Shown here: one piece after another, positions 1 through 64,000 of the stretch
Position numbering within the stretch: the stretch's first letter is position 1
Layout: each line of letters starts with the position of its first letter
DNA from: Bacilli bacterium
Lineage (GTDB): Bacteria; Bacillota_I; Bacilli_A; RFN20; CAG-826
NCBI GenBank assembly: GCA_045598525.1
Contig: JAZLMH010000012.1
Span: 4,154 to 68,153, forward strand
Length of the DNA stretch: 64,000 nt
Reading direction: 5' to 3'
Position numbers and translations under genes: made by a program
The notes under the pieces: model-generated
Database searches by the model: none
Seen by the model: the letters and a program-made list of their open reading frames with translations, nothing else
Told to the model about the DNA's origin: nothing

Positions 1-112
1 ATGGGCGAAGCTCAACGTTTGTCTGGAAGATCTTCTTTAATGCGTCGTTAAAATAAATATCGCCTTTGACGATGTCTCTTAAGGCTTTCTGAGCTAAATC
101 AAATTCTTGCAT
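1..112 (-). CDS. 5' end of a CDS that runs off the left edge (MQEFDLAQKALRDIVKGDIYFNDALKKIFQTNVELRP...). Function not assignable; a NusB/RsmB-like N-terminus is only a guess.
   Basis: ATG at 112 with AAGGAG 8 nt upstream. The frame stays open to the window edge. It is absent from the ORF track because there is no stop in the window. Confidence 0.55.
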   Translation of the reverse strand, partial: MQEFDLAQKALRDIVKGDIYFNDALKKIFQTNVELRP

Positions 113-123
113 GTTAGTACTCC

Positions 124-699
124 TTAGTGATGATGGTGATGGTGTCCGCATGAGCAGTGATCGTGATCGCAATCGCAATCGTCGTCATCTTCGCAGTTGC
201 ACTGTTCAAGCTCTTCTTCGTGTCCTGCGAAAGCGTCGCCTAAATAAAGTTGGCTTTCGTCGTTATAGTCAAGATCGGCGCGGTCGCGTGGATCTGGCTC
301 ATCGTCATCGTATTCTTCCTCTTCGTAGTCATCATGAACGTGCATGAGGTTTTCTTGTTCAATGTATCTTGGGTATTGATCATTGAAATGCTCATAGTGA
401 TGTTCTTCTTCGAAGTAATTAAAAGTAAGCTCGATGTTGATCGAGAAACTTGAAAGTGTTTCTAAGATATAGTTTGCGACTTTCTCTTCGAAAGGCATGA
501 AGCGTCTTGGAGCGCGGACAATAACTGCTGTATGCCAGGATGTCTGTTCGACGCCTTTATGGAAAATCATGGATTGTGGGGCGGAGAAATTAACATCCTC
601 CTCCATGATTTCAAAAAGATTAGCAATGTTGCTGGTGTGGTTTCTTGAGTAGTTCCCCACGACGAACTGGTCTAAACCTAAAACGGAAATAATGATCAT
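124..699 (-). CDS. DUF1904-like (tautomerase-fold) protein with a roughly 90-aa acidic, Cys/His-rich C-terminal tail ending in HHHHHH
   Basis: The first ~100 aa have the DUF1904-like pattern (...VIVRAPRRFMPFEEKVANYILETL...IELTFNYF). The tail is ...EQCNCEDDDDCDCDHDHCSCGHHHHHH, and the stop is followed by the RBS of the next gene. Confidence 0.5.
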   Translation of the reverse strand: MIIISVLGLDQFVVGNYSRNHTSNIANLFEIMEEDVNFSAPQSMIFHKGVEQTSWHTAVIVRAPRRFMPFEEKVANYILETLSSFSINIELTFNYFEEEHHYEHFNDQYPRYIEQENLMHVHDDYEEEEYDDDEPDPRDRADLDYNDESQLYLGDAFAGHEEELEQCNCEDDDDCDCDHDHCSCGHHHHHH

Positions 700-765
700 A
701 TAATTCCTCTTAATTGAGGAAATTATAACACGAAGTCAAAAAAGGTGAATAAACTTTAGTTTAAA

Positions 766-3006
766 TTAATAATCGAGCGGATCGACGTTGACTGTGATGT
801 CCACACCGCCCATTTTTGCGTATTTTTCCAGCATTTCGCGGAGATAATTATTGATTTCTTCGCGTTTCTTGAACTTCAAAAGGAGACATCTCTTATATTT
901 GCCGTTGAACATTGAATAATATGGGGTGATTGGGCCAAGGGTGTGGAACGATTCAATTCCAAGGCCTTCGATTTCTTTTTTGAAGTCCAAGGCAGACTGC
1001 ACCGCTTTCTCTTCTTTGCTTGAACTAAATTCAAGGAGGATAAGGAAATAATATGGAGGGTATTGTGTGATCTTTCTTTGCTGCATCTCTTTGAGATAGA
1101 AAGACTTATAGTCTTGTGATGCTCCAAACTGAACTGCGTAATGGGCAGGGTTATATGTTTGGATAAGAGCTTCCCCTTCTTTCATCGAACGTCCGCTTCT
1201 ACCTACTGCTTGGGCAATAAGCTGGAATGTTCTTTCCGATGCTCTATAAGTCGGAAGGGTTAAACCGATATCAGCAAGGACGACAGACGAAAGCGTGACA
1301 AGAGGGAAATCATGCCCTTTTGCAATCATCTGAGTGCCAACCAAGATATCATATTTTCCATCATGGAATTCTTTGAGGACTTTCTCGACGTTTTTTGAGA
1401 CTTTTCCAACGTCGCTATCCATACGTGCAACGCGAACCCCAGGGAAGAGGTCTTGAATCTCTTTTACAACGCGTTCAGTGCCATATCCTACCCTACGTAA
1501 TTGGGTATTTCCGCAATCTGGGCATTGTCTAGGGTACTGCTCAACGAAGCCACAATGATGGCATTTGAGCATCGAATCTTCTTGATGGAAGGTAAGGTTT
1601 CCTCCGCATGAAGGACATGTGAAAATATGGCCACATTTCGGGCATTGAATCCCAGTCCAATAACCCCTTCTGTTTATAAGCAAAAGGACTTGCTCCTGCT
1701 TATCTAATTTCTCTTTGATTTTGTTTATCAGAGGAAGAGAAAGCTTCTCTGAAGATTTTGTGAAGTTTGCTCTATCTGTGAGGTCGATTATTTCAGTGTG
1801 TGGTAATGCTTTTGCATTAACGCGATGAGGCATCGAAGCATAGCCATAGACTCCGCGGTCTGCTCTAGCTTTGGATTCAAGGGTTGGGGTCGCGCTTCCT
1901 AAAAGGACTTTGCAACCTTCTCTTTTTCCCCTCATGATCGCCACTTCTCTAGCATGATAATAAGGCGAATTGTCTTGTTTATATGATTCGACATGTTCTT
2001 CATCGAGGATGATAAGACCAATATTCTTTAATGGAGCGAAGACCGCTGACCTAGCGCCTACGACAATCGAAGCGTTTCCTTTTGCGATTCTTCGATATTC
2101 GTCATATCTTTCCGCAGGGGTGAGCTCACTATGGAGAATTGCAACTTTTGGGCCGAAACGCCTACTAAAATATTCAACCATCCTAGGCGTGAGATTAATT
2201 TCAGGAACAAGCATAAGAACGCTTTTCCCTTCCGAAAGATATTTCTCACTTAAACGGAGATAAACTTCTGTTTTTCCTGAACCAGTAACGCCTTCGAGGA
2301 GAACAACTTCTTTATCTGATGAAAGGATATCGTCATAGGCTTTTCTTTGCTCAAAAGACATCTCGTGGCCTTCTTCTCTTTCCTCTGGCGGAATTTGGAA
2401 TCTGGCCTTCTCTTTAAGAGTTATCTTTACTCGCTTCTTCTCGATTAATTTCTCTAAAATCGATGCAGAACCCGCTTCTTTTTTAAGGATTGGGCTATTT
2501 GCTGCGACTAAACGGAGCATTTCTATTTGTTTATCCGTTAGGTCTGACTCATCACTATTTATAAGTTCAACCCATTTTTCATATGCGATTTTTGGGCCTT
2601 TGAGGGACGAGAGCTTTGGGGAAAGAGAAATAGGGAGCATCGCCTGGATGACACTTATGAACGGAGCAAAATAGTATTTAGCCACTTCATTAGCAAGTTC
2701 CATCATGTTGTCATCAACTAATGGTTCTTCATCTATGATGTCTGATTCTTTTATCTCTTTGAGGGAGAAGCCATATTCTTCTTCGAGCTCTTCGGGTGTC
2801 TTATTTGTTTCATGGACACCTAAAACGAAACCCATGACTAATTGATTAGCAAAAGATATCTTCACTCGGAAGCGTGGTTCCACTCTTTTAGTTCCTTTAT
2901 AAATGTAGCTAAAAGTGTGATCTAAGGCTCTAGCGCCATATTCGGTTAAAACATCGATTATCTTCACAATATTTATTTTAGCAAATCTATAAGATTTTTT
3001 CCTCAA
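766..3006 (-). CDS. priA: primosomal protein N' (replication restart helicase PriA)
   Basis: Walker A GVTGSGKTEVY, DEEH box, and a Cys-rich zinc-binding insert (CPKCG...CPSCG...CHHCG...CPDCG). The TTG start at 3006 is uncertain; a GTG at 2967 is possible. Confidence 0.93.
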   Translation of the reverse strand: MRKKSYRFAKINIVKIIDVLTEYGARALDHTFSYIYKGTKRVEPRFRVKISFANQLVMGFVLGVHETNKTPEELEEEYGFSLKEIKESDIIDEEPLVDDNMMELANEVAKYYFAPFISVIQAMLPISLSPKLSSLKGPKIAYEKWVELINSDESDLTDKQIEMLRLVAANSPILKKEAGSASILEKLIEKKRVKITLKEKARFQIPPEEREEGHEMSFEQRKAYDDILSSDKEVVLLEGVTGSGKTEVYLRLSEKYLSEGKSVLMLVPEINLTPRMVEYFSRRFGPKVAILHSELTPAERYDEYRRIAKGNASIVVGARSAVFAPLKNIGLIILDEEHVESYKQDNSPYYHAREVAIMRGKREGCKVLLGSATPTLESKARADRGVYGYASMPHRVNAKALPHTEIIDLTDRANFTKSSEKLSLPLINKIKEKLDKQEQVLLLINRRGYWTGIQCPKCGHIFTCPSCGGNLTFHQEDSMLKCHHCGFVEQYPRQCPDCGNTQLRRVGYGTERVVKEIQDLFPGVRVARMDSDVGKVSKNVEKVLKEFHDGKYDILVGTQMIAKGHDFPLVTLSSVVLADIGLTLPTYRASERTFQLIAQAVGRSGRSMKEGEALIQTYNPAHYAVQFGASQDYKSFYLKEMQQRKITQYPPYYFLILLEFSSSKEEKAVQSALDFKKEIEGLGIESFHTLGPITPYYSMFNGKYKRCLLLKFKKREEINNYLREMLEKYAKMGGVDITVNVDPLDY

Positions 3007-3110
3007 ATGTTTCTATCTTTATCTCTCCGATGCTTACCAATCTAAAAATGCCCCTACTTTCAAAACTAATGTGCCTAATGCTAGGTTAGCAATACATTGT
3101 CATTCAATCT

Positions 3111-3195
3111 TACCTTCCAAATATATGCAATTTTTTATTTATATATCTTCGATTTTTATGTATATTTTCAAATCTAGACCTTCCAATTTTATGCA
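3111..3195. repeat. two 18-nt direct repeats, ACCTTCCAAATATATGCA (3112-3129) and ACCTTCCAATTTTATGCA (3178-3195)
   Basis: Read directly; 16/18 identical. The second copy ends 6 nt upstream of the -35 of the AAA+ ATPase promoter. Confidence 0.6.
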
Positions 3196-3201
3196 TTAAT
3201 C

Positions 3202-3229
3202 TTGAAAAAACTTAGTTTTAGCCTATAAT
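3202..3229 (+). promoter_or_regulatory. sigma-70-type promoter TTGAAA-N16-TATAAT
   Basis: Near-consensus hexamers 24 nt upstream of GGAGG (3239-3243) and the ATG at 3253. Confidence 0.55.
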
Positions 3230-3252
3230 CTAAATGCCGGAGGTCCGATAAA

Positions 3253-4584
3253 ATGCTAAAGAGAAAAATGTATCAGCAATTGTTAGATTTCAAGCAAAAA
3301 AGAAAAAGCGGAACATATAAAAAAGGGCTGTTTATTAAAGGCGCAAGGCAAGTCGGCAAAACTTATTTGATAGAGAAGTTTGGCGAAAATGAATATGAGT
3401 CGTGTATTGAAATTAATTTTGTTAAGCAAAAAGAATTAAAAGAGATTTTTACTGGTGAACTGTCTGCTGATGAAATAATCAAAAGATTAACATCAAGAAT
3501 TCACAACATAAAAATTATTCCAGGAAACACCCTCCTGTTTTTAGATGAGATACAAAAATCCGGCGCGGCGCGTACCGCGATTAAATTTTTGGCCGAAGAC
3601 AATAGAATCGACGTTATTGCATCCGGGTCATTATTGGGGTTGGCATATTGGCAAGATGATGACAAAGATGTTGAGGAACCTGATTCCATACCTGTTGGCT
3701 ATGAGGATTCAATAACAATGTATTCAATGGATTTTGAAGAATTCTTATGGGCAAACGGATATGAAGAAGAGGCAATAGACTTATTAAAAGAATATTATGA
3801 GTCAGGTAGCGCCGTCCCAAACCCAATCCACAATAAATACGAAGAACTTTTCAGAGAGTTTATGGTTGTTGGAGGAATGCCTGAAGCAGTCGATCATTTC
3901 GTAAAGAATAAAGACTACAATGAAGTCCAGCAAATACAAGACCGAATCATAGCGGATTACAAAGATGATATAGCCAAACACGCCGTCCGTGCTGAAAAAA
4001 TTAAGGTCAGGGCATGCTATGATGCAATTCCTAAACAGCTTGCTAAGGAATTGAAAAAATTCCAATTCTCCACCGTCGAAAAAGGCCAAACAAGCAGAAA
4101 ATACGGTGACAGTGTTCAATGGTTGCTCGACTCGGCTTTGGTCAATGGCTGTTATAGGGTGTGTGAACCTTTTTTGCCTCTAGTTGCTAATTCCGACAAA
4201 AATTACTATAAACTTTACATCAATGATACGGGGCTTCTTTGTGCAATGTATGGCTTTGAGACCAAACTGGCGATTTTGAATAACACAATTAAAGGCAACG
4301 CAAAAGGCGGAGTATATGAGAACGTTGTATCTGAATCTCTCATTAAAAAAGGTTACAAACTTCACTTTTACAGGCCAGATGACAATAGAGAAATTGAATT
4401 TTTGATCGAAAAAAACGGTGAGGTCTTGCCTATAGAAGTCAAAGCTAGCAATAGCGGCACAACTTCATTGGATCTGTATATTCAAGATTTTGAACCTTCA
4501 TTTGGATTTAAACTTGTATCAACTGGAAATGGTGTTCTAAACAAAAAAAGGACAATTCCTCATTACATGGTGCTTTTCATATAA
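3253..4584 (+). CDS. AAA+ ATPase of the AAA_14/DUF4143 family
   Basis: Walker A GARQVGKTYL, Walker B LLFLDEIQ, and a C-terminal DUF4143-like region. Strong RBS. Oriented opposite to both neighbours. Confidence 0.8.
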   Translation: MLKRKMYQQLLDFKQKRKSGTYKKGLFIKGARQVGKTYLIEKFGENEYESCIEINFVKQKELKEIFTGELSADEIIKRLTSRIHNIKIIPGNTLLFLDEIQKSGAARTAIKFLAEDNRIDVIASGSLLGLAYWQDDDKDVEEPDSIPVGYEDSITMYSMDFEEFLWANGYEEEAIDLLKEYYESGSAVPNPIHNKYEELFREFMVVGGMPEAVDHFVKNKDYNEVQQIQDRIIADYKDDIAKHAVRAEKIKVRACYDAIPKQLAKELKKFQFSTVEKGQTSRKYGDSVQWLLDSALVNGCYRVCEPFLPLVANSDKNYYKLYINDTGLLCAMYGFETKLAILNNTIKGNAKGGVYENVVSESLIKKGYKLHFYRPDDNREIEFLIEKNGEVLPIEVKASNSGTTSLDLYIQDFEPSFGFKLVSTGNGVLNKKRTIPHYMVLFI

Positions 4585-4597
4585 AAAAGAGACTTTG

Positions 4598-5173
4598 TTA
4601 AGCCTCTAATTCTTTTTTGATTATATCGATGATCTCCTTGGCGGTTCTATCGACGTCGTCGTTTATGACGTTGTATTTGTAATTGTCTTTTAACGCGATC
4701 TCGTCTCTTGCCTGCTGGAGTCTTCTTTGGATTGTTTCCTCGTCTTCAGTGCAGCGTCCTCTGATTCTGCTTTCGAGTTCTTCAAGAGATGGAGGGAGGA
4801 TGAAGAATGTTATGACACCTTCGTCGCCTTGAGTCTTTCTTAAAACGTGGGTTGCTCCATGGACATCGATTTCCATAAGGACATTATCCCCTGCTTCGCG
4901 ATGTTCATTGATTGGATCAAGAGGCGTTCCGTATGAATGGCCGACATAACGGTTCCATTCAAGGAGCTTGCCATTATTCATCATGTCATCAAATTCTTCT
5001 TGGGAGATGAACCAGTATTCTCTGCCATGTTGTTCCCCTGCTCTCATTTTGCGGGTAGTAACAGATACAGAAAAATAAAGTTTAAGCTCTTCGCTTTCCA
5101 TTACCTTTTGACGAATGGTTCCTTTGCCGACGCCAGATGGGCCGGACATGATGATAAGCAAACCTTTTTTCAT
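4598..5173 (-). CDS. gmk: guanylate kinase
   Basis: P-loop GPSGVGKGT and TTR...E..G..Y.F motifs; typical length of 191 aa. Confidence 0.93.
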   Translation of the reverse strand: MKKGLLIIMSGPSGVGKGTIRQKVMESEELKLYFSVSVTTRKMRAGEQHGREYWFISQEEFDDMMNNGKLLEWNRYVGHSYGTPLDPINEHREAGDNVLMEIDVHGATHVLRKTQGDEGVITFFILPPSLEELESRIRGRCTEDEETIQRRLQQARDEIALKDNYKYNVINDDVDRTAKEIIDIIKKELEA

Positions 5174-5328
5174 ATTGGTGCAATTATACTCAAAAATGTA
5201 ATTTGAAGCAACATGAAACCGCTTAATCTATAGGAATCATCGATATTTTTCGAAGATTCATTTTCTTTACAATCTATTTTGAATGTTGAGGAGTCTAGTT
5301 TTCTTGTTTGTGCTACAATAATTAAGGT

Positions 5329-6747
5329 ATGAAACCATTAACAAAAACCGACATTGAAAAATATGCCTCGTATTTAAACGAGAAGATCGTAGGTAGGCAC
5401 ATTTCTAGTCCTATCTTATACACCGACAAAGTCGTGTTTTTCCGTTTATCTGGTCAACCTTACTCTCGTTTAGCGATTGTTCTAGATGAAGAAGCGCCTC
5501 GCATATACATGGCCCCAGAAGGAGTCGGTGTTACCTCTCTTAGTTCCCACTTCTTCGATCAGTTCAAGAAAGAAATGGTTAACCCATATATCGAATCGGT
5601 CAAGGCTTTTGGCAATGACAGAATCCTTAAAATCTCGATGCTTGTAATCAATAACGTTTTCAAAGAAGAAAGACGAAATCTATATTTAGAAATGTTCCCT
5701 CATCATGTGAACATGATTCTTACCGATAACGAGAACAAGATAACTCTTGCTTATAAGACTGGGCATCTAGGGGAAGATAGACCTATGCTTCGTGGACTCA
5801 TCTATGAAGCCCCTAAAGGTAATGACTTTGTTGCAAAACCTTCGACATTTGATGCATCGATTTATGAAAAAGAATGCCTTTTTGCTGAAGAAATCCTTGC
5901 AAATAAGCGCAAAGCGGACAGATTCTCATATTTAATCAAATCGCTTAAGAACAGAAAAAAGCTTCTTGAGAGAAAGCTTATCTCTTTAGATAAAGACATA
6001 GAGGGAGCGAAAGAACATCTTGATGATGGCCGCTTTGGTGATGCCATCTATATGTGCTTCGATGAGATTGAACCAAAGGCTACTTCCTTTGTTTATGAAG
6101 GCGAAGAAATAAAACTTGACCCTTCTAAAAATGCTGCAATGAATGCCAATCAGTATTACAAAAAAGCCAAAAAGGCAAAGATGACCATGGTTCAAGCTGA
6201 ACTCAATAAAGAAAAGGCGAAGAAAGAAATCGAAGATGTCTCTTTGTCTCTTACACAGTTAGAGCATGCTGATGAGGCCGGATTAGAACTTCTTGCTAAA
6301 GATTTAGATATCGCAATCGTTAATCAAAACAAAAAGAAACATAGCGATAAATGGAACGGCTTATCTTCCGCCTCTCTCCCTTACTTTATAGAGTATAAGG
6401 GAACAAAGATTCTATACGGAAAGAATCAAAAGCAAAATGACTGCTTAACTTTCCTTTTTGAAACAGCAAAAGAACACCTCTGGTTACATGTAATGGGCAA
6501 TTCTGGATCTCATGTTGTGATCAAGAAGGATAATCCAGCGGAAGATGAAATTAAAGTTGCAGCCGAAGTTGCGTTAATAAACTCTCACCAGGAAGAAGGC
6601 GAAGTCATGATCGCCTATAGAAAAGACGTAAGAAAAGGCAACGTTCCTGGACAAGCCATTGTAAAAACCTTCAAAACGTATAGACTTAATAAAGTTTCTA
6701 GAGAAACCAAGCAATTGGTTGAAGAAGCTAGAAAGTACGCATTCTAA
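5329..6747 (+). CDS. rqcH: NFACT-family ribosome quality control protein (RqcH/FbpA-like), a short 472-aa form
   Basis: NFACT-N with the DR motif (FGNDRILKI), a central Lys-rich coiled coil, and NFACT-R/DUF814 (LHVMGNSGSHVVIK). Confidence 0.78.
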   Translation: MKPLTKTDIEKYASYLNEKIVGRHISSPILYTDKVVFFRLSGQPYSRLAIVLDEEAPRIYMAPEGVGVTSLSSHFFDQFKKEMVNPYIESVKAFGNDRILKISMLVINNVFKEERRNLYLEMFPHHVNMILTDNENKITLAYKTGHLGEDRPMLRGLIYEAPKGNDFVAKPSTFDASIYEKECLFAEEILANKRKADRFSYLIKSLKNRKKLLERKLISLDKDIEGAKEHLDDGRFGDAIYMCFDEIEPKATSFVYEGEEIKLDPSKNAAMNANQYYKKAKKAKMTMVQAELNKEKAKKEIEDVSLSLTQLEHADEAGLELLAKDLDIAIVNQNKKKHSDKWNGLSSASLPYFIEYKGTKILYGKNQKQNDCLTFLFETAKEHLWLHVMGNSGSHVVIKKDNPAEDEIKVAAEVALINSHQEEGEVMIAYRKDVRKGNVPGQAIVKTFKTYRLNKVSRETKQLVEEARKYAF

Positions 6748-6748
6748 T

Positions 6749-7666
6749 ATGAAGAAGAAACTAATCCTTGGAGCCTTGCTCCCTCTAATGTGCCTCGCTT
6801 CCTGCAAAGGAGAAGCTTTTGCATATAAGCAATTAGACTTATCTAAAGACTATATTTTATATAGAAGCATGGATGCTGAATACGAATCCGATGTTACCGG
6901 AGACACGTACTATAAGACAAAATTAGTCTTCACCACTATCGAGAATGTCATAGAGACGGTCGAATGGGGAGAAGATGTAATGCTTCTTTTCTATGGAGAA
7001 GACTGCGGACCATGCCAGGAAGTTATTCCAAGTCTTGTCAAAGATATCGCATATTTGAAATTAACGATATACGTTATCAATGAAAATACCGCTATGAGCG
7101 CAGCGACACTAAACCGTTATATTGCTGAGAACCATATTAAGAAAATGACATCGGCAGTTATTAATGGTGGCACCCCTTCTCTTTATCTTTTAAACAATAA
7201 GAAGATAACGGAAGTCTTCTATGGATCTAAAGGCGATAAAACTACGGATATAGTTTTCAACGCTTTAAAAGAATACACGACATGCTGCGGATTAATTTAT
7301 GGTTCAGCTGATTTAGGAAGAATTGGCGATTCAAACATCCCAACTTACATCCTTGATAAAAGGAAGCCAGGTAGCACTGGTTATTATTATCAAAACGTTT
7401 TCCCTCTTGCTAAGCGAAGTTCAAAACGTTTCCAAGTCCTAGATGTTTCAAAAGTGGAAAAGGATAGTATAAAAAACACAATTCTTGAACACTTTGGAAT
7501 TAATAGAAGTGTTACCCAGAACTGGAGTTTAGAATCCTTTGATGGATGGATTGTCTATGAGCAAACTTATAGCGCAGGAAATGGAGCGGTCGGTATTAGA
7601 TTAGGCCGCATGCACTACACCGACGCCACTACATCAGATTGGTTAATAGATTACTTCAAAAATTAA
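6749..7666 (+). CDS. lipoprotein with a thioredoxin-fold CGPC domain (extracytoplasmic thiol-disulfide oxidoreductase candidate)
   Basis: Lipobox MKKKLILGALLPLMCLASC at the ATG at 6749; the ORF-track start at 6719 overlaps the rqcH end. Contains LLFYGEDCGPCQEVIP. Confidence 0.7.
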   Translation: MKKKLILGALLPLMCLASCKGEAFAYKQLDLSKDYILYRSMDAEYESDVTGDTYYKTKLVFTTIENVIETVEWGEDVMLLFYGEDCGPCQEVIPSLVKDIAYLKLTIYVINENTAMSAATLNRYIAENHIKKMTSAVINGGTPSLYLLNNKKITEVFYGSKGDKTTDIVFNALKEYTTCCGLIYGSADLGRIGDSNIPTYILDKRKPGSTGYYYQNVFPLAKRSSKRFQVLDVSKVEKDSIKNTILEHFGINRSVTQNWSLESFDGWIVYEQTYSAGNGAVGIRLGRMHYTDATTSDWLIDYFKN

Positions 7667-7668
7667 AA

Positions 7669-7694
7669 AAGAGGCTGCAAATTAAGCCTCTTTT
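7669..7694. terminator. bidirectional intrinsic terminator between convergent genes
   Basis: Hairpin AGAGGCT-7 nt loop-AGCCTCT, flanked by an A-run on the 5' side and a T-run on the 3' side. Confidence 0.7.
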
Positions 7695-7715
7695 TCATAT
7701 TTAATGTGGATTTTG

Positions 7716-8080
7716 CTACTGCTTTTGGGCTAATTTGACTTCAGCCTGTTTGACTTCCTTCTCTTCAAGATTGATTTTGAAAGATGGTCCTTCTGCAAGT
7801 TTAAGCGCTTCTTCGTAAGAGGAAGCCTCCACAGCATTTTCAGTAACTACGATGACTTTGTTATCTGGTTTCACTTCTAAAGCGCCATGCTTAACTGCGA
7901 AAAACCTAGGGAAGGTCACTTCCTTGATTTTAATGACACCACTTTGTTTAAGCTGACCTAAATATGGTGTATGTCCTGGATAGATGCCAATTGGGCCATT
8001 TCCTAAAGGAAAATATGCCTCAGAGACATCGCCTTGGTAAACAACCCCATTAGGTGAAAGGATAACTAAATTCAAAGTCA

Positions 8081-8081
<1 letters not shown>
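7716..8081 (-). CDS. atpC: F1 ATP synthase subunit epsilon
   Basis: Last gene of the atp operon; its ATG overlaps the atpD stop (TAATG). Epsilon-like N-terminal beta domain (LVILSPNGVVYQG). Confidence 0.88.
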
Positions 8082-10370
<2,289 letters not shown>

Positions 10371-10371
<1 letters not shown>

Positions 10372-11879
10372 TATGCTTGTTTAGACTCCTTGTATTCTTT
10401 GATTGCTAATTTGAGATTATCCATAAGTTCGTCACTGAACATTTTCTTTTCGTTAAGCTCATCGATGATTTCCTTATGGGAATCTTGAATATATTCGTAC
10501 ATTCCTTTAAGGAATGGTCCGACTTCTGGAAGAGAGAGGTCATCAAGGAAACCCTTGTTGACTGCGAAGAGCTCAACGATTTCCTGAATCATGTTCATTG
10601 GTGCCCAGTTGACTTGCTTAAGAGCTTCTGTGACAACCGCGCCATGAGTGAGAATCTTCTTTGTTTCTGCGTCTAAGTCACTACCAAACTGGGAGAAAGA
10701 TAAGTTCTCGCGGTAGTTAGCAAGTTCGATCTTTAGACTGCTTGCGACTTGCTTCATTGCCTTAATCTGAGCGCTGGAACCAACACGGGAAACAGAAAGA
10801 CCTGAATCGACGGCTGGACGCTGACCTGAAGCGAAGAAGTCACTGACTAAGAAGATCTGGCCATCTGTGATGGAAATGATGTTTGTTGGGATATATGCGG
10901 AGATATCGCCTGCCTGCGTCTCAACAATTGGAAGAGCGGTGATAGAACCTCCACCATATTCTGGTGAAAGGCGGCATGCTCTTTCAAGTAATCTTGAGTG
11001 GAGATAGAAGATATCGCCTGGGTAAGCTTCACGGCCTGGAGCTCTTCTTAAAAGAAGGGAAAGGGCACGATAAGCGACTGCGTGTTTGGAAAGGTCGTCA
11101 AAGATGATAAGGACATCTTCACCGTTTTCCATCCACTCTTCTGCCATGGCCATACCGGCAAATGGAGCAATATATTGCTGAGGAGCTGGCTGTGATGCAC
11201 TTGCGTTAACGACTGTGACATAGTCGAAGCATCCTCTTGTTTTGAGTTTGTTTACGATACCTGCAATTGTTGAGTTCTTTTGACCAATGGCAACATAGAC
11301 ACATTTCATGTTCTTGCCTTTTTGGTTAACGATGGTGTCGATGGCAATGGAGGTCTTGCCTGTCTGACGGTCACCGATGATAAGTTCACGTTGTCCACGT
11401 CCAATTGGGATCATGGAGTCAATTGCTTTAATGCCTGTTTCGCATGGGACGTTAACTGATTTTCTTGTCATAACGCCTGGAGCGATTCTTTCGATTGGGC
11501 GGGTTTTGGTATATGTGATTTGGCCTGCATCGTCTAATGGTGTACCAAGAGGAGAGACGACTCTTCCGAGTAATCCGTCGCCTACTGGGACTTCAACGAC
11601 TTTGCCTGTGCGTTTGACTGTATCGCCTTCCTTGATTTCCAAATCGGCTCCAAGGAGGACGGCGCCGACATCATCAAGGTTGAGGTTCATGACCATACCA
11701 TAAACGTCATGAGGGAAAAGAAGAAGCTCGCCAACCATGGCGTTCTTAAGCCCAAAGATTGTGGCAATGCCGTCACCTACTGCGATAACAGTACCGACGT
11801 CACTGTTTTCCATCTCGTTTTCGTATCCTTTGATTTGCTCTTTGATAAGAGCGCTAATCTCATTTGGATTTAATTTCAT
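10371..11879 (-). CDS. atpA: F1 ATP synthase subunit alpha
   Basis: [12 protein letters not shown]-loop and the [18 protein letters not shown] motif. Confidence 0.97.
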
Positions 11880-11893
11880 AAATAACCTCCTCG

Positions 11894-12427
11894 TTACTTA
11901 AGAAGATCGTTTCTCAAACGTTCGATCTTTCCTAGGATGGTGCTGTCAAACACTTTGTCATCCACGAAGACTTTCACACCGCCAATAAGCTTGTGGTCGA
12001 TGCGATTGTCGAGTTCCACGGCAAATCCAAGGCGTTTTTGCATGGATTTTTCAATTTTCTCTACTTCTTCTTTGCTTAATGGCTCAGCTGAGTAGATGAT
12101 GCCTTCTTTGATTCCGCGGTAATCATTAGCGAGTTTATTGAATGCTTCAGCGATGAGTTCGATATGGATAATCTCATGCTTCATGACCAATAAACGGACG
12201 AAGGCTGGGATTTCTTTGTTTTTGAGGTGGCCGAATACTTTCTCGACCAAAGCGTATTGTGATTCTTCTGGAAGCGTATACGAGCTAAGGTAACCTAAAA
12301 GACTTGGGTTATCCCAAAGCGTCTCCCTGACTTCTTTCACTTCTTTTTGGAAAGAGGCTACTTTGCCGGATTCGCTTGCTAGCTTAAATAAGCCGGCTGC
12401 ATATGCATTAGCTTCCTTACCAATCAT
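11894..12427 (-). CDS. atpH: F1 ATP synthase subunit delta (OSCP)
   Basis: Operon position and size (177 aa), with an OSCP-like C-terminus ([24 protein letters not shown]). Confidence 0.85.
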
Positions 12428-12430
12428 CGC

Positions 12431-12988
12431 TTACTCCTTTTTAGCTTCGACACTCCCGATGAAATCATCGACGAGTCTAGCATTATCCTCACGACTAATT
12501 TCTCTTCCAAGAACTTGTTTTGAAGCATCAAGAGCGACATTGACGATTTCCTCGTGAATGGCTCTGCGTGCTTTCTCTTCTGCTTGGGCAATTGCTTCGT
12601 CTGCGGCTTTTTGACGTGCTTGTGCTTGTTCGTCGGCTTCTTTGACGATTGCCTGAGCGCTTACTTCAGCATCGACTTTCGCTTTAGCAATTATCTCGCT
12701 TGCTTCTTGTCTTGCTTTGTTAATGATCTTGTCGCTTTCTTTTGCTTTGGATTCATAAAGATCTTTGGCTTCTTCGCTCTCACGAATGTTTTTCTCGATA
12801 TAGTCTTTTCTGGCGTTTAAATATTTCGATACAGGTTTGTATGCGATGAAATAAAGGAACACAAAAAGAACAACCAAGGCCAAGAGGTTTATGACAAAGC
12901 TCCAGAAATTAGGGAAGAGTTTGTCTAAGAAATCTTTGGCGGTGAATGGTTGGGAAGAATCTAATATTGTGATTCTTAAGTCTTCCAT
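12431..12988 (-). CDS. atpF: Fo ATP synthase subunit b
   Basis: A single N-terminal TM helix followed by a long charged Ala/Glu/Lys helix; operon position. Confidence 0.85.
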   Translation of the reverse strand: MEDLRITILDSSQPFTAKDFLDKLFPNFWSFVINLLALVVLFVFLYFIAYKPVSKYLNARKDYIEKNIRESEEAKDLYESKAKESDKIINKARQEASEIIAKAKVDAEVSAQAIVKEADEQAQARQKAADEAIAQAEEKARRAIHEEIVNVALDASKQVLGREISREDNARLVDDFIGSVEAKKE

Positions 12989-13008
12989 TCTTTGACCTTA
13001 CTTCTTTC

Positions 13009-13257
13009 TTATAAAGCTGCAAGAGCTGGCATACCCATTAAGAAGATGATGAGAATTGCAACAACCAATGAGTAGATAGCAGTTGATTCACAAAGAGCAA
13101 CTGCGACGATCATGTTTGATCTAAGGGCGCCGACCATTTCTGGGTTTCTGCTCATACCATCAATAGCATGTGAGCAAACCATGCCTTCGCCAAGGGAGCA
13201 GAGACTGCCTAAGCCGACAGCGATACCTGCACCGAGTGCACATAATCCAACGTTCAT
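13009..13257 (-). CDS. atpE: Fo ATP synthase subunit c, with an E24...E57-S58-T59...Y62 Na+-type ion-binding signature
   Basis: An 82-aa two-helix hairpin with the RNPE loop, ALCESTAIYSLV in helix 2, and a GGAGGA RBS. Confidence 0.92.
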   Translation of the reverse strand: MNVGLCALGAGIAVGLGSLCSLGEGMVCSHAIDGMSRNPEMVGALRSNMIVAVALCESTAIYSLVVAILIIFLMGMPALAAL

Positions 13258-13289
13258 GTTAATTCCTCCTATGTCAGTTGGTTTCTATT

Positions 13290-14186
13290 CTATTTAGCTT
13301 TCACCGTAGCCTCTTCTTCTTTGGAGGCAGGCTTTTCTGGATATTCTTGAGAGATCCAGATAGCGGTAAGTGAAGCAAAAACCAGAGTTTGAACAAACCC
13401 CGAGAATAGAGAGAAGTAAGCCTGGAGAACACCAATTGGGAGAGGGGCGATAAAGATTCCCGTCCATCCAACTGGATCGTTCCAGAATGAATACCATGAG
13501 GAGGTGGTTGAGCCGATGATGGCTAAATCCCCTACTCCGGAAAGCATCGAGCTTGAAGCGCCTGCAAGGGCCCATTGTAAGAGGCCGATGAGGACTGTAC
13601 CTGAAAGAGCGTTACCAAACATACGCATCGTAGTTGAGATGATTGGTGCCCAGAAGGTAATCATATTAATTGGCAAGAAAACGAAAATCGGTTCAGTGAA
13701 ACGCTTGAAATATCCAAATTTGCTATATTGGATGCCTTTCATCTGAATAAGCACGAACATGATGATTGCTAAGCTAAGAGGGCAAGCAAGCCAGTCCACT
13801 AAAGATGGAAGTCCGAATAATGAGATAGTGAAGGCTAAGAAAAGATAAGCAAGGAGCGTGAAGAAGAATCCGCCCCAAATGACTTTATCCTCGCCCATGT
13901 TGCTGGATGCAAATGAGTTACAGGTGTCATGATAGATCTCCGCTAAATGCATTAAACCTTTTGGCTTTTGGAGATATGTTTTCTTTTTTAAGCCGATTCT
14001 TGCTTTGATACCGATAATGGTGCCAAGAATGGCAAGGATAAGCATGACGATAAGAGATGTGATTAAAGGAGCGTCGATTGAGTCCCAGCCATCCCAATGG
14101 AACATGGCTTCGACTTTCTCTGCGAAAGAAGATGCGTTTGCACTCGTGACTTTATCTAATATGACCATTGGCATTCCGTTAAGCAT
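13290..14186 (-). CDS. atpB: Fo ATP synthase subunit a
   Basis: Polytopic membrane protein with the conserved Arg region (MRMFGNALSGTVL); operon position. Confidence 0.9.
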   Translation of the reverse strand: MLNGMPMVILDKVTSANASSFAEKVEAMFHWDGWDSIDAPLITSLIVMLILAILGTIIGIKARIGLKKKTYLQKPKGLMHLAEIYHDTCNSFASSNMGEDKVIWGGFFFTLLAYLFLAFTISLFGLPSLVDWLACPLSLAIIMFVLIQMKGIQYSKFGYFKRFTEPIFVFLPINMITFWAPIISTTMRMFGNALSGTVLIGLLQWALAGASSSMLSGVGDLAIIGSTTSSWYSFWNDPVGWTGIFIAPLPIGVLQAYFSLFSGFVQTLVFASLTAIWISQEYPEKPASKEEEATVKAK

Positions 14187-14191
14187 AAAAG

Positions 14192-14617
14192 TTATCTAAT
14201 CTTCTTTCTGGATGAACGAACCAAAGCGATGATCTGAGCGGGGATAAGAGCGACAAAGGCGGTCCAGAAATTGAAACCGTCAAATCCACCGAACCATTCA
14301 GATCTAAAAGTGCAGATTGCTGCGATTACAAGGGCTGCAATATAGGCCGCAAAACGAATAACGACATAGAGAATGACATTGCGGCTGTCTTTTGGATCTC
14401 CGCTTTCAGGAAGAAGAGCATCCCCCATCTTCATAATAGACCACCAACCGATAAGCTCAGCCACTGTACCAATAAGCCAACCTAAAGGATATGAGTAACC
14501 TTTAGAGTTATAGAAAAAGAATAGTGGGCAAAGACCAATGAATCCGATTCCTCCGATTACTAGTAACCAGAAGAAGACTTTTTGCTGTTCGTTGAGTTTT
14601 AAATACTTTTCCACCAT
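14192..14617 (-). CDS. atpI: ATP synthase protein I-like small membrane protein
   Basis: A 4-TM protein directly upstream of atpB. Start taken at MVEKYLKL (14617); the ORF-track start at 14677 adds 20 poorly supported residues. Confidence 0.55.
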   Translation of the reverse strand: MVEKYLKLNEQQKVFFWLLVIGGIGFIGLCPLFFFYNSKGYSYPLGWLIGTVAELIGWWSIMKMGDALLPESGDPKDSRNVILYVVIRFAAYIAALVIAAICTFRSEWFGGFDGFNFWTAFVALIPAQIIALVRSSRKKIR

Positions 14618-14707
14618 AGCGACATTATTATCTTCTCTTAAAAGAGAAAAAGGAATAAAAAAAGACCCTAAACACAATCTTTTACAATTGTTAATTGTCG
14701 GGCCTAG

Positions 14708-15841
14708 TTATTCTTGTGTTTTTTCTATCTTTGTCAAAGAGTTTAAGTTCTTCTGATTGAACGAGTAGCAAGAGAGAAGTTCGCCATAATAAAGAGACTG
14801 CATTGTCTGATACTTTTGCTGGTCTGATTCTGATATGTTACTAAAGTAAATCATCTTAAAAATCTTCTCTAAGCGGAAGAAAGATTCATAGAGATTTAAA
14901 AGGGTGACGAGGTAGAAATAGTTTCTTCTGCTATAGATAAGAAGAGGCGATGAGTGAGCAATCTCGCTAGACATCTCGTAGACCTTGGAATATTGTCTAA
15001 GGTTTGCGCAGCGTTCAACACCATCGCGGAAATTGAATTTGAATTCTTCAATTTTTCCTTCTTTGACTTCTGGGATTGCGCTTAACCAGCCATATTCAAT
15101 GAAACGTTTCATGTCTTTTGACTTGAGATCGTTATTTTTCATTCCTGCTTTGATTTCAACAAAGACCGCATCGGTTTCTTCTTTGCTTGGCATTCCTCCT
15201 CTAAAGGCGACAGCATATCTCATGTGGTTAAGATATGCATCGATGACAGGCTTGCCATGTTTGACAAGAACCTGGAGGATACATTCATTTTCATGGAGTG
15301 TTCTCCAAGTTGAGAAAGCTTCAGTTTCATAACCGTTTTCAAGGAGGTTAAGGATGCATTTAGCCATGGAAAAGCCTTTTCTCATGATGTCTATGATGAG
15401 CGTTTGGGATGGGTTTCCTGTGGCATAGCGGCTTAAGGTTCCAAGAATGAAGTTTAGGTATAAGGAAAGGGTTGAAATATTAGGGTCGAAGCGATTTGCG
15501 AAATTTTTGTTTTTGTAGGCAAGATGTTCGTTGGTGTAATACTTGTCGAGAGTTAATGAGAGAAGAAGGCTTTCATACTTTTCATCTTTGACAAGATCCT
15601 CTTCTTTCACTTCAGGATGAGCGACGAGATAAAAGTTATGCTCATTGACAAGGTAAAGAGCGACAGAAAGAGGGTTGAGGGACATTCTTTCGATAAGAGG
15701 CGTCTCCTCCTTTAACGATTGATCTGAATCAAGAGCGTCGATAAAGCATTCGAAAAGGAAATCCTTGTTGAGATTTTCTGGAGCGTGGATGCTTATAAGA
15801 AGCTGCTCAAATTGTTCTTTTGTGATTCTATAATCTGCCAT
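14708..15841 (-). CDS. hypothetical protein (about 377 aa, all-helical appearance), no family recognised
   Basis: Long ORF. Start preferred at the ATG at 15841 (MADYRITKEQ), which lies 7 nt downstream of a TAAAAT box. The ORF-track TTG start at 15922 is unsupported. Confidence 0.6.
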   Translation of the reverse strand: MADYRITKEQFEQLLISIHAPENLNKDFLFECFIDALDSDQSLKEETPLIERMSLNPLSVALYLVNEHNFYLVAHPEVKEEDLVKDEKYESLLLSLTLDKYYTNEHLAYKNKNFANRFDPNISTLSLYLNFILGTLSRYATGNPSQTLIIDIMRKGFSMAKCILNLLENGYETEAFSTWRTLHENECILQVLVKHGKPVIDAYLNHMRYAVAFRGGMPSKEETDAVFVEIKAGMKNNDLKSKDMKRFIEYGWLSAIPEVKEGKIEEFKFNFRDGVERCANLRQYSKVYEMSSEIAHSSPLLIYSRRNYFYLVTLLNLYESFFRLEKIFKMIYFSNISESDQQKYQTMQSLYYGELLSCYSFNQKNLNSLTKIEKTQE

Positions 15842-15979
15842 GGATATTATTTTACAACATTTCACCCTACTTTCATATTTGAAAGTGGTATTGTTCTCTT
15901 CATTTGATTTAGTAAACGCCAAAAATGTTTGGCAAAAATGAGTTATTTATCTGAAAACAAACAAAATTTGCTAGGGATT

Positions 15980-17464
15980 TTAGTGTCTAGGTTTGTAGGC
16001 TCTTGTGGCTTTTACGGCCTCAACCCAGCCTTCATAAAGGCGGTCCGCTTCTTCTTTGCTCATCTCTGGTTTATAGACGTGAGCGACTTTTCTTGAGGCG
16101 TGAATGTCATCTTTTGTTTTAAAGATACCCGCTCCAAGAGCTGCGAAATACCCTGCTCCCAAGGCGGTTGTTTCTACTGAAAGAGGAAGGGAGACTTCGC
16201 ATCTAAGGATGTCGCTTTGGAACTGCATAAGCATCTTGTTAGCGGATGCGCCACCATCGACTTTGAGGACTTTAAGTTCAAGCCCTGCGTCTTTAACCAT
16301 TGTGTCAAAGACATCTTTTGACTGGTAGGCAAGAGAATAGATCGCGGCTCTGGTGATGTTATGACGATCAGCGCCACGAGTAAGGCCAAATATCGCGCCT
16401 CTTGCATCATCGTCCCAATATGGCGTTCCTAAACCAGCAAAGGCAGGAACAACATAGACTCCATTTGTGTCAGGACGTCTAGAAGCATATTCTTCGCTTT
16501 GTGAGCTTTCTTTGAACCAGTCCATTTCGTCACGGAGCCACTGGATAACTGCGCCGCCGATAAAGACAGAACCTTCCAAGGCATAGGTGGTTTTTCCATT
16601 TATTCTCCAAGCGACAGTTGTAAGGAGGCCATTTTTAGAGAGTACAGGTCTTTCACCGATGTTCATAAGCATGAAACAGCCAGTTCCGTATGTGTTCTTT
16701 GAGTCACCTTCGTTAAAGCAACACTGTCCAAAAAGTGCGGCTTGTTGGTCGCCTGCGACGCCATAAATGTGTACGTTTCCTGGGAAAAATGATGCTACAC
16801 CGAAATCTGAGACGTTGTCTTTAACTTCAGGAAGCATATTCATGTTAATTCCCCAAATCTCACATAGTTCCTTGTCCCATTTCATATCAAGAATGTTGAA
16901 CAAGAGGGTTCTAGATGCGTTACTAACATCTGTTGCATGAGATACGCCTTTTGTCATTTTGTAAATAAGCCAGGTGTCAACTGTGCCAAAGAGAAGCTCT
17001 CCTTTAGCCATCTTTTCCTCTGCTCCTTCTACATGATCAAGGATGTATCTAATCTTTGAAGCGCTGAAATATGGATTGATGCGAAGGCCTGTTTTAGAAC
17101 TGATGAATTCATCTTTTTCCATTCTTTCCTCGCAAAGGTATTGGGTTTGTTTTGATTGCCAGACAATAGCGTTATGGATGGCTTTGCCTGTCGCTTTATC
17201 CCAGACGATTGTTGTTTCGCGTTGGTTAGTTATGCCAAAGCCTGCGATATCGCCAAAAGAGACTCCGCTTTTAATCATGAGCTCGTTGATGACATCGACT
17301 ACGCTGACCCAGATCTGATTGGCGTCTTGTTCTACCCAACCTGGCTCTGGATATATGCAGTCTAATGGACGTTGGGCTTTGCCTACTTCCTTACCATGGT
17401 TATCGATCAAAAGAGCGCGAGTTGACGTTGTGCCTTGGTCGATTGAGATAATGTACTTTTCCAT
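15980..17464 (-). CDS. glpK: glycerol kinase
   Basis: N-terminus YIISIDQGTTSTRALL and FGGY-family motifs throughout; 494 aa; AAGGAGG RBS. Confidence 0.96.
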   Translation of the reverse strand: MEKYIISIDQGTTSTRALLIDNHGKEVGKAQRPLDCIYPEPGWVEQDANQIWVSVVDVINELMIKSGVSFGDIAGFGITNQRETTIVWDKATGKAIHNAIVWQSKQTQYLCEERMEKDEFISSKTGLRINPYFSASKIRYILDHVEGAEEKMAKGELLFGTVDTWLIYKMTKGVSHATDVSNASRTLLFNILDMKWDKELCEIWGINMNMLPEVKDNVSDFGVASFFPGNVHIYGVAGDQQAALFGQCCFNEGDSKNTYGTGCFMLMNIGERPVLSKNGLLTTVAWRINGKTTYALEGSVFIGGAVIQWLRDEMDWFKESSQSEEYASRRPDTNGVYVVPAFAGLGTPYWDDDARGAIFGLTRGADRHNITRAAIYSLAYQSKDVFDTMVKDAGLELKVLKVDGGASANKMLMQFQSDILRCEVSLPLSVETTALGAGYFAALGAGIFKTKDDIHASRKVAHVYKPEMSKEEADRLYEGWVEAVKATRAYKPRH

Positions 17465-17503
17465 TACAAACCTCCTTTATGCGGTTTTTGTTAGGGATTT
17501 TTG

Positions 17504-18790
17504 TTATTTTGCTCGGCTTTTGAGGACTCTTTCGATATCTTCGACTTCTTTGACGATGTCTTTTGTTAAGATTTCGCAGCCTGTTTTTGTGATAAGGAGG
17601 TCATCCTCAATACGGATGCCAATTCCTTTATCAGCCATATAAAGACCTGGCTCATCGCTGATAATCATACCTGGCTCAAGTTTGATCTTTTTACTATCTT
17701 GGCCAAGAGGGTTTTTATACGGGTCATGGGTGTCTAAACCAATGAGGTGAGATACACCGTGGAAGTAATACTTTGTGATCTCTTCTTTGGTCTTGATGAA
17801 ACCTTTTGAGAGACATTCGCTTGCTAAGTATTCGACCGTTGCTTCTTGAAGTTCTGCGATTGTCACGCCTGGCTTGGCCATCGATGCGACCATTTTGTTA
17901 CAGCCAAGGACGATTTCGTAGATTGTTTCCTGAAGAGGGGAGAATTTGCCATTGACTGGGACTGTTCTTGTGACATCTGCGCAGTAATAGTTATTCCTAG
18001 CACCGAGGTCGCTTAAGAGGAGCTCGCCATCTTTAAGCGTGCCTTGTGGGTTTGGGTAGTGAAGAACGGTTGCGTTCTTGCCGCTTGCCATGATGGTGTT
18101 AAATGAGACACCTTGGTAGTTATTTGAGTCGTTGATGACATGATGGAATACATCAGCAAGTTGGAATTCTTTAACGCCTGGACGCATATTCGCCCAAATC
18201 GAGGCAATTCCTAAAGCCGTGACTCTGACCGCTTCTTTGAATTCTTGGACTTCCCTTGCGGATTTTCTTAAGCGGAGGGTTGTAATAAGAGGGTATGCGT
18301 CGTCAACAACAAGGTTGCTATATGTTGTTTCAAGAGTACGTTTATAGTCTCTTGTGGTGATACCATCATCAATCTTGATTTCGCGGTCGAGATCAAGGTA
18401 AATGCGGTTAATTTCGCCATACGTTTCCTCTCCTAAGACCATTTCCATCTTTGCGCCTAAGGATGTGTTTGTCATGACGTTAGGGACGCCTGAAATCTGA
18501 CTTGCTTCGTCTGTTCTAAGGCGTCTTCCATACCATTTCTCTTTTCTTTCGTCGAATGGGCTGATGAAAAGGAATTCCTTCATCTCGCCTTCGCTATTGA
18601 CGATAAGAAGACAGCTATTTGGCTGATCGATGCCAGTTAAGTAATAGAAATTTCTATTAACCTCGAATGGGTAATATTCGTCTGCGCTTGAGACTTTTTC
18701 CACGCCGCTATAAACAAGCAAGATGCTTGGAGATTCCATAAGATTAACTAATCTTTGGCGGCGTTCGGCAAATTCGTTTGGACTGATCAT
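17504..18790 (-). CDS. Xaa-Pro aminopeptidase/dipeptidase (peptidase M24B)
   Basis: Metal-ligand motifs YCADVTRT, HGVSHLIGLDTHD, EPGLY and IRIEDD. Confidence 0.9.
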   Translation of the reverse strand: MISPNEFAERRQRLVNLMESPSILLVYSGVEKVSSADEYYPFEVNRNFYYLTGIDQPNSCLLIVNSEGEMKEFLFISPFDERKEKWYGRRLRTDEASQISGVPNVMTNTSLGAKMEMVLGEETYGEINRIYLDLDREIKIDDGITTRDYKRTLETTYSNLVVDDAYPLITTLRLRKSAREVQEFKEAVRVTALGIASIWANMRPGVKEFQLADVFHHVINDSNNYQGVSFNTIMASGKNATVLHYPNPQGTLKDGELLLSDLGARNNYYCADVTRTVPVNGKFSPLQETIYEIVLGCNKMVASMAKPGVTIAELQEATVEYLASECLSKGFIKTKEEITKYYFHGVSHLIGLDTHDPYKNPLGQDSKKIKLEPGMIISDEPGLYMADKGIGIRIEDDLLITKTGCEILTKDIVKEVEDIERVLKSRAK

Positions 18791-19392
18791 TGTTGTTTTC
18801 TCCTTTTGACTGTTACGGTTTTTTCGTCATGTATTTTGATGAGGTGTGAGTAGCGTTCCACAAGAGGGCGAGCAATTTCTTTGTCTCCTTTGACGGTGAT
18901 TGTTACCTCTTCTTGGAATTCCTCATTCTCGATTGCTACGTTATGGCGGTCTGCTTCTTTTTGAAATGTCGCAAAGTCACTATATGACAAGGACACTCTT
19001 GCTTCGTAGCCTTTTACGAAGTCACACCAAGAAGCTTGTTCTACCGCCTCTAGCCCTACTTCACGGTAAGTTCTAGTTAGGCGTCCTAACCCAAGCTTGG
19101 TTCCGCCAAAATAACGAATTACGACAAGAAGGACATGGTCTACTTCTCTTCCGCGAAGAATCTCTAGAAGAGGTAGGCCAGTACTTCTAGCAGGCTCACC
19201 TTCGTCGCTGCATCTTTCAAAGGGAAGAAGTCTAGCGGCATAAGGATAGTGAGTCGCTTTTGGGTACTCTTCCCTGACTTTAGCTAAGAGGCTGTTGATT
19301 TCCTTTTCATCATCAAAGGGAATAACAAGGCCGATAAATCTAGAGCCAAGGATGACGTATTCATATTTGTTGGTGAGGAATGGGTAGTTCAT
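18787..19392 (-). CDS. yigZ: YigZ/IMPACT family protein (UPF0029)
   Basis: SDEGEPARSTGLPLL and RYFGGTKLGLGRLTRTY motifs. Overlaps the downstream peptidase gene by 4 nt and the giant gene's stop by 1 nt. Confidence 0.8.
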   Translation of the reverse strand: MNYPFLTNKYEYVILGSRFIGLVIPFDDEKEINSLLAKVREEYPKATHYPYAARLLPFERCSDEGEPARSTGLPLLEILRGREVDHVLLVVIRYFGGTKLGLGRLTRTYREVGLEAVEQASWCDFVKGYEARVSLSYSDFATFQKEADRHNVAIENEEFQEEVTITVKGDKEIARPLVERYSHLIKIHDEKTVTVKRRKQQ

Positions 19393-22300
19393 TAGGCGAG
19401 TGATGGGTTAAGGATGATGGCTGCGTTTCTAAGGTAGCCTGTAGCGCCAAATGCTTCAGGGAAGGATGTTGGCTGGGTTCCGAAAGCTCCAGGGTTACTG
19501 ATAAGAAGGATTTCGTAGATAGCTTTTTCATAGTAGCTAGCAACGACGTCTTTATATGGGTAAGCGGCTGGGGCTTCAGAAAGTTCGTTAAGCTTAGCGG
19601 CAATGCCGTTCTTATTTGGCATTCCGGCTGCCTGAGCATCGTTAAGGATTGGCAAGATGTCATTTCTTGTAAGATCAAGGAATCCAATATAGTTGGATGC
19701 GTTTGGAAGGAAGAGAGGGTGCTTAGTTTGATCGCTTGTGAAGTGAGCGCTTAATAAGGCTGCGTCTCTCATATCGGCATAGAATCTACGGGCAAAGCCT
19801 GTTTTGAAGGCTGCCTCGAAGGTATTCCATGAAGCGCTTGTTCCAAGGTATGTTCCAACATGCTCTCCGTTATATGAGAAGGCTGCTGTTGGGATGACAG
19901 CGTATCTGGCTTGAATGTTAGATAAAGCGTTATATGCGCCATAGAAGGTTGCGACTTCAATCATATGGGTGTCTAACCATGCTGATACAGTAACGAGATC
20001 ATCAGCAGAGAAGATGTCGTGTAGGTTCTTATATCCTGGCATGCGGTTAGCCGCGTTATAGTCAGGCATGTATTCAAAGAGGTTGACTGAATAGCTTCCA
20101 AACTGGAATGAGAGGATGCCAGAAGCGCTGACGTCGCCTGCATCGAAATATGCAGAATCTGTCTTGTTGAACTGGCTATCGTACTTCGAGGTGAAGAATG
20201 ATTTATCCGATTTGATGAACCTAACGATCTTTGTGAGCTTTCCAGGTGTTCCAAAGAGTGTTCCAAGAGCGAATGGATCACTTGCGAAGTCAATGTAGCT
20301 ATTTGTCATTTCGCTATAGAAACATCCGCTTGCAACTTCGATAAGCTCATTGATTGCGCCGCTATGGGTTAAACCGTTTTGGACATCAAGTTCAGCCTGG
20401 TTAAGACCGATAATTTTATCAACGCTAAATGTGACTTCGACTTTTGAGATGGTTCCACTTCCAGCAATGGAGACGTCTTTTGCAAGAGGCCTATCCGTGA
20501 TGGATGAGCCGTTGAAGAGAACATATTCATAAGCATTTGGTGCAGGATTTGTTGGGGAAACCGCAAATGTTGAACCGGCTTTCTCATAACTGATTGTTGG
20601 TGCGGCACCGCTAGCCATATAGACTTTGATACCATAAACAGCGTTATCAAGGTCAAGGCTATAAGAAGAAGCGTCAACATCATAAGTTGCTGTGACTTTG
20701 CTAAATTCTTTGAAGTTAATTGTGTCGAGGATTGTCTTCTGGAGTTCGTAAGGAACGAGTTCATAAGCAAGGTCGACTTTGTTTGTTGCGTATAATAACT
20801 CTCCTAATTCGGTTGGTGTCTTGCTTAGGATCTCACTTGAAGAGATTGAGACACCTCCGCCAGAGATGAAGCCAAGATCGATTGCTGTACCAAACAAACC
20901 GCCTGTTAAGTCATCTTTGAGGATGAGATTATCAAGTTCAGTGCCCCACTTGCTGTCCTGATAGTTATTGACCTTATCAAGAATCTTTGCCTGGTATGAG
21001 GCATATTCGCCATCATAAACTTCATTGTATGAAAGTGCGGCTAAACCTGATTGGACATAGAGGTTATACATTGCCTGTTCAAAGACTGGTAAATCGGTGA
21101 CAGTGAAGGAAAGCGAATCATCTGTCTTAAGGAGATAGGAAGCGCCTGCAAGGTGGAATGAGTAAGAATCATCAAGAGCCTTGAGGAAGTTCTTAAGTTT
21201 AAGAATCTGGGTTTTGTTGCTGAGGTTTGTTGTTAACGATGAGTCGGATTTGACGAGGGAGACGATCTTTGCGACAAGCTCGATTTCGTCATCGTCATAT
21301 CTGTTTTCGTAATTGCTGCTCATAAGCATGACACCGGAATTCTCATAGGAGGAACCGCTTAAGGTGATGTTATATTCATATTGGTAATATGGGTTTGCAC
21401 GCTTAAGCTCAACAGCATCAAGAGTCTGAGAGTTGATTGAGCTAGCGATTGCATTAGGAACGATGTCATATGTCCAATCACATTTGTTAAGAGCGTTAAG
21501 GAGGATGCCCATCTGAGACTCGCTTAACGTATCGAATGTGCCATTAGCAAGAGCCGAGGAGAAGCTGCTATCGCTTGTGATGGTGGCTAAAAGCGAACGA
21601 AGTGAATTTGGTGAGGATGGGTCAACTAAGTTAGTGACATCGCTGTTGCTATTTGTGCTGGAGATATAAGGATATGCCTGATTTGCAACATATTTTGCTT
21701 TCTCAAGGGCTGTTACATAGTTAGAAGAATTAGCAGCATCCTTAGGTGAAAGGTTGCTGATGTAATATTCCTTAAGAGCGTCTCCGCCAAATAAAGCACC
21801 CATAACATCCTGAAAGACACTTGTGGTTGCCTCTGATTTGAGGGTGTTAAAGATATTGCTTTGAGCGAAATCCGCTAAAAGGCCTGTAACATTATCGACG
21901 TCGCTAGCTGTTAAGGATGAAATATCAGATAAATCAAGAGAACCGAGTTTAGATGCTTTGCCAAGGATTGAAGCAAGTCTAAAGCATTCGTCTTCATCAT
22001 AGGCGTTTGTTGCATAGTTATATGTATCTACGGTGCCTTTGCCTGCGTAGTAAGTGTTAGCGTTTGTTAAGGAGATGCCGCTTCCTGCAAGGGATCCGCT
22101 TGTTAAGCTTGATAAAGCGCTATCGAACTTCTCTGGGAGCCCAGGATAAAGAAGGCGACTTTCATTAATGTGCATGAGGAGGTTTCCGACAATGTCTTCG
22201 CCATATTCTTTTTCGGTGAAATAGCTATCGAATGATAATCCGCCAGAAATCTCTGATCCCATTGAATGGAAGTCATTAAGAACTTTGCTGAATCTATCGA

Positions 22301-25300
22301 TTTCAATATCCCATCCACCGTTTGCTCTAACATCAGCGTCGATAAGAGGGAGGATTGCTTTTGTTCTTGCCTCTGTTCCATACCAGGAAACACCGCTGAT
22401 TGCGAATTCGATTTGGCCAAGGAATGTTGACTGGGTGATGCCCGCAACGTTTTCCTGGAAGGTTGAAAGGGTTGTGAATGCCTCGGTGCTATTAAGAGCT
22501 TTAAGCATTGGAGCGACAAAGCGATTAGCATCGAGCTTCTCCATCTGAGAGAGCTTAGCTGTATCAAGTTTTCCTGCCGAATCAAGAAGGCCGGTAACTG
22601 GATCGGTGGTGACTTCTAAAATGGTGAGAATTGCATCTCCGATAACTCTACGTTCTGCAATGTCGTTTGTCTGATATGCAAACATGACGTTGGTGTGGCC
22701 AAAAGCCTCACTAGTTGGTGCAAGCATGTTTGCGATTGTTGAAAGAATCTGAGTGATGCCTGTGCGGCCTAAGAGGATTGACTCAGACATATTGTCGAGA
22801 AGTGATTTTAAGTATGGTGTTTTGAAATCGCCAAGATTAGCGTCAATTCCATCAATCATGAGGGCAAGAGCGCCAGATGAAGCGATGCATCTGATAATTT
22901 CCGCTAATCTAACACCTTCTTCTTGGAAGGCCGCTTGGCCTATAGCGACATCAGCCATGCTTCCGCCTTCGATGGCGTAGCTAAGAACATCGTTTTTGAT
23001 TGTGAGATAAGATTCATCGAGCGAAGGGTCTTTGCTTTGTGTTTTGTAAACGCCGCCGTCATATGTTTCTTCGACATCGGTGAAGAATCTTCCAATATCC
23101 CCTGCTCCTTTAGCGAGTTTGACGATCTTGGAAGCAAGGTAGTTAGGGAAGATCCATTTGACTGTATTGCCTGCATCTGGCTGAACGAATAATTGTGAAC
23201 CTGCAAGGTAATTGAAGAGGGTTGTGATCATTTCTGGATCAAGAGACTCTAAAGCAATCGAGGAAATATCTCCGACAATTGATGCATATTTCGTCATTGT
23301 GTCAAGGGCAGCGCCTTCGGCACCCCAATCAGTGACGTTCTTGAATGAGAGCTGGATAGTATTTCCTGATTCATCAACATAGTTGAAGACTGCGTTTGTT
23401 CCAATTGCCCCATCGACGATATCACCCATGATGGTCTTTAGGAGTTCGCTAGAGCCGACTTTGCCAAAGAGTCCGGCAAAAGAGATATTTGACATCATGT
23501 CTAAAGACAGGCCTGATGAGAATGTTGCGAGAAGCTTTTGATCACAAATATATTTGATGAAGTCGACAAAGCCGTTGATTTCGGAATCAAGGTCAAATGC
23601 CTCATCCATGATGACCGCTTTAAGGTTAGCCTTCATTTCTTCATTGCCTAAACCTGTAGAATCGAAAATCATCTGGAAGATGCTATAGATGCTTTCATTA
23701 TATAGAGGCATGCCATGGTCATCGCCAATTGGGTTAAAGATTTTGCTTTCGCCAATGCCAATTAAGAATTTAGCGAGCTGAGGTTCGTTAGAAGCTGTCT
23801 TTAATTGGCAAAGAGCTGAGAAGGTTTTCTCTAAAGCAGCCATGTCGCTTGTGCCGCTAAATGCGCTCATGAGATAAGTCACGACATCTTGGCATTCTGA
23901 ATAGACGCCGATGATTTTTGCAAGTTCATTGCCAAGGATGGATTTGCCGTCTGCATCTTTTGGTACAAGGTCTAATTTGAGGTCAAGGCCAAGTGATGAT
24001 TTAAGGAATCCATCATCCCCTCCAACAAATTTGTTGAGAATTGAAGGGAGGAGATTAGAGAAGATTTTTGAGTTATCGATTGATTTGATGCTTTGTGCTA
24101 AAGCTTCGAGCAATCCGTCTTTAGCGCCTAAGAAGGAGCCGTTCTTATCAAAATATAAGCCTGGAAGATTATCGAAGTCTGAGATTAAGGCTTTGCCTTC
24201 TTCGCTTGCCGCTAATGGGCGGATGACACCAAGAAGATTCTTTGTTTCTTCTTTTGCAGCTTCTTTTTTGCCTTCTAAGTCTTTTGACTTATAGTCGTTA
24301 ACTATTGAAGATAGGTCAATTTTGTCTGCGCCCTCTAAACCAATAGATAAATTGATGGAGTTTTCAAGAATATTGAGGAAGGCTGGGACAGCATTAGCGA
24401 TGAGGCTAGAATCGAGCAAACATTTCTTATCGCTTTCAAGCCCTCTGCCGTCGATAAATTTTTCAACATTGTCGACGTTATTTAAAACAAGAGTGACAAG
24501 GCCGTTGATTTGTTCTTCACCGAAAGAGCCTTCTTCTTCAAATGCTGGAGTGAGAATGAGAGGGAGGAAGCCACTATCGAAATGAGCGAGATCAAAGACC
24601 ACGTCGAAGATAAGTCTGAGTTCATCAACAAAGTTGATGTTTTTGATTGATGAAGGGATGGCGACTGGGCGGCCTTCTGGTGTGCAGTTAAGTTCGTCGC
24701 CTTTTAATTCAGGGAGAAGGTCTTTTAATCCGATGACAATCGTTCCGTCGGCTGCTTCTTCTGCTAGTTTGTATTCTTTGACTGCCTGGACATAGATTGC
24801 GCTGGTGATTAGGTCATTAAAGAAAGCTAGCTCATCTGAGCCTAATGTCTCAAAGAGTGCGTCATAAGTTGCCTGATATTGAGGATCAAGCATCGAGGTG
24901 ACGGTTTCTTGGTTGAAGACGAATTCGCCTGTGATGTCATCGATTGTCACATTTAAGATTCCTGAATCGATGATTGTTTCATAGAGGTCAGCAAGCTTAT
25001 TGAATGTTCCTGCGTGGTCATAGTGAGAAACATCAATTCCTTCTTCAGTCAAAACATATTGGGCGACATCGTCAAAGTGGAGCAATGCGTCAAAGAAGAC
25101 TGGCGCGATTTCCTGGACGAGTTGGGACTGACCGATAGCGCGGAGGAGTTTTGGAGCGTACTGGGAGGTTGCGAAGACCGCAAGAGATTGAGAATCGAAA
25201 CCTTTATCTCCAAGGAGTCCACTATCGATTGCATAGCTTGCGATTTTAATGACTTGGGACAATTCGTTAACGATTGTGAATTTGTCGCCATTTGAAAGGT

Positions 25301-26129
25301 CGATGGTTGAGATGTATGTCATGAAAGCTTCGTCAAATCTCATGCCTGTTTCGCCATCTGCGTACCAGGAGAAAAAGACTTTGCTGAATGCTGAATTGTC
25401 GTAAGTGTCAATTAAACCCGTGATTGTTTGGTAAACGTTTGAATCCACAACAACACGGTTGGAGCTTTCTTCTTCCTTAGGGATTCTTTCAAAGCTTCTG
25501 CTTAAGTTGTTAGCCAAGCTTGTAAGCGGGGAGATGAACATCGCCAAAACGACAACCGACGTGATTGCTTGTTCAAATCCAGAAAGGACTTTGAGGTTCT
25601 TTTTCTTTCTTGCCTCTTTTGGAATGAACCATTTGAAGAGGGCGTGCCAAAGGATTAAGCAAAGGAGGTTGCCGACGATTGCGATGACGATAGCCTCGAC
25701 AATAAGAGCAATGATTGAAGCAAAGGAGAGAGCGATAGCTAAAGCGTATTCCGTGATAGCGGCTGGATCTGCTTTGATGCTAAACGCTTTAAGAAGCTGG
25801 GAGATAACATCTGTTCCTGTTTCTCGGATCGTCGTTAATGGCGACTCAATAAGCACAACGTTCGAATCGATTTCCATTTCGAAAGAAACCGTTTGGTTGA
25901 AGCCGGTCAAACTAAAATCAGCGATTGCTCCGCCAAGAGACTTGAGCGCGAATAACCCGCCCGCGATTAAAAAAGCGAAGAAAACGAAACGGAAAGTACC
26001 ATATTTCCAGCCTTGTAAAAGACCGCGTAGAAAACCGAGGATGAGAACAAGGAACACAAGCCCGAATAAGACCCACATTCCGATGTCAAAGTAGTGAATA
26101 ATTGCTTCTGGGTTAAAATTGAGATCCAT
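19392..26129 (-). CDS. giant (2245 aa) membrane-anchored protein of unknown function, with a CvpA-like multi-TM N-terminus
   Basis: Uninterrupted 6.7-kb ORF. The first ~200 aa carry 4-5 TM helices (VLFGLVFLVLILGFLRGLLQGWKYG...). The remainder has no motif I recognise. Confidence 0.85.
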   Translation of the reverse strand: MDLNFNPEAIIHYFDIGMWVLFGLVFLVLILGFLRGLLQGWKYGTFRFVFFAFLIAGGLFALKSLGGAIADFSLTGFNQTVSFEMEIDSNVVLIESPLTTIRETGTDVISQLLKAFSIKADPAAITEYALAIALSFASIIALIVEAIVIAIVGNLLCLILWHALFKWFIPKEARKKKNLKVLSGFEQAITSVVVLAMFISPLTSLANNLSRSFERIPKEEESSNRVVVDSNVYQTITGLIDTYDNSAFSKVFFSWYADGETGMRFDEAFMTYISTIDLSNGDKFTIVNELSQVIKIASYAIDSGLLGDKGFDSQSLAVFATSQYAPKLLRAIGQSQLVQEIAPVFFDALLHFDDVAQYVLTEEGIDVSHYDHAGTFNKLADLYETIIDSGILNVTIDDITGEFVFNQETVTSMLDPQYQATYDALFETLGSDELAFFNDLITSAIYVQAVKEYKLAEEAADGTIVIGLKDLLPELKGDELNCTPEGRPVAIPSSIKNINFVDELRLIFDVVFDLAHFDSGFLPLILTPAFEEEGSFGEEQINGLVTLVLNNVDNVEKFIDGRGLESDKKCLLDSSLIANAVPAFLNILENSINLSIGLEGADKIDLSSIVNDYKSKDLEGKKEAAKEETKNLLGVIRPLAASEEGKALISDFDNLPGLYFDKNGSFLGAKDGLLEALAQSIKSIDNSKIFSNLLPSILNKFVGGDDGFLKSSLGLDLKLDLVPKDADGKSILGNELAKIIGVYSECQDVVTYLMSAFSGTSDMAALEKTFSALCQLKTASNEPQLAKFLIGIGESKIFNPIGDDHGMPLYNESIYSIFQMIFDSTGLGNEEMKANLKAVIMDEAFDLDSEINGFVDFIKYICDQKLLATFSSGLSLDMMSNISFAGLFGKVGSSELLKTIMGDIVDGAIGTNAVFNYVDESGNTIQLSFKNVTDWGAEGAALDTMTKYASIVGDISSIALESLDPEMITTLFNYLAGSQLFVQPDAGNTVKWIFPNYLASKIVKLAKGAGDIGRFFTDVEETYDGGVYKTQSKDPSLDESYLTIKNDVLSYAIEGGSMADVAIGQAAFQEEGVRLAEIIRCIASSGALALMIDGIDANLGDFKTPYLKSLLDNMSESILLGRTGITQILSTIANMLAPTSEAFGHTNVMFAYQTNDIAERRVIGDAILTILEVTTDPVTGLLDSAGKLDTAKLSQMEKLDANRFVAPMLKALNSTEAFTTLSTFQENVAGITQSTFLGQIEFAISGVSWYGTEARTKAILPLIDADVRANGGWDIEIDRFSKVLNDFHSMGSEISGGLSFDSYFTEKEYGEDIVGNLLMHINESRLLYPGLPEKFDSALSSLTSGSLAGSGISLTNANTYYAGKGTVDTYNYATNAYDEDECFRLASILGKASKLGSLDLSDISSLTASDVDNVTGLLADFAQSNIFNTLKSEATTSVFQDVMGALFGGDALKEYYISNLSPKDAANSSNYVTALEKAKYVANQAYPYISSTNSNSDVTNLVDPSSPNSLRSLLATITSDSSFSSALANGTFDTLSESQMGILLNALNKCDWTYDIVPNAIASSINSQTLDAVELKRANPYYQYEYNITLSGSSYENSGVMLMSSNYENRYDDDEIELVAKIVSLVKSDSSLTTNLSNKTQILKLKNFLKALDDSYSFHLAGASYLLKTDDSLSFTVTDLPVFEQAMYNLYVQSGLAALSYNEVYDGEYASYQAKILDKVNNYQDSKWGTELDNLILKDDLTGGLFGTAIDLGFISGGGVSISSSEILSKTPTELGELLYATNKVDLAYELVPYELQKTILDTINFKEFSKVTATYDVDASSYSLDLDNAVYGIKVYMASGAAPTISYEKAGSTFAVSPTNPAPNAYEYVLFNGSSITDRPLAKDVSIAGSGTISKVEVTFSVDKIIGLNQAELDVQNGLTHSGAINELIEVASGCFYSEMTNSYIDFASDPFALGTLFGTPGKLTKIVRFIKSDKSFFTSKYDSQFNKTDSAYFDAGDVSASGILSFQFGSYSVNLFEYMPDYNAANRMPGYKNLHDIFSADDLVTVSAWLDTHMIEVATFYGAYNALSNIQARYAVIPTAAFSYNGEHVGTYLGTSASWNTFEAAFKTGFARRFYADMRDAALLSAHFTSDQTKHPLFLPNASNYIGFLDLTRNDILPILNDAQAAGMPNKNGIAAKLNELSEAPAAYPYKDVVASYYEKAIYEILLISNPGAFGTQPTSFPEAFGATGYLRNAAIILNPSLA

Positions 26130-26203
26130 AAAAACCCTCCTATTTGCTTAGGCGAAATAATTATGAGATAGACACAGATTAATTTTCAATTAAAATATGG
26201 TGT

Positions 26204-27025
26204 ATGGAACAGCTAAAGAAAAGAAAAAAACAACGTTTCTATAACCCGTTTGCGACCGAAAAGTGTGATGAATGCGGAACTTCTTATCAAGCTGGTTATA
26301 CAGCTTGCCCGCATTGTAAAAAAGAAAATTCTCACAAAAATCGTGCCACTCCTTTTGATGAAACGAGGATGATGTCACCAGGCGTTGAACTTGCAGTCTT
26401 CCTAACTGGTTGGATTGGCTTCAGAGTTATTGCGGAAATTGTTAGCTATATTTTGGTCAATTTTGTTGGAACGAATGAGTATTCTTTATTGACCCTTAAC
26501 TATATTAGTTACGGAGTCTTGTTCTTGGCGATTGTTGGAATCAGTTTCAGGTTCCTTCCAAAGCTTTTCAAAAACGTCTTCAGAAAGGAAATCCTCTTTG
26601 GGCTACTTGTATGGCTTGCCATCCTTGTGTTTGACGGGGAATGGGCAAGAATCATAGGCATGTTCCAAGCGTCTACAAACATAAACCAAACAGTGGTCAA
26701 TGACATGATCAAGCAATCTCCGCTTCTTGCAATCGTATTTACAGGATTTATCGCCCCTTTCTGTGAGGAGATGACTTACCGTTGTAGCCTCTTTGCTTTT
26801 GGCTCAAGAATCAATAAAGTTCTAGCTTATGTTGGAACCGCGTTTATCTTTGCTTTTATCCATATGCATGATTTCACTAGTTTGAATGAATGGCTCAATA
26901 TCCCACCATACGTTTTCGCTGGTTTGGCCTTTTGCTTTGCTTATGATAAGTGGGGTTTAGGCGCTTCTTTACTAGCGCACGTGACTAATAACACTATAGC
27001 TGTATTGCTAACAATTGCCTTATGA
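26204..27025 (+). CDS. CPBP family intramembrane glutamic endopeptidase (CAAX protease/Abi-type) with an N-terminal zinc ribbon
   Basis: CDECG...CPHCK, then TM helices carrying EEMTYR, FAFIHM and HVTNN motifs. Confidence 0.8.
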   Translation: MEQLKKRKKQRFYNPFATEKCDECGTSYQAGYTACPHCKKENSHKNRATPFDETRMMSPGVELAVFLTGWIGFRVIAEIVSYILVNFVGTNEYSLLTLNYISYGVLFLAIVGISFRFLPKLFKNVFRKEILFGLLVWLAILVFDGEWARIIGMFQASTNINQTVVNDMIKQSPLLAIVFTGFIAPFCEEMTYRCSLFAFGSRINKVLAYVGTAFIFAFIHMHDFTSLNEWLNIPPYVFAGLAFCFAYDKWGLGASLLAHVTNNTIAVLLTIAL

Positions 27026-27921
27026 GAGAAAAAATCCAGATCCTTAATCAACTTCCACTTAAAATCATTGCCATGCTGACAATGACAATCGACCATATCG
27101 GTGTCTTTTTGTATAACATGGGCAACTTCCCAATCGGTTCTGTCGCTTATAACCTTGGGCACATTTTTAGATGCATCGGCCGTCTTTCTTTCCCTCTTTT
27201 CATCTTCATGCTTGCTGAAGGTTTAAGAAAGACTCACGACCGTCTGAATTACGTTCTTCGTTTTGCGGTTCTTTGGGGGCTAATAACATTCGCAGAAATC
27301 ATTCTTTATTTCATTGACCCATCTCTTGCGATCGCAGGTCAGGCATTCACCGATTTATTATGTTACGCGTTATTTATTTACCTTATTGAACATAAAAATA
27401 AGCCGATACGCCTATTGGCATTGCTTCCTTTAGGATATATGGTTCTTAGCTATTCATGCGACGCTAGCGAAGTTTGGTGCATGATGAATGGCCAAATCTC
27501 TGCATGGTCTTCTTTCTTCCCTGAATTCCTTAGAGGCGGCTATACAATCTATGGTTTCTTAATGTTCCTTGGCATCTATTATTCGCCTGTCGCCGTTGAT
27601 TGGTTCTACAAGAAAACTCTTGGCGATATGAAAGATAAAATGAGTGAATGGACAAGTGGCCCTAAATATCAGGGACTTGTTAATATGCTTAGCTCCACTT
27701 CTATTTTGGTTTTCACATTGCTTTTCTGGCTTTTTGAAAAAACCACTGGTTTATGGAACCTTGGCATGGAAATTCAATCATGGTGTGTCATTTCTTGCTT
27801 ACTTATAGCTTGCTATAACGGTAAGAGAGGATGGGATGCCAAATGGTTTAGATGGTTTGAATATTTATTCTATCCGGTGCATCTTGTTTTGATTTTCGGT
27901 GTATTTACATTATTCTTTTAG
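27022..27921 (+). CDS. TraX family membrane protein
   Basis: N-terminus LKIIAMLTMTIDHIGVFL is typical of TraX; polytopic. ATGA overlap with the CPBP gene. Confidence 0.7.
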   Translation: MREKIQILNQLPLKIIAMLTMTIDHIGVFLYNMGNFPIGSVAYNLGHIFRCIGRLSFPLFIFMLAEGLRKTHDRLNYVLRFAVLWGLITFAEIILYFIDPSLAIAGQAFTDLLCYALFIYLIEHKNKPIRLLALLPLGYMVLSYSCDASEVWCMMNGQISAWSSFFPEFLRGGYTIYGFLMFLGIYYSPVAVDWFYKKTLGDMKDKMSEWTSGPKYQGLVNMLSSTSILVFTLLFWLFEKTTGLWNLGMEIQSWCVISCLLIACYNGKRGWDAKWFRWFEYLFYPVHLVLIFGVFTLFF

Positions 27922-27938
27922 TGAAGGAGGTTAATATC

Positions 27939-28247
27939 ATGATTATTAACATCAAAGACGTCCAATCATTTGAAAAGGAAACCGCTGAGGGAAAAGTTCT
28001 TGTCGATTTCTACGCAACATGGTGCGGACCATGTAAAATGCTTGCTCCTGTTTTAGAGAAAATCGCACGTGAGCACGAAGATTTGAAGATCCTTGAAGTC
28101 GATGTTGATGAAGTTGGCGAATTAGCCGCTAAATACAACATCATGAGCATCCCTGCTCTTATCTATTTCGAAGGTGGCAAACCTCTTGATATGAGAGTTG
28201 GATTCATGCCTGAAGACAGTGTTCTTCGCTTCGTCAAACTTAAATAA
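27939..28247 (+). CDS. trxA: thioredoxin
   Basis: WCGPCKML active site. ATG at 27939 lies 8 nt after GAAGGAGG; the ORF-track GTG at 27921 would include the RBS. Confidence 0.93.
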   Translation: MIINIKDVQSFEKETAEGKVLVDFYATWCGPCKMLAPVLEKIAREHEDLKILEVDVDEVGELAAKYNIMSIPALIYFEGGKPLDMRVGFMPEDSVLRFVKLK

Positions 28248-28258
28248 GCAAAACAAAT

Positions 28259-28289
28259 GAGGGCAAGTCATGAAAAACTTGCTCTTTTT
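28259..28289 (+). terminator. intrinsic terminator after trxA
   Basis: An 8-10 bp stem (GAGGGCAAGT / ACTTGCTCTT) with an 8-nt loop, followed by a T-run. Confidence 0.55.
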
Positions 28290-28330
28290 AATTCCCTTGC
28301 TTCCCAAATTGTGATATATTTCTTGGAGTC

Positions 28331-28405
28331 GGGCCGTTGGTCCAACGGTTATGATGCTAGCCTGTCACGCTTGAGACACGAGTTCGACTCTCGTACGGCC
28401 CGCCA
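28331..28405 (+). tRNA. tRNA-Asp (anticodon GUC)
   Basis: Acceptor GGGCCGT/ACGGCCC, anticodon loop CTGTCAC, T-arm ACGAG-TTCGACT-CTCGT, encoded CCA. One U-U mismatch in the anticodon stem and a weak D-stem. Confidence 0.8.
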
Positions 28406-28407
28406 TC

Positions 28408-28481
28408 GCAGGTGTAGTTCAATGGTAGAACATCAGCCTTCCAAGCTGATTACGCGGGTTCGATTCCCGTCACCTGCTCCA
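28408..28481 (+). tRNA. tRNA-Gly (anticodon UCC)
   Basis: Acceptor GCAGGTG/CACCTGC, D-arm GTTC-AATGGTA-GAAC, anticodon loop CTTCCAA, T-arm GCGGG-TTCGATT-CCCGT, encoded CCA. Confidence 0.92.
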
Positions 28482-28498
28482 TTGAAAGCAAAATAAAT

Positions 28499-28522
28499 CC
28501 ACGGAATATCCGTGGCTTTTTT
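28499..28522 (+). terminator. intrinsic terminator after the tRNA pair
   Basis: CCACGG-AATAT-CCGTGG followed by CTTTTTT. Confidence 0.75.
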
Positions 28523-28523
28523 A

Positions 28524-29225
28524 TTATTTAAGACTCCATCCAGCGTCAGCGTGATAAATCATCTGTTTTGTCATGCCTCCATCAACGCAGATGTTCTCGC
28601 CATTGATGAATCCTGCTTTTGGCGAGCAAAGATACATGACTGCATTTGCTATGTCTAATGGATTGCCTACTCTTCCAGATGGCTGCTGATAAGCGTCTGG
28701 TCCTTCGTATTCTTTGTAATCTGTATCAATCCAGCCTGGGGAGACTGAATTGACTCTAACTTTACCTGCTAGACTCATCATCAAGGCATGAGTAAGGGCC
28801 GCTATGCCTCCTTTTGCGGCTGTGTAGCTTTCTGTCTGGGCTTGGCTCATTCTGTCTCTTGATGAGGAGATGTTCACTATCGCTGCGTCTTTAGCAAAAA
28901 ATGGAACGAATAGCTTTGTTAGATAGAAAGGAGCTGTTACCCCTACTTTCAACGCGTATTCGAATTCCTCATATGAGCAAGTGTCTATTCCTTTCATTAA
29001 AGGAAGGGCGTTATTTACCAAATAATCAATATGGCCATGTTTATTGATTACGCATTTAGCAAAGTCTTCGAGCGTTTCTTTCTTGGAAAGATCACCGACA
29101 TAGTGATTGCCTTCTAGGATATCAATGATTTCTACTTTGGCACCTGCTTTAGCAAATTCTTCAGCAATGCATTTGCCTATTCCTTTAGCGCCGCCTGTTA
29201 CTACAACAACTTTATCTTTGAACAT
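28524..29225 (-). CDS. short-chain dehydrogenase/reductase (FabG-like oxidoreductase)
   Basis: TGGAKGIG cofactor motif and the catalytic YTAAKGG motif. Start at MFKDK (29225), 7 nt after GGAGGA; the ORF-track start at 29240 contains that RBS. Confidence 0.85.
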   Translation of the reverse strand: MFKDKVVVVTGGAKGIGKCIAEEFAKAGAKVEIIDILEGNHYVGDLSKKETLEDFAKCVINKHGHIDYLVNNALPLMKGIDTCSYEEFEYALKVGVTAPFYLTKLFVPFFAKDAAIVNISSSRDRMSQAQTESYTAAKGGIAALTHALMMSLAGKVRVNSVSPGWIDTDYKEYEGPDAYQQPSGRVGNPLDIANAVMYLCSPKAGFINGENICVDGGMTKQMIYHADAGWSLK

Positions 29226-29278
29226 AAGAAAATCCTCCATACGCTTTCGCTTATCATTATATTCCTATATGGAGAATA

Positions 29279-29303
29279 TAAAAAAAGAAGGGTATCCCCT
29301 TCT
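29279..29303 (-). terminator. intrinsic terminator ending the 33598-29305 operon
   Basis: On the minus strand: AGAAGGG-GATA-CCCTTCT followed by TTTTTTT. Confidence 0.8.
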
Positions 29304-29304
29304 G

Positions 29305-29595
29305 TTACTTAAGAGGTTCCTTCTTTATTGTTTTTAAGAAATAGAGAATGACGACTACGGCGTTTATCATGAATAGCATTACCATGGGAAGGACGATCAA
29401 AAATTTAAAAACATCAGGGTTTTGCTGTAAAAATCCTATGTAATTGTCTGGATAATGGCCAAGCGCCTGTTCGATCTTATCTGGCAAGGTCACAATCATG
29501 ATGATTGAGGTCAAGAGGAAAAAGAGCGATAAGAGGACATCCAAACTGAAGAAGACTCCAGTGACTATTTTCTTTTTGTTTAATGTTATTTTCAT
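29305..29595 (-). CDS. small (96 aa) two-TM membrane protein, last gene of the riboswitch-led operon
   Basis: ATG at 29595, 2 nt after the stop of the 1052-aa gene. Two hydrophobic helices. Confidence 0.6.
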   Translation of the reverse strand: MKITLNKKKIVTGVFFSLDVLLSLFFLLTSIIMIVTLPDKIEQALGHYPDNYIGFLQQNPDVFKFLIVLPMVMLFMINAVVVILYFLKTIKKEPLK

Positions 29596-29597
29596 GC

Positions 29598-32500
29598 TTA
29601 CCACGTTGACTCCACTGAGGCTGGAACAGACACCGTTGGCGTGGCTCCAGCTACTAATTCAAATTCTCCTGTTGGAGTAGTTTTGACATAGACATTATAT
29701 TCAGACGAATAATAGTTAAAGATTTTTAAGGACGCTTCTTTATCTGCATAGCAGGTGATGAAATATGTGCCTTTCTTTGAGCCTTCTACATCTTCTGCAT
29801 ATTCTTCGTTTTTGACGTATCTGACATTTGTTAAATATGTGTAGTCGACATAATCGCCGCCGGCTGTTGGGTTTTCTAAGAAGAAATTAAGGATGGTGTT
29901 ATCAATTGTGTCTGTAGCGTTTCTATAACCAATCTGACCGAAAGAACCACCGAAACCGTCTTGAGCCTTATACTCGAAGTCGATGTTAGTGATCCAGGTG
30001 TCGTTTCCTCTATTGGACTGGCCGCCAAGAACAAGGATATATGTATCAATCTTGACTTGTTCTTCTTTGGTCATGGATGTCGTGCCATCAGAATTATATG
30101 TGCCTAAAACTCTTCCTTCGGCATCTAAAGCGCAGTACGAGACTTTCTGGACGTCTTCTTCCATGAGGTCTAAAGAAATGTTATGAGTAACATTAATAAA
30201 CCCAGTGTCTTCTGATTCAACGATGTTTGTTCCTGCACTCTTCAAAGACATAAACTCATTGCCTTTTTTGAATGAAGGATCAACTAGGTCCAACGAGTAA
30301 CCTAAGATGGTTGCTTGGACATAGGTAAAGGAGATCTTACCTAAAGCATCGTTTCTTCCATCGACTGCGTTAGATGTGTTTTTCAAATAAACGACAATGG
30401 AACTTCTACAGTTTTCCTCTGCAAAGAACAACTGGCCTTTTGCTGGTGCTGGGCCTACAAATTCACCTGCTGTTCGTTCGGAATTTAAAGAAAGAACAGC
30501 GATTGAGATTCTATTTCCTAAAAGACTGAAGTTTTGATAATAGAACTCTGCTCCACCACCTACGACATCGATATTCTTTGAACGATATCCGGACTCACGA
30601 ACTAATGTTTCTTCTGAAACAAAGTATTCTTTTGTTTGTGGGTTTTGAAGAACATCCCTTCTAATGATGACCAATTTCCAGACAGGTAAACTGCCGTTAA
30701 ACCCAGGTGTATATAAGAAGCTTGTGTTATATGACTCGTTTATTTCAGGGATTGTGACAAAAGCATCTTGCTCAACACCATCAATAACTTCCTTAAATAA
30801 TATAGGGGCCTCAAATGTTCTTGGGTCAACGTGAGGGAGAGTTTCATTTGGATTGAAAGTAAAGGTCGTTCTCTCAACCCTGTCGTTAGAAACTTTGATT
30901 AATGCGTTGTAATTTGTTTGATCTGTGTTTGAGTCGATTTTTGTAAAATCGTTTCCAACATCTAAATGAACACCCTGAAGAGTATCGTTAACAACAATCT
31001 CTTTTTGGCTAAGTTTTCCAGTTGTTGCGTCATATCCTCCACAGACGTAGGACGCTCTTCTTGTGCCACCGCCCCAAGGATAAGTGAATGAGAAGATGAT
31101 TGAATAATGATGTCTGCCTTCTTGTATGTTTTGAAGATGGATTGTGTTTGCCTTGAAATTTAAATTGTACCAAAGAACATTGGTACGAGTTGCTGTGAAA
31201 GTGAAAGGAATATTTATGTAATTATTTGCGGTTACTCTTCCGCCAGGATCTTTTGTGTAACCATCCGCATCCCAATATAATCTAGCGTCAATTGAGACGT
31301 TTCTTTCTGAAATTCCACCGATTTTGATTTCGTCGATGTTAAAGGTAAAATCCTCAATATTCAAATCAAAATCATAGACGTCATAACCAGAGATAACTTG
31401 TCTATCAAAAGATTCGCCATACATGAAACAATGGTTTTTTTCGCTCCAATAGTAATATGGGGTTGGAGCTTCTTCTCTTGTTTCGGTGTTAACAATTAAA
31501 CCTTCACCTGAGCCTTTAAGAGAGTGGTCATAATATAACGGTTGGTTAACAGGTGCTTTGATTGCGCCGTCGTGGGAAGTATTGCTTCCGTCATTATCCA
31601 TGTATCCTCTATCTTGGTAATAGACATTGTATTCATGCTTTTGCTCAACAAATTCAGGCGAAGCATAACCAGATGTCGATAAAGAGTAACCATCTTGAAT
31701 TAAATATGTGCCTGAACCTGCTGCTCTATCTGGCGCGATCGCATTTGAGAATGGGACAATATGTTGGCCGTCAGTGGTCATTCTCTTTGTTTTATCGCCA
31801 TCGTCATTTGGGGTTTCATTATATGTTGCTCTTGTGTTTCTTAAGACGAGCTGCTGATTTTTGATTGAATCATAGGTCGTATTGAAATAGTTATAGACGG
31901 CCTGTGAATTTAAGGAGAATTGGTAGTCACGGCCATAACCTAAACCGCCGCCTAAAGCATCTTGCTCTGCTCTGCCATAGTAACCGTAGTTATTGATGTG
32001 AAGGCCGCTTGTTGTACCTTTAAGAGTGCAGTTATTAACATATACGTTCTGGAAGTTTTGTGTCTCATCTAAGTGACCTGCGATATAACCAAAATGGACT
32101 GCGCCTTTCTGGTGGACGTGTCCTGTTTCGGCATTTAATTCATCTTCTGTTGGTTCGGTGTAATGTGTACCTGTTGTATCAATGATGAAGTCGCTGAAGT
32201 ATGTGTTTAAGCAAGTGCCATGACCGACGAAGCCAAAAATACCGATATCGCAGAATTGGTCTCTTGTCGCGTCAATATGGAATCCGGAAACAGTCATGTT
32301 GTTTCCCTCGATATGCGCGTTAAATGGTTTTTTAACGGAACCAAGAGGGGCTAAGGAAGCGATACGGTCACAGTTAAGAATCTTTGAATAACCATTTCCT
32401 TCTGAATTATCGACTTTACCATCTTTGTAGTTATAGACTTCGATTGTTTCTGGATTGCCATCAAGGTCGGTGCCGATTTCAAAATAGAATTCCTTTTCAG

Positions 32501-32756
32501 CAAAACCTTCGAGGTTATAGTGAAGAAGGACCATGTTTTCGTAGTGTCTAGGTCTAGTGATGATGAATGGATGCTCTTCTGAGCCGTCGCCATCATGGAA
32601 ATATTTCTGAAGGACTGAGCCGGTTAAACCATCTTCTATATCAATTTTGTTCTCGTTATAGAACCAAGCAGCAGAAAGACCGCTTGCGACAAGGAGAGCC
32701 CCTGAGCAAACGGCGGAGACTAATAACACTAATTTGGACTTTAATGATTTTTTCAT
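29598..32756 (-). CDS. large (1052 aa) exported or N-terminally anchored protein; putative adhesin or matrix component with a SipW-type 'AAWF' N-terminus
   Basis: N-terminus MKKSLKSKLVLLVSAVCSGALLVASGLSAAWFYNE, followed by GDGSEEHPFIITRPRHYENM...IEGNNMTVSGFHID...IGIFGFVG (beta-helix/GLUG-like start). GGAGGG RBS. TAATG overlap with the upstream gene. Confidence 0.8.
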   Translation of the reverse strand: MKKSLKSKLVLLVSAVCSGALLVASGLSAAWFYNENKIDIEDGLTGSVLQKYFHDGDGSEEHPFIITRPRHYENMVLLHYNLEGFAEKEFYFEIGTDLDGNPETIEVYNYKDGKVDNSEGNGYSKILNCDRIASLAPLGSVKKPFNAHIEGNNMTVSGFHIDATRDQFCDIGIFGFVGHGTCLNTYFSDFIIDTTGTHYTEPTEDELNAETGHVHQKGAVHFGYIAGHLDETQNFQNVYVNNCTLKGTTSGLHINNYGYYGRAEQDALGGGLGYGRDYQFSLNSQAVYNYFNTTYDSIKNQQLVLRNTRATYNETPNDDGDKTKRMTTDGQHIVPFSNAIAPDRAAGSGTYLIQDGYSLSTSGYASPEFVEQKHEYNVYYQDRGYMDNDGSNTSHDGAIKAPVNQPLYYDHSLKGSGEGLIVNTETREEAPTPYYYWSEKNHCFMYGESFDRQVISGYDVYDFDLNIEDFTFNIDEIKIGGISERNVSIDARLYWDADGYTKDPGGRVTANNYINIPFTFTATRTNVLWYNLNFKANTIHLQNIQEGRHHYSIIFSFTYPWGGGTRRASYVCGGYDATTGKLSQKEIVVNDTLQGVHLDVGNDFTKIDSNTDQTNYNALIKVSNDRVERTTFTFNPNETLPHVDPRTFEAPILFKEVIDGVEQDAFVTIPEINESYNTSFLYTPGFNGSLPVWKLVIIRRDVLQNPQTKEYFVSEETLVRESGYRSKNIDVVGGGAEFYYQNFSLLGNRISIAVLSLNSERTAGEFVGPAPAKGQLFFAEENCRSSIVVYLKNTSNAVDGRNDALGKISFTYVQATILGYSLDLVDPSFKKGNEFMSLKSAGTNIVESEDTGFINVTHNISLDLMEEDVQKVSYCALDAEGRVLGTYNSDGTTSMTKEEQVKIDTYILVLGGQSNRGNDTWITNIDFEYKAQDGFGGSFGQIGYRNATDTIDNTILNFFLENPTAGGDYVDYTYLTNVRYVKNEEYAEDVEGSKKGTYFITCYADKEASLKIFNYYSSEYNVYVKTTPTGEFELVAGATPTVSVPASVESTW

Positions 32757-33598
32757 TAGTTGGTCCCTCCTGCATAGAATTGGAGTTTAGTGATATCGCA
32801 GATAAAAGAGATTGAATAAGATTCGAGGTTATCAGCAGTAGCCTTTTCATCCGAAGAGTGTTCGAAATAGTAGTCGACAAGAGTGTCTTTGTAGAAGTAT
32901 TCAAGATACAAGACAGTGACTTGGTCATCTGCTGTTTCGTCTACGTCCAAATTATTGAAGATGATTGTGTTATCTTCGACTTTGGTGCCGACTTCTTGAC
33001 CTAAGGCTCCGCTAAGAGAGACGTAGCTCTTAGTATCGTCAATGCCCTCAAAGACTTTGTAGGCGCTATCATAAATTGATTCAGCGCTTGATTCATCAAA
33101 TGCTGAAGGATTTGCTAATTCGTGTCTAAGGAAGTATTTGAAGCCAATGATGTTTGACATGTTTCTAGTAACCATTGATTGGTTATCAAGGAATGAGCCA
33201 GAACAAGGCACCCTTAAAGAGAAACGGGAAGATGCATCTGTTGTTCCGTTTGATTTAACTTCGATTCTTAAGACTTTGTTGTTATAAACGTTTCTTTCAG
33301 GAATGAAAGAGTCGTATTGAGGGAGGGCGAACTTAGAAGTGAAGACATCATTTTTGTCTTCGTCTTTGATTACTCTATCTTCTGCTACTCTGCCAGTAAG
33401 GTTATCTTGATCATATTCGTAGACCTGGAAATCTACATCGAGGGCATCGTCATCTGAGACAGCGAATGCCTGAGTTGCTGCTTCAGCGTTTCTAATGGTT
33501 GTGAACCAAGCGGCAGTTAAGGAGACAAACATGGTTGCACAGGAAAGGATGGTCAATCCAATAAGACCAGCCGCCTTTGCCTTGTACTTTCTTTCCAT
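32756..33598 (-). CDS. 280-aa exported protein with a SipW-dependent-type signal peptide (TasA/camelysin-like candidate)
   Basis: N-terminus MERKYKAKAAGLIGLTILSCATMFVSLTAAWFTTIRNAEAATQAFAVSDDDALDVDF resembles the ..GTxA[YF]F[TS]D.. class. AAGGAG RBS 9 nt upstream. Confidence 0.75.
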   Translation of the reverse strand: MERKYKAKAAGLIGLTILSCATMFVSLTAAWFTTIRNAEAATQAFAVSDDDALDVDFQVYEYDQDNLTGRVAEDRVIKDEDKNDVFTSKFALPQYDSFIPERNVYNNKVLRIEVKSNGTTDASSRFSLRVPCSGSFLDNQSMVTRNMSNIIGFKYFLRHELANPSAFDESSAESIYDSAYKVFEGIDDTKSYVSLSGALGQEVGTKVEDNTIIFNNLDVDETADDQVTVLYLEYFYKDTLVDYYFEHSSDEKATADNLESYSISFICDITKLQFYAGGTN

Positions 33599-33636
33599 AG
33601 AAGCACTCTCCTTAGACTGGTGGCTTTTATTCCCTT

Positions 33637-33666
33637 AAAAAATAAAAACCAACCCAATGAGTTGGC
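33637..33666 (-). terminator. leader (attenuator) terminator upstream of the 280-aa gene
   Basis: On the minus strand: GCCAAC-UCAUUG-GGUUGG followed by UUUUUAUUUUUU. It lies 38 nt upstream of the start codon, so it is within the 5' UTR. Confidence 0.6.
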
Positions 33667-33730
33667 AGCTGGCTACCCCGAAGGGCCCTTTAGTTTTGCG
33701 TCACTAGATTTCTCTAGTTTTGCTTTTTAC
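33664..33730 (-). promoter_or_regulatory. candidate c-di-GMP-I (GEMM-I-like) riboswitch aptamer
   Basis: Minus-strand RNA AAGCAAAAC-UAGA-GAAA-UCUA-GUGACGCAAAACUAAAGGGCCCUUCGGGGUAGCCAGCUGCC. It contains GCAAAC-like, GNRA-hairpin, GACGCAAA and AGCC..CUGCC blocks. Its 3' end overlaps the terminator's 5' arm. Confidence 0.45.
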
Positions 33731-33737
33731 ATTCATA

Positions 33738-33765
33738 ATTATATCCAAGACCAATTAATTATCAA
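33738..33765 (-). promoter_or_regulatory. promoter TTGATA-N16-TATAAT driving the riboswitch leader
   Basis: Near-consensus hexamers on the minus strand, about 140 nt upstream of the ATG at 33598. Confidence 0.55.
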
Positions 33766-33902
33766 CTTTATTTTATAAAAAATATCGAGGAATACTTGTT
33801 TTTGCCAAATACTTTAAAAGTTTTTTTCGTAAAAAACAACGCGAAAAATACAACTAATAGAATATCAAAAAAAGAGATTTTAAGCGGTTTTTGCTGGGGG
33901 TT

Positions 33903-35099
33903 TTAGTGAATATCGGCCACTAAAGGATGGATGTCTGCGTTGCCTTGGATTCTTGCTCTTCCGCCTACTGGAACACCATCTGAATCAGTATCGAGAACGA
34001 AGCTCATTTTTGTGTTATTCATCTTTTCGTCATGCTTGTTTGCATGGGTTGCTTTGTTTAAATAATTGCCCTCAAGCATATACGAGACCTTGTTTGTTGT
34101 ATCGAGGTCATAGGTGTATTGAGTAACTGAGTTGTACTTAACGGCGATATGTGTTGTTGTTCCTGTTACCGTTCTTTCATAAACAATCTCGTCACCATAT
34201 GTGGCATTGAATGTTTTGACAGCCTCTGTGTTTGTAGGATTCATCAAAGTGATAGTGAATTCCTTATATGACTTATCGTATGCTGACTCAAATTCGAGTT
34301 TGAGACTATTGCTTGAAAGCTTCCCAAGTTCAACCCATTTGTCTCCATCGCTGATGAAGGTGTCATATGCTGGCATATGATCAACTAAAGATTTGTCTAA
34401 GTAAATGACGCCTGCGTTGCCTGCTGCATCCCCTGCTTCTGGAGAACCTAAGCCCCAAGCTGGTTGACCCGCGTTCGTTCCTGATTTCCAAACATAAGCA
34501 GGCGATTCTGAAGCGACAAATTTGTGCTTTGCTGAAGCCGTGTCTTTTGAAAGAGTCCAGCCAGCGAAATTATAGTTATTGTAGTATTCAGTTTTTTCTT
34601 CGACAGGATTGGTTGAAGGGAAAGAAAGAGCAGTTCCAAAATCCACTTTTGTTCCTCCAGCGATGGCTTTGCCATCATTTTTGAAGGATGTTTCTATTTT
34701 GTATGCTTCTTCTTTGAATGTTGCGACGACCTTGCAGTTGCTTTGAATGTTATTTAAATCGACTGCCTGACCATCTAATTCTTCTTTAGCATTTCCATAA
34801 GTTTTGTCGTATGTTCCAACCCATTCATCAAAAACGTATCTGCTCCCTGGGTTTGTAATTTCTAAATCACTATGAGGATTCCAGTCGTAACTGGTTCCAT
34901 CCATTGGTCTGAACGGTCCCGATTTTCCCTCGATGACATATGCGTAACCGACCTGAGTTCCTGCCTCATCAAAGTAGTCAACCTGATAAACCGGGGAGCC
35001 TTTGTGGTTTTCATCACCTTCGGTGGCACATCCAAATAATGCCCCTGTTAGCAATAAACTGCTGAGCATTAAAACTTTTTGGAACTTGGTTTTTTTCAT
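33903..35099 (-). CDS. surface lipoprotein (398 aa) with F-x-GW beta-repeat-like segments
   Basis: Lipobox LLLTGALFGCATEG. Contains RYVFDEWVG and YNFAGWTL, reminiscent of Listeria-Bacteroides-type repeats. Confidence 0.6.
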   Translation of the reverse strand: MKKTKFQKVLMLSSLLLTGALFGCATEGDENHKGSPVYQVDYFDEAGTQVGYAYVIEGKSGPFRPMDGTSYDWNPHSDLEITNPGSRYVFDEWVGTYDKTYGNAKEELDGQAVDLNNIQSNCKVVATFKEEAYKIETSFKNDGKAIAGGTKVDFGTALSFPSTNPVEEKTEYYNNYNFAGWTLSKDTASAKHKFVASESPAYVWKSGTNAGQPAWGLGSPEAGDAAGNAGVIYLDKSLVDHMPAYDTFISDGDKWVELGKLSSNSLKLEFESAYDKSYKEFTITLMNPTNTEAVKTFNATYGDEIVYERTVTGTTTHIAVKYNSVTQYTYDLDTTNKVSYMLEGNYLNKATHANKHDEKMNNTKMSFVLDTDSDGVPVGGRARIQGNADIHPLVADIH

Positions 35100-35197
35100 A
35101 CAAAGATTATGTATTAAAACTTCCTTTATAGGAAGATATTTCTTTATTGTTTCAAAAAGTGTGGACTATTATTTGTGTGAGTATAAAATACTCGTTG

Positions 35198-35226
35198 TTG
35201 CCCCTCGCACTCGCGAAGGGTATATT
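35198..35226 (+). promoter_or_regulatory. promoter TTGCCC-N17-TATATT
   Basis: Hexamers read directly, 30 nt upstream of the ATG at 35257. Confidence 0.4.
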
Positions 35227-35256
35227 AATAAAGCCCACTAGTTAGGAAAACAGTCT

Positions 35257-35721
35257 ATGAAAAAAGTAAGATCAGCAACTCGTATTATCTCAGTATTCGT
35301 TCTCATCTTTGCATTCGTTGCGATGATGTGTATGTTCGCAAACGCATTTGATGGCGAAGCAGGATGCGCTCGCGGTAACGTCTTCAGCGTTATGTTCGCT
35401 CTCAAAGATGGCTACAACCCAGTTTGGCCACTCATCATTGGCTTCGCTGGTGTATCACTTCTTATGATCGGCGCTCTTGCAGGCCTCTTAATTGGCGAAG
35501 CTGCTGGTAAGACCCTCGCATTTGTTGAAATCGGCCTTGGCCTTGTCGCAGGTGTCTTATTCCTCTTCTCCATGATGTTCTATTCTGGAGCAAACCCAAA
35601 TGTCGACATGGCAAGCACCGCTGATAACTCATTAGGTGCTGGTTCAATCTGCGTTTCAATCTTCAGCTTTGTTTGTGCAGGTCTTGGTGTTATGGACCTT
35701 CTCATCCACAACAAGAAATAA
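35257..35721 (+). CDS. small Gly/Ala-rich 4-TM membrane protein; paralog of 59106-59618
   Basis: Four hydrophobic segments. Shares the ...SLGAGxI... motif and a basic C-terminal tail with the 170-aa protein. Strongly C-ending codon usage. Confidence 0.7.
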   Translation: MKKVRSATRIISVFVLIFAFVAMMCMFANAFDGEAGCARGNVFSVMFALKDGYNPVWPLIIGFAGVSLLMIGALAGLLIGEAAGKTLAFVEIGLGLVAGVLFLFSMMFYSGANPNVDMASTADNSLGAGSICVSIFSFVCAGLGVMDLLIHNKK

Positions 35722-35769
35722 ACCGTTATTTAAGAAATAAGCTCTCCAGTGGAGAGCTTTTTTATTTGC

Positions 35770-36258
35770 TTAAAATGAGAGCGATTGTTCAATGGACTTC
35801 TTTAGAAGTTCTTTATTATCTATATCGCTAGTCAATACGCTTCTAATAAGCATCGAAAGAATATCGGGGTTTATTGCAGATCTCTTTAAAGCAGATACGT
35901 AATCTTCCTTAGAGACAAGACACCAATCCACTCTGGCTTTTACGTTCTTAACTAACAACATGTCAAGCCAAAGCCTCATGGCGAAGTCATTCCCTTCTTT
36001 AAAAGGATGGGCGATATTCATCTCTATATATTTATTAATAATGTCGTCAAATGAACATTCCGGCATTCTCTCTACAATCTTTAAGGTATCAGGAAGGAAC
36101 ATTGGGCTTTCAAAGATGAAACCATCCTCCTTTACCACTTCTTTTCTGATTGTTCCTGCATCCAAGAAAACGCCTTCAAAGAGTGATTTATGAATCTCTA
36201 TTAACGTTAGTTCTTTATCAAAGAGAGAGATTGCTCTTTCTATTACTAAGTCTTTCAT
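35770..36258 (-). CDS. Fic/Fido-domain protein with a degenerate active-site motif (HPFKEGNDFAMR)
   Basis: IHKSLFEGVFLDAGTIRK plus HPFKEGNDFAMRLWL, compared with the canonical HxFx(D/E)GNGRxxR. Overlaps the upstream gene by 4 nt. Confidence 0.7.
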   Translation of the reverse strand: MKDLVIERAISLFDKELTLIEIHKSLFEGVFLDAGTIRKEVVKEDGFIFESPMFLPDTLKIVERMPECSFDDIINKYIEMNIAHPFKEGNDFAMRLWLDMLLVKNVKARVDWCLVSKEDYVSALKRSAINPDILSMLIRSVLTSDIDNKELLKKSIEQSLSF

Positions 36259-36710
36259 ACAATCCTATCTATATTCTTGAGAATATCTTTGCAGCAATCA
36301 ACAATCTCTCCTAGGACTTCATCGAATTCCCCTGTATACCATGGATCGCTTATTTCACCTAATCTTGGAGTGAAAACGGAAAGAGGGTGACAGATTCTTC
36401 TAATGTCAGCGATTCTATATGTTAAGAGCCTGATATTAGATTCATCCATGTAGAAGATGGCGTCAGCGTGATCGTAATCTGCCTGGGTGATTTTCATCGC
36501 GGTATGTCTTTCAAATGGGATGCCCGCATCTCTTAATGCGCGTTTCATTGGGGGATAAATATCGTTTCCTTGTTCTTCGCTAGAAGCGCCTCTAGAGAAA
36601 ACATGGAAGTCTTTTTCTCTTCCTTCTTTCTTCAAAAGGTCTTTGAAGACATATTCTGCTGCTGAGCTGCGACAGATATTGCCATGGCATAAGAATATTA
36701 TAATTTTCAT
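36255..36710 (-). CDS. low-molecular-weight protein-tyrosine phosphatase
   Basis: CX5R(S) P-loop CHGNICRS at the N-terminus, and DPWY (Asp general acid) near the C-terminus. Confidence 0.88.
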   Translation of the reverse strand: MKIIIFLCHGNICRSSAAEYVFKDLLKKEGREKDFHVFSRGASSEEQGNDIYPPMKRALRDAGIPFERHTAMKITQADYDHADAIFYMDESNIRLLTYRIADIRRICHPLSVFTPRLGEISDPWYTGEFDEVLGEIVDCCKDILKNIDRIV

Positions 36711-37162
36711 TCTTCTCCTCCTTTTGAAAACTTGTATCCTCGCGATTTAAGGCCTTCGATTATCTTATCAACGCATTCATCAAGATGCTTATTAATCTCA
36801 TTTCCCCAGAAACGGTATATGAGATAACCTTCTTTCGTTAGCCTTTCGTTCACTTCATTGTCTCTTTGAATATTCCTTCTAATTTTAGGAATCCAATAAG
36901 ATGTATTGCTCTTAATTTTGCTAATGTTCTCTTCGAAATCTTTGCCATGCCAGAACTCAGAGTCTGCAAAGACAACGACTTTAACGCTTTTAAAAGAGAT
37001 ATCTGGATGTCCAAAAATGTATTTGCTGTTGCAGCGATATCTGCAGCCTCTCTCATATAGGGCTTTCCTTAATTTAATTTCGATTGAAGTGTCTTTGCCC
37101 CTGATTCTGCTCATGGTATATGACACTGTTGCTTCATCACGCTCCATAAGTAAATGAGACAA
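36707..37162 (-). CDS. vsr: very short patch repair endonuclease
   Basis: MSRIRGKDTSIEIKLRKAL, GHPDISF, FADSEFWHG and W..KI..N..RD motifs. The start may instead be the ATG at 37147. Confidence 0.85.
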   Translation of the reverse strand: MSHLLMERDEATVSYTMSRIRGKDTSIEIKLRKALYERGCRYRCNSKYIFGHPDISFKSVKVVVFADSEFWHGKDFEENISKIKSNTSYWIPKIRRNIQRDNEVNERLTKEGYLIYRFWGNEINKHLDECVDKIIEGLKSRGYKFSKGGEE

Positions 37163-37961
37163 AAATCTCCCCTTCTATTTCTTTTTCCTCAAGATTAAGT
37201 TTCTTGATGTTTCCAAGGAACGTATATTTTGAAGAATATGAATCAACTCGATTGTTCGAGCATTTGACTGTTAATGATTTGATGGTTGCGTTTGCGGGGA
37301 ACGCATTCTCGCCCGCATAGAGCTGGGTGATAGGCAATGAGGCGCCTTTGAAAGTGACTTCAAGATTATCTTCTTTGTCGCTAAGGGCTTCAAAAGAAGT
37401 TAAACCGTTGGTTTTATTTGGTGTGGCCGGCGTGCCAATGGAAGAGATCCACTGCGAACAAAGAGAAAGCGCTTCTAGGCTATTTGAATGAATTAACGAT
37501 GGAAGGTTGATAAAACTAGCAAGGTAAGAATCAGTCGTTGGCGAATAATAGTGAATGGTGTTCTCATCTTGGACGATGTATTTATTATTTTCACGGGATA
37601 CTTTGGCTCTCATTTCTACATCTTCCTGATCCTTGAACATATGAGTATCGGTCCAATCGTACTTGATTGAATACTCGGTTTTATCATCGTCAAGGCGATA
37701 TGGGGCTGTGTATTTGACATCGACATTTGATTTTCTTGTGATTGTCTTGTTCCATCCATCGCTTACGTATTCTTCAATATGCGACGAGAAAGAATAGTCA
37801 GTAAATTCGACTTTAAAATCGTTTTGCTCAGCAATGAGGTTTTCTATTTTTTGAGTTGCGGTATCAAGGTTGATGCCAAGCATTTTTGTGTTTGCACAGC
37901 CAAAAAGAAAGGATACTCCTGAAAGAATTAAAAGCGTTTTTGCTAGTGATTTCTTATTCAT
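37137..37961 (-). CDS. lipoprotein of unknown function (274 aa)
   Basis: Lipobox LILSGVSFLFGCANT. Starts 3 nt after the ABC gene's stop, and its 3' end overlaps the vsr start. Confidence 0.7.
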   Translation of the reverse strand: MNKKSLAKTLLILSGVSFLFGCANTKMLGINLDTATQKIENLIAEQNDFKVEFTDYSFSSHIEEYVSDGWNKTITRKSNVDVKYTAPYRLDDDKTEYSIKYDWTDTHMFKDQEDVEMRAKVSRENNKYIVQDENTIHYYSPTTDSYLASFINLPSLIHSNSLEALSLCSQWISSIGTPATPNKTNGLTSFEALSDKEDNLEVTFKGASLPITQLYAGENAFPANATIKSLTVKCSNNRVDSYSSKYTFLGNIKKLNLEEKEIEGEIFVSFTYGA

Positions 37962-37963
37962 AA

Positions 37964-39676
37964 TTACTTGAACTGTGCGTTAAATAAGTCGTAATAGAAG
38001 CCTTTTTTATCTAAAAGCTCTTGGTGGCTTCCTGCTTCCATGATTGCCCCGTCTTTAAGACAGACAATAAGGTCGCTAGAGATGATTGTGCTTAAGCGGT
38101 GAGCAACAACTAAGGAGGTTCTTCCTTCAAAGAGCTGTCTAAAGCTTTCGTTAAGAAGCTTCTCTGTTCTGATGTCGATGTTGCTTGTTGCTTCGTCGAG
38201 AATAACAATCTCAGGTTCAAGAAGCATGACTCTAGCAACGCAGATTAACTGCTTCTCACCGACTGAAAGGCCACTGGAATCACTGATCTTGGTGTCATAT
38301 CCTTGCGGGAGGCGTTCGATGAATTTATTTGCTTGGGCTCTTCTTGCTGCTTCTTTGACTTCATCAAGGGTGGCGTTTGGCTTTGCGTATGCAATATTCT
38401 CAAATACCGTTCCACTGAAAATCCAAGTTTCCTGAAGAACCATACCAACATGTTCTCTAAGAGATTTCTTGGTTATGTCTTTGGTTGAAATGCCGTTAAT
38501 CAAGAATTCACCTTCATCTGAATCATAGAATCTCATGAGGAGGTTAATGATTGTAGTTTTGCCGCATCCTGAAGGACCAACGAAGGCAACTTTTTGACCT
38601 TTTTTGATATCTAGATTAAAGTCTTTGATTATTCTCCGTTTGCCATCGTATGAGAAATTGATTTCTTTGGCACCTAGATTCTCGATTTTGCTCTCGATTA
38701 TTTTTGTTCCTTCATTGATGTCTTTAGGGAACTGAATCGCTTCATAAACTCTTTCTAATGAAGAGGTTGCATAGCCAAGCTCACTCATGACGTTACTGAC
38801 ATCGTTAAATGGCTGCATAAATGTTGAGGCGTAGGTTAAGAATGCTGTTAATGAGCCTACTTGGAAAGCCATGCCCCAGTCGCTTCCTTTAATCATTATT
38901 ACGGCGCCTAACATGACAAGGGCCGCATTAATTATGGCGTTTATTAATCTTGTTGATGGATTGATTAACGAAGCGCCGATTAATGCTTTAAATGTGTTCT
39001 TCCTATATTGCTCATTTAGGATATCGAATTCTTCGTTTCTTCTTTCTCCAATGCCTAACGTTTCAACAGATACTGAATTGGTTAACGACTCGGAAGCAAA
39101 CGCGCTAACAAGACCGCTCGCTTTAGCCTGAGATTTGAAGTGCTTGGAATTGTATTTGGAAACGAAACGACTAACGAAGAGGGACATTGGGATAAGAACC
39201 ACTGCCACGATTGCTAAAAGCCAGTTGAGGGTAAACATAAAGACAACCGTCACGGCAATGGTGACGATTCCGTCAAAGAGGGTTGCTATACCAGTGATAA
39301 GTCCTGTGTTGATGTTTTCGATATCGTTGATGAGTCTTTGGACAAGATCGCCTTTTCTTGAACTATCGATTTGTTTGATTGATGTATTTAAGAAGGACGA
39401 ATAGACGTCTTTTCTCATATCCCTAACTACTTTCTGGCCAAGAAGGGCGATGAAATACTCAAATAATCTGCGACAGATGGAGCCTAAGATAAGGCACGAA
39501 ACAAGAAGAATGATATCTAAGGTTGATGGCCCAAGTTTGTTGATAACTAAACCTGCGATAAAAGGAATGGCGAGTTTGCAAACCGCACTAAGAACGGCGA
39601 TGACAAAAGAGGCCACAAAAAGCGACATGTATTTCTTTAACCATGGGAAAAGGTGCTTGAGACTACCTAGTTTCAT
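37964..39676 (-). CDS. ABC exporter permease/ATPase fusion subunit (consensus Walker B, degenerate signature LSVGEKQ)
   Basis: Six-TM domain plus an NBD with GPSGCGKTT, LSVGEKQL and VILDEATSNID. Confidence 0.9.
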   Translation of the reverse strand: MKLGSLKHLFPWLKKYMSLFVASFVIAVLSAVCKLAIPFIAGLVINKLGPSTLDIILLVSCLILGSICRRLFEYFIALLGQKVVRDMRKDVYSSFLNTSIKQIDSSRKGDLVQRLINDIENINTGLITGIATLFDGIVTIAVTVVFMFTLNWLLAIVAVVLIPMSLFVSRFVSKYNSKHFKSQAKASGLVSAFASESLTNSVSVETLGIGERRNEEFDILNEQYRKNTFKALIGASLINPSTRLINAIINAALVMLGAVIMIKGSDWGMAFQVGSLTAFLTYASTFMQPFNDVSNVMSELGYATSSLERVYEAIQFPKDINEGTKIIESKIENLGAKEINFSYDGKRRIIKDFNLDIKKGQKVAFVGPSGCGKTTIINLLMRFYDSDEGEFLINGISTKDITKKSLREHVGMVLQETWIFSGTVFENIAYAKPNATLDEVKEAARRAQANKFIERLPQGYDTKISDSSGLSVGEKQLICVARVMLLEPEIVILDEATSNIDIRTEKLLNESFRQLFEGRTSLVVAHRLSTIISSDLIVCLKDGAIMEAGSHQELLDKKGFYYDLFNAQFK

Positions 39677-41418
39677 TTTCCTTCTCCTTTCTGCATATCG
39701 TAGATTTCTTTGTATACGTCACAGTTCTTAACAAGTTCATCATGGGTGCCTTGAGCAATGATTTGGCCATTGTCATAGACAAGGATGAGGTCGCAGCCCA
39801 TAAGGGATGTCGCCCTTTGGGAAACGATGATTTTTGTCAATCCTTCGATTAAAGAGATGTTTGCTCTTACTTGCTGGTCGCTTAAGTAATCTAAAGCGCT
39901 TGTGGAATCATCAAGAATAAGAAGTTCTGATTTCTTTAAAAGTGCTCTAGCGATTAACAGCCTTTGTTTCTGGCCTCCAGAAAGATTTGATCCGCCTTCT
40001 TCTATTTCGTGATCAAGGAAGTCATCGTATTTAGAGACGTAGTCATATGCCAATGCTGATTTTAAGGCGTTGATCATCTCTTCTTCTGTTGCATCTTCTT
40101 TCGCAATAAGGAGGTTGCTTCTAACTGTTCCTTTGAAGATTGAAGGGCGCTGCAAAACTATAGAGATTTCATCACGAAGGGACTTGAGGCTATATTCGCT
40201 AAGCGGCACTCCTTTATAAAGAATCTTGCCGCTTGTTGGTTCATAAAGCCTAAGCAAGAGGGATAAGGTCGTTGTTTTTCCTGAACCGGTTCCGCCAATA
40301 AGCCCGATCCAAGATCCCTTCTTCATTTGGAAAGTTAAACCTGAGACTGATGGTTTATCTCCTTCTTTGCCATAGGTTAAAGAAACGTTATTGAATTCTA
40401 TAAGAGGAGAGGACTCATTTGACTCTTTTAATGCGTTTTTGTCAGTGATTTCTGGTTCTAAAGCAAGAAATTCATCAATACGTTTCTTAGAAGCGGATGC
40501 TTTATTTAATGAAACAATCATTTTTGAGAACATTACTAAGGCTGCAAAAGATGATGTTAGATACGAAATGACTGAGGCGACTTCTCCTGCGCTCATGCCC
40601 ATGATTTTTGTGTCCAAGCTATTTGGGTCATTCATGAAAGCAAGGATGACAATCAAAACGATTGCTCCGTTAATGAACAAGAAGGTCAAAGGATTGATCC
40701 ATGAATTGAGATCTGCCATCTTCATATTCTTTTCATAATTAACGTCGACTGTCTCGTTGAATTTTTGTTGTTGCTGTTCTTCTTTGTTAAACGCTCTAAC
40801 TGGTCTAGCTCCAGAAAGGGAATCGTGTGAAACAAGAGATATGCCATCCACCGATTTTTGGATGTCGTTATATCTCTTTGGAGACATAAGCATAACCATG
40901 AGGACGACAATGAAGGAAAGAAGAATTGCAACCGAGAAGATAATCCCCGCTTTAACATTAAGGAGGAATGTCATTATTGCTGCGCCTACGACCAAGAATG
41001 GAGGTCTAAAGATAAGACGCATGAACATGTTGACACCACCTTGCATAGAGAATGTGTCATTATTAACCAAGGTTAATACTTTTTGCTTCCCGAAAGCGTC
41101 TAATTGCTTTTCGCTTAAGATGTTTATGCGGCTATATACTTCTTTTCTAAGATCATAGTTATAATCCGCGGCTACTCTCGCTGAGAGATATTGGGCGCCC
41201 ATGGTAAAACCAAAGCCAAGGATTGCAATGACGAAAAGAATTAAAGATCTACTAATAGAAAAATCTAAGTCGTTCTTTGCTATGCCTTCATCGATGATGT
41301 ATTTGACAAGGAATGGAGAAAAAAGTTCTGCGGCAACCTCAAATAGTTTGAGGATTGGAGCAAGAACAACTTTAAAACCGTATTTCTTTAAAGGCGTCAA
41401 AGCAGTTTTCTTGATCAT
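39673..41418 (-). CDS. ABC exporter permease/ATPase fusion subunit (degenerate Walker B, ILDDSTS)
   Basis: Six-TM domain plus an NBD with GGTGSGKTT, LSGGQKQR and LILDDSTSALD (Asp replaces the catalytic Glu). A 4-nt overlap with its partner gene suggests a heterodimer. Confidence 0.9.
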   Translation of the reverse strand: MIKKTALTPLKKYGFKVVLAPILKLFEVAAELFSPFLVKYIIDEGIAKNDLDFSISRSLILFVIAILGFGFTMGAQYLSARVAADYNYDLRKEVYSRINILSEKQLDAFGKQKVLTLVNNDTFSMQGGVNMFMRLIFRPPFLVVGAAIMTFLLNVKAGIIFSVAILLSFIVVLMVMLMSPKRYNDIQKSVDGISLVSHDSLSGARPVRAFNKEEQQQQKFNETVDVNYEKNMKMADLNSWINPLTFLFINGAIVLIVILAFMNDPNSLDTKIMGMSAGEVASVISYLTSSFAALVMFSKMIVSLNKASASKKRIDEFLALEPEITDKNALKESNESSPLIEFNNVSLTYGKEGDKPSVSGLTFQMKKGSWIGLIGGTGSGKTTTLSLLLRLYEPTSGKILYKGVPLSEYSLKSLRDEISIVLQRPSIFKGTVRSNLLIAKEDATEEEMINALKSALAYDYVSKYDDFLDHEIEEGGSNLSGGQKQRLLIARALLKKSELLILDDSTSALDYLSDQQVRANISLIEGLTKIIVSQRATSLMGCDLILVYDNGQIIAQGTHDELVKNCDVYKEIYDMQKGEGK

Positions 41419-42806
41419 GCCACGCCTTTCTGCTCATCTTCTTCTATTTCGAATTCTGGTTTAATTTCGTTTGGTGCGGCCAATTTTATTTCGAAAACAG
41501 TTTCTTCTGTTCCGTCTCTATAAAGGCTGAAAGTGAACCCTTCTTCACCATCTCCACGACATCTATTGAACCAAATTGGCTCTTCGGTATCCAAGTACTT
41601 GATTTCGGCTACGTCATTAAATCTCCAGAGAATATCGTCTGCTACAAATCTGCAGAAAATAGAAGCTGCGTCGATTATGAGTTGAGGGATGCCAAAGCTC
41701 GTCACAAAGGAAAGCGTTTTGGTTTCTCTGTCGTATTCAATACGGCTGATTGTCGATCCTTCAAAGCCTGCAAAATTGCCGTAAGCGTTCATAAGAAGAG
41801 ACTGTCCAAAGGTATCGATATCGAACGTTGGTTCGCTTTGTGTGTAATTCAAGATCTTGGCTAATTCGTTGATACGTCTATAACAATCTTCGAATTCCGC
41901 TTTAATCTCGCTATTCATTTCTTGTTCCCCATGAATCATATATGCGTTATCGGCCATAAGGAGGAAGAGCATTGCATCAAAAGGTGACTTGTGGATTCCT
42001 AGGCCTTGCTGATTCATGCAGCCAATTCGATAGCAAAGTGAGGCAAAGATTAGAGGGTTTTTACCAGTTGTCGACATAAATTTGGCATTACATTCAGGAT
42101 AGAAATGAAGGAGCATGCTATAAGCGATGCCTGGGTTCTTTTCCACGAACACGCCATTAAGATAACAATCAGAGAAATGAAGGAGACCGGACGCATCACC
42201 AAAGGCCATGGCTTTTGAATAGCATTCAAATGCGCCTCTTAGATCTTTCTTTCCAAGAACTCCAGATTCGCAAAGGACGCCCATTCTTGTATAAGCTCTT
42301 GCATCATCTTCAAGACAGCGAGATGCATAAAAAGAGAACGCTGTTTTTGGATCTGCTTGAGTGAATTGAGAACCAAATTCTAAAAGATTGGCCAAATCGT
42401 AAGTCGATTCAGGATCGCCTTGGCGGCTTAAGATGCTTAAGTACTGAATATAAAGAAGTTCGTTTGCGGCTTTATTTGTAATCTTTCCTTCGCGGTAACG
42501 TTCGCAGTATGTTTTTGCCGCTTCTGGATGACGCTCCATGAAGTCTTCGCCAAAATAGGTTGTATTGATTTCTCTAAGTTCTTCTTTGGTGAATGAATAA
42601 CCGGATGCATCTCCGATAAGTGTATCCATTCCGCATTCAGGACAAATAGCGGACACACCTTGTTCGTCATTAACCCAGTCTTGGACTTCTCTAGCATCAA
42701 TCGTGTGACGGCAGAAAAGGCACGAACACTTATGACTTTGGAGTATCTCCAAATCGTTATTCGTGGTGTGGTCAAATAATTCACTTAAACTAGGTATCTT
42801 TTCCAT
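41415..42806 (-). CDS. Sel1-like repeat protein with an N-terminal Cys4 zinc-ribbon-like module
   Basis: CSCLFC...CPECG at the N-terminus. Central SLR-type repeats (AFSFYASRCLEDDARAYTRMGVLCESG...AFECYSKAMAFGDASGLLHFSDCYLNG). Start at the ATG at 42806. 4-nt overlap with the ABC gene. Confidence 0.6.
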   Translation of the reverse strand: MEKIPSLSELFDHTTNNDLEILQSHKCSCLFCRHTIDAREVQDWVNDEQGVSAICPECGMDTLIGDASGYSFTKEELREINTTYFGEDFMERHPEAAKTYCERYREGKITNKAANELLYIQYLSILSRQGDPESTYDLANLLEFGSQFTQADPKTAFSFYASRCLEDDARAYTRMGVLCESGVLGKKDLRGAFECYSKAMAFGDASGLLHFSDCYLNGVFVEKNPGIAYSMLLHFYPECNAKFMSTTGKNPLIFASLCYRIGCMNQQGLGIHKSPFDAMLFLLMADNAYMIHGEQEMNSEIKAEFEDCYRRINELAKILNYTQSEPTFDIDTFGQSLLMNAYGNFAGFEGSTISRIEYDRETKTLSFVTSFGIPQLIIDAASIFCRFVADDILWRFNDVAEIKYLDTEEPIWFNRCRGDGEEGFTFSLYRDGTEETVFEIKLAAPNEIKPEFEIEEDEQKGVA

Positions 42807-42812
42807 GATGAA

Positions 42813-42821
42813 ATTATAACA
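42813..42821 (-). promoter_or_regulatory. extended -10 element TGTTATAAT, 6 nt upstream of the ATG at 42806 (leaderless-type arrangement)
   Basis: The minus strand reads ...GGTGTGTTATAAT-TTCATC-ATG, with no Shine-Dalgarno sequence. Confidence 0.45.
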
Positions 42822-42905
42822 CACCTATAATGATTTGTTTCTTTGAAACACCTAAACTTCCTCTTTCTTTCAAAAAAGAGGCTAAATGACTATAATTGTT
42901 TCACT

Positions 42906-43766
42906 ATGAAAAACTTATCTAGAACTATTAACTTATTTTGGTGGATTCCAGTCGGCGTGTTAGTCGTCATGGGTCTCGTATTTGGCACATCATTTGATCT
43001 TGATATTGCAAAAGGATTGACCATAGAAGGAAATTTCTTTTCGGCTTTCTTCGCTTTTGGAGGTTCACTCCCTGCTTTTGTGCTTCTTGGTTTTGTTGGC
43101 CCTCTCTTCTATATGTATTTCAAGGAACAAAGCTTCAAAGGCGCAAAAACCATTGCAAAAATAGCGTTTTTTGGCGCCCCAGTAGTAGCTGGCGCAGGTT
43201 ATGGCATTGATATTCTTAAGGATGTTATGGCTACACCTATCGCTCTTGTCCTCGGGGTTGTCATCATCCTCGGTCTTTCTTGTTTGCTCTATTTGCCTTT
43301 CAAACACGGAAATCCTAAACAAGCGCTCAGAGACGCTTTAGTTATTGGCTTGACCATTGGCTTATCGATTGTCCTTGGTCTTTTATTTAAAAAGATTTTT
43401 GTAAGACCTCGCCCAGTTGCCGTCCTCGATGATCCTAGTTTATACACCCCTTGGTTTAAGGTTCTTGGAAATAAGGCACCTGCTATTGATGAAGACTTAA
43501 TTGATAGCTTCCCTAGTGGTCACGCAACATTAGCATCAACATTGCTTCTTCTTCCTCTTCTTGCCAAATATAATCCCAAGACAGAGAAGTTCGCATGGGT
43601 ATTCTTTATCTCTGCTGCGGTTTGGTTACTCCTTACCGCATTTGCAAGATTGAGCGGAGGACGCCACTTCTTAAGTGATGTCTCTACTGGCGCATTGATC
43701 GGTGGAGGCTTAGCGTTTATCTTTAACTTAGTATTCAAAAATCCTCTTAAAGAAGAGAACGCATAA
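42906..43766 (+). CDS. PAP2-family phosphatase (membrane)
   Basis: KKIFVRPRP, PSGH and SRLSGGRHFLSDV motifs. ATG at 42906, 9 nt after TATAAT (42891-42896). Confidence 0.85.
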   Translation: MKNLSRTINLFWWIPVGVLVVMGLVFGTSFDLDIAKGLTIEGNFFSAFFAFGGSLPAFVLLGFVGPLFYMYFKEQSFKGAKTIAKIAFFGAPVVAGAGYGIDILKDVMATPIALVLGVVIILGLSCLLYLPFKHGNPKQALRDALVIGLTIGLSIVLGLLFKKIFVRPRPVAVLDDPSLYTPWFKVLGNKAPAIDEDLIDSFPSGHATLASTLLLLPLLAKYNPKTEKFAWVFFISAAVWLLLTAFARLSGGRHFLSDVSTGALIGGGLAFIFNLVFKNPLKEENA

Positions 43767-43793
43767 TTGTGTTTAATAAATCAAAAGGGCTGC

Positions 43794-44198
43794 TTAGAAC
43801 AGTCCTTTTTTACATATTTCTAAAATCTTATCGAAGTCTTGGGAGAGAAGTTTTCCTTCTAAGTCATTTTCTTTGATGAATATGACCTCTCCTTCTTCCG
43901 AGGAGTGGATCTCTCCAGAGAAGTCTTTCGAACGGAATAACATCGCTAGGTGTCTTACCCCTTCTTGAGGAACGTTCCATTCAAAATAACCTACGTTCTC
44001 AACCGAATGGACATTTAGCCCTGTCTCTTCTTTCATTTCTCTAATTACGGAATCAGGGATTGATTCATTATCTTCAACATGGCCGCCAGGGAAGTTTATG
44101 CCTGGCCAATCTTGCTTAAGGCGATTGACAACCAAAAACTCTCCATTCTCTCTATAGAGCATGCACATGTTTGTAAGAATAACGCGGTTCTTAATCAT
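43794..44198 (-). CDS. NUDIX hydrolase
   Basis: Nudix box GGHVEDNESIPDSVIREMKEETGL. Confidence 0.88.
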   Translation of the reverse strand: MIKNRVILTNMCMLYRENGEFLVVNRLKQDWPGINFPGGHVEDNESIPDSVIREMKEETGLNVHSVENVGYFEWNVPQEGVRHLAMLFRSKDFSGEIHSSEEGEVIFIKENDLEGKLLSQDFDKILEICKKGLF

Positions 44199-44249
44199 AT
44201 AAACAATTCTAGTCTTTATACGTTTCTAAAGAAATCATAAAATCTAGAT

Positions 44250-45236
44250 ATGAAAATTAGATTCAGCGAAAAGGACACAAGGGAATTTGAGAAGCTTTCT
44301 CTCCAAATGGATGATAACGAAGCCTCAGGGGCGTTCTATAACATTCTTATTCAAGGCGATGAACTTGTTTCTAAAACAATGCTTCCTTATCCAATCGATC
44401 TTTTAGACGAGAATCCATATCGAGAGAATCCATATTTCCAAAACGTTAAACCTATCCCTCATAAGGAAGGAAAAGTCAGACTCGATTATTTAACCACTCC
44501 TGCAAGAAAAGGGTTTGTTTATGACGAGATGGTTGAGAAAGGACGTTTATACGAAGAGATAACTCCATTTGGTTATTTTAACAATCCTTTTAAGTTCCTT
44601 GCTCTATTAGACAAAGAACGTATCTGGATGAGTGTTACTCCTCATGAGATTAATACAATGAAAGAGGCCATAGACCATGCCCATGGAAAAGTTGTTACCT
44701 TAGGCCTTGGCTTAGGTTATTACGTTTATATGGTTCTTCTTAAAGATGGCGTTGAAAGAATAACCGTCATCGAAAGAGATCCTAAAGTCATATCGCTTTT
44801 TAAAAAACATCTTCTTCCATTCTTCCCTCATAGAGAAAAAATAAACATTGTTGAGGCAGACGCCATTGAATACTTAAAAGATGCCGAGCCATTCGATTAC
44901 TTATTTGCTGACTTATGGCACTTTGCGATAGATGGCGTTCCTTTATATCTCAAAATCAATAAGTTTGAAGATAAATACAAAGACTCAAAATTTGAATACT
45001 GGATTGAGCCAGCGATGCTTATCACATTAAGAAAAGCGATGATCATTCTTGTCGAAGAAGAAATGCATGGAACAACCGATTTTGATTACCAAAATGCAGG
45101 CACGATTAGTGATGAAATCATTAACGCGTTGCACTTCCTCTTAAAAGACAAAGAATTCAATAATATTGATGAATTACTGGAGTTTTTAAGTCAAAAGAAC
45201 CTCAAATTGCTGGCAAAATCACTTAAGTTAAAATAA
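44250..45236 (+). CDS. class I SAM-dependent methyltransferase / spermidine-synthase-fold protein (uncertain)
   Basis: GKVVTLGLGLGY (motif I-like), VIERDP, VEADAIEYL and FDYLFADLW. Confidence 0.45.
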   Translation: MKIRFSEKDTREFEKLSLQMDDNEASGAFYNILIQGDELVSKTMLPYPIDLLDENPYRENPYFQNVKPIPHKEGKVRLDYLTTPARKGFVYDEMVEKGRLYEEITPFGYFNNPFKFLALLDKERIWMSVTPHEINTMKEAIDHAHGKVVTLGLGLGYYVYMVLLKDGVERITVIERDPKVISLFKKHLLPFFPHREKINIVEADAIEYLKDAEPFDYLFADLWHFAIDGVPLYLKINKFEDKYKDSKFEYWIEPAMLITLRKAMIILVEEEMHGTTDFDYQNAGTISDEIINALHFLLKDKEFNNIDELLEFLSQKNLKLLAKSLKLK

Positions 45237-45272
45237 AAACAGGAGCTCACATGTGCTCCTGTTTTAATAATC

Positions 45273-45704
45273 TCAGTTGCTACCAGGAGAAGATGTTTTC
45301 TTCTTTCTTAAAATATAAATGATGGAAAGGACGACGCCAGTCCAGATTAACGCCACGCCTAGCCAATGGAAGAGAACGGCCCAAGCCGCATCGATCGAGT
45401 TTTCAGGACGGACGAGAGCAATATCGTAGATTCCTGCAACAGCCTGATAAACCATCAACGTTCCAGTTCCTGCGTTTAAGGCTAAACGAGACCATTCGCC
45501 GATATCAATGTTTCCCACCATACAAACAAGAGCATAGGCTACTGAGAGAATCAAAGGTGAGAGCCAAATGAAATTAAGGTATCTACTGACCATGCCTCTA
45601 GAGTTTGCGTAATAGATAATCATGAAAAGAAGACCAAATAAAGAGACACCAAGCATGATTAAAGCATGGCGAAGTCCAAGTTTTCTATTAGAGGTCAACC
45701 ACAT
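45273..45704 (-). CDS. 4-TM membrane protein of unknown function
   Basis: Hydrophobic ORF overlapping the 3' end of the upstream gene by 17 nt. Confidence 0.6.
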   Translation of the reverse strand: MWLTSNRKLGLRHALIMLGVSLFGLLFMIIYYANSRGMVSRYLNFIWLSPLILSVAYALVCMVGNIDIGEWSRLALNAGTGTLMVYQAVAGIYDIALVRPENSIDAAWAVLFHWLGVALIWTGVVLSIIYILRKKKTSSPGSN

Positions 45705-46851
45705 AAATCATATCTCCTAAAGCTCTTTGGGTATTCTCGGAAGGATACTTTTTGACCGGACTTGGATCATCTTCTACTCTTGCGACAATCGTAGCCGATC
45801 CTCCTCCATCAAGGTTATAAGCGTATGTGCAGCCGTAATCCAATAAGATCTGGGCCATATCATGAAGGGTGAAGCCGTCTCTATTCTGTTGCTTTCTTCC
45901 TTGACTGACCATGAACATGAAATGGAATGGGCCAAGATATCCGATTGCGCAACGTTGGTTGCCACCCTGTGCCATTGTTTCAGAAACGATTTCCGAAGTT
46001 GGGGTGACTGCAAGCTGGCTATCAACAACAAGATCAGGGCCAAACATCCAGTTTTGAAGTGCTCCCCTAGCGATTAAATCTTCAGGCGTATAGTCTGCTT
46101 CCCAAATAGACGACATAGTGCCATCTTTCCAAATGATTGCATCTTTATTTGTCGCATCATCAGAGTTTCTTCTTGTGTCGCGAATAATCTGACCATTACG
46201 GATAACATAGCCTGGTCTATGGTTATATGAGAAAGCGCTGTCTCCCGAAATTGCGGCAAGAACATTAGTGTTTAAACCTGCTTCCACTGTTCTGACTTGG
46301 TTACTTACAATATCCGTTACGTTATCGCCTGGGTGACCGGTATCGTCGGTAACTAAGTATGTGCGAAGATCACTGATTTTCTTTAATTTGATATCTACTG
46401 TGTAGTATTTGATGTTATAGCCACGAGAGTCGTTAGCGTAGTTGTTCAAGTTTGGTGTGACTATTGTCTCGGTGTAAGGCGACTGCGCAAGAGTGTGATA
46501 TGGCTCTAATCCTTCTGCCGGTTCTGAAGAAGACGCGGATGACGATACCGAAGATGAGCTTGGGGTTGATGAAGGCCCTGGTTTTGATTCAGTTGGGCCA
46601 GGAGGGAGAGGCTTATCCTCGCTTTTGGAAGAAGATGGCAAAGAGCCAACAGACGATTCCAGAGAAGATGGAGTCGAGGAAGGTTGGCTAGTAATGTCTT
46701 CGAGGTTACCAAAACCACTAGGATCAAAATGATTCCCGGTATTACCTTTTTCTCCGAAATAATTGTGAAGAATGTTGCCAGTGGCTAAACCGGCAATCGC
46801 AATCGCATATGCAATACCAACAATAGCGACGAGATTTTTTGGTTTTTTCAT
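45688..46851 (-). CDS. phosphodiester glycosidase family protein (DUF2233-like) with an N-terminal TM anchor and a Ser/Pro-rich linker
   Basis: TM anchor, an SSTPSS/PSS low-complexity stretch, and the C-terminal YNLDGGGSAT motif. Confidence 0.65.
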   Translation of the reverse strand: MKKPKNLVAIVGIAYAIAIAGLATGNILHNYFGEKGNTGNHFDPSGFGNLEDITSQPSSTPSSLESSVGSLPSSSKSEDKPLPPGPTESKPGPSSTPSSSSVSSSASSSEPAEGLEPYHTLAQSPYTETIVTPNLNNYANDSRGYNIKYYTVDIKLKKISDLRTYLVTDDTGHPGDNVTDIVSNQVRTVEAGLNTNVLAAISGDSAFSYNHRPGYVIRNGQIIRDTRRNSDDATNKDAIIWKDGTMSSIWEADYTPEDLIARGALQNWMFGPDLVVDSQLAVTPTSEIVSETMAQGGNQRCAIGYLGPFHFMFMVSQGRKQQNRDGFTLHDMAQILLDYGCTYAYNLDGGGSATIVARVEDDPSPVKKYPSENTQRALGDMIYVVDL

Positions 46852-46853
46852 CG

Positions 46854-47939
46854 TTATTGTCTCTTTTTGGTTTTCTTTTTAGCAAAGATGAAGGCTTTGC
46901 TGATGAAATAGTTAATCACGAAGATGATTGCTTCAACAAGGACCTTCAAGGCAAGAAGGCCGACTTTTGCGGCGACATTCTCTCCGACATTAGCAAGAAG
47001 GAAGTAATCAAAGAGAAATAAGAGGCCTAAGCCGATGCAGACATTGATCGAGAAGACTGCGACGTACTTAAGAACTTTGTTCAAAATCTTCTCTTTGTTA
47101 GGGAAGACTATGAAGTTATTCATTATGAAGTTATAAGGTCCACTTACGAGTCTTGCGCCTAAATATGGGATCAAGACAATAAGAGGGAAATCGACATCCA
47201 AAAGGAATTCAAGAAGCGCGAATAAGCCAAAGTCGATGAAGAAGCTTGTAACTGCGATAAGGATATACAAAAGCGGGGTTTTATATATTCTCATTGAATC
47301 TCTGATTGGACGGAAATGAGAGTTTTCGTTGTTATCGTAGATTGTTGTGATGACTATTTGGGTGATGCCCGCTGCTCTTGCTGCGTCATGAAGGAAATTG
47401 AATTCATATTCATAACGATCGCCTTCGATATCAAGAGCTAAGTCAAAAAGGTTTTGAGGGATGCCGCGCAATCCAGTCTGGGTGTCTTGGATATGCTTTC
47501 CTGTCGCCATTTTGAAATAGAAGGTCGAGAAGCGGTTTCCGACTTTGTTTCTTGCTGGCGTTTCAGGAAGAGAGAAGTCGCGGACACCTAAAAGAAGATC
47601 GTTTGGATGTTCTTCCATCGCGTCTCTAAGTTTGATGATATCTAGAAGGGTATGCTGACCATCACCATCGGCGGTGATGATACCAGTAACTTCTTTATAG
47701 TTTTCTCTGATATGAGCGATGCCATACTTTAAGGCATAGCCTTTACCGTGGTTTTCTGGATAGGAAAGGACAACGAAATTTTCTAATGAGGCAATTTGGT
47801 CAAAGACCGGTTTGAAAGCTTCTCCACTGCCATCATCGACAACGACGATTTTCTCAAACGAGGTTGGATCGATTGTCTTCAAAAAAGGGTATGCTTTATC
47901 GCATGGTTTATAGATAGGGATTAGTAATGCAGTTTTCAT
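46854..47939 (-). CDS. family 2 glycosyltransferase fused to a GtrA-like membrane domain
   Basis: IPIYKP...VVVDDGSG and DGDGQH (GT2 motifs). C-terminal 4-TM region with ARLVSGPYNFIMNNFIVF. Start at MKTALLIP (47939), not the ORF-track 48011. Confidence 0.8.
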   Translation of the reverse strand: MKTALLIPIYKPCDKAYPFLKTIDPTSFEKIVVVDDGSGEAFKPVFDQIASLENFVVLSYPENHGKGYALKYGIAHIRENYKEVTGIITADGDGQHTLLDIIKLRDAMEEHPNDLLLGVRDFSLPETPARNKVGNRFSTFYFKMATGKHIQDTQTGLRGIPQNLFDLALDIEGDRYEYEFNFLHDAARAAGITQIVITTIYDNNENSHFRPIRDSMRIYKTPLLYILIAVTSFFIDFGLFALLEFLLDVDFPLIVLIPYLGARLVSGPYNFIMNNFIVFPNKEKILNKVLKYVAVFSINVCIGLGLLFLFDYFLLANVGENVAAKVGLLALKVLVEAIIFVINYFISKAFIFAKKKTKKRQ

Positions 47940-48045
47940 GTTCAATTTATTATGCCCTTTTTGTTGTGCTTTTATAAAGCAATAATTTTCTATCGGATAT
48001 TTAGATAACAAAAAAGAGGCTCATTCGAACCTCACTTTTTATAGT

Positions 48046-48136
48046 TGGCGGAGGCGTCGAGATTTGAACTCGAGCTCGGGTTGCCCCGACTAACGGTTTA
48101 GCAAACCGTCCCCTTCGGCCTCTTGGGTACGCCTCC
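48046..48136 (-). tRNA. tRNA-Ser (anticodon GCU)
   Basis: Minus strand: GGAGGCG...ACGGT-TTGCTAA-ACCGT, a long variable arm, T-arm CTCGA-GTTCAAATC-TCGA(C), acceptor CGCCTCC, encoded CCA. Confidence 0.9.
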
Positions 48137-48235
48137 AACGCAAGAAGTAATATACACCAAATAAAATGTTTTCGCATCATTTAGTTTTATCAACTTTACT
48201 AACGAAGAATTTTGGGGTTCTAGATTCTTGAATAA

Positions 48236-48264
48236 GAAAAAAAGGATTATCAACGGGTAATCCT
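48236..48264 (-). terminator. intrinsic terminator after the 194-aa gene
   Basis: AGGATTA-8 nt loop-TAATCCT, with a T-run on the minus strand. Confidence 0.65.
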
Positions 48265-48282
48265 TTTTGATTTTTATGGTTA

Positions 48283-48867
48283 TTAGATGGTGTTGTCCTT
48301 TAAAAGACTTTTCGTAATATCTTCTTCGATGTTTACCATGTGACTCTTTAAGGTGTCTTTTACGTCTTTCATGTTTTCGAAGAAATTCCAGGTTATGGAA
48401 TAAAAGAAGCTTGCCGTGAAGTCCATTAGGTCGATTGAGCTGATGTTTAAGTCAGCGTCGTTTTCCACTGCTTCACCAAGTTTTAACGCCGCTTCTGAGA
48501 AATCTCCATAGTAGACTGGATCAAGGTTTTGCTTAATGAAGGCGTTTGCCATTGAAAGAAGGAAGGCTTCCTGAAGGTTATGGATGGCATAGCCGTCACT
48601 GTTATTTGGGTCGGTGCATTCTTCAAGGAAGAGCTGCCTTGCTATGAGATTATCCATAAGATAATCAACGAGATCATCTTTGTTATCGCTCCAGATCCAT
48701 CCAGCGCGGTATCCTTCAAGGTCTCTTTTTACATAGTAAAGGAACACTGTTTTATCAGTGATACTTTGCTTTTGAAGTTCTGCGTCCATCCTGAATCTTG
48801 AGTCAGGCAATTTTTTGTCTATTAATTTTCCCATTCCTATATCTTTTAAAGCGTCAAGGTTAATCAT
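48283..48867 (-). CDS. hypothetical protein (194 aa, acidic, cytoplasmic), no family recognised
   Basis: ORF with its own terminator. Its 22-nt leader contains the inverted repeat CATACT-AG-AGTATG (48876-48889). Confidence 0.55.
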   Translation of the reverse strand: MINLDALKDIGMGKLIDKKLPDSRFRMDAELQKQSITDKTVFLYYVKRDLEGYRAGWIWSDNKDDLVDYLMDNLIARQLFLEECTDPNNSDGYAIHNLQEAFLLSMANAFIKQNLDPVYYGDFSEAALKLGEAVENDADLNISSIDLMDFTASFFYSITWNFFENMKDVKDTLKSHMVNIEEDITKSLLKDNTI

Positions 48868-48952
48868 TGTGTCTCATACTCTAGTATGAATTTTACAAAT
48901 AGGCAAGGAATGAAATTTGATTTACTTATGTTAGGCGACTAAAATAATAGCC

Positions 48953-49474
48953 GTGGAAAATAAGTTTTATATTCGCATACCTGGGGATACGTATTACGAT
49001 AACCCATATAACAGAGACTCCATCTGCTATTACTTCAATCTCGACAAAAAAACTATCAAAGTCGAAAGAAGAGTGATCGGTGAGGATGGTTTTAAGGTTA
49101 ACCAAAAGGCTTATTCTATTTCTAGCGATGAGGCAAATATGATCCTTAGATGCTTCACGATGAAAAATGGTTTCCTCTTAGATTACTTTGATGATTACCG
49201 CGTCGCGGATGGAAAGAAATTCTCTCATTCCATTCTTTCTATTGGGGAAGAGAAAATCTATTTCCCAGATTACCTTTGCAATTTTAAAAGCATGGACCTC
49301 TTTAAAAGGTACCGTTATTACCCAGAGAAAGAAAGGGTCCTCTTCTACTCCGCGCTAAGATTCATCCTTCATTTTGCTTTCACAAAAACCGAAAAGCCAA
49401 AGAAAGAATTCCCTACTTCGACGAAGAGCTCATTAGCCTTCAAAATCGACGCAGAATCCATCTCATTAGAATAA
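48953..49474 (+). CDS. hypothetical protein (173 aa, Tyr/Phe-rich), no family recognised
   Basis: ORF with a GTG start 7 nt after TAAAAT (48940-48945), ending at a strong bidirectional terminator. Confidence 0.5.
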   Translation: MENKFYIRIPGDTYYDNPYNRDSICYYFNLDKKTIKVERRVIGEDGFKVNQKAYSISSDEANMILRCFTMKNGFLLDYFDDYRVADGKKFSHSILSIGEEKIYFPDYLCNFKSMDLFKRYRYYPEKERVLFYSALRFILHFAFTKTEKPKKEFPTSTKSSLAFKIDAESISLE

Positions 49475-49509
49475 AAATCCACAGCAGATTCGCTGTGGAT
49501 TTTATTTTT
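49473..49509. terminator. bidirectional intrinsic terminator
   Basis: A 9-bp stem (ATCCACAGC-AGATTC-GCTGTGGAT) flanked by A- and T-runs, between convergent genes. Confidence 0.8.
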
Positions 49510-52500
49510 TTATCTTATTCCAACCATTCCGTCAGGAGCGAGATATAAACCGTTTCTTCTAGAACAGTTCCATTTGATTGCGGCTCTTACATATTCGAAG
49601 GCCGTTTTCTTTAAGACGGAGTAGCCAAAGGCTTCATTGACTTCGTGGCAAAGATCTTCCACTGTCATCTTGCCTTGGTTGGTTACAAGATCTGCCGCAC
49701 AGTTACCGATCTCAATATAGGAGATGTCGATTAGCCTACGGAAGTCTCCTTCAAGAGACTCTCTCCAGTAAGTGTTGTTGCTTGGATTGATGTTTCTTGG
49801 GTAGTAGAAATTCTTGCCGCCGCAGCTTTCCTGGCTGAATGAGAGTTTCTGAAGAGCGAGGTTGAACTTGTTTCTTGTGATTGAGCCAATGCGGCCAAGG
49901 CCAAACGCTTTTCTAAATCTTTCTTCTAGAACTTCTTGGGACATTGGGAATTCTGTTCCAACCGCTTCGATGAAGAAGGAAAGCATATCAGATTCATTTA
50001 AGAGTTCTGGATTGAACTTAGGAGTGAATTCAACGATTGTGTACGGTCTCTTGTTAGGGTTGGCGTTAACAACTTTCTTGACAAAGAGAGGATCTTTTTG
50101 GGACTCTTTCTCATCAACAAACTTTTCTCCTGCAAGAGATCTGTTATAAGAATTGATGATGCTCTTGATGACTTCTTCTTTATGATCAAGATATTCGACA
50201 CTATAGAGATAATGGATGTTCCAGTTAAGTCTATGTAAGACAGCAGGCTCATTGATATGTCTATCTCTACAAGTAAGAATTGAGTTTTTATTGTTATCGA
50301 TGATGATGCCTAGGACATAGTCATTAGGGTTCTCTTTTGAAGAGATGGCAAGGTCGATCTTGAATGTGCTTGACCCAAGGTTTTCTTTTACGACATAGCC
50401 AAGCTTCTCAAGGTCTTTTGCTAAGAAGGTGGCGATTGAATTAGGTTCATCGCCCATTTCATTAGCGCTGCGGTTAGCTAAAGAAGATACGCCTTTTTGA
50501 GCGAAAAGAAGGAAGTCTCTAAGATATTTAGCACCCATGTTCTTGGCTCTTTCCGCTGGAATCTCTTGTGGCTTCATCGATGAGAAGACGATCATTTCTT
50601 CTCTTGCGCGGCTTACTGCGACGTTAAGTCTTCTTTCACCTTTCTTTTGCGAGAGAGGACCGAAGTTAAGGGATAAGCCGAGTTTCTTGTCTGGGCCATA
50701 GGTTGTGGAGAAGAGAATTACATCTCTTTCATCGCCTTGGACATTTTCTAAGTTTTTGATGAAGATCTTCTCTCCGCCTGGGGTTGGATCATAATCAGTT
50801 TTGGCAAGCTGCTTTTCAAGCATGTCATCGATGAGGTTTTGCTGGGCTTCATTGAAAGTAACAACACCAATTGAGTGGGTGCGAAGTTTTTCATCTTGGA
50901 GTCTACGCATAATCTCTGCGACAACTTCTTTGGCTTCCGCTCTATTGATTCCTTTGCCTCTTTCGTAATCGCCTTTGACATATTTATACGAGACGGATTC
51001 TTTTTCCTGAGCAGGTGAAGGGAATGTAAGAAGGGTGTTCTCGTAGAAACGGTTATTTGAGAAGGCAATAAGAGACTCGTGGCGGCTTCTATAGTGCCAG
51101 TTGAGTCTTTCTCTTGGGAAGTTTAAGGAAATTGCGTCGTCAAGGAGGGACTCGAGGTCTTCATCCACGCTATAAAGTGAGGCAGAACCATCGTCGCCAA
51201 GACTTGTTGATGAAACGAAGAAATTAGACGGAGGCATCTGCTGCTCATCGCCAGCGATGATAACCGAATCCGCTCTAGCCATAGCGCCGACTGCTTCGCT
51301 TGTTGGAATTTGAGAAGCTTCATCGAAGATTACGACATCGAAATGATATGTATCCATATTGAGATATTGAGCAACCGCGACAGGAGACATCAAGAAACAT
51401 GGAGTGAGGGTTTCGATGAGATCCTTAAATTCATCAAAGATGTAGCGGACTGAAGCGCCTCTTCCACCATTCTTTGCAAGTTTGGTGAGCTTATAGGCAT
51501 CTGTGCTGGTTGCAAAGCTTTCGGCGTTCTTTGGATATTTTTCTGTGATTTTGGCTGCGACAACATTGACGGAAAGTCTTTGGAGTTCGTCCATTTGAGC
51601 GCGATACGTGCGTAATAATTCTTCCTGAGAAGACATGCTCAATGAACTTAATCCTCTTTCTGGAAGAACTTTTCCAAGAATTGCGAAATAGACGTCTGCC
51701 TTAAAGCTTCTAAGGAGGTTTTCTTCTTTAATTTCTGCTCTGGTGTATCTTTCAAAGAAATCTTTATCGAGGAGTTCTTTCATGGCGTTAAGGTATTCAA
51801 GGAGGTTGCACCATTCGCTTAAGCGACCACTAGAAGCGCTTGCGTCATTTAACTTGCCACCGAGGAATTTGAAGTAGTCATTGGTGTCGCCATATAAGGA
51901 AATATCTGTCTCATAGCGGTATAAGAGTTCTTCTTTCTTCTTTTCGAAGGCTCCAAAGCATTGTTTTAACTGGGTATTTGCCCTGCTAAAGATTGCGCCT
52001 CTTCCTGCGCCGCTAAGATAATGAGCGAAAACCTCTTCCCTGCCGTCTTTGAAATCCATGTTTTGGATGTTTTTGGCGAGATCTAATGTAGTTTCTAATT
52101 CATGAATTCTTAATGCGCTTTCTGCTGCATTTGAGAAGTCGTATTCGTTAAGGATGAATCTAGCAAAAGAATCTGCATTTTTAACATTTTCTTCGTCAAA
52201 ACTTACTTGTTTTAATAATTCAAGGGACTTTTTGAGACCATCTTTCTTTAGTGCTGTTTTGTCGTTTAAGAATGGTTTTAGTCTCTTTTTGAATTTGTTT
52301 TCCGCCAGGGCTCTTTTAAAGAATCCGAGTTTTTCGATTTCCTCATATTCAGCGAATAAGGCATTAGCATCGAAGGATGTGAAAACTTCTTGTTTGAAGC
52401 TAACTAAAACTGCATCTCTTTCTGATGCGAGTTTGGCTTTTAAAGAAGCGAGTTCAAGAAGTTCTTTCTCATGTTCAACGAATTCTCTATTTAAGTAATG

Positions 52501-55368
52501 CTCTGTCCAGGTTGTATAGCCGTTTTGGAGGTCAACCATGATATCGAGATAGCGTTTGGCATTGTTATATGTTTCTTCCAAAGAACCTTCTTTGAAGAAT
52601 GCATTATAGGTTGCTAATTCGCAGTCCTTGGCGATATCGATAAGTTTCTCGATTTCCTCAAAGACCTGTTCACGGTAAAGGAGCGAATACTCTTTCTTTC
52701 TAAAAGCGATGAATGGCGAATAGGCGAACACTCCAAAGCTCTTAGAGAAGTTGACGTATGTGTTTATTGCGTTACACGTTTCTTGGAATTTGTTTGGGGT
52801 GATTGAGCGAATATAGTAATCAGTGAATTCTGATTTTGTGCGGAAATCAGCGTTCTCCAAGTAGCCGATAATGGCATCATATGGAGAAATGAAGTATGTG
52901 CCTCTTTCATGAAGGTCGGACATTATTCCGTTAAGTTTAGAGCGTTTCTCCATGATGGAGTCGCCTAATTCATTGTAGCCTTCTCCGCTTTCGAGAGGAC
53001 CCATATTGAGAAGATCGCTATAGATGCTAAGAATCTCGCTCTTAGGTTTATTTAATGAAGCGACTTCAAGGGTGAACTGTCCAAGATGGAGTTCATCAAG
53101 TCTCTTTTTAACGACATCAAGAGCAACTTCTTTTTCTGCAACGAAAAGAACCTTCTTTCCGTGATAAAGGAAGTTGGTAATCATATTGGCGATTGTTTGG
53201 GATTTGCCTGTGCCTGGAGGGCCATCAAGAATGAATGAATCGCCTTTCTCGGCATCTACGATCGCTTTTAATTGGCTGGAGTCAGCCGGAAGAGCGACGG
53301 CTACATCGATTGGTTTAATCTTTCCATCCATCTCATCGGCCGGAATGATATTCGTGCGGTCGTTCCACTTCTTCTCGCCATAAACGAATGAGGCGACAAG
53401 CTTATTATTAATAACTTTGGTTCTGTGATTTTTAAGATCGCTCCACATAACGAAGTGCGAGAAATTGAAAAGGGAAAGAACTGAACGGTTTTCAAAGAGA
53501 ACCCAGTTCTTCATCGGAGCGATGATAGTTCTGATTTCGTTATAGATTAAACGGATGTCGATAAATCCACTTTGTGTTCTTGGAAGAGGGTAGAGTCTAG
53601 AGAAATCTAAACCGAATGTCTGCTTCAAATACTGGAAGAGGGTGCTATTTAATTCAACATCGTCGAAATCATATTCAAGCGAATAATGTTGCCCGGTTTT
53701 GCGGCGAGGCATCTTTGCTTCAAGAAGGAAAATTGGGGCATACATTGCGCCAGTTCCTCTTTCGGCTGCTTTATCGTTATCGTACCAACGGATCTCGCCT
53801 AAGGTTAAGAAGAGAGGGTTACAACCACTTTCTTCGATGGATGTGTTGCTTTTTCTCGCCAAACCCTTAAGCACATCTTCAGTTGTGTCGTTTTTGTTAA
53901 CGACAAGAAGGCTTCCTTTTTTGTACTCTTCGGCAATTAATGGATGATAGATTTTCTCATCGAAATGGAGAAGCTCTTTTTTCTCTTTGTCACCTAATTT
54001 AAGCGGGGTTGGGATTAGACTGATCTTTTCGTTATCGCTTAAGAATTCAAGGTATTCCTGAGAATTGACAGTCATCACTTCGATGCCTTTTTGTCCACCT
54101 TTGTAGTTTATTAATCTGTTGCGGAGATTAAGGTCTAAAAGTTTGTCTTCCCAATGGTCGTAACGGGTTCTCTCGCTTTTTTTGTCGGAAGGAAGGAACC
54201 TTCTATCTTTAACATTGATGCTTGGAAGGCTGTATTCGGAATTCGAAATGCTTGGGAAATCGAAAACAACACTTCCATCAACGAGTTTTCTGCCAGTTGG
54301 GACAGGGAGAATCCATTCTCTTCTGCAAAGTTTGATATCTAAGGCATAGTCGAAGCGGTTTTCTTCAAGATGCTCTTTTGCACTATTCATTGCTTCAGCG
54401 AAATTCATAGAAGAGTCTTCACAGAAACCAACGACATTAATCAAAGCAATGTTATTGAAGCCTTCAGAAGCGTTGTTGATAAGCGTTTGGACGTTATCTT
54501 CTCTGCTATTTGAGAATGCATATTCTTCAAGCCAGCAACCAGCCATGGCGTGGCCTTTTGTGAGAATGAGAATTGGTCTAAGACCAACAGCCTCCATCAT
54601 CGAGCAGAAAAGAAGGGATGTGTCTAAGCAGTTGCCAACCCTCTTCTCTAAAACTTCATGCGGGAGTCTCACTCTTTGGAATACTTTTTCAAATGAGGCT
54701 GGGGTTGAACTGTAGCGGATATTTGATTTTTGGCAAGCAAGATACAAGGAATCCAAATCTTCTAAAATACCATTAGGGTCATGAGATTGGTATTCATCGA
54801 AAGAGCTTGTGCCATATTTATCACGTTTGATGTCTCTTGCTTTGTTCAAGAGTTCTTTGACGAGTGGGTCATTTGGAGTAACGAATGAGGCAAGGATTTC
54901 ATCAATCCACTGCTCTGATGCGCTCTCTTCGATTGGGAGGAAGCGGATGTTTTCGCTACTGACTGCTAAAAGTTTGCCTTCTTCATTTGTCAATGTGACC
55001 GTGATTGATCCAGGCATCGATTCGTTTAAGGCGTAAAGTTTATTGACGTCTAGGACAATATTAAAAGAATCAAGGATCGTCTCTTTGCCTTTTTCTAAGC
55101 AAGTGACTCTAAGAGGCTGAATCTCAAGCAATTCTGGAAGCACTTTAAAAGACACTCTGACATCTCTAGAGTCTTCATCCGACTCATTTTTGATGGAGAT
55201 TTCTCGTAAAAATGAGAAGTTGTTCGACTTATTGCCGGTCGCTTCTTTCAAGAGGCATTCCGCCTGATAGTTAACGTAATTAACGCTTTTTCCGCAGTTA
55301 ATTGAAAGGGAGAATCCAAGATTCTCGAGCTCTGTGCTTATAGTGTTTTCAAAAATGTTGTTGTCCAT
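49510..55368 (-). CDS. 1952-aa fusion: N-terminal beta-rich region, transglutaminase-like Cys protease core, DUF4011, Upf1-like SF1 helicase (AAA_11/AAA_12) with a ~600-aa helical insert, DUF559/Vsr-fold nuclease-like domain, and DUF3320
   Basis: GNCLD (C247) with KGHAMAGCW (H273). WEDKLLDLNLRNRLINYK and NPLFLTLGEIRW (DUF4011). GPPGTGKS (aa 716). VVIFDEASQ (aa 1346). VQGDERDV and VAVSRAR. GYVVKENLGSSTFKIDLAI...LGIIIDNN (nuclease fold). PMSQEVLEERFRKAFGLGRIGS (DUF3320). Confidence 0.85.
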   Translation of the reverse strand: MDNNIFENTISTELENLGFSLSINCGKSVNYVNYQAECLLKEATGNKSNNFSFLREISIKNESDEDSRDVRVSFKVLPELLEIQPLRVTCLEKGKETILDSFNIVLDVNKLYALNESMPGSITVTLTNEEGKLLAVSSENIRFLPIEESASEQWIDEILASFVTPNDPLVKELLNKARDIKRDKYGTSSFDEYQSHDPNGILEDLDSLYLACQKSNIRYSSTPASFEKVFQRVRLPHEVLEKRVGNCLDTSLLFCSMMEAVGLRPILILTKGHAMAGCWLEEYAFSNSREDNVQTLINNASEGFNNIALINVVGFCEDSSMNFAEAMNSAKEHLEENRFDYALDIKLCRREWILPVPTGRKLVDGSVVFDFPSISNSEYSLPSINVKDRRFLPSDKKSERTRYDHWEDKLLDLNLRNRLINYKGGQKGIEVMTVNSQEYLEFLSDNEKISLIPTPLKLGDKEKKELLHFDEKIYHPLIAEEYKKGSLLVVNKNDTTEDVLKGLARKSNTSIEESGCNPLFLTLGEIRWYDNDKAAERGTGAMYAPIFLLEAKMPRRKTGQHYSLEYDFDDVELNSTLFQYLKQTFGLDFSRLYPLPRTQSGFIDIRLIYNEIRTIIAPMKNWVLFENRSVLSLFNFSHFVMWSDLKNHRTKVINNKLVASFVYGEKKWNDRTNIIPADEMDGKIKPIDVAVALPADSSQLKAIVDAEKGDSFILDGPPGTGKSQTIANMITNFLYHGKKVLFVAEKEVALDVVKKRLDELHLGQFTLEVASLNKPKSEILSIYSDLLNMGPLESGEGYNELGDSIMEKRSKLNGIMSDLHERGTYFISPYDAIIGYLENADFRTKSEFTDYYIRSITPNKFQETCNAINTYVNFSKSFGVFAYSPFIAFRKKEYSLLYREQVFEEIEKLIDIAKDCELATYNAFFKEGSLEETYNNAKRYLDIMVDLQNGYTTWTEHYLNREFVEHEKELLELASLKAKLASERDAVLVSFKQEVFTSFDANALFAEYEEIEKLGFFKRALAENKFKKRLKPFLNDKTALKKDGLKKSLELLKQVSFDEENVKNADSFARFILNEYDFSNAAESALRIHELETTLDLAKNIQNMDFKDGREEVFAHYLSGAGRGAIFSRANTQLKQCFGAFEKKKEELLYRYETDISLYGDTNDYFKFLGGKLNDASASSGRLSEWCNLLEYLNAMKELLDKDFFERYTRAEIKEENLLRSFKADVYFAILGKVLPERGLSSLSMSSQEELLRTYRAQMDELQRLSVNVVAAKITEKYPKNAESFATSTDAYKLTKLAKNGGRGASVRYIFDEFKDLIETLTPCFLMSPVAVAQYLNMDTYHFDVVIFDEASQIPTSEAVGAMARADSVIIAGDEQQMPPSNFFVSSTSLGDDGSASLYSVDEDLESLLDDAISLNFPRERLNWHYRSRHESLIAFSNNRFYENTLLTFPSPAQEKESVSYKYVKGDYERGKGINRAEAKEVVAEIMRRLQDEKLRTHSIGVVTFNEAQQNLIDDMLEKQLAKTDYDPTPGGEKIFIKNLENVQGDERDVILFSTTYGPDKKLGLSLNFGPLSQKKGERRLNVAVSRAREEMIVFSSMKPQEIPAERAKNMGAKYLRDFLLFAQKGVSSLANRSANEMGDEPNSIATFLAKDLEKLGYVVKENLGSSTFKIDLAISSKENPNDYVLGIIIDNNKNSILTCRDRHINEPAVLHRLNWNIHYLYSVEYLDHKEEVIKSIINSYNRSLAGEKFVDEKESQKDPLFVKKVVNANPNKRPYTIVEFTPKFNPELLNESDMLSFFIEAVGTEFPMSQEVLEERFRKAFGLGRIGSITRNKFNLALQKLSFSQESCGGKNFYYPRNINPSNNTYWRESLEGDFRRLIDISYIEIGNCAADLVTNQGKMTVEDLCHEVNEAFGYSVLKKTAFEYVRAAIKWNCSRRNGLYLAPDGMVGIR

Positions 55369-55412
55369 ATGGAAATTATAGAAAGTATTTCTATTCTAAA
55401 AAAGGGAAAACT

Positions 55413-55446
55413 AAAAAAAGACTCCCTGTTTTACAAACTGGGAGTC
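55413..55446 (-). terminator. intrinsic terminator after proS
   Basis: On the minus strand: GACTCCC-13 nt loop-GGGAGTC followed by TTTTTTT. Confidence 0.75.
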
Positions 55447-55465
55447 AATTCAGATTTTTTAATGA

Positions 55466-56908
55466 TTAATATGCTCTAGCGAAATAGGCAATCTGGACAG
55501 CTTTTTTACCGCTGACGACATCAACGATATCGGTGTCTTCTGGAAGCATTTCATAGATGCAACGTGCTGTGCCACCTTTGGTGAGTTCTTTGATTTTGAG
55601 CTCAGTTTCTGGTGTTCCGTCATATGCAAGAAGAGCGTATCCACCGACATTATCAAGAGCGGCATTAAGCTCATCGATGGTTTTAACTTCGGTGATGTGC
55701 TTCTCAAGATATGCTTTTGCTTTGTTATACATGTCGTTATGGATTTCATCGAGAAGAGGAGCTACCTCGGCTTCGATGTCTACAATCTTCATGACTTTCT
55801 TTTCACCATTAACACGTTTGGTCAAGACCGCTTCGCCATTAGCTAGGTCTCTTGGACCGACTTCGATACGAAGTGGGACACCTTTCATTTCGTATTGAGC
55901 GAACTTCCAGCCAGGTGTTCTTGATTCGTTGTCATCAAGTTTGACTCTGATGCCTTGTTTTGTGAGATTCTCATAAATCTCCTTACATGCATCAAGAACG
56001 CCTTCTGCCTGCTGTCTGATTGGGACAATTACAACTTGGGTTGGAGCGACTCTTGGAGGGAGGACTAAGCCGTTGTCATCACCATGGACCATGATGACCG
56101 CACCGAGTAAACGAGTTGAAACGCCCCATGAGGTTTGGTGTGGAATCTGGAGTTTTGTATCTCTTCCTTGGAATCTGATGCCATATGCTTCTGCAAAGCC
56201 TTGGCCAAGGTAATGGGATGTGCCTGACTGAAGAGCTTTTCCATCTGGCATAAGAGCTTCGATTGTGTAGGTTGCAACAGCACCTGCGAATTTCTCTTGC
56301 TCTGACTTCTTGCCTTTGAGGAATGGGATAGCAAGTAAATCGCGGCCAAGATCGTCGTAGATCTCAAGTGCTTTCTTAACGTTTTCTCTTGCTTCTTCTT
56401 CGGTTTCGAATAAGCAGTGACCTTCCTGCCAGAGGAATTCTGAGCCACGGAGGAATGGGCGGGTTGTCTTTTCCCAGCGGACAACCGAGCACCACTGGTT
56501 ATAAGCGATTGGGAGATCGCGATATGAAGAAACGATGTTCTTATAAAGGTCGCTGAATAAGATTTCACTTGTAGGACGGATGACAAGAGGGTCTTCAAGT
56601 GTTTTAGCACCACCAATTGTGGCGATAAGTGCTTCTGGAGCAAAACCTTCAACGTGTTCTTTTTCTTTGTTGAACATGCTCATTGGGATGACAAGAGGGA
56701 GATAGACGTTTTGTGCGCCAAGCTCATTCTTGATGCGCTTATTGAAGTAATTTTGGATTTCTTCCCAGAGAGCGTATGAATATGGGAGATAGTTGATGAA
56801 TCCTTTGACTGAACTATAGTTCATGAGTTCAGCTTTCTTAACTACATCGGTGTACCACTGGGCAAAATCCTCTTTTTGGGATGTGATTGCATTGTTTTTG
56901 TTTTCCAT
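55466..56908 (-). CDS. proS: prolyl-tRNA synthetase, archaeal/eukaryote-like type (no INS editing domain)
   Basis: A 480-aa class IIa architecture. N-terminus FAQWYTDVVKKAELMNY, motifs 2 and 3, and the C-terminal zinc-type domain ending ...AYFARAY. Confidence 0.93.
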   Translation of the reverse strand: MENKNNAITSQKEDFAQWYTDVVKKAELMNYSSVKGFINYLPYSYALWEEIQNYFNKRIKNELGAQNVYLPLVIPMSMFNKEKEHVEGFAPEALIATIGGAKTLEDPLVIRPTSEILFSDLYKNIVSSYRDLPIAYNQWCSVVRWEKTTRPFLRGSEFLWQEGHCLFETEEEARENVKKALEIYDDLGRDLLAIPFLKGKKSEQEKFAGAVATYTIEALMPDGKALQSGTSHYLGQGFAEAYGIRFQGRDTKLQIPHQTSWGVSTRLLGAVIMVHGDDNGLVLPPRVAPTQVVIVPIRQQAEGVLDACKEIYENLTKQGIRVKLDDNESRTPGWKFAQYEMKGVPLRIEVGPRDLANGEAVLTKRVNGEKKVMKIVDIEAEVAPLLDEIHNDMYNKAKAYLEKHITEVKTIDELNAALDNVGGYALLAYDGTPETELKIKELTKGGTARCIYEMLPEDTDIVDVVSGKKAVQIAYFARAY

Positions 56909-56910
56909 TT

Positions 56911-58713
56911 TTATTTTCCTTTCCCGATTGTAAATGAACCTTTCATATCAAAGATACGGGTTTCATGTTTGTCACTCACGGCCTGAAGCATTTGGCTATA
57001 AGGCGCGAAGATGTCAGCCGTGACATAGTCAATGCCGCTGCCGACGATAAGCTCAATTGCATTCCAGTTCTTTAAGTTACTGGCGATAATTGGCTTTTTG
57101 TATTTTATGAGTTTCTCAACGAGGGCGTGTAATTGTGATCTGATTGTTGCGTCCATGTTCTTTTCGTTTTCGTGGGAGCTGAAGTCAACAAGGAAGGCAT
57201 CACCAAGAGCAAGGATCTGAACATCCATGCGAAGGACTTTTCCTCCGAGAATAAACGAGATTTTGTATTCTTCTTCATGAAGCGATTTGAAGAGTTTGAT
57301 GACTTCTTCAAGACCAAGTTTCTCAATTGAATCAATGATGTCTTGCTCTTTGAATGTGAAGACGAGGTTTGCGTCTTTTGCGTTACGTAATCTCTTGAAG
57401 AAAAGAATGATGTTCTCGATTTCGCTGACGTTTGCAGGGTAATAAAGCTTTTGGCTCTTAAGTTCGCGTTCTGCAACATATGTGTTAAGAAGATTCTTAG
57501 CGATAGCGGCGAAAAGGTTCTTTTCATCTTTGGCACGAACAGCGTAGTTCTTAAGCTCATCAATGCCATCGAATGCACAGTCGCTTGTAGGTTCCGCTCT
57601 CCCCAAGAAGCCAACGACACGTTGTTTAGAAACCCAGTAAATAGGTCGATACGTGTACATTATCTTCTTCTCGTAGATGATGCGTTCAACTTCGCTTCTA
57701 TAGGTGACGATCTCATTCTCAGAGAAGTCGTCAATGCCTTGGTGATAGAAGTATAGGGATGAGGATGATTCAAATGCGTTAGCAGCACATCTTTTTGAGT
57801 TATTGATGATTGCCGCGCCATCACCAAGGAGGTCTTTGTTTGCGACAATGCCAACCTTGATTTCAAAGAGCGGGTCATGGGATTTGCGGTTTGCTTTAAG
57901 AACGGATGAAACCGAATTAACAACTCTGAGGGCGTAGTTAATAGCCTCGGTATTGTCGTTCATATCATAGTTAGCGATGATGAATTCCGCTTCTCCGCCT
58001 GTAAGAAGCTTTGACGTTCCTTTGACAAATGGCTCTAATGCCAAACGGTAACGGAACAAGAATGAACGGTTGAGCTTTCCGCTTTTGGAATCATCCATTC
58101 CAGCTAACTGCTTTGGCTTAAGCAAGAAGCAGAATGTCATACCATTATTAGTACCGTTGGCTTTGAGGTAGTCGATAAAGTCTCTTTCAGATGAAACAAG
58201 CAATGTTGGAGCGGTCAATGACCTTGTCGACTTCTTTTCAAGAAGAAGATATGACTCAAGATGAACGATACCTTTATCTGGGCTGCTTTTTGAGACGCGG
58301 AGGAATGAAGGTATCTTCTTGGATGATTTTCTTAAGAAGACAGTAGTCTGAAGATAATCTGTAGTTTGTTTTCCAGAAAGGAGATCATTAATCCAGTTTC
58401 TGATTCTTGCAGGCTCATGCCCTGGGAATGAGTTATAGAAATCTTCAAGCGTTCTGCTTTTCTTGTTGCTCATGTCGCCAAGGTTAAAGTAAGTGACCGT
58501 ATTCTTTGGTGAATCGATTCTAAATACACGGATGGATGACGCTTCGTAGGTCATTGCCCTTTTGAACTCTTTGTCTCTTCTAAGGGCAAAAACATAGGTG
58601 ATTATAATGGTGATTAAAAAAGCAGCGCAGAGGACGATGATCGCGCTTAAAACAACAAATTGCCAATCAACTGTGCTTGCCCAATTTTTAATAGCGTCTA
58701 ATAATTCTTGCAT
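56911..58713 (-). CDS. membrane-anchored protein with degenerate GGDEF-like (LTGGEAEF) and degenerate EAL-like (YRPI...GFLGRAEP) domains; candidate c-di-GMP receptor
   Basis: One N-terminal TM helix. The central region follows the GGDEF-domain pattern. The C-terminal region follows the EAL pattern (YRPIYW..VVGFLGRAEP; LVFTFKEQD; ISFILGG; LVDFS; ASNLKNWN..GIDYVTADIF) but lacks the catalytic Glu residues. Its stop lies 2 nt before the proS ATG. Confidence 0.6.
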   Translation of the reverse strand: MQELLDAIKNWASTVDWQFVVLSAIIVLCAAFLITIIITYVFALRRDKEFKRAMTYEASSIRVFRIDSPKNTVTYFNLGDMSNKKSRTLEDFYNSFPGHEPARIRNWINDLLSGKQTTDYLQTTVFLRKSSKKIPSFLRVSKSSPDKGIVHLESYLLLEKKSTRSLTAPTLLVSSERDFIDYLKANGTNNGMTFCFLLKPKQLAGMDDSKSGKLNRSFLFRYRLALEPFVKGTSKLLTGGEAEFIIANYDMNDNTEAINYALRVVNSVSSVLKANRKSHDPLFEIKVGIVANKDLLGDGAAIINNSKRCAANAFESSSSLYFYHQGIDDFSENEIVTYRSEVERIIYEKKIMYTYRPIYWVSKQRVVGFLGRAEPTSDCAFDGIDELKNYAVRAKDEKNLFAAIAKNLLNTYVAERELKSQKLYYPANVSEIENIILFFKRLRNAKDANLVFTFKEQDIIDSIEKLGLEEVIKLFKSLHEEEYKISFILGGKVLRMDVQILALGDAFLVDFSSHENEKNMDATIRSQLHALVEKLIKYKKPIIASNLKNWNAIELIVGSGIDYVTADIFAPYSQMLQAVSDKHETRIFDMKGSFTIGKGK

Positions 58714-58817
58714 TGTTCAATATGTGGTCTAAAAAAGACCACGAGAGCATTGTATCACGCGAGGAAGAGCTGTGCCTAATAATTTAATGATTATTAGTGC
58801 TTATATTACGAGTTTTC

Positions 58818-58846
58818 TTGTCTAAACAGCCATTGTAGTTTATGAT
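58818..58846 (+). promoter_or_regulatory. promoter TTGTCT-N17-TATGAT for tRNA-Ser
   Basis: The -10 ends 9 nt before the first tRNA nucleotide. Confidence 0.5.
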
Positions 58847-58855
58847 TTTCAAGCC

Positions 58856-58946
58856 GGAGAAGTACCCAAGCGGCTGAAGGGGTTAGTCTCGAAAACTGAT
58901 AGTGGGTGCAAGCCCAGCGAGGGTTCAAATCCCTCCTTCTCCGCCA
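58856..58946 (+). tRNA. tRNA-Ser (anticodon CGA)
   Basis: Acceptor GGAGAAG/CTTCTCC, anticodon loop CTCGAAA, a long variable arm, T-arm GAGGG-TTCAAAT-CCCTC, encoded CCA. Confidence 0.9.
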
Positions 58947-59049
58947 AAAATCAATAAAAAGACCCGCGTTTTGCTGGGTTTTTTTCATAACTGGATGTTT
59001 ATTTGGCATTTTACAACCTTCAATGCAAAAAGTAGCGTTTTCATTTTCC

Positions 59050-59078
59050 TTGATACAAAAGAAATACGCGTGTATAAA
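59050..59078 (+). promoter_or_regulatory. promoter TTGATA-N17-TATAAA
   Basis: Read directly, upstream of the AAAGGCGGA RBS and the ATG at 59106. Confidence 0.5.
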
Positions 59079-59105
59079 ATTAATACGAAAGGCGGATGTT
59101 TATAA

Positions 59106-59618
59106 ATGAAAGCATTCTTAAAATTCTCAGGTTTGATTGCTGCCGTATTAGCAATCGTTTCTATCATCCTTATGATGGCAACACCAGCTCTTAGTGCTAC
59201 AAGTGGCAACGTCACGGTCACCGTTGATGGCACAACTGTTCTCTTTGGCGCAGACACAAAGACTCTCCTTGGCACTGTCCACACAAATGGTGCTTGGTCA
59301 ACATTAGTTGGCTGGATCCTCACACTCGTTGCAGCTATCGCTCTTCTTGTTGTCGGTATCCTCCCACTTCTCAAAGTCAACGCTCTTGACAAATTTGCTG
59401 GTCTTATCGCACTTTGCTCAGCATGTGCATTAATCGTTGGCGGCGTCCTTCTCTTCTTCGTTCAGCCAGCTATGAACGCTGCTAATGCAGTCGATGCCAT
59501 CAAAGAACCATTCAAAAATTATTCTCTTGGTGCTGGTCACATTGTCGCTGCAATCCTTAACATCCTTGCAGGTCTTGTTGCTGCATGCCCAGCTGTCATG
59601 AAGCTTCTCAAGAAGTAA
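59106..59618 (+). CDS. small Gly/Ala-rich 4-TM membrane protein; paralog of 35257-35721
   Basis: Four hydrophobic segments, the ...YSLGAGHI... motif, a basic C-terminal tail (LLKK), and strongly biased codon usage. Confidence 0.7.
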   Translation: MKAFLKFSGLIAAVLAIVSIILMMATPALSATSGNVTVTVDGTTVLFGADTKTLLGTVHTNGAWSTLVGWILTLVAAIALLVVGILPLLKVNALDKFAGLIALCSACALIVGGVLLFFVQPAMNAANAVDAIKEPFKNYSLGAGHIVAAILNILAGLVAACPAVMKLLKK

Positions 59619-59644
59619 GTTGAACTTAGTTCTTCAATTTAAAA

Positions 59645-59670
59645 GGAGTCGTTAATTCGGCTCCTTTTTT
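59645..59670 (+). terminator. intrinsic terminator
   Basis: GGAGTCG-TTAATT-CGGCTCC followed by TTTTTT. Confidence 0.75.
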
Positions 59671-59683
59671 GATGTTTGTTTTC

Positions 59684-60736
59684 TTATTTGATTGGCTTCA
59701 TGAAGAAGCGTCCTGTTACTTGGCTAAGCGGTATTACCTGAGCGAAGCCATTTGGATCTTCCTTCTTTATTACCTTCATTAAATTAGGAAGCTCATAAGA
59801 TGAGACAACCATCGTGAAGACGTATTTGTCTTTACCACTATACACGCCTTTAGCGTTAACCATTGTTGCTGCGTGTGGGAGAGCTTTGATAAGCAAGCTT
59901 CCAAGTTCTTTGTTGTCTGTTACAACTTCCACTTTCATCTTCTTGTTTCTGATGTTGATTGCGTCGATGACAAGTTTTGTGACAAAGAGGTAGATGGCAG
60001 TATAGAAGGCGCCCGCAACATAAGATGCTGCAACGGTTGAATCTGTCCAACCATTAAATCTAGTAATAGATAATATGACGAAGATTGCGAGTGTTACGGC
60101 ATTCATTAAAGCGGAGTATTTGCCAACCATTGTTCTCTTACGAAGAGCGATGTAATAAGCAATGACGTCGATGCCCCCTGCTGAGAAGTCTCCTTTGTAT
60201 GCAAGGGCACTAGATAAGCCTGTACAAACACCGGCAAACACCGCTCTAGCAAGCATGCCGCCATTCTCGCTGCAGAAGATTGCAATCTTTTCTAATAACT
60301 CAAAGTTTCCAGCAGTGAATATTCTGATGAATATAGATGTTTGAATGACGTTCACGAGGGTGAGGATTGTGAATCTTTTACCAATGCCAAACCAGGCAAG
60401 GACGATAAGAGGAACGTTTAGAACGAAATATAGGACAGCATACGCTGTTGCTTCGTCGATTGATTCCCAGCCAAGGAGTTCACAAATAAGGACAATAATC
60501 TGGGTGAGACCTGAGACACCTCCAGAAAGAATCTTTTGGAAAGAACTTCCGCCTCCGATTGCAAGTTGTCCAAGATCCATGAAGGTGTTAAAGCTTGCCG
60601 CAAACAAGAAAGCACTTACCGTGGATAAAAGGATGGCTAAAAAATAATCGAAAAAGATTCTCACGCCATTATGGTCATAGAGCCAATTATTTATGTTTTC
60701 TTTGATGTCTTGAAATGTGTCTTTTAACTTTTTCAT
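59684..60736 (-). CDS. YitT family membrane protein (DUF161 repeats plus C-terminal DUF2179)
   Basis: Polytopic N-terminal part, and a soluble C-terminal domain (MKVEVVTDNKELGSLLIKALPHAATMVNAKGVYSGKDKYVF). Start at MKKLKD (60736). Confidence 0.78.
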   Translation of the reverse strand: MKKLKDTFQDIKENINNWLYDHNGVRIFFDYFLAILLSTVSAFLFAASFNTFMDLGQLAIGGGSSFQKILSGGVSGLTQIIVLICELLGWESIDEATAYAVLYFVLNVPLIVLAWFGIGKRFTILTLVNVIQTSIFIRIFTAGNFELLEKIAIFCSENGGMLARAVFAGVCTGLSSALAYKGDFSAGGIDVIAYYIALRKRTMVGKYSALMNAVTLAIFVILSITRFNGWTDSTVAASYVAGAFYTAIYLFVTKLVIDAINIRNKKMKVEVVTDNKELGSLLIKALPHAATMVNAKGVYSGKDKYVFTMVVSSYELPNLMKVIKKEDPNGFAQVIPLSQVTGRFFMKPIK

Positions 60737-61002
60737 TGTCCCAAAATTATATGATATAAATTTCATATAACAACATTTATTAATCGGCAAAGAAAAGATT
60801 GTTTCACCAAATCCAAAAATAGCGCGTTTTTGCCAATGATTTTACTTAAAATTCTTTTGCAAATCGTTGCTCTTTTTAGATTTTTTGTAGTTTTTATGGG
60901 TTTGTATAAACAAGAAGGAAAATGATTCGATATATCCTTATTTTTTTATTAAAAATAATTACTTTATTGCTGTCATTGGGGCTTAATGCTATTATTTATG
61001 GG

Positions 61003-61018
61003 CTGTTTCTAGAAACAG
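61003..61018 (+). promoter_or_regulatory. perfect 16-nt palindrome CTGTTTCTAGAAACAG in the 5' UTR of the 61044 gene
   Basis: Lies between a TTGCTG-N17-TATTAT promoter (60968-60996) and the GGAGGA RBS. Confidence 0.5.
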
Positions 61019-61043
61019 GTCACTTATTCGGAGGATTATCCTA

Positions 61044-61985
61044 ATGATCATCTTAAAATCCATCGGCGCCTTCTTCGTCAAAATCTGGCGCTGGATCAAA
61101 GAAACTGCTTGGGTCCAACCACTTCTCATCGTTGGCGCTATCTTCGCAGTTATCTTCTCAATCCCATACATCACAAACTGGGTTGCTAGCTGGAACGAAG
61201 CAGGTAATGGCGCTTTCTATAGCACATACCAAGTCTCACTCGAAGGTGAAGACACCGCTAATGCTAAAGTCTCCAAAGCTGACACAATGACAGCAATGAT
61301 CGAAGAAGCTTGCCTTGAGCACGCATTCGGTAAAGACGATATGTCCGGCAAAACAAAAGAAGAAATCGTCACCTACCAGAGCGCTACATATGGCGATGTT
61401 ATCAAAGCCTATGGCGAAAAGTTCTTCTTAGTCTACACAGCAAACAATAACAACACCGCTAACGAATTCGAAGAAGGTTTCAAATTCTTACGTGATAACT
61501 GGAATAACTCCAAGTACAACCTTAAGGCTAATGACGACAAGAACCTTGAATTCAAGATTCACGTCATCAATTCTTCAGAAGAATCATCAAACGATGACAA
61601 GTTCGACATCACCCTTGGCAAGATCAGCGCATTCAACCGTTATCTCACCAATTACACCGAACTCTTCAACGAAGCAGGCCCATGGCTCTATGAGACAATG
61701 CCATATGTCTTGAATAACGGTTCAGAAGTCGATAAGTTTGAGAAATTCTCAGTTGTCGACAGCGTCAACGACTTCCCAGTTCCATCAATCTGCTTAGTTG
61801 ACTTCACTCTTGAAGCAATCGCCGATGGCCGTGCGGGGTTAAGCGAAGTTATCTTCAATAGCTCAGGCAGCACCGCTAACGAAAAGGCTGAATTCCTTCT
61901 TGATATGTGGAACCACACCGATCCATATAGCACAGGCAACAGCTTCACAAGCACAAGCAAGAAAGCTTACTTGATCGCTAGATAA
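61044..61985 (+). CDS. N-terminally anchored extracytoplasmic protein of unknown function (313 aa)
   Basis: One TM helix (VQPLLIVGAIFAVIFSIPYI). Strong codon bias, strong RBS and its own terminator. Weak resemblance to a Cys-less thioredoxin fold. Confidence 0.7.
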   Translation: MIILKSIGAFFVKIWRWIKETAWVQPLLIVGAIFAVIFSIPYITNWVASWNEAGNGAFYSTYQVSLEGEDTANAKVSKADTMTAMIEEACLEHAFGKDDMSGKTKEEIVTYQSATYGDVIKAYGEKFFLVYTANNNNTANEFEEGFKFLRDNWNNSKYNLKANDDKNLEFKIHVINSSEESSNDDKFDITLGKISAFNRYLTNYTELFNEAGPWLYETMPYVLNNGSEVDKFEKFSVVDSVNDFPVPSICLVDFTLEAIADGRAGLSEVIFNSSGSTANEKAEFLLDMWNHTDPYSTGNSFTSTSKKAYLIAR

Positions 61986-62001
61986 TCAAAGGCAAAAATA
62001 A

Positions 62002-62027
62002 AGCGAGGCAATCAACCTCGCTTTTTT
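62002..62027 (+). terminator. intrinsic terminator
   Basis: AGCGAGG-CAATCAA-CCTCGCT followed by TTTTTT. Confidence 0.8.
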
Positions 62028-62048
62028 CTTTCTATTTATATATAAGGA

Positions 62049-62525
62049 TTATATGCCCTTCTTCTCGTATCCCTTCATGACGCATGGAGGAACGAGGCTA
62101 GAAACATCGACTCCGCCTTTTCTTAATTCGTTAACCGAACTTGACGAGACAAAGTTTTCTTCTTTTCTTGCCATGAAGAAGACCATATCGATTTCAGGAG
62201 CCGCAAACTCATTTGCTGCAGCAAGCTGGAACTCGTATTCGAAGTCGGTTACAGCGCGAAGACCCCTGATAAGGTGTTTAGCGCCAGCATTCTTACAATA
62301 ATCAACAGTGAGGCCGCTATAGTAATCAACTTTGACATTAGGGAATTCTTTAACTGCTTCTTTCATCATCTCAAGTCTTTCTTCAATGTCGAAGGTTCCA
62401 ACTTTCTTTGGGTGAACCGCAAGAAGAAGGACAACCTCATCAAAGACTTCGAGAGATCTTTTCAAAACTTCAATATGACCGTTTGTGATTGGGTCGAATG
62501 AGCCTGGGTATACTGCTTTTCTCAT
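62049..62525 (-). CDS. coaD: phosphopantetheine adenylyltransferase
   Basis: AVYPGSFDPITNGHIEV (HxGH-type motif); 158 aa. Confidence 0.95.
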   Translation of the reverse strand: MRKAVYPGSFDPITNGHIEVLKRSLEVFDEVVLLLAVHPKKVGTFDIEERLEMMKEAVKEFPNVKVDYYSGLTVDYCKNAGAKHLIRGLRAVTDFEYEFQLAAANEFAAPEIDMVFFMARKEENFVSSSSVNELRKGGVDVSSLVPPCVMKGYEKKGI

Positions 62526-62527
62526 AC

Positions 62528-63061
62528 TTATCTCCAGAGGATCAGAACTTTTGTTCTGCCATAATGATACTCTTTAGAACGAGAGAAGCACTCTTTTGGT
62601 GCATCAATTTCTCCTTCGTACTCAAGAACCACCACTGCATTATCCGTCAATCTATCGTGTTCAAGAAGGTATTTTGGAACATCCCTATAGACGTCTTTCA
62701 TCTTGTATGGAGGGTCGAGGAAAACGATGTCATATTTTTCGGTTGTATTCTCTAAAATCCCTGCAAAATCACCATTAAATACCATTCCATTAGGTTCTTT
62801 TAAGGTATTTAGGTTCTTGTTTATCGTGTTTGCGGATTCTCTATCCAACTCAACGAAATAGCAATACTTTGCACCTCTAGAAAGGGCTTCTATTCCAAGG
62901 GCTCCAGAACCCGCAAAAAGATCAAGGCAAGTAGCGCCTGGGGTTACTTGGCTTAAAGCATTCATCATCCCTGTTCGGACGATTGATTTGCTTGGAACTT
63001 CAAGATGAGGAGGAACCTCTAAGATTCTTGAACGATATTTACCGCTCGTGATCTTTATCAT
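62528..63061 (-). CDS. rsmD: 16S rRNA (guanine966-N2)-methyltransferase
   Basis: LDLFAGSGALGIEALSRGA and VFLDPPY motifs. Conserved position upstream of coaD. Confidence 0.88.
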   Translation of the reverse strand: MIKITSGKYRSRILEVPPHLEVPSKSIVRTGMMNALSQVTPGATCLDLFAGSGALGIEALSRGAKYCYFVELDRESANTINKNLNTLKEPNGMVFNGDFAGILENTTEKYDIVFLDPPYKMKDVYRDVPKYLLEHDRLTDNAVVVLEYEGEIDAPKECFSRSKEYHYGRTKVLILWR

Positions 63062-63427
63062 TTATTTCACCTTGCTTGAGAGTGTCTTTACTCTATATTG
63101 GCCAAAAAGGATATCGTCTATTTGCATATAGATGTCCCTAACTTCTACGAAGGCCTCGCTATATTCTTTTGCTAAAGGATAAGAATCCATTTCTAGCTTT
63201 GCTTCGTATAATGCCTTTTCCACTGCTTTTGCTTCTTGTGAATCTTTATCCATATATGAAAGAAGGGAATTATATTGTCTTTCAAGGTCATCTTTCTTTT
63301 TGGCTAACTCTAAAAGATGACTATCATCATAGAGTTTTTTCTCTAATTCATTTAGGCGAATGGTGCGTGGATCACTATCAAGCGCCTTTTTAAGTTCTTC
63401 CAAACATTTCTGAAGCATTAAGTCCAT
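63062..63427 (-). CDS. YlbF/YmcA-like helical protein
   Basis: A 121-aa all-helical protein in the same position as ylbF in the Bacillus ylbF-rsmD-coaD neighbourhood. Sequence similarity was judged by eye only. Confidence 0.45.
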   Translation of the reverse strand: MDLMLQKCLEELKKALDSDPRTIRLNELEKKLYDDSHLLELAKKKDDLERQYNSLLSYMDKDSQEAKAVEKALYEAKLEMDSYPLAKEYSEAFVEVRDIYMQIDDILFGQYRVKTLSSKVK

Positions 63428-63462
63428 ACTCCTATAGTTTAAAGATTTTGTGATAGAATGTA

Positions 63463-64000
63463 ATGCGTATGTTAAGAATTGTTAAAGACAATGCGGCTAG
63501 TCTCCGCGCGAGATCCACTTTAGTAGAAGATCCAAAATCTCCAGAAATCAAAGCCGTTCTTGATGAGATGATAGAATATTTGATTAATTCACAGGACCCA
63601 GAATTCTTAGAGAAGAACCCAAAAGTCCGTGAAGGCGTTGGTTTAGCCGCGCCTCAAATCGGCATCAATAAGAGAATGCTAGTCATCTATTACGAGAACG
63701 AAGAAGCTCCAGATGGCTTTACAAAATATCAATTAGTTAATCCTGTCATCGTCTCCTCTAGCGTTCGCCAGTGCTATATCCAAAGCGGCGAAGGATGCTT
63801 AAGCGTTGACGATGAGCATGAAGGATATGTTCCTCGTGCTTTTAAAGTCACGGTCAAAGCTTATGATGCTTTGGTTGGAAAAGACGTTCAAATAAGAGCA
63901 ATCGGATTTGATGCGGTTGTCCTTCAGCATGAAATTGATCATCTTAATGGCGTTCTATTCTATGACCACATCGACAAGAAGAACCCATTCAAAGAAATAC
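63463..64000 (+). CDS. def: peptide deformylase (3' end beyond the window)
   Basis: GVGLAAPQIG, EGCLSV and HEIDHLNG motifs. ATG at 63463 (or 63469). The frame stays open to the window edge. Confidence 0.93.
   Translation, partial: MRMLRIVKDNAASLRARSTLVEDPKSPEIKAVLDEMIEYLINSQDPEFLEKNPKVREGVGLAAPQIGINKRMLVIYYENEEAPDGFTKYQLVNPVIVSSSVRQCYIQSGEGCLSVDDEHEGYVPRAFKVTVKAYDALVGKDVQIRAIGFDAVVLQHEIDHLNGVLFYDHIDKKNPFKEI

Follow-up and report, generated by a model that had tools for sequence, protein, structure and literature searches.

A c-di-GMP riboswitch-associated operon for two putatively exported proteins with a shared A-W-F N-terminal motif

Operon layout and the c-di-GMP riboswitch

The window, a 64-kb stretch of DNA, encodes on its minus strand an operon of three genes. 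Their products are a small protein of 280 amino acids (positions 33598 to 32756), a large protein of 1052 amino acids (32756 to 29598), and a protein of 96 amino acids with two predicted transmembrane segments (29595 to 29305). The original prediction of a single coupled operon agrees with the junctions read from the sequence. The small and large genes meet at GGAGGGACCAAC-TAATG, where stop and start codons overlap by 1 nt with a ribosome-binding site upstream, and a gap of 2 nt (TGG-TAA-GC-ATG) separates the large gene from the third. Translational coupling would lead to the small and large proteins being made in fixed proportion. Directly 3' of the third stop codon is the operon terminator, the hairpin AGAAGGGGATACCCTTCT followed by T7 (29303 to 29286, minus strand), which was also recovered by the terminator scan.

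The third protein is counted from its ATG (the mechanical ORF list gives 99 amino acids from an upstream GTG) and could be placed in no known family. Homologues were detected only in loci L006 (90 amino acids) and L001/L004 (121 amino acids) and are missing from most relatives. Judged by this restriction to the closest relatives, the protein is not core to the module and may be a lineage-specific accessory.

Second-messenger control had also been proposed, and the leader of the first gene, behind a near-consensus promoter, does contain a c-di-GMP-I riboswitch, which recurs in related loci. The sigma-70-like promoter (TTGATA-16 nt-TATAAT, 33738 to 33765, minus strand) is assigned from its consensus match (11 of 12 positions) and lies 4 nt before the aptamer start, a position that fits a riboswitch leader. 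The aptamer (RF01051, 33661 to 33734, minus strand) scores 56.5 bits, with a gathering score of 35, and matches the full-length model (1-87). The expression platform is an intrinsic terminator, the hairpin GCCAACTCATTGGGTTGGT with a T-run (33637 to 33666, minus strand, dG -8.7 kcal/mol), whose 5' arm is formed by the final 6 nt of the aptamer, its 3' strand. Because the terminator overlaps the aptamer, the riboswitch is probably an ON switch. Bound c-di-GMP would hold the aptamer 3' strand and block the terminator, so that transcription would read through. The same overlap design is found in seven relatives (L006, L009, L010, L011, L015, L016, and L017); against an ON switch, in five relatives the start codon is 2-21 nt past the aptamer and there is no terminator.

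In 13 of 15 genome loci the large gene follows directly on the small gene, and the pair was also found in L019, L020, L021, and L023. Of 19 related loci, 17 have an equivalent aptamer ahead of the orthologous gene pair (13 of the 15 genome loci plus the latter four), the riboswitch being absent from two Candidatus Enteromonas loci among those examined. The two genes each have their own riboswitch in L016 and L017. GGDEF/EAL genes are found on the flanks of the module in L001/L004, L005, L010, L011, L015, L018, L020, L021, and L023.

The shared N-terminal motif and signal peptidases

The small and large proteins both start with a basic stretch, about 22-24 hydrophobic residues, and an [ST]-x-A-W-F motif. 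This shared N-terminus, noted in the original prediction, is real, conserved, and family-defining. The motif reads T28-A-A-W-F-T33 in the small protein (33500 to 33517, minus strand) and S28-A-A-W-F-Y33 in the large protein (32658 to 32675, minus strand), with cleavage predicted between A30 and W31 in each. A six-frame translation of the 64 kb contains AAWF exactly twice, at residues 29-32 of these adjacent proteins, which alone among the window ORFs have [STAC]x[ASG]W[FLIYM] after a hydrophobic N-terminus. None of 15 small-protein homologues departs from A30, W31, F32, and T33. Across 25 large-protein homologues, whose mean column identity is 34%, W31 and F32 reach at least 90% conservation, and 152 of the 164 members of the wider large-protein family carry the motif. 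The consensus [ST]-x-[AS]-W-[FLY] is kept in homologues of both proteins, with W at a median position of 29-31 across motif homologues. The motif obeys the -3/-1 rule (P3 is S or T in 80%; P1 is A in 81%, S in 14%, and G in 5%) and has an aromatic residue at P2' (F in 72%). Profile-profile comparison of the two families detected a single similarity, 17 columns long (21-37 in both, E = 8.5e-5), and the motif is likewise the sole likeness between these families and other AWF proteins.

These N-termini had been likened to SipW-type signals, a claim that holds in part: the motif is conserved in the TasA register and peptidases occur in six related loci, but the TIGR04088 model matched neither window protein nor any of ten N-terminal fragments. 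TIGR04088 was below cutoff on every tested sequence, and gave 14.4 bits (cutoff 19) on family member P0146. TasA is cleaved at TWA↓AFND by the ER-type SipW (PMC10269814), and the chain in TasA structure 8AUR begins at A28. The hhalign register places T28-A-A↓W-F of the small protein over T25-W-A↓A-F of TasA.

As noted originally, no sipW-type peptidase is encoded in the 64-kb window (tblastn with four SipW-type queries), and Pfam scans of 44 window ORFs found no S24/S26 domain. Nor was a SipW-type peptidase detected in the examined sequence of L001/L004, L005, and L006, the closest relatives. TIGR02228-positive archaeal/ER-type signal peptidases adjoin the module in L010, L011, L015, L018, L020, and L021. 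Those of the first three loci are 2.5-3 kb upstream of the module, score 57.7-80.3 bits on TIGR02228 (cutoff 51.85), have NF046067 SipW as best or co-best match, and keep invariant Ser and His residues. In L018, L020, and L021 related peptidases are within the same islands as the module, and in L021 a riboswitch is directly 5' of one of the SipW-like peptidases. In the reading we favour, both proteins would be exported by Sec, an archaeal/ER-type SipW-like signal peptidase would recognise the motif and cut it at A↓W, and a putative peptidase of this kind would be encoded elsewhere in the source genome, outside the window.

A possible, though clearly less likely, explanation is that the N-termini are uncleaved signal anchors, which would make both products surface-exposed membrane proteins of type II, with c-di-GMP control unchanged. 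The A-W-F residues would then serve as an aromatic belt at the membrane interface or as a contact between helices by which the two proteins pair in the membrane, perhaps joined by the co-transcribed two-transmembrane protein. The hydrophobic stretch of 22-24 residues is long enough for an anchor, the AlphaFold2 (AF2) models run one unbroken, low-confidence helix across the motif (residues 3-43 and 3-34), and the missing SipW and TIGR04088 matches fit this reading as well. A retained helix would explain surface attachment, since the large protein has no C-terminal anchor, and the window has further large proteins with an N-terminal anchor as well as many lipoproteins. However, the conserved positions of the hydrophobic segment cluster at its C-terminal end while the rest of the helix varies freely, and small residues at -3/-1 with W at 29-31 are typical of a cleavage site. 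Moreover, dedicated ER-type signal peptidases, sometimes riboswitch-controlled, are beside AWF genes in six loci, and most relatives lack the two-transmembrane protein.

Predicted architecture of the two proteins

The AF2 model of the small protein (pLDDT 74.4, pTM 0.73) has a signal-like N-terminal helix and then a beta-sandwich core, with residues 1-46 below pLDDT 50. The protein matches no Pfam or NCBIfam family, and its proposed similarity to TasA was not recovered: HMM, profile-profile, and fold tests detected no relationship to TasA or camelysin. It has no Peptidase_M73/camelysin match at E<=1 and no PDB sequence match at E<=10, though the PDB includes TasA. The hhalign probabilities are 0.14% and 1.6%, for an alignment that spans the signal region only. 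The TasA fibre 8aur_A ranks ninth in Foldseek (E = 0.068, TM 0.26-0.30) amid generic Ig-like and jelly-roll folds, and Foldseek gave no convincing functional match for the proteins.

These results bear on the fullest form of the original prediction, in which the small protein is a TasA/CalY/camelysin-type fibre subunit assembled by donor-strand exchange and the large protein a minor or tip component. The signal-site register is that of TasA, a strand-prone segment (QAFAVSDDDALDVDF) comes after the motif and leads into a beta-sandwich, and 8aur_A is among the weak Foldseek matches. BsaA, a SipW-dependent fibre protein without TasA-like amyloid-dye binding (PMC7395162), also counts in its favour. 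Given the negative similarity tests, and a strict 1:1 coupling with a 1052-amino acid partner that is unlike a major-subunit gene, we regard a TasA-type fibre as improbable. Far less credible still is a resemblance by chance or composition, without function, between mere neighbours, a reading that the conservation data already contradict: the motif is just four residues long and matches no curated signal-peptide model, but its two six-frame occurrences have identical residue numbers, it is (near-)invariant where mean column identity is 34% and present in nearly all wider relatives, and pairing and riboswitch are kept in about 20 loci.

The large protein has a signal-like N-terminus, a conserved box (GSVLxxYFHxGDGSxxxPFxITRPxHYENM), a GLUG/Peptidase_M26_N-like module at residues ~134-250 (32007 to 32357, minus strand; LAPLGSVKKPFNAHIEGNNMTVSGFHID...IGIFGFVG...GYIAGH...NVYVNN), and ~750 amino acids of beta-rich domains (AF2 pLDDT 79.2, pTM 0.44). 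No Pfam or NCBIfam model covers it, and its family comprises 3,884 representative clusters (50% identity; E<=1e-3). The GLUG or beta-helix character originally proposed finds no direct match in Pfam Glug or Beta_helix, but P0158 and P0170, both of which carry Pfam Glug and Peptidase_M26_N, each contain nine repeats matched by profile positions 118-236. GLUG-type ancestry of the N-terminal module is thus supported only transitively. The motif series of the module (..PlG...PFxGxfxGNgxtIsnfxi....iGiFG.v....i.N.y..) aligns repeatedly to carriers of Glug and Peptidase_M26_N, regions that also occur in surface proteins of Firmicutes such as the streptococcal IgA1/Zmp proteases. In contrast to those proteins, the large protein is not scored by Pfam Glug or M26_N, has one module, which is N-terminal, and no metalloprotease (M26) catalytic domain was found in it.

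Relation to known systems and proposed function

The operon resembles tapA-sipW-tasA of Bacillus subtilis and sipW-bsaA of Clostridium perfringens in a signal of similar length (30 residues here, 27 in TasA) that has an aromatic P2' and small residues at positions -3 and -1, in two co-transcribed exported partners, in ER/archaeal-type peptidase genes adjoining substrate genes (here in relatives), and in a biofilm or adhesion lifestyle, which here c-di-GMP control would suggest. The TasA site is TWA↓AF, and the window sites are TAA↓WF and SAA↓WF; P1' is W instead of A/Y, and no acidic or N/D residue comes next. The systems also differ in that the mature proteins are unrelated to TasA by HMM, profile-profile, and fold tests, TIGR04088 is unmatched, the peptidase is absent from the operon and the window, and one partner is a 1052-amino acid GLUG-type protein. 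Control is by a c-di-GMP riboswitch here and by protein regulators there. In B. subtilis this regulator is SinR. BsaRS is the regulator in C. perfringens (PMC7395162).

Among Firmicutes, Bacillus thuringiensis CbpA is an adhesin controlled by a c-di-GMP riboswitch (PMC7423583), and Clostridioides difficile has c-di-GMP-regulated surface proteins (PMC7865049). The operon shares with such adhesins a probable ON response and a GEMM-type riboswitch, which lies in the 5' leader of a gene for a large surface protein. Those adhesins bind collagen or are of a similar kind, are anchored through LPXTG and sortase, and have known Pfam domains, whereas the window proteins have no sortase signal or known domain, and the module includes a small partner gene as an obligatory element and has N-terminal signals of a distinct class.

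On balance, we consider it fairly probable that the operon encodes a c-di-GMP-induced module of two extracytoplasmic proteins, which most likely serves as a surface adhesin or matrix component. Outside the cell, the mature small protein with its beta-sandwich would act together with the large, multidomain protein of GLUG type, and the gene pair and its riboswitch are kept together in many uncultured gut Firmicutes.

The operon and its leader

Three ORFs are arranged head to tail on the minus strand of the window. They encode a small protein of 280 aa (33598..32756), a large protein of 1052 aa (32756..29598) and a third protein of 96 aa, counted from its ATG, with two transmembrane segments (29595..29305). 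The junction between the small and the large gene reads GGAGGGACCAAC-TAATG, that between the large and the third gene reads TGG-TAA-GC-ATG, and the stop codon of the third gene is directly trailed by a G+C-rich hairpin and then T7. The original prediction had described this operon correctly in every detail that can be checked, from the ORFs, junctions and hairpin to the placement of the AAWF motif. The N-terminus that it had reported as common to the 280-aa and 1052-aa proteins is also confirmed, as AAWF appears in exactly two places when the whole window is translated in six frames, residues 29-32 of each of these two adjacent proteins. Among the remaining ORFs of the window, none combines a hydrophobic N-terminus with a comparable motif after it.

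Rfam identifies a c-di-GMP-I aptamer (RF01051, 33734..33661, minus strand), which scores 56.5 bits against a gathering threshold of 35 and covers model positions 1-87, the full length. Upstream, a near-consensus promoter (TTGATA-16-TATAAT) stops 4 nt short of it. A leader terminator hairpin (GCCAACUCAUUGGGUUGGU, followed by a U-run) begins within the last 6 nt of the aptamer. Its 5' arm is the aptamer's own 3' strand (CCAGCUGCC), in seven relatives too, and aptamer and terminator are therefore mutually exclusive. From this sequence arrangement we infer that ligand binding blocks termination, which would make the element an ON switch. Five relatives have no terminator, and their start codon lies 2-21 nt past the aptamer. 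The control by a second messenger that had been proposed is thus supported by an aptamer that lies in the 5' leader, scores above the gathering threshold, is accompanied by an expression platform and is kept in orthologous leaders.

Homologues of the 96-aa protein are present only in L006 and L001/L004 (the latter from GCA_024408305.1), and it is an accessory rather than a core component. A gene for a 398-aa predicted lipoprotein (33903-35099, minus strand) lies just upstream of the operon promoter; we rejected it as an operon member because it is outside the promoter/riboswitch unit and is not syntenic in relatives. Like the predicted lipoproteins at 37137-37961 (minus strand) and 6719-7666 (plus strand), it carries a lipobox (..LFGC or ..LASC) and has no family match. 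Elsewhere on the minus strand, a 2245-aa ORF with an N-terminal membrane segment (19392-26129; no Pfam domain at E<=1e-3) encodes another large uncharacterised envelope protein, and a 1952-aa helicase-nuclease protein (DUF4011 / AAA_11 / AAA_12 / MTES_1575, 49510-55368) looks defence-like. A small cluster comprises the genes for Fic, a low-molecular-weight phosphotyrosine phosphatase and the Vsr endonuclease (35770-37162, minus strand).

A conserved pair of protein families

The small and large proteins have no Pfam or NCBIfam match at E<=1, and no meaningful match was obtained in these libraries for any of the three operon proteins or the upstream lipoprotein. A word-indexed search collected 15 sequences of the small family and 26 of the large family. 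The exhaustive profile search, which covered the large family only, detected 3,884 representative clusters at E<=1e-3, 301 of them at E<=1e-30. Distant large-family members are 700-2,200 aa long, and most align over the first ~265 profile positions only. Common to them are a signal-like N-terminus, a conserved box (GSVLxxYFHxGxGTxxDPFVITRPxHYxNL) and the module that follows it.

A scan of species-representative genomes identified 15 loci, all in uncultured MAGs labelled Bacilli, Bacillales, Candidatus Enteromonas or Candidatus Fiminaster equi and obtained from horse faeces, yak omasum and similar sources. The small gene is immediately upstream of the large gene in 13 of these loci, whereas L016 and L017 have them apart, each with its own riboswitch. 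Ahead of the pair lies a c-di-GMP-I aptamer, or the GGC variant of it, likewise in 13 of 15 loci. The pair is present in L012 and L013, both Candidatus Enteromonas MAGs, with no c-di-GMP riboswitch even at E<=0.1, and this genus may have lost riboswitch control or replaced it. The order riboswitch, small gene, large gene is also kept in four loci reached via distant family members (L019, L020, L021 and L023), and GGDEF/EAL genes border the module in many loci. The module is well conserved, widespread and unannotated.

The leaders of L003, L007, L010, L017 and L023 match the c-di-GMP-I-GGC variant (RF03167) better than RF01051, with 59.7-63.8 bits, just above the gathering threshold of 59. In L019, two consecutive GEMM-like aptamer sequences are visible by eye in the leader of the pair (257-500), of which cmscan at the gathering threshold reports one (320-393); this leader may be a tandem riboswitch. 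ScmC (PF27840), which adjoins the module in the same locus, is probably an unrelated neighbour, and a literature search on it gave no lead. L001/L004 contain a second, divergent small/large pair (265 and 1066 aa, 14012-18472) after the first, with its own c-di-GMP riboswitch and followed by a 121-aa homologue of the window's two-transmembrane protein. The contig of GCA_024408305.1 carries four riboswitches within 20 kb.

The distant copy in L023 (ENA ERZ27317991, 9077-13444) combines a c-di-GMP-I riboswitch of the GGC variant with a small protein of 241 aa (FVGTYAWFQ) and a large one of 1147 aa, and the module therefore extends beyond the Bacilli MAG lineage. It is set among sugar utilisation genes (GH31, GH28) with GGDEF/EAL genes near, and no SipW-type gene was detected within 10 kb of it.

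The N-terminal motif and SipW-type peptidases

In the small family A30, W31, F32 and T33 are invariant while the rest of the hydrophobic stretch varies freely, and in the large family W31 and F32 are conserved at 90% or more. Across 152 large-family sequences, P3 is S or T in 80%, P1 is A in 81%, S in 14% and G in 5%, P2' is F in 72% and otherwise L, Y or I, and the tryptophan has a median position of 29. Residues 21-37 of both proteins are the sole similarity between the two families (profile-profile comparison, E = 8.5e-5). Likewise, the similarity of two other AWF proteins in L001 is confined to their first ~50-60 residues. Judged by its sequence pattern, the motif is a putative signal-peptidase site followed by an unusual pair of aromatic residues, and cleavage is predicted between A30 and W31.

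The SipW class had been proposed for this signal. TasA is cut at GGGTWA↓AFND by the ER-type peptidase SipW and is refractory to E. coli LepB; this resistance is partly due to residues P3-P4', among them the tryptophan at P2 and the phenylalanine at P2' (PMC10269814). The TasA fibre chain in the PDB (8AUR) begins at A28. At the level of pattern, the window proteins share with the TasA site (TWA↓AFND) a basic n-region, a hydrophobic core, small residues at -3 and -1 and an aromatic P2'. A single local hhalign alignment of a 33-sequence small-family profile with the TasA precursor places T28-A-A↓W-F over T25-W-A↓A-F, the expected register, at a probability of 1.6% that carries no statistical weight. 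The curated model for SipW-cognate signals, TIGR04088 (cutoff 19 bits), does not match either window protein at E<=1 or ten N-terminal fragments of family members at E<=10, and reaches a sub-threshold 14.4 bits (E = 0.033, residues 10-42) on P0146, a distant large-family member. The proposed class is thus supported in part, by the TasA-like site pattern and by the peptidases found near the module in relatives, but the signal stays below the cutoff of the curated model.

The first of these peptidases is a 229-aa protein of L018 with the motifs DSMEG...THRI...TKGDNN, recognised as a signal peptidase. A tblastn search with this protein identified homologous genes in L010, L011 and L015, where they precede the riboswitch-small-large unit by 2.5-3 kb. 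The SipW-like catalytic motif reads DSMEG, NSMEP or PSMET and is missed by the pattern [GS]SM.P. The four peptidases that were tested score 57.7-80.3 bits on TIGR02228, the model for archaeal-type signal peptidase I, above its curated cutoff of 51.85. In each, NF046067 'signal peptidase I SipW' is the top match or shares the top place, and Ser and His are invariant at the expected catalytic motifs. In both L020 and L021, the island that harbours the pair contains two genes of this kind, and in L021 a c-di-GMP riboswitch is directly ahead of one of them. These islands also contain a cassette with its own riboswitch, made up of an EAL gene, a 247-253-aa transmembrane protein, a 246-323-aa protein with ..SSTYAWFS.. 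and a SipW-type peptidase.

The window itself has no SipW-type peptidase, as had been stated: tblastn and Pfam scans are both negative. Pfam gives no match on the L018-type peptidase, so the Pfam scans of the window are weak evidence and the tblastn result is the stronger. By tblastn, no such gene was detected either in the retrieved parts of the closest relatives (L001/L004, L005 and L006). Of the 2,314 proteins retrieved by a search with a SipW alignment, none could be traced to this organism or to the MJ220, MJ228 and MJ238 MAGs. The support for a SipW-type reading thus comes from association in relatives, since peptidases adjoin the module there and none lies in the window.

The AWF proteins of the cassettes form a third family of 246-336 aa (N-terminus ..[ST]STYAWFS or GTVAWFTAS), with members in L018 (5573-6544), L020 (8970-9845), L021 (3036-3776) and L001 (18736-19671). 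They are usually in the riboswitch-led cassette, together with the EAL gene, a 247-aa transmembrane protein and SipW, and could represent the actual fibre subunits; the window has no member. In c-di-GMP/AWF islands, a membrane-anchored McrB-like AAA+ protein (510-513 aa, MDxFLxWFF...) and a 541-1736-aa DUF2357 protein always adjoin the SipW-type genes (L010 543-6076, L011 3-5848, L015 57-5887, L018 7621-9974, L020 10703-13881 and L021 4950-9986). The two proteins may represent a restriction-like system that was carried along by descent, or else belong to an export/assembly island; neither has a homologue in the window.

The main rival to cleavage is that the helix stays in place as an uncleaved signal anchor. 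Its length and the lack of a nearby peptidase would suit such an anchor, which accounts less well for the site-like conservation of the motif and for the peptidase linkage in relatives, and we consider it unlikely. A lipoprotein signal was rejected because Cys20 of the small protein has no consistent lipobox (L-x-[GAS]-C), is followed by more hydrophobic residues and is missing in distant homologues. As read from the sequences, the motif comes after the hydrophobic core, whereas in a type IV prepilin (G↓F-x-x-x-E after a short leader) it would come before; with no conserved Gly or Glu5 either, this reading was rejected. Sortase anchoring (LPXTG plus a transmembrane segment) is dismissed by C-termini without a sorting signal (..YAGGTN and ..SVESTW); neither protein has a C-terminal anchor.

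Folds, proposed mechanism and significance

The AF2 model of the small protein (pLDDT 74.4, pTM 0.73) shows a beta-sandwich, preceded by an N-terminal helix (residues 1-46) of low confidence. Foldseek gave it no PDB match at E<=1e-3; the TasA fibre (8aur_A) ranks ninth, with E = 0.068, probability 0.30 and TM 0.26/0.30, amid generic Ig-like and jelly-roll beta-sandwiches. The small protein does not match Peptidase_M73, the TasA/camelysin family, or any other Pfam model at E<=1. Neither the small- nor the large-family profile matches a PDB sequence at E<=10, in a library that includes TasA, and hhalign of the small protein against TasA gives a probability of 0.14% (1.6% with the 33-sequence profile). 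The TasA/camelysin fold that had been suggested for the 280-aa protein is therefore not supported.

The model of the large protein (pLDDT 79.2, pTM 0.44) is nearly all beta. With the whole multidomain model, at this pTM, Foldseek returned only generic beta-rich matches at TM <=0.1, such as Cry11Aa, GH43 C-terminal domains and phage tail proteins, and no convincing structural neighbour was found in PDB or BFVD. Pfam at E<=1 shows no direct match to Glug (PF07581), Peptidase_M26_N (PF05342) or Beta_helix, and none on ten distant large-family members either. However, positions 118-236 of the large-family profile match nine repeats each in the giant proteins P0158 and P0170 (per-domain E 7.7e-8 to 1e-13, barring one spurious stretch), with the aligned motif ..PlG...PFxGxfdGNgytIsNfki....vGlFG.. 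Matches to Pfam Glug (E = 2e-32 and 1e-56) and Peptidase_M26_N abound in both giants. The earlier assignment of the large protein to the GLUG type is thus right by transitive homology through these repeats, although Glug and Beta_helix do not match it directly.

In the mechanism that we propose, high c-di-GMP would allow read-through of the leader terminator, and the small and large proteins would then be translated in coupled fashion. Both would be exported by Sec and probably cut between A30 and W31 by an ER-type, SipW-like peptidase presumably encoded elsewhere in the genome. The GLUG-type multidomain protein and its beta-sandwich partner would form an extracytoplasmic complex or matrix component, possibly an adhesin. 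In its operation the module resembles the SipW-dependent matrix systems tapA-sipW-tasA and sipW-bsaA (PMC7395162) and riboswitch-controlled adhesins such as B. thuringiensis CbpA (PMC7423583), but these comparisons do not place it in the TasA/camelysin family, and its signal stays under the TIGR04088 cutoff. A literature search of limited coverage found no paper linking SipW-type export to a c-di-GMP riboswitch.

We tentatively put forward a broader reading, itself open to considerable doubt, in which [ST]-x-A↓W-F is a separate, uncatalogued class of sorting signal read by dedicated ER-type signal peptidases. Together with the multiple c-di-GMP-I riboswitches, the GGDEF/EAL enzymes and several AWF families, which would be the small/large pairs and the 246-336-aa 'STYAWFS' proteins, it would make up a regulon under c-di-GMP, with which uncultured gut Firmicutes would build a surface fibre or adhesin apparatus of a new kind. 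The small protein would serve the GLUG-type giant as its dedicated partner (as chaperone, nucleator or anchor), acting via its own newly exposed N-terminus.

Two families without a Pfam or NCBIfam model form an obligate pair, the large one with thousands of clusters in public data, and the pair is wired directly to c-di-GMP by a riboswitch in never-cultured bacteria of the gut. If A↓W-F is a SipW-type site, the known substrate range of biofilm-specific ER-type peptidases reaches well past TasA-like fibres, and the motif would be a usable signature for annotation pipelines. With its riboswitch, reporter-sized leader and two candidate adhesin genes, the module offers a handle on the switch of reduced-genome gut Bacilli to an attached lifestyle.

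Follow-up and report, generated by a model that had tools for sequence, protein, structure and literature searches.

On the minus strand of the 64-kb stretch of DNA analysed here (the window), a leader with an aptamer-like sequence separates a promoter from the gene of a 280-aa protein. This raises the question whether the leader is a riboswitch and, if so, which ligand it answers and in which direction. A first reading, made from the letters alone, had named it a candidate c-di-GMP-I riboswitch with a terminator expression platform. The element is a genuine member of the GEMM-I (class I c-di-GMP) family. We consider it likely that it is a functional class I c-di-GMP riboswitch and that, as a transcriptional ON switch, it controls a three-gene operon of apparently secreted or cell-surface proteins. 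All features described below lie on the minus strand.

A GEMM-I aptamer in the leader

The whole 64-kb window was scanned on both strands with 4227 Rfam families. RF01051 (c-di-GMP-I / GEMM-I) matched at 33734-33661 with 56.5 bits against a gathering score of 35 (E 2.2e-8), and the match is full-length (model positions 1-87 of 87). This is far beyond chance and bears out the resemblance to GEMM-I proposed in the sequence-only reading, whose transcribed sequence elements were all found in their place on this strand. With a model of our own, R1, the aptamer scores 85.5 bits. As the riboswitch call had predicted, the control with the class II family RF01786 (c-di-GMP-II) was negative: nothing reached the gathering score across the whole window, and nothing matched at E ≤ 10 within 33500-33900. 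Permissive scans also listed the c-di-GMP-I-GGC variant RF03167. This assignment was rejected, since the score of 50.1 bits falls below the gathering score of 59 and the canonical GACGCAAA is present, not the GACGCGAA / GGC signature.

According to RF01051, model R1 and covariation, the aptamer extends from the 5' strand to the 3' strand of P1 (33660-33733). P1 is a very short helix of two to three pairs. Its 5' strand AAUG (33730-33733) was assigned from the structure line of the RF03167 alignment together with pair counts, and the pairs on that structure line are G33730-C33664, U33731-A33663 and A33733-U33660. The position of the G33730-C33664 pair is GC in 102 of 126 sequences, and in the pair counts of the same 126 sequences the second P1 pair shows compensation between CG, UA, UG and AU. 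J1/2 comprises the six nucleotides UAAAAA (33724-33729). From the sequence, the Rfam consensus and published mapping (PMC6274999, PMC6140456), A33724 at its 3' end corresponds to Vc2 G20 and Gs1761 A14, a residue that reads the first ligand base (PMC6274999, crystal-structure description; PMC6140456). The Rfam consensus at this position is G, by which the Hoogsteen face of the first guanine is recognized. The sequence-only reading had set GCAAA(A)C beside GGCAAACC; the resemblance holds, but the comparison masks that the first consensus G (Vc2 G20) is an A here.

In the covariance-model alignments P2 (33698-33723) consists of a 2-bp closing helix (GC/GC), an internal loop and a 6-bp stem ACUAGA/UCUAGU, which is capped by a GAAA tetraloop at 33712-33709. 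The capped hairpin had been recognized before, with a stem of 4 bp, where 6 bp were found. J2/3 contributes A33697 from the invariant GACGCAAA block. It is the equivalent of Vc2 A47 and Gs1761 A41, an adenine that intercalates between both ligand bases (PMC6274999, PMC6140456). P3 (33667-33695), as placed by the Rfam alignments, is minimal and is built from the base AACU/AGCU, GG/CC, an AG bulge, GCCC/GGGU and a UUCG loop at 33682-33679. Its base contains a mismatch, A33694-C33668, at the second P3 pair, and the same pair is non-standard in 15 of 126 sequences. P3 is a G-C-rich stub without the 11-nt tetraloop receptor (Rfam consensus CUAAG..UAUG) into which the GNRA loop of P2 docks in this family, with 6 nt as compared to 19 in the consensus. 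This 17-nt minimal form of P3 is common to 13 genome sequences. The P2 loops of the orthologs are mostly GYRA, and GYRA loops in nature favour plain helix receptors (PMC7913685). J1/3 (33665-33666; Rfam alignments, terminator scan and PMC6274999) is formed by G33666 and C33665. The latter sits in the invariant GCUGCC block and corresponds to Vc2 C92 and Gs1761 C75, which forms a Watson-Crick pair with the second ligand base (PMC6274999).

The type example of RF01051 is Vc2 from Vibrio cholerae. Both aptamers have the three-helix junction, the blocks GCAAA, GACGCAAA and AGCC..GCUGCC, a GNRA-capped P2, the intercalating A and the Watson-Crick C, as well as a position in the 5' UTR ahead of an operon for secreted or surface proteins. 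In contrast to Vc2, the window aptamer has A20 in place of G, a UUCG-capped P3 stub without the 11-nt GAAA receptor, a P1 of only two to three pairs and the A-C mismatch in P3. With the exception of A20, which is a known variant, all junction nucleotides are intact, and both unusual features (A20 and the minimal P3) fall inside the known natural variation of GEMM-I. Since P1 has only two to three pairs and the 11-nt receptor is missing, the affinity is probably lower than that of textbook Vc2.

The same aptamer immediately precedes the orthologous gene in L001 (twice), L004, L005, L007, L008 and L011, and partial copies were found in the ortholog leaders of L006, L009 and L010. Orthologous leaders from nine other contigs contain it, with base-pair changes that compensate each other. 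The covariation to be expected in such leaders was indeed observed, with compensatory double changes in eight pairs among 10 leaders. For these results the ortholog aptamers were aligned by covariance model; a MAFFT alignment, in which the 5' side of P3 was off by one column in three rows, was dropped. In a structural alignment of 130 sequences, 91.2% of the pair cells are paired, compared with 22-38% when the partners are slid, and double changes occur in 19 of 21 pairs. None of 500 shuffles reached the observed values. In the P2 stem, 6 of 6 pairs show compensatory changes.

Overlap of aptamer and terminator

A sigma-70-type promoter (33738-33765) precedes the aptamer, with the -35 element TTGATA at 33765-33760, a 16-nt spacer and the -10 element TATAAT at 33743-33738. 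It had been noticed in the sequence-only reading, and the promoter scan returned it as the best site in an 800-nt region with 11 of 12 matches. By eye, orthologous leaders show -35 and -10 elements equally far from the aptamer. Transcription is expected to start at about 33733-33731, which is the 5' edge of P1. The intrinsic terminator (33637-33666) was likewise recovered by a scan in the form in which it had been described. Its 8-bp stem GCCAACUC/GGGUUGGU encloses the loop AUU, so that GCCAACUC-AUU-GGGUUGGU occupies 33666-33648, and the U-tract UUUUAUUUUUU follows at 33647-33637. Further downstream (33596-33613), direct reading confirmed the Shine-Dalgarno sequence AAGGAG (33613-33608), which a 9-nt spacer separates from the ATG at 33598-33596.

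The 5' arm of the terminator consists of J1/3 and the 3' strand of P1, which verifies the overlap with the 3' strand of the aptamer that had been claimed for this leader. G33666 and C33665 double as the first two nucleotides of this arm. Because the C92 equivalent and the P1 3' strand are used for this arm, the aptamer excludes the terminator and vice versa. In the close relatives L007, L011, L039 and L082 the terminator 5' arm is also taken from 3' nucleotides of the aptamer, but from different ones. In the distant orthologs L004, L008 and L001b, GCUGC of the aptamer may pair with GCAGC of the coding sequence in a hairpin that could hide the start codon. The model energy of the terminator hairpin is -9.2 kcal/mol. 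For P2 and P3 combined with the terminator the model gives -24.6 kcal/mol, compared with -7.8 kcal/mol for the P1-closed aptamer, and the predicted default state is therefore termination. The decision window before the 3' arm of the terminator emerges is short.

We propose the following mechanism. Transcription would begin where the aptamer begins, at its 5' edge. As long as no ligand is bound, P1, a very short helix of two to three pairs, would fail to hold, and G33666-C33659 would pair with GGGUUGGU to form the intrinsic terminator, the transcript ending in the U-tract at 33647-33637. A ligand in the three-way junction would contact A33724, A33697 and C33665. In the bound state C33665 and the P1 3' strand would be locked, which would make the terminator 5' arm unavailable and allow RNA polymerase to read through into the operon. 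For the Geobacter pilM riboswitch, an ON mechanism with such a mutually exclusive layout of aptamer and terminator has been characterised by experiment (PMC9262584). This precedent and the architecture of the leader argue for the ON direction in the window. The pilM / Gs1761 aptamers of the GEMM-Ib type would then share with our element the transcriptional ON logic and a cargo of extracellular or surface structures, in addition to an A at the equivalent of position 20 and a G before the C92 equivalent.

Among the GEMM-I riboswitches of Firmicutes, however, many are OFF switches (PMC9262584). An example is Clostridioides difficile Cd1 (flgB), in which the ligand promotes termination and which has the aptamer family, a Firmicute host and an intrinsic terminator in common with the window. 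Cd1 uses a separate anti-terminator and a long binding window. Such a switch requires an anti-terminator that competes with both aptamer and terminator, whereas in the window the terminator 5' arm belongs to the aptamer, so that bound aptamer and terminator are incompatible and the logic would be the opposite one. Furthermore, the cargo resembles surface proteins, which are usually induced by c-di-GMP. We therefore regard an OFF switch as very improbable. We give hardly any credence to the idea that the sequence is decayed or resembles an aptamer by chance, has no regulatory role and leaves the terminator as a constitutive attenuator. Aptamer decay does occur in this gene family, since the ortholog in L003 has lost the GACGCAAA core and kept its leader terminator. 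Yet in the window the RF01051 score is far over the gathering threshold and, the known A20 variant aside, no junction nucleotide is altered. Compensatory changes also keep the helices in orthologs with cargo proteins of 49-83% identity to that of the window.

Position 20 and the ligand

The A at position 20 is not peculiar to the window. It was found in 8 of 8 orthologous leaders with a complete 5' end, and in 43 of 141 related genome aptamers (core subfamily). A20 and G20 sequences are not clearly told apart by any other base of the aptamer. A20 is best associated, in both cases partially, with a U that opens J1/2 and with a G immediately 5' of the C92 equivalent (36 of 41 A20 sequences compared with 33 of 79 G20 sequences), and these associations may reflect only shared ancestry.

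A20 is the defining change of GEMM-Ib (PMC6456294, PMC6140456). In Geobacter it marks cGAMP-selective riboswitches, and an A20G exchange reverses the selectivity in Gmet_0970 (PMC6456294). Published A20 aptamers range from 1200-1600-fold cGAMP-selective (PMC6456294) down to c-di-GMP-preferring (PMC6140456); A20 aptamers bind c-di-GMP tightly via a protonated adenine (PMC6140456). The Kd values of Vc2 G20A are 53 nM for c-di-GMP and 120 nM for cGAMP, and those of the natural Firmicute aptamer Cbe 1-2 are 30 nM and 463 nM, respectively, which corresponds to an approximately 15-fold preference for c-di-GMP (PMC6140456). Both have a GEMM-I core with A20, and the host of Cbe 1-2, Clostridium beijerinckii, is also a Firmicute. 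Judged by the A20 core, they appear to be the best functional analogues of the window aptamer.

GGDEF, EAL and HD-GYP motifs are absent from the 64-kb window. At the related MAG locus L001, GGDEF-EAL genes adjoin the orthologous operon, with an intact GGDEF domain of canonical type in one of them. We applied the Asp-versus-Hypr-Ser criterion of PMC6456294 to the GGDEF proteins near this aptamer subfamily: 13 of 13 carry the canonical Asn/Asp guanine-reading pair and none the Hypr Ser at the residue for the Watson-Crick face. Three of the 13 lie near A20 aptamers (L001, L034 and L067), all with the canonical Asp. A non-canonical (Ala/Asn) L001 cyclase, as read via the 'LTGLxNRR' motif, was rejected, because Asn335/Asp344 of PleD (residue indices counted in the PleD alignment) fall in 'KINDxFGHxxGD'; the L001 enzyme is canonical. 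For the genome of the window we infer c-di-GMP metabolism from the relatives only. Since canonical diguanylate cyclases are found near A20 aptamers in relatives, and in view of the published affinities of A20 aptamers, the ligand is likely, but not certainly, c-di-GMP rather than 3',3'-cGAMP.

A riboswitch of the GEMM-Ib type that is selective for 3',3'-cGAMP would have A33724 pairing with the adenine of cGAMP, and the operon would answer cGAMP from a Hypr GGDEF enzyme or a CD-NTase. The retention of the defining A20 in all complete orthologous leaders and its tendency to co-occur with the G 5' of the C92 equivalent are in line with this. However, A20 alone results in bispecific aptamers, as seen with Vc2 G20A and with the c-di-GMP-preferring Cbe 1-2. 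The window also keeps the canonical GC/GC closing pairs and the GC..GACGCAAA core of c-di-GMP aptamers, whereas cGAMP selectivity in Geobacter depends also on lower P2 and P1 (PMC9262584, PMC6140456). Unlike Geobacter, the host is a Bacillota-type gut bacterium, the relatives of which encode canonical, non-Hypr GGDEF cyclases, including those beside A20 aptamers. A cGAMP synthase of the Hypr GGDEF type was not seen in the fetched loci of relatives. Taken together, selectivity for cGAMP is quite improbable. We also consider it unlikely that the A20 aptamer is physiologically bispecific, the operon integrating c-di-GMP and 3',3'-cGAMP, or that A20 only lowers the affinity and shifts the threshold of the c-di-GMP response. 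Published A20 aptamers do bind both ligands with nanomolar Kd, the natural recurrence of A20 suggests selection rather than accident, and tandem sites in L029 and L031 mix A20 and G20 aptamers. On the other hand, binding in vitro is not proof of a physiological role, and there is no evidence of cGAMP production in these organisms. Our preferred reading remains that of a riboswitch for c-di-GMP.

The downstream operon and its cargo

The first regulated gene (32756-33598) encodes the 280-aa protein. It has a hydrophobic N-terminus, then an invariant AWFT motif, and its body is rich in beta structure. The second gene (29598-32756), whose start overlaps the stop of the first, encodes a 1052-aa protein with a hydrophobic N-terminus of the same signal type (..SAAWFY..). 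A large gene follows the ortholog of the 280-aa gene in every contig that reaches that far. A possible third gene (29305-29604), which shares 7 nt with the end of the 1052-aa gene, encodes a 99-aa protein with two predicted membrane helices; it was not seen after the ortholog in L001. A terminator search located the end of the operon at AGAAGGGGAUACCCUUCU with its U-run (29286-29303).

Neither the 280-aa nor the 1052-aa protein has a sequence match in Pfam, NCBIfam or the PDB, and the best Foldseek match of the cargo has an E value of 0.015 with a TM score below 0.3. The 280-aa protein is very rare, with 15 clusters among 5.8 billion sequences, and longer homologues of its domain carry Big_2, Big_3 and PKD domains. 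A domain shared between the 280-aa family and the 1052-aa protein was rejected, since the profile comparison aligns the N-terminal signal only (probability 47%). Across Bacillota and Mycoplasmatota, the shared N-terminus of the AWFT type is found repeatedly downstream of aptamers of this subfamily. This recurrent cargo, a hydrophobic N-terminus and then x-A-W-F-T, belongs to no known family, and in the lineage of the window it takes the form of a small-plus-giant gene pair.

The motif ..T(Y/F/A)AWFT.. presumably resembles a TasA-type signal. A SipW/TasA cargo (TasA/camelysin-type) was nevertheless set aside and is at most a lead: eight cargo N-termini or whole proteins gave no NCBIfam match at E ≤ 10, and Pfam and the PDB lent no support. 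The TasA fibre ranks ninth in Foldseek and is not significant (E 0.068, TM 0.26), and none of the scanned window proteins was SipW-like. The cargo looks secreted or surface-bound. Since the downstream proteins belong to no named family, we only infer a surface or adhesion function, and this applies also to the 'adhesin, pilus or matrix' cargo of the sequence-only reading.

As such, the riboswitch call is a routine one that any Rfam-based annotation pipeline would detect. It points to signalling of the c-di-GMP type in an uncultured, host-associated Bacilli lineage. Moreover, it provides a clean natural A20 aptamer which, in relatives, stands beside canonical diguanylate cyclases, and it bears on the purpose of A20 outside Geobacter. 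Two linked possibilities go further, and we put them forward tentatively, as rather doubtful ones: the A20/minimal-P3 aptamers in uncultured gut Bacilli and their relatives may represent a subclass with a function of its own, and the recurrent cargo may make up a surface structure of a new kind, either a fibre or an adhesin, with a cyclic dinucleotide as its inducer. The riboswitch marks a completely uncharacterised and very rare family of secreted proteins, and it is a good pointer to the function of these orphan genes.

The leader element and its expression platforms

A scan of the entire window against 4227 Rfam families at gathering scores gave, besides three tRNAs, a single match: c-di-GMP-I (RF01051) at 33734–33661 of the minus strand, with 56.5 bits compared to a gathering score of 35, an E value of 2.2e-8 and the full model covered. 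The test that the sequence-only reading had set for its GEMM-I assignment thus came out in favour, and the assignment is supported. In the proposed control, no c-di-GMP-II (RF01786) match was found in a permissive scan (E<=10) of 33500–33900. The GGC-variant RF03167 was rejected with a score of 50.1 against a threshold of 59; the window has the canonical GACGCAAA. The results support a GEMM-I transcriptional ON riboswitch of a variety with an adenine at the equivalent of G20 in the Vibrio cholerae type aptamer Vc2 (A20) and a minimal P3.

The expression signals that had been read by eye were recovered. The minus-strand letters given in the sequence-only reading proved exact when compared with the sequence. 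The promoter TTGATA-16-TATAAT (33765–33738) has 11 of 12 matches and is the best site of the region in a consensus scan. The hairpin GCCAACUC-AUU-GGGUUGGU at 33666–33648, followed by UUUUAUUUUUU, is scored as terminator-like, and AAGGAG with a 9-nt spacer precedes the ATG at 33598 of the 280-aa ORF. In the orthologs compared, a sigma-70-type -35/-10 pair lies equally far from the aptamer; hence, transcripts should begin at the 5' edge of P1. No terminator was detected at 33766–33902 (minus strand) between the 398-aa lipoprotein gene (33903–35099) and the riboswitch promoter, so that read-through transcripts of this gene would also meet the riboswitch terminator.

The predicted overlap of terminator and aptamer holds: the 5' arm of the terminator, G33666–C33659, consists of J1/3, including the C92 equivalent, and the 3' strand of P1. 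Consequently, bound aptamer and terminator are mutually exclusive. Termination is the default state in the nearest-neighbour model, since the fold with P2, P3 and the terminator is lowest at -24.6 kcal/mol, compared to -15.4 kcal/mol for the aptamer without P1 and -7.8 kcal/mol for the P1-closed aptamer. Ligand binding would supply the energy difference under kinetic control. This layout is the same as in the experimentally studied pilM ON switch from Geobacter and opposite to that of the Cd1 OFF switch (PMC9262584). The terminators of the related loci L007, L011, L039 and L082 also take up aptamer 3' nucleotides, although different ones from the window (CCAGCU in L011 and L082). Among close relatives it is the switch logic, and not its sequence, that is conserved. 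At 33616–33655 (minus strand), the MFE fold predicted for a leader reaching beyond the terminator pairs the terminator 3' arm and U-tract with AAUAAAAGCCACCAG, located just 5' of the Shine-Dalgarno site; the AAAAGCCACC block is present in the closest relatives L006 and L009 and absent from L007 and L010.

No leader terminator was found in the more distant orthologs L001b and L001c (L001:5912–6040 and L001:9950–10070), L004 (75–200), L005 (1–76) and L008 (762–890). Here, the start codon is located 11–14 nt 3' of the aptamer and lacks an obvious Shine-Dalgarno site. An alternative fold predicted for L001b, L004 and L008 pairs the aptamer's invariant 3' strand, GCUGC(C), with a GCAGC that lies within Ala-Ala codons of the signal peptide, and encloses the AUG. 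This would be a candidate translational ON switch and, if true, the expression platform has been swapped within one gene family.

Conservation and natural variation of the aptamer

A conserved-core pattern with a short P3 was searched in species-representative genomes and gave more than 120 stretches among the matches listed, from Bacillota, Mycoplasmatota/Izemoplasmatales, Omnitrophota and others. A covariance model, R1, was built from 13 equal-length members and the Rfam structure, and 130 matches were aligned to it. Standard pairs occupy 91.2% of the pair cells in this alignment, compared to 22–38% with the partners slid. Both-sided changes occur at 19 of the 21 pairs, all six pairs of the P2 stem are richly compensated, and the observed values were reached in none of 500 shuffles. 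Since the search pattern leaves the P2 and P3 stems unconstrained, this covariation is evidence independent of sequence selection. Covariation in orthologs, another check proposed from the sequence, is seen in the ten orthologous leaders alone, with double changes at eight pairs (UA/CG in P1; AU/CG, UA/CG, AU/GC, GC/AU and AU/GC in P2; CG/UA twice in P3).

Ten contigs encoding homologues of the 280-aa protein were fetched. The family is very small: clustering at 90% identity gives 15 clusters among 5.8 billion sequences, and the sole member with a name is annotated as a hypothetical protein and comes from a 'Bacilli bacterium' MAG. The aptamer is present in each sufficiently long upstream leader (L001, L004, L005, L007, L008, L011) except the decayed L003, and L006, L009 and L010 have partial copies where the contigs end. 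In L001 it precedes both tandem copies of the gene pair. The closest aptamer relatives among the matches listed belong to 'Bacilli bacterium' MAGs obtained from the rumen of sheep and the faeces of horses. In the leader of the L003 ortholog P0008 (L003:3790–3900) the GACGCAAA core and GCCAGCUGCC are lost; a P2-like hairpin, ACUAGA-AUAA-UCUAGU, and GGGCCC are kept. Neither Rfam nor R1 matches this leader, and a long hairpin followed by AUUUUUU takes the place of the aptamer. The riboswitch has been either lost or substituted by another element.

In the crystal structure of the related Gs1761 aptamer a 6-nt J1/2 ends with A14, P2 starts at C15, J2/3 is the single nucleotide A41 and J1/3 is G74-C75 (PMC6274999). 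Mapped onto this structure, the minus strand has UAAAAA ending at A33724 as J1/2, A33697 as J2/3 and G33666-C33665 as J1/3; thus, it has both the A that intercalates and the C that forms the Watson-Crick pair. The residue reading the first purine of the ligand (Vc2 G20) is an A, as in 8 of 8 complete orthologous leaders. For the wider subfamily, the matches listed have G (94), A (43) or C (4) at this position. The UUCG-capped P3 has 6 nt compared to 19 in the RF01051 consensus and lacks the 11-nt GAAA receptor. This minimal form is common to 13 genome sequences among the matches listed. The second P3 pair is an A-C mismatch in the window and non-standard in 15 of 126 sequences. Because they recur in related genome sequences, A20 and the minimal P3 both lie within natural GEMM-I variation.

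The four aptamers with C are L028:4391, L058:3486, L061:4682 and L117:811. In the subfamily, tandem arrays of two or three aptamers are frequent (L018, L031, L037, L047, L087, L098, L114, L118); mixed copies combine A and G in L029 and L031, and A and C in L061.

Ligand preference

Canonical GGDEF ORFs in the fetched loci and published affinities indicate that the physiological ligand is most likely c-di-GMP. No GGDEF, EAL or HD-GYP motif was found within the 64-kb window; in L001, two GGDEF-EAL genes lie upstream of the orthologous operon. An alignment with PleD (indices counted) places the guanine-reading Asn335 and Asp344 within 'KINDxFGHxxGD'. Following the published distinction between canonical and Hypr enzymes, the latter being cGAMP synthases (PMC6456294), the canonical Asn/Asp pair is present in 13 of 13 GGDEF ORFs of the fetched loci and the Hypr Ser in none, which argues against a cGAMP-selective aptamer; three of these ORFs (L001, L034, L067) are near A20 aptamers. 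Such selectivity is known from natural A20 aptamers of Geobacter, where A20G reverses it (PMC6140456; PMC6456294). It is unlikely here. A20 is also found in the Firmicute aptamer Cbe 1-2, which prefers c-di-GMP (30 nM) over cGAMP (463 nM), with a protonated adenine (PMC6140456). An aptamer accepting both ligands is possible, as Vc2 G20A binds c-di-GMP with 53 nM and cGAMP with 120 nM (PMC6140456).

The L001 locus has three aptamers inside 10 kb. The third, also A20, precedes the gene of a likely phosphodiesterase of 1018 aa, which combines an EAL domain with a GGDEF domain that is degenerate (aptamer and gene at L001:50–3267). This arrangement points to feedback on the signal itself through a riboswitch.

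Cargo proteins

The operon on the minus strand comprises the 280-aa gene, the 1052-aa gene (29598–32756), whose start overlaps the stop of the former, and possibly a 99-aa membrane protein, and ends at a strong terminator (29303–29286). The surrounding window is ordinary chromosomal DNA (GC 41%) with an F-type ATP synthase operon, prolyl-tRNA synthetase and tRNAs. It also contains two giant minus-strand ORFs of 2245 aa (19392–26129; no NCBIfam match) and 1952 aa (49510–55368).

None of the three cargo proteins has a match in Pfam or NCBIfam, and a PDB sequence search gave none for the 280-aa and 1052-aa proteins. The AlphaFold model of the 280-aa protein (pLDDT 74, pTM 0.73) has a beta-rich body and no significant structural neighbours (best E 0.015, TM <0.3). 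Searching 1.84 billion representatives with a profile gave 187 relatives, some being N-terminal domains of 950–1600-aa proteins with Big_2, Big_3 and PKD domains.

In the 280-aa family, the hydrophobic segment at the N-terminus leads straight into an invariant A-W-F-T. SAAWFY occupies the corresponding position of the 1052-aa protein, and the two proteins can be aligned over this signal only. Downstream of subfamily aptamers (L012–L131; window 33490–33598) in Bacilli, Izemoplasmatales and Clostridia, there are recurrent proteins in which a hydrophobic N-terminus precedes x-(A/S)-W-(F/I)-(T/S). Among the matches listed they follow 23 of 43 A20 and 16 of 97 G20 aptamers, as counted with a loose regular expression that lets in a few false positives. 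No such protein tested matches a named family. A resemblance of the N-terminal signals to those of the TasA/SipW type was considered; support for it was looked for and not found. After the signal, the 1052-aa protein shares YF.DGDGS...P(Y/F)II...H.YN with large GEMM-I-controlled proteins of L063, a Faecalibacterium prausnitzii isolate, and L106. By this shared motif the three would form a second orphan family under the same regulation. The cargo is best described as putative secreted or surface proteins that are uncharacterised. The interest of the element lies mainly in this orphan cargo and in the role of A20 outside Geobacter.

What the first reader, a model, noticed from the sequence alone, without database searches (positions are those of the whole stretch)
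49510..55368. 1952-aa fusion of transglutaminase-like, DUF4011, SF1 helicase, nuclease and DUF3320 modules: candidate single-gene nucleic-acid surveillance/defence protein
**Modules on one polypeptide:**
- An unassigned beta-rich N-terminus (aa 1-200).
- A transglutaminase-like Cys-His core (GNCLD C247, KGHAMAGCW H273).
- DUF4011 signatures (WEDKLLDLNLRNRLINYK, NPLFLTLGEIRW).
- An Upf1-like SF1 helicase, whose Walker A (aa 716) and DEAS box (aa 1349) are separated by a roughly 600-aa helical insert.
- A DUF559/Vsr-fold nuclease-like domain (aa ~1645-1735).
- DUF3320.

**Novelty.** The DUF4011-helicase-nuclease-DUF3320 backbone exists in databases but is functionally uncharacterised as far as I know. 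I do not recall seeing the N-terminal papain-like transglutaminase module described on it.

**Context.** The gene has its own leaderless-type promoter (TATAAT-N6-ATG, no Shine-Dalgarno sequence). It is insulated by terminators on both sides. It sits next to a tRNA-Ser and two orphan genes, a context typical of defence islands.
Basis: partly seen in the sequence, partly recalled or inferred. Interest (0 to 1): 0.72.

Follow-up and report, generated by a model that had tools for sequence, protein, structure and literature searches.

The report
Divergent ProA anti-phage helicase-nuclease gene
This 1952-residue gene is real and intact, but it is a divergent member of an already catalogued family of single-protein helicase-nuclease phage-defence candidates (ProA), inherited vertically beside the prolyl-tRNA synthetase gene, not a new fusion in a defence island.

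Summary
DUF4011, the Upf1-like SF1 helicase and the MTES_1575/Vsr-type nuclease pass Pfam cut-offs. Transglut_core is sub-threshold and DUF3320 is not detected directly.

The protein matches NCBIfam NF058533 "anti-phage protein ProA" end to end (1511.5 bits, cut-off 1500) and PADLOC candidate PDC-S37. It misses the cut-off for its validated paralogue Hhe.

The N-terminal module is not new. It occurs in more than 4,000 protein clusters, mostly at the start of ~1,900-1,960-aa proteins, and on 82 plasmids. Structure prediction gives a beta-sandwich followed by a transglutaminase/papain-like domain. C247 and H273 are 98% conserved.

The context is housekeeping, not a defence island. The order proS-ProA-two small genes holds in all eight related loci with flanking DNA. 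ProA follows proS in lineages down to 42% ProA identity, but is absent there in 32 other relatives. All domains are under purifying selection (dN/dS 0.02-0.13), and a leaderless promoter is conserved.

Verdict: a new, borderline member of a known kind. Defence function is inferred by homology, mechanism is unknown, and the ProA source paper was not found.

The parts
49510..55368 (-). ProA-family gene: 1952 codons plus the stop codon
   Evidence: ORF list and translation. NCBIfam NF058533 antiphage_ProA scores 1511.5 bits against a cut-off of 1500, matching residues 48-1917 to profile positions 6-1902 of 1903. PADLOC PDC-S37 gives 4.2e-282.
54934..55314 (-). N-terminal Ig-like beta-sandwich domain (aa 19-145)
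   Evidence: AF2 model of aa 1-400 has pLDDT 87 and pTM 0.85, with strands across residues 19-143. Foldseek returns weak Ig-like sandwich hits. dN/dS is 0.06-0.09.
54304..54921 (-). Transglutaminase/papain-like cysteine-protease-fold domain (aa 150-355). C247 and H273 form the conserved pair. N311 sits where the family has Glu.
   Evidence: C247 and H273 are each conserved in 131 of 134 representatives. The AF2 model of the domain alone has pLDDT 92. The Foldseek top 50 are almost all transglutaminase-fold proteins, but the best E-value is only 2.3e-3. Pfam Transglut_core is sub-threshold, and 14 of 35 aligned sequences (the window's N-terminus among them) hit it.
53299..54153 (-). DUF4011 region (aa 406-690)
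   Evidence: Pfam PF13195 matches residues 409-581 with E=2.6e-26 and 92.9 bits.
53074..53298 (-). Helicase RecA1, N-terminal part, with Walker A GPPGTGKS 716-723 (lysine K722)
   Evidence: Pfam AAA_11 matches residues 696-759. The motif is conserved in at least 90% of the family.
It is the fastest-evolving part of the protein.
   Evidence: No Pfam hit. It aligns colinearly in homologues. Identity falls to 17% in distant family members. dN/dS is 0.09-0.13.
50494..51363 (-). Helicase RecA1 C-terminal part plus RecA2. Motifs present: motif II FDEASQ (DEAS 1349-1352), GDEQQMPP, WHYRS, QGDERD and VAVSRAR.
   Evidence: Pfam AAA_12 matches residues 1406-1598. All motifs are intact and conserved across the family.
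50149..50433 (-). MTES_1575 / Vsr-type endonuclease-fold domain (aa 1646-1740)
   Evidence: Pfam PF18741 scores 52.5 bits against a cut-off of 38.2. The family-conserved residues D1672, D1691, R1701, D1702, R1703, W1716 and E1725 are all present.
49513..50148 (-). C-terminal region (aa 1741-1952), DUF3320-like by colinearity only
   Evidence: No PF11784 hit in this sequence. Colinear homologues such as P0036 carry PF11784.
55369..55380 (-). TATAAT -10 box (55380-55375) plus a 6-nt spacer running directly into the ATG: a leaderless promoter
   Evidence: Read from the sequence. TA(C/T)AAT-N6-ATG, no Shine-Dalgarno sequence and a TTGTC(A/C/T) -35-like element 18-19 nt upstream are conserved in eight related loci. 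The distant relative L092 has a GGAG leader instead. The consensus scan did not list this site.
55413..55446 (-). Intrinsic terminator of proS upstream of ProA: GACTCCC, a 13-nt loop, GGGAGTC, then T7
   Evidence: Read from the sequence. An equivalent hairpin is present in all relatives. The scanner missed it because the loop exceeds 8 nt.
49474..49503 (.). Bidirectional terminator between ProA and the convergent gene 48953-49474
   Evidence: 12-bp stem flanked by an A-run and a T-run.

Best explanation
The gene encodes a divergent, vertically inherited member of the ProA family. ProA proteins are large single polypeptides built on the same DUF4011 / Upf1-like SF1 helicase / Vsr-type nuclease / DUF3320 chassis as the defence protein Hhe. 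They add an N-terminal beta-sandwich and a transglutaminase-like Cys-His domain.

**Most likely mode of action (inferred, not shown).** The protein is made constitutively from its own leaderless promoter. The ATP-driven helicase loads on nucleic acid of an invading phage or other mobile element. The C-terminal endonuclease then cuts it, as inferred for Hhe, where a nuclease-site mutation abolishes protection.

**The N-terminal domain.** It is catalytically competent: Cys-His is conserved, with Asn at residue 311 in this clade and Glu in most of the family. It most likely acts as a protease or amidase that either senses or processes a protein trigger, or releases or activates the motor-nuclease.

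**What is shown:** the architecture, family membership, intact motifs, purifying selection on every module, the promoter and terminators, and synteny.

**What is inferred:** the defence role, the substrate, the order of events, and the role of the transglutaminase-like domain.
For: **Family membership**
- Full-length match to NF058533 ProA above its curated cut-off, and to PDC-S37.
- Colinear 31% identity over 1,928 aa with P0036, which scores 2,170 bits on ProA.
- Hhe is the next-best family at 589 bits. Its defence activity and nuclease dependence are reported in 10.1101/2022.06.16.496414.

**Functional integrity**
- The helicase motifs I, II, III, V and VI are intact, as are the conserved acidic and Arg residues of the nuclease.
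- C247 and H273 are 98% conserved, with papain-like topology: Cys at a helix N-terminus and His at a strand start.
- Foldseek hits are consistently transglutaminase-fold proteins.
- dN/dS is 0.02-0.13 in all eight modules.

**Accessory and mobile behaviour of the family**
- Found on 82 plasmids, 25 of them conjugative.
- On a Klebsiella IncR plasmid the gene is flanked by IS elements.
- Neighbours elsewhere include Wadjet JetABC, an AIPR and a Macro-domain gene, and type I R-M genes.
- Presence at the proS site among relatives is patchy.
Against: - No experiment on this protein or its clade exists.
- I could not find the primary paper behind the name ProA, so the evidence for ProA defence rests on the NCBIfam label.
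- The score is only 11.5 bits above the cut-off. The nearest Bacilli relatives tested (P0025 at 1465 bits, P0162 at 1458 bits) fall just below it.
- The local context is housekeeping, and none of 10 neighbours hits a PADLOC defence family.
- The gene has stayed next to proS across deep divergence. That is unusual for a fast-turnover defence gene.
- A DUF4011 gene is a core gene in P. aeruginosa (PMC10250203).
Confidence: 0.6

Rival explanations
1. Housekeeping nucleic-acid surveillance. In this small-genome Bacilli lineage the protein would be a resident genome- or RNA-maintenance helicase-nuclease rather than an anti-phage effector. Possible jobs include resolving R-loops, resolving replication-transcription conflicts, or clearing aberrant nucleic acids, as eukaryotic Upf1-like helicases do.
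For: - The order 600-aa gene-proS-ProA holds in all close relatives and in lineages down to 42% ProA identity.
- ProA divergence tracks that of its flanking genes, which indicates vertical descent.
- Purifying selection is strong and uniform across modules.
- A constitutive-looking leaderless promoter is conserved.
- The neighbours are housekeeping genes.
- Another homologue sits right after parAB near gidAB.
- The closest solved structures by sequence are Upf1, IGHMBP2 and Sen1 helicases.
- A DUF4011 gene is core in P. aeruginosa.
Against: - The gene is absent downstream of proS in 29 metagenome loci and in three nearest outgroups that keep the flanking pair. It is therefore dispensable.
- The family is carried on plasmids and flanked by IS elements.
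- The family label and the paralogue Hhe both point to defence.
- Some homologues sit beside Wadjet or AIPR genes.
Confidence: 0.22
2. Barrier against plasmids and integrative conjugative elements (ICEs). The target would be conjugative or transforming DNA (ssDNA entry intermediates) instead of phage.
For: - SF1B helicases load on ssDNA.
- The homologue in L092 is directly followed by JetA, JetB and an SMC-like JetC-type gene of the anti-plasmid Wadjet system.
- A Mycoplasma hominis ICE is reported inserted into, and so disrupting, a DUF4011 gene (PMC12228374).
Against: - Many family members are themselves plasmid-borne.
- Hhe was scored against phages.
- There is no direct evidence either way for this clade.
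Confidence: 0.12
3. Inactive relic, or a mis-called fusion of separate genes.
For: - Pfam does not detect DUF3320, and Transglut_core is sub-threshold.
- Residue 311 is Asn where 84% of the family has Glu.
Against: - A single uninterrupted frame of ~1,945-1,954 codons is kept in at least five species, with no stops.
- dN/dS is 0.02-0.13 in every module.
- All catalytic motifs are intact.
- N311 is fixed across the whole clade, and Cys-His-Asn is a working papain-type triad (established knowledge).
Confidence: 0.03

Closest known systems
ProA (NCBIfam NF058533.1, 'anti-phage protein ProA', equivalog)
   Same: - The match is colinear from end to end: residues 48-1917 against profile positions 6-1902 of 1903.
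- It covers the beta-sandwich, the transglutaminase-like domain, DUF4011, the split SF1 helicase with its long insert, the MTES_1575 nuclease and the C-terminal domain.
- The Cys-His pair, the helicase motifs and the nuclease motifs are conserved.
   Different: - The score is borderline: 1511.5 bits against a cut-off of 1500. Typical members score ~2,170-2,220 bits.
- Residue 311 is Asn and residue 313 is Val, where the family has Glu and Thr.
- DUF3320 is not detectable.
- The gene is leaderless and linked to proS in this clade.
PADLOC candidate PDC-S37
   Same: Very strong match over residues 401-1934 to profile positions 8-1533 of 1550 (E=4.2e-282). This covers the DUF4011-helicase-nuclease-C-terminal chassis.
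   Different: - The PDC-S37 profile starts at DUF4011 and does not cover the ~400-aa N-terminal module.
- By its name and the library's description, it is a candidate, not a validated system.
Hhe (Gao et al. 2020 single-gene system; NCBIfam NF042953.1, PADLOC PDLC02194)
   Same: - It shares DUF4011, the Upf1-like SF1 helicase and the Vsr-type nuclease on one polypeptide.
- Homology is clear over residues ~981-1770 (589 bits) and 1249-1742 (1.4e-120).
- Its nuclease is required for defence.
   Different: - It misses the equivalog cut-off by a wide margin (589 bits against 2000).
- The Hhe profiles do not align to the window's N-terminal 980 residues, so no transglutaminase-like module is matched.
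Transglutaminase-like / papain-fold cysteine proteases and amidases (PNGase, LapG, PeiP/PeiW, BDI_1141, animal transglutaminases)
   Same: - Predicted fold and topology agree, with the conserved Cys at a helix N-terminus and His on the following strand.
- A beta-sandwich precedes the core, as in animal transglutaminases and BDI_1141.
   Different: - Similarity is weak: Foldseek best E=2.3e-3, query-normalised TM-score <=0.38, Pfam below cut-off.
- The third catalytic residue is uncertain.
- The domain is fused to a helicase-nuclease.
Eukaryotic Upf1-like SF1B helicases (Upf1, IGHMBP2, Sen1/senataxin)
   Same: They are the closest solved structures by sequence for both RecA halves. They share the AAA_11 and AAA_12 motifs.
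   Different: Only the motor is shared, with E-values of 1e-5 to 1e-7. They have no DUF4011, nuclease or transglutaminase-like module. The insert in RecA1 is far larger here.

Membership tests
ProA (NCBIfam NF058533.1) | Whole-protein score at or above the curated equivalog cut-off (1500 bits) | tested here: met
   1511.5 bits, a margin of only 11.5 bits. Relatives P0025 (1465.3) and P0162 (1458.4) fall just below. P0036 (2170) and the Klebsiella plasmid protein (2219) pass easily.
ProA (NCBIfam NF058533.1) | Full-length colinear architecture including the N-terminal module | tested here: met
   One stretch matches residues 48-1917 to profile positions 6-1902 of 1903. BLASTP gives 31% identity over 1,928 aa with P0036.
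ProA (NCBIfam NF058533.1) | Anti-phage activity | not testable with these tools
The primary publication was not found in 10 literature searches.
Hhe (NCBIfam NF042953.1) | Score at or above the equivalog cut-off (2000 bits) | tested here: not met
   589.1 bits, covering residues 981-1770 only.
PADLOC PDC-S37 | Near full-length match to the PDC-S37 HMM | tested here: met
   E=4.2e-282 and 937.6 bits, residues 401-1934 against profile positions 8-1533 of 1550. The tool gives no curated threshold.
Transglutaminase-like superfamily (Pfam PF01841) | Pfam gathering score (23 bits) | tested here: not met
   19.0 bits on the full protein and 21.4 bits on the N-terminus alone. 14 of 35 aligned sequences (the window's N-terminus among them) hit it, none with E below 3.1e-4; only the window's own score was compared with the cut-off. 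Seven hit DUF553.
Transglutaminase-like superfamily (Pfam PF01841) | Transglutaminase/papain-like fold | tested here: inconclusive
   The AF2 domain model has pLDDT 92. The Foldseek top 50 are almost exclusively transglutaminase-fold proteins, but the best E-value is 2.3e-3 and the query-normalised TM-score is <=0.38.
Transglutaminase-like superfamily (Pfam PF01841) | Conserved catalytic Cys and His | tested here: met
   C247 in 131 of 134 and H273 in 131 of 134 representatives at 50% identity.
Transglutaminase-like superfamily (Pfam PF01841) | Third catalytic residue (Asp, Asn or Glu) placed next to the His | tested here: inconclusive
   Candidates are residue 311 (Glu in 114, Asp in 11, Asn in 8 of 134; Asn in the window and its clade), D291/D292, and D344 (97% conserved).
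Upf1-like SF1B helicase | AAA_11 and AAA_12 above Pfam cut-offs, with intact motifs I, II, III, V and VI | tested here: met
   59.2 and 76.8 bits against a cut-off of 27 for each. The motifs are conserved.
MTES_1575 / Vsr-type endonuclease (PF18741) | Pfam gathering score and the family's conserved acidic and Arg residues | tested here: met
   52.5 bits against 38.2. D1672, D1691, R1701, D1702, R1703, W1716 and E1725 are present.
DUF3320 (PF11784) | Pfam match | tested here: not met
   No hit at E<=1 on the full protein or E<=10 on residues 1750-1952. Colinear homologues do carry PF11784.
Defence island / mobile island | Neighbouring defence or mobility genes, compositional anomaly, or att repeats | tested here: not met
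   PADLOC run on 10 neighbours gives only a weak mad2 methyltransferase-fold hit. GC is 0.40-0.43, like the rest of the window. Only chance repeats were found. The flanks are proS, a GT2 glycosyltransferase and a tRNA.

The most novel reading that the evidence does not exclude
In this gut Bacilli lineage, ProA would not be a transient defence gene. It would be an anciently resident, proS-linked, leaderlessly expressed nucleic-acid surveillance enzyme. Its conserved Cys-His(-Asn) transglutaminase-like domain would perform an essential proteolytic or amidase step coupled to the helicase-nuclease, a protease-motor-nuclease mechanism that I did not find described for any characterised system.
Probability: 0.2. 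Interest if true: 0.55.

Novelty: new member of a known kind. Interest (0 to 1): 0.3.

Why it matters
The gene itself adds little that is new. The architecture is already modelled in NCBIfam and PADLOC and is widespread across phyla and on plasmids.

Three things give it modest value.

- **It marks the edge of the ProA equivalog.** This Bacilli clade scores 1458-1511 bits against a cut-off of 1500, so some orthologues are named ProA and others are not.
- **It shows long vertical residence.** This clade has kept the gene at one chromosomal site next to proS, with losses in sister lineages. That bears on how durable such genes can be in small genomes.
- **The transglutaminase-like domain remains unexplained.** It is more conserved across the family than DUF4011 or the nuclease. 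Whatever it does is central to ProA function and is directly testable with C247 and H273 mutants.

Tried and rejected
- **Literature.** All ten searches for ProA, PDC-S37, DUF4011, DUF3320, Hhe and transglutaminase plus defence were used. Text searches inside eight papers followed. The source of the name ProA was not found. Only information on Hhe and on DUF4011 context was retrieved.
- **Sequence search of the Protein Data Bank with the N-terminal profile.** It gave no meaningful hit, only noise at E>=0.17.
- **Foldseek with the two-domain model.** The result was dominated by Ig-like sandwiches. I re-modelled the core alone.
- **E. coli RefSeq genomes.** A search with the Klebsiella ProA DNA, meant to read PGAP's product name, found no match.
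- **Cluster names.** They predate the ProA model and read 'DUF3320/DUF4011 domain-containing protein'.
- **Integration at tRNA-Ser.** Rejected. There are no att-like repeats, the 3' end of the tRNA faces away from ProA, and GC is unremarkable.
- **The two small neighbouring genes as partners of ProA.** Rejected as unsupported.
  - They are separate, convergent and divergent transcription units.
  - They hit no Pfam, NCBIfam, PADLOC or PHROGs family.
  - They are absent next to ProA in L092, L096 and L099. One remote homologue lies 2.6 kb downstream in L095.
Full report
**1. The observation**

The ORF at 49510..55368 on the minus strand is real: 1952 codons, an ATG start and no internal stops.

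Pfam places four families above their cut-offs:
- DUF4011, residues 409-581, 92.9 bits
- AAA_11, residues 696-759
- AAA_12, residues 1406-1598
- MTES_1575 endonuclease, residues 1650-1739, 52.5 bits against 38.2

Two of the six claimed modules are weaker than stated.
- Transglut_core reaches only 19.0 bits on the full protein and 21.4 bits on the isolated N-terminus, against a cut-off of 23.
- DUF3320 gives no hit, even at E<=10 on the isolated C-terminus.

A small correction: the Walker A lysine is K722, because GPPGTGKS spans 716-723. A K721A mutant would hit a glycine.

**2. What the databases already call it**

- NCBIfam NF058533.1, 'anti-phage protein ProA' (an equivalog model), matches residues 48-1917 to profile positions 6-1902 of 1903. 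The score is 1511.5 bits against a curated cut-off of 1500.
- PADLOC's candidate PDC-S37 matches residues 401-1934 at E=4.2e-282.
- Hhe is the next family, at 589 bits against a cut-off of 2000, so the protein is a paralogue of Hhe and not Hhe itself.
- Hhe is reported to protect against lambda, T3, T7 and PhiV-1, and to lose activity with an E1731A nuclease mutation (10.1101/2022.06.16.496414).

The backbone is therefore not uncharacterised. The whole architecture, N-terminal module included, is already a named family.

I could not find the paper behind the name ProA in the searchable library. Cluster names in the protein collection still read 'DUF3320/DUF4011 domain-containing protein'.

Membership is borderline. 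Typical members score 2170-2219 bits. Two Bacilli relatives of the window's protein score 1465 and 1458 bits, just under the cut-off.

**3. The N-terminal module**

An exhaustive search with residues 1-400 found 4,115 cluster representatives at E<=1e-3, of which 373 are at E<=1e-30. Most full-length hits are 1,900-1,960 aa with the module at the N-terminus. A tblastn search finds the module on 82 plasmids across Pseudomonadota, Bacteroidota and Actinomycetota. Of these plasmids, 25 are conjugative. The fusion is common.

AlphaFold2 models are confident:
- residues 1-400: pLDDT 87, pTM 0.85
- residues 150-375: pLDDT 92, pTM 0.90

They show a beta-sandwich (residues 19-145) followed by an alpha/beta domain.

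Foldseek with the second domain alone returns almost only transglutaminase/papain-fold proteins among its top 50 hits. These include PNGase, LapG, a Cytophaga cysteine protease, PeiP/PeiW, BDI_1141, Rad4/XPC, transglutaminases 2 and 3, TglA and CPR-C4. The scores are weak: best E=2.3e-3 and query-normalised TM-score <=0.38.

C247 lies at the N-terminus of helix 247-260, and H273 lies at the start of strand 273-279. Each is conserved in 131 of 134 representatives.

The third catalytic residue is unsettled.
- Residue 311 is Glu in 114, Asp in 11 and Asn in 8 of the 134 representatives.
- The window and its whole clade have Asn at 311, with Val at 313 where the family has Thr.
- D344 is 97% conserved.

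My conclusion is that the fold and the Cys-His pair are supported and the triad is incomplete. That N311 is the third residue is inference, since Cys-His-Asn is the papain arrangement.

**4. Integrity of the other modules**

- All helicase motifs are intact and match the family consensus.
- The nuclease keeps D1672, D1691, R1701-D1702-R1703, W1716 and E1725.
- Between species pairs with unsaturated dS, dN/dS is 0.02-0.13 in each of eight modules. The beta-sandwich gives 0.06-0.09 and the transglutaminase-like domain 0.07-0.09.
- Across distant family members the helicase core is most conserved (52-63% identity).
- Next come the transglutaminase-like domain (36%), the nuclease (32%) and DUF4011 (28%).
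- The beta-sandwich (20%), the RecA1 insert (17%) and the C-terminus (17%) vary most.

**5. Context and evolution**

*Neighbours.* They are housekeeping genes or genes of unknown function:
- proS at 55466-56908
- a 600-aa gene with no family match
- a GT2 glycosyltransferase
- a phosphodiester glycosidase
- tRNA-Ser genes

None of ten neighbours hits a defence family, apart from a methyltransferase-fold similarity. GC content is unremarkable, and there are no att-like repeats.

*Close relatives.* Eleven loci from rumen and horse-gut Bacilli/Erysipelotrichaceae MAGs carry orthologues at 67-74% identity. These are GTDB species representatives. Every locus with flanking DNA shows the same gene order around ProA. 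Those that reach upstream have proS. Those that reach downstream have homologues of genes 48953 and 48283.

*More distant lineages.* The order 600-aa gene-proS-ProA also holds in four further loci:
- L095: 52% ProA identity
- L096: 47%
- L099: 46%
- L092: 42%, where JetA, JetB and an SMC-like JetC-type gene follow ProA

ProA identity tracks that of the flanking genes. This indicates vertical co-divergence.

*Absences.* ProA is absent downstream of proS in 29 metagenome loci with at least 6 kb of downstream sequence; proS identity there is 57-71%, and 13 of them keep the 600-aa gene-proS pair. It is also absent in three outgroups found by searching with ProRS, at 72-74% identity.

*Other family members.*
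- One follows parAB.
- One is next to an AIPR gene and a Macro-domain gene.
- Some lie among metabolic genes.
- One is between IS elements on a Klebsiella IncR plasmid.

*Reading.* This is an accessory family overall. In this lineage it is a long-term chromosomal resident at a variable site downstream of proS, with repeated loss.

**6. Expression signals**

TATAAT lies 6 nt before the ATG, with no Shine-Dalgarno sequence. In eight related loci the layout is the same:
- a terminator hairpin
- a TTGTC(A/C/T) -35-like element
- an 18-19 nt spacer
- TA(C/T)AAT
- 6 nt
- ATG

This is good comparative support for a leaderless mRNA. The distant relative L092 has a GGAG leader instead. A bidirectional terminator at 49474-49503 separates ProA from the convergent gene.

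**7. Mechanism**

*Best-supported model (confidence about 0.6).* ProA is a constitutively made, single-polypeptide helicase-nuclease. It acts on foreign nucleic acid as inferred for Hhe. The transglutaminase-like Cys-His domain adds a proteolytic or amidase step, either for sensing or for activation.

*Shown:* architecture, family membership, intact motifs, purifying selection and synteny.

*Inferred:* the defence role, the substrate and the role of the N-terminal domain.

*Rivals:*
- A housekeeping Upf1-like surveillance enzyme (0.22). Deep synteny and the housekeeping context favour it. Dispensability in sister lineages and plasmid carriage count against it.
- A barrier against plasmids and integrative conjugative elements (0.12).
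- An inactive relic (0.03).

**8. Verdict**

The defence-candidate reading is reasonable but not original. The novelty claim and the defence-island claim fail. This is a new, divergent member of a known kind, with interest 0.3.

Noticed in passing
window 33661-33734 (-): A c-di-GMP-I riboswitch aptamer scores above Rfam's gathering score (56.5 bits against 35). The gene it controls was not examined.
   Followed up: no
window 56911-58713 (-): A 600-aa protein with an N-terminal membrane-like segment matches no Pfam, NCBIfam or PADLOC family. It lies immediately upstream of proS in most ProRS-seeded loci that extend upstream. The pairing holds down to ~20-25% identity, so this looks like a deeply conserved gene pair of unknown function.
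   Followed up: partly
window 48283-48867 (-) and 48953-49474 (+): The two 'orphan' genes are not orphans. Both have homologues at 41-49% identity in the same positions in all close relatives. One remote homologue of 48953 (31%) lies 2.6 kb downstream of ProA in L095. Neither matches any library family, and they evolve faster than ProA.
   Followed up: partly
L092 13915-19214: In a relative with 42% ProA identity, JetA, JetB and an SMC-like JetC-type gene of the Wadjet system lie directly downstream of ProA at the same proS-linked site.
   Followed up: no
L100 2655-5854: Another ProA homologue (40% identity) is divergently adjacent to an AIPR/HRDC gene and a Macro-domain gene. This neighbourhood looks defence-like, unlike the window's.
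   Followed up: no
L102 (Klebsiella oxytoca IncR plasmid CP026283.1) 2400-11216: A high-scoring ProA gene (2219 bits) is flanked by IS110 and IS3 transposases on a plasmid. Its 90%-identity cluster has 526 members in Klebsiella and Raoultella.
   Followed up: partly
L097/L098 5649-13844: In another Bacilli/Mollicutes-like lineage, ProA (43% identity) sits directly after gidA-gidB-parA-parB, which is probably next to the replication origin.
   Followed up: no
window 58856-58946 (+) and 48046-48136 (-): Two tRNA-Ser genes (anticodons cga and gct) bracket the proS-ProA block at distances of 2-3.5 kb. Rfam at gathering score lists the first but not the second, which only ARAGORN reports.
   Followed up: no
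L103-L105, and L012-L091 downstream of proS: The segment downstream of proS varies between lineages. It holds Nudix, Sel1 or unannotated genes, or ProA. This may be a recombination or insertion hotspot.
   Followed up: partly
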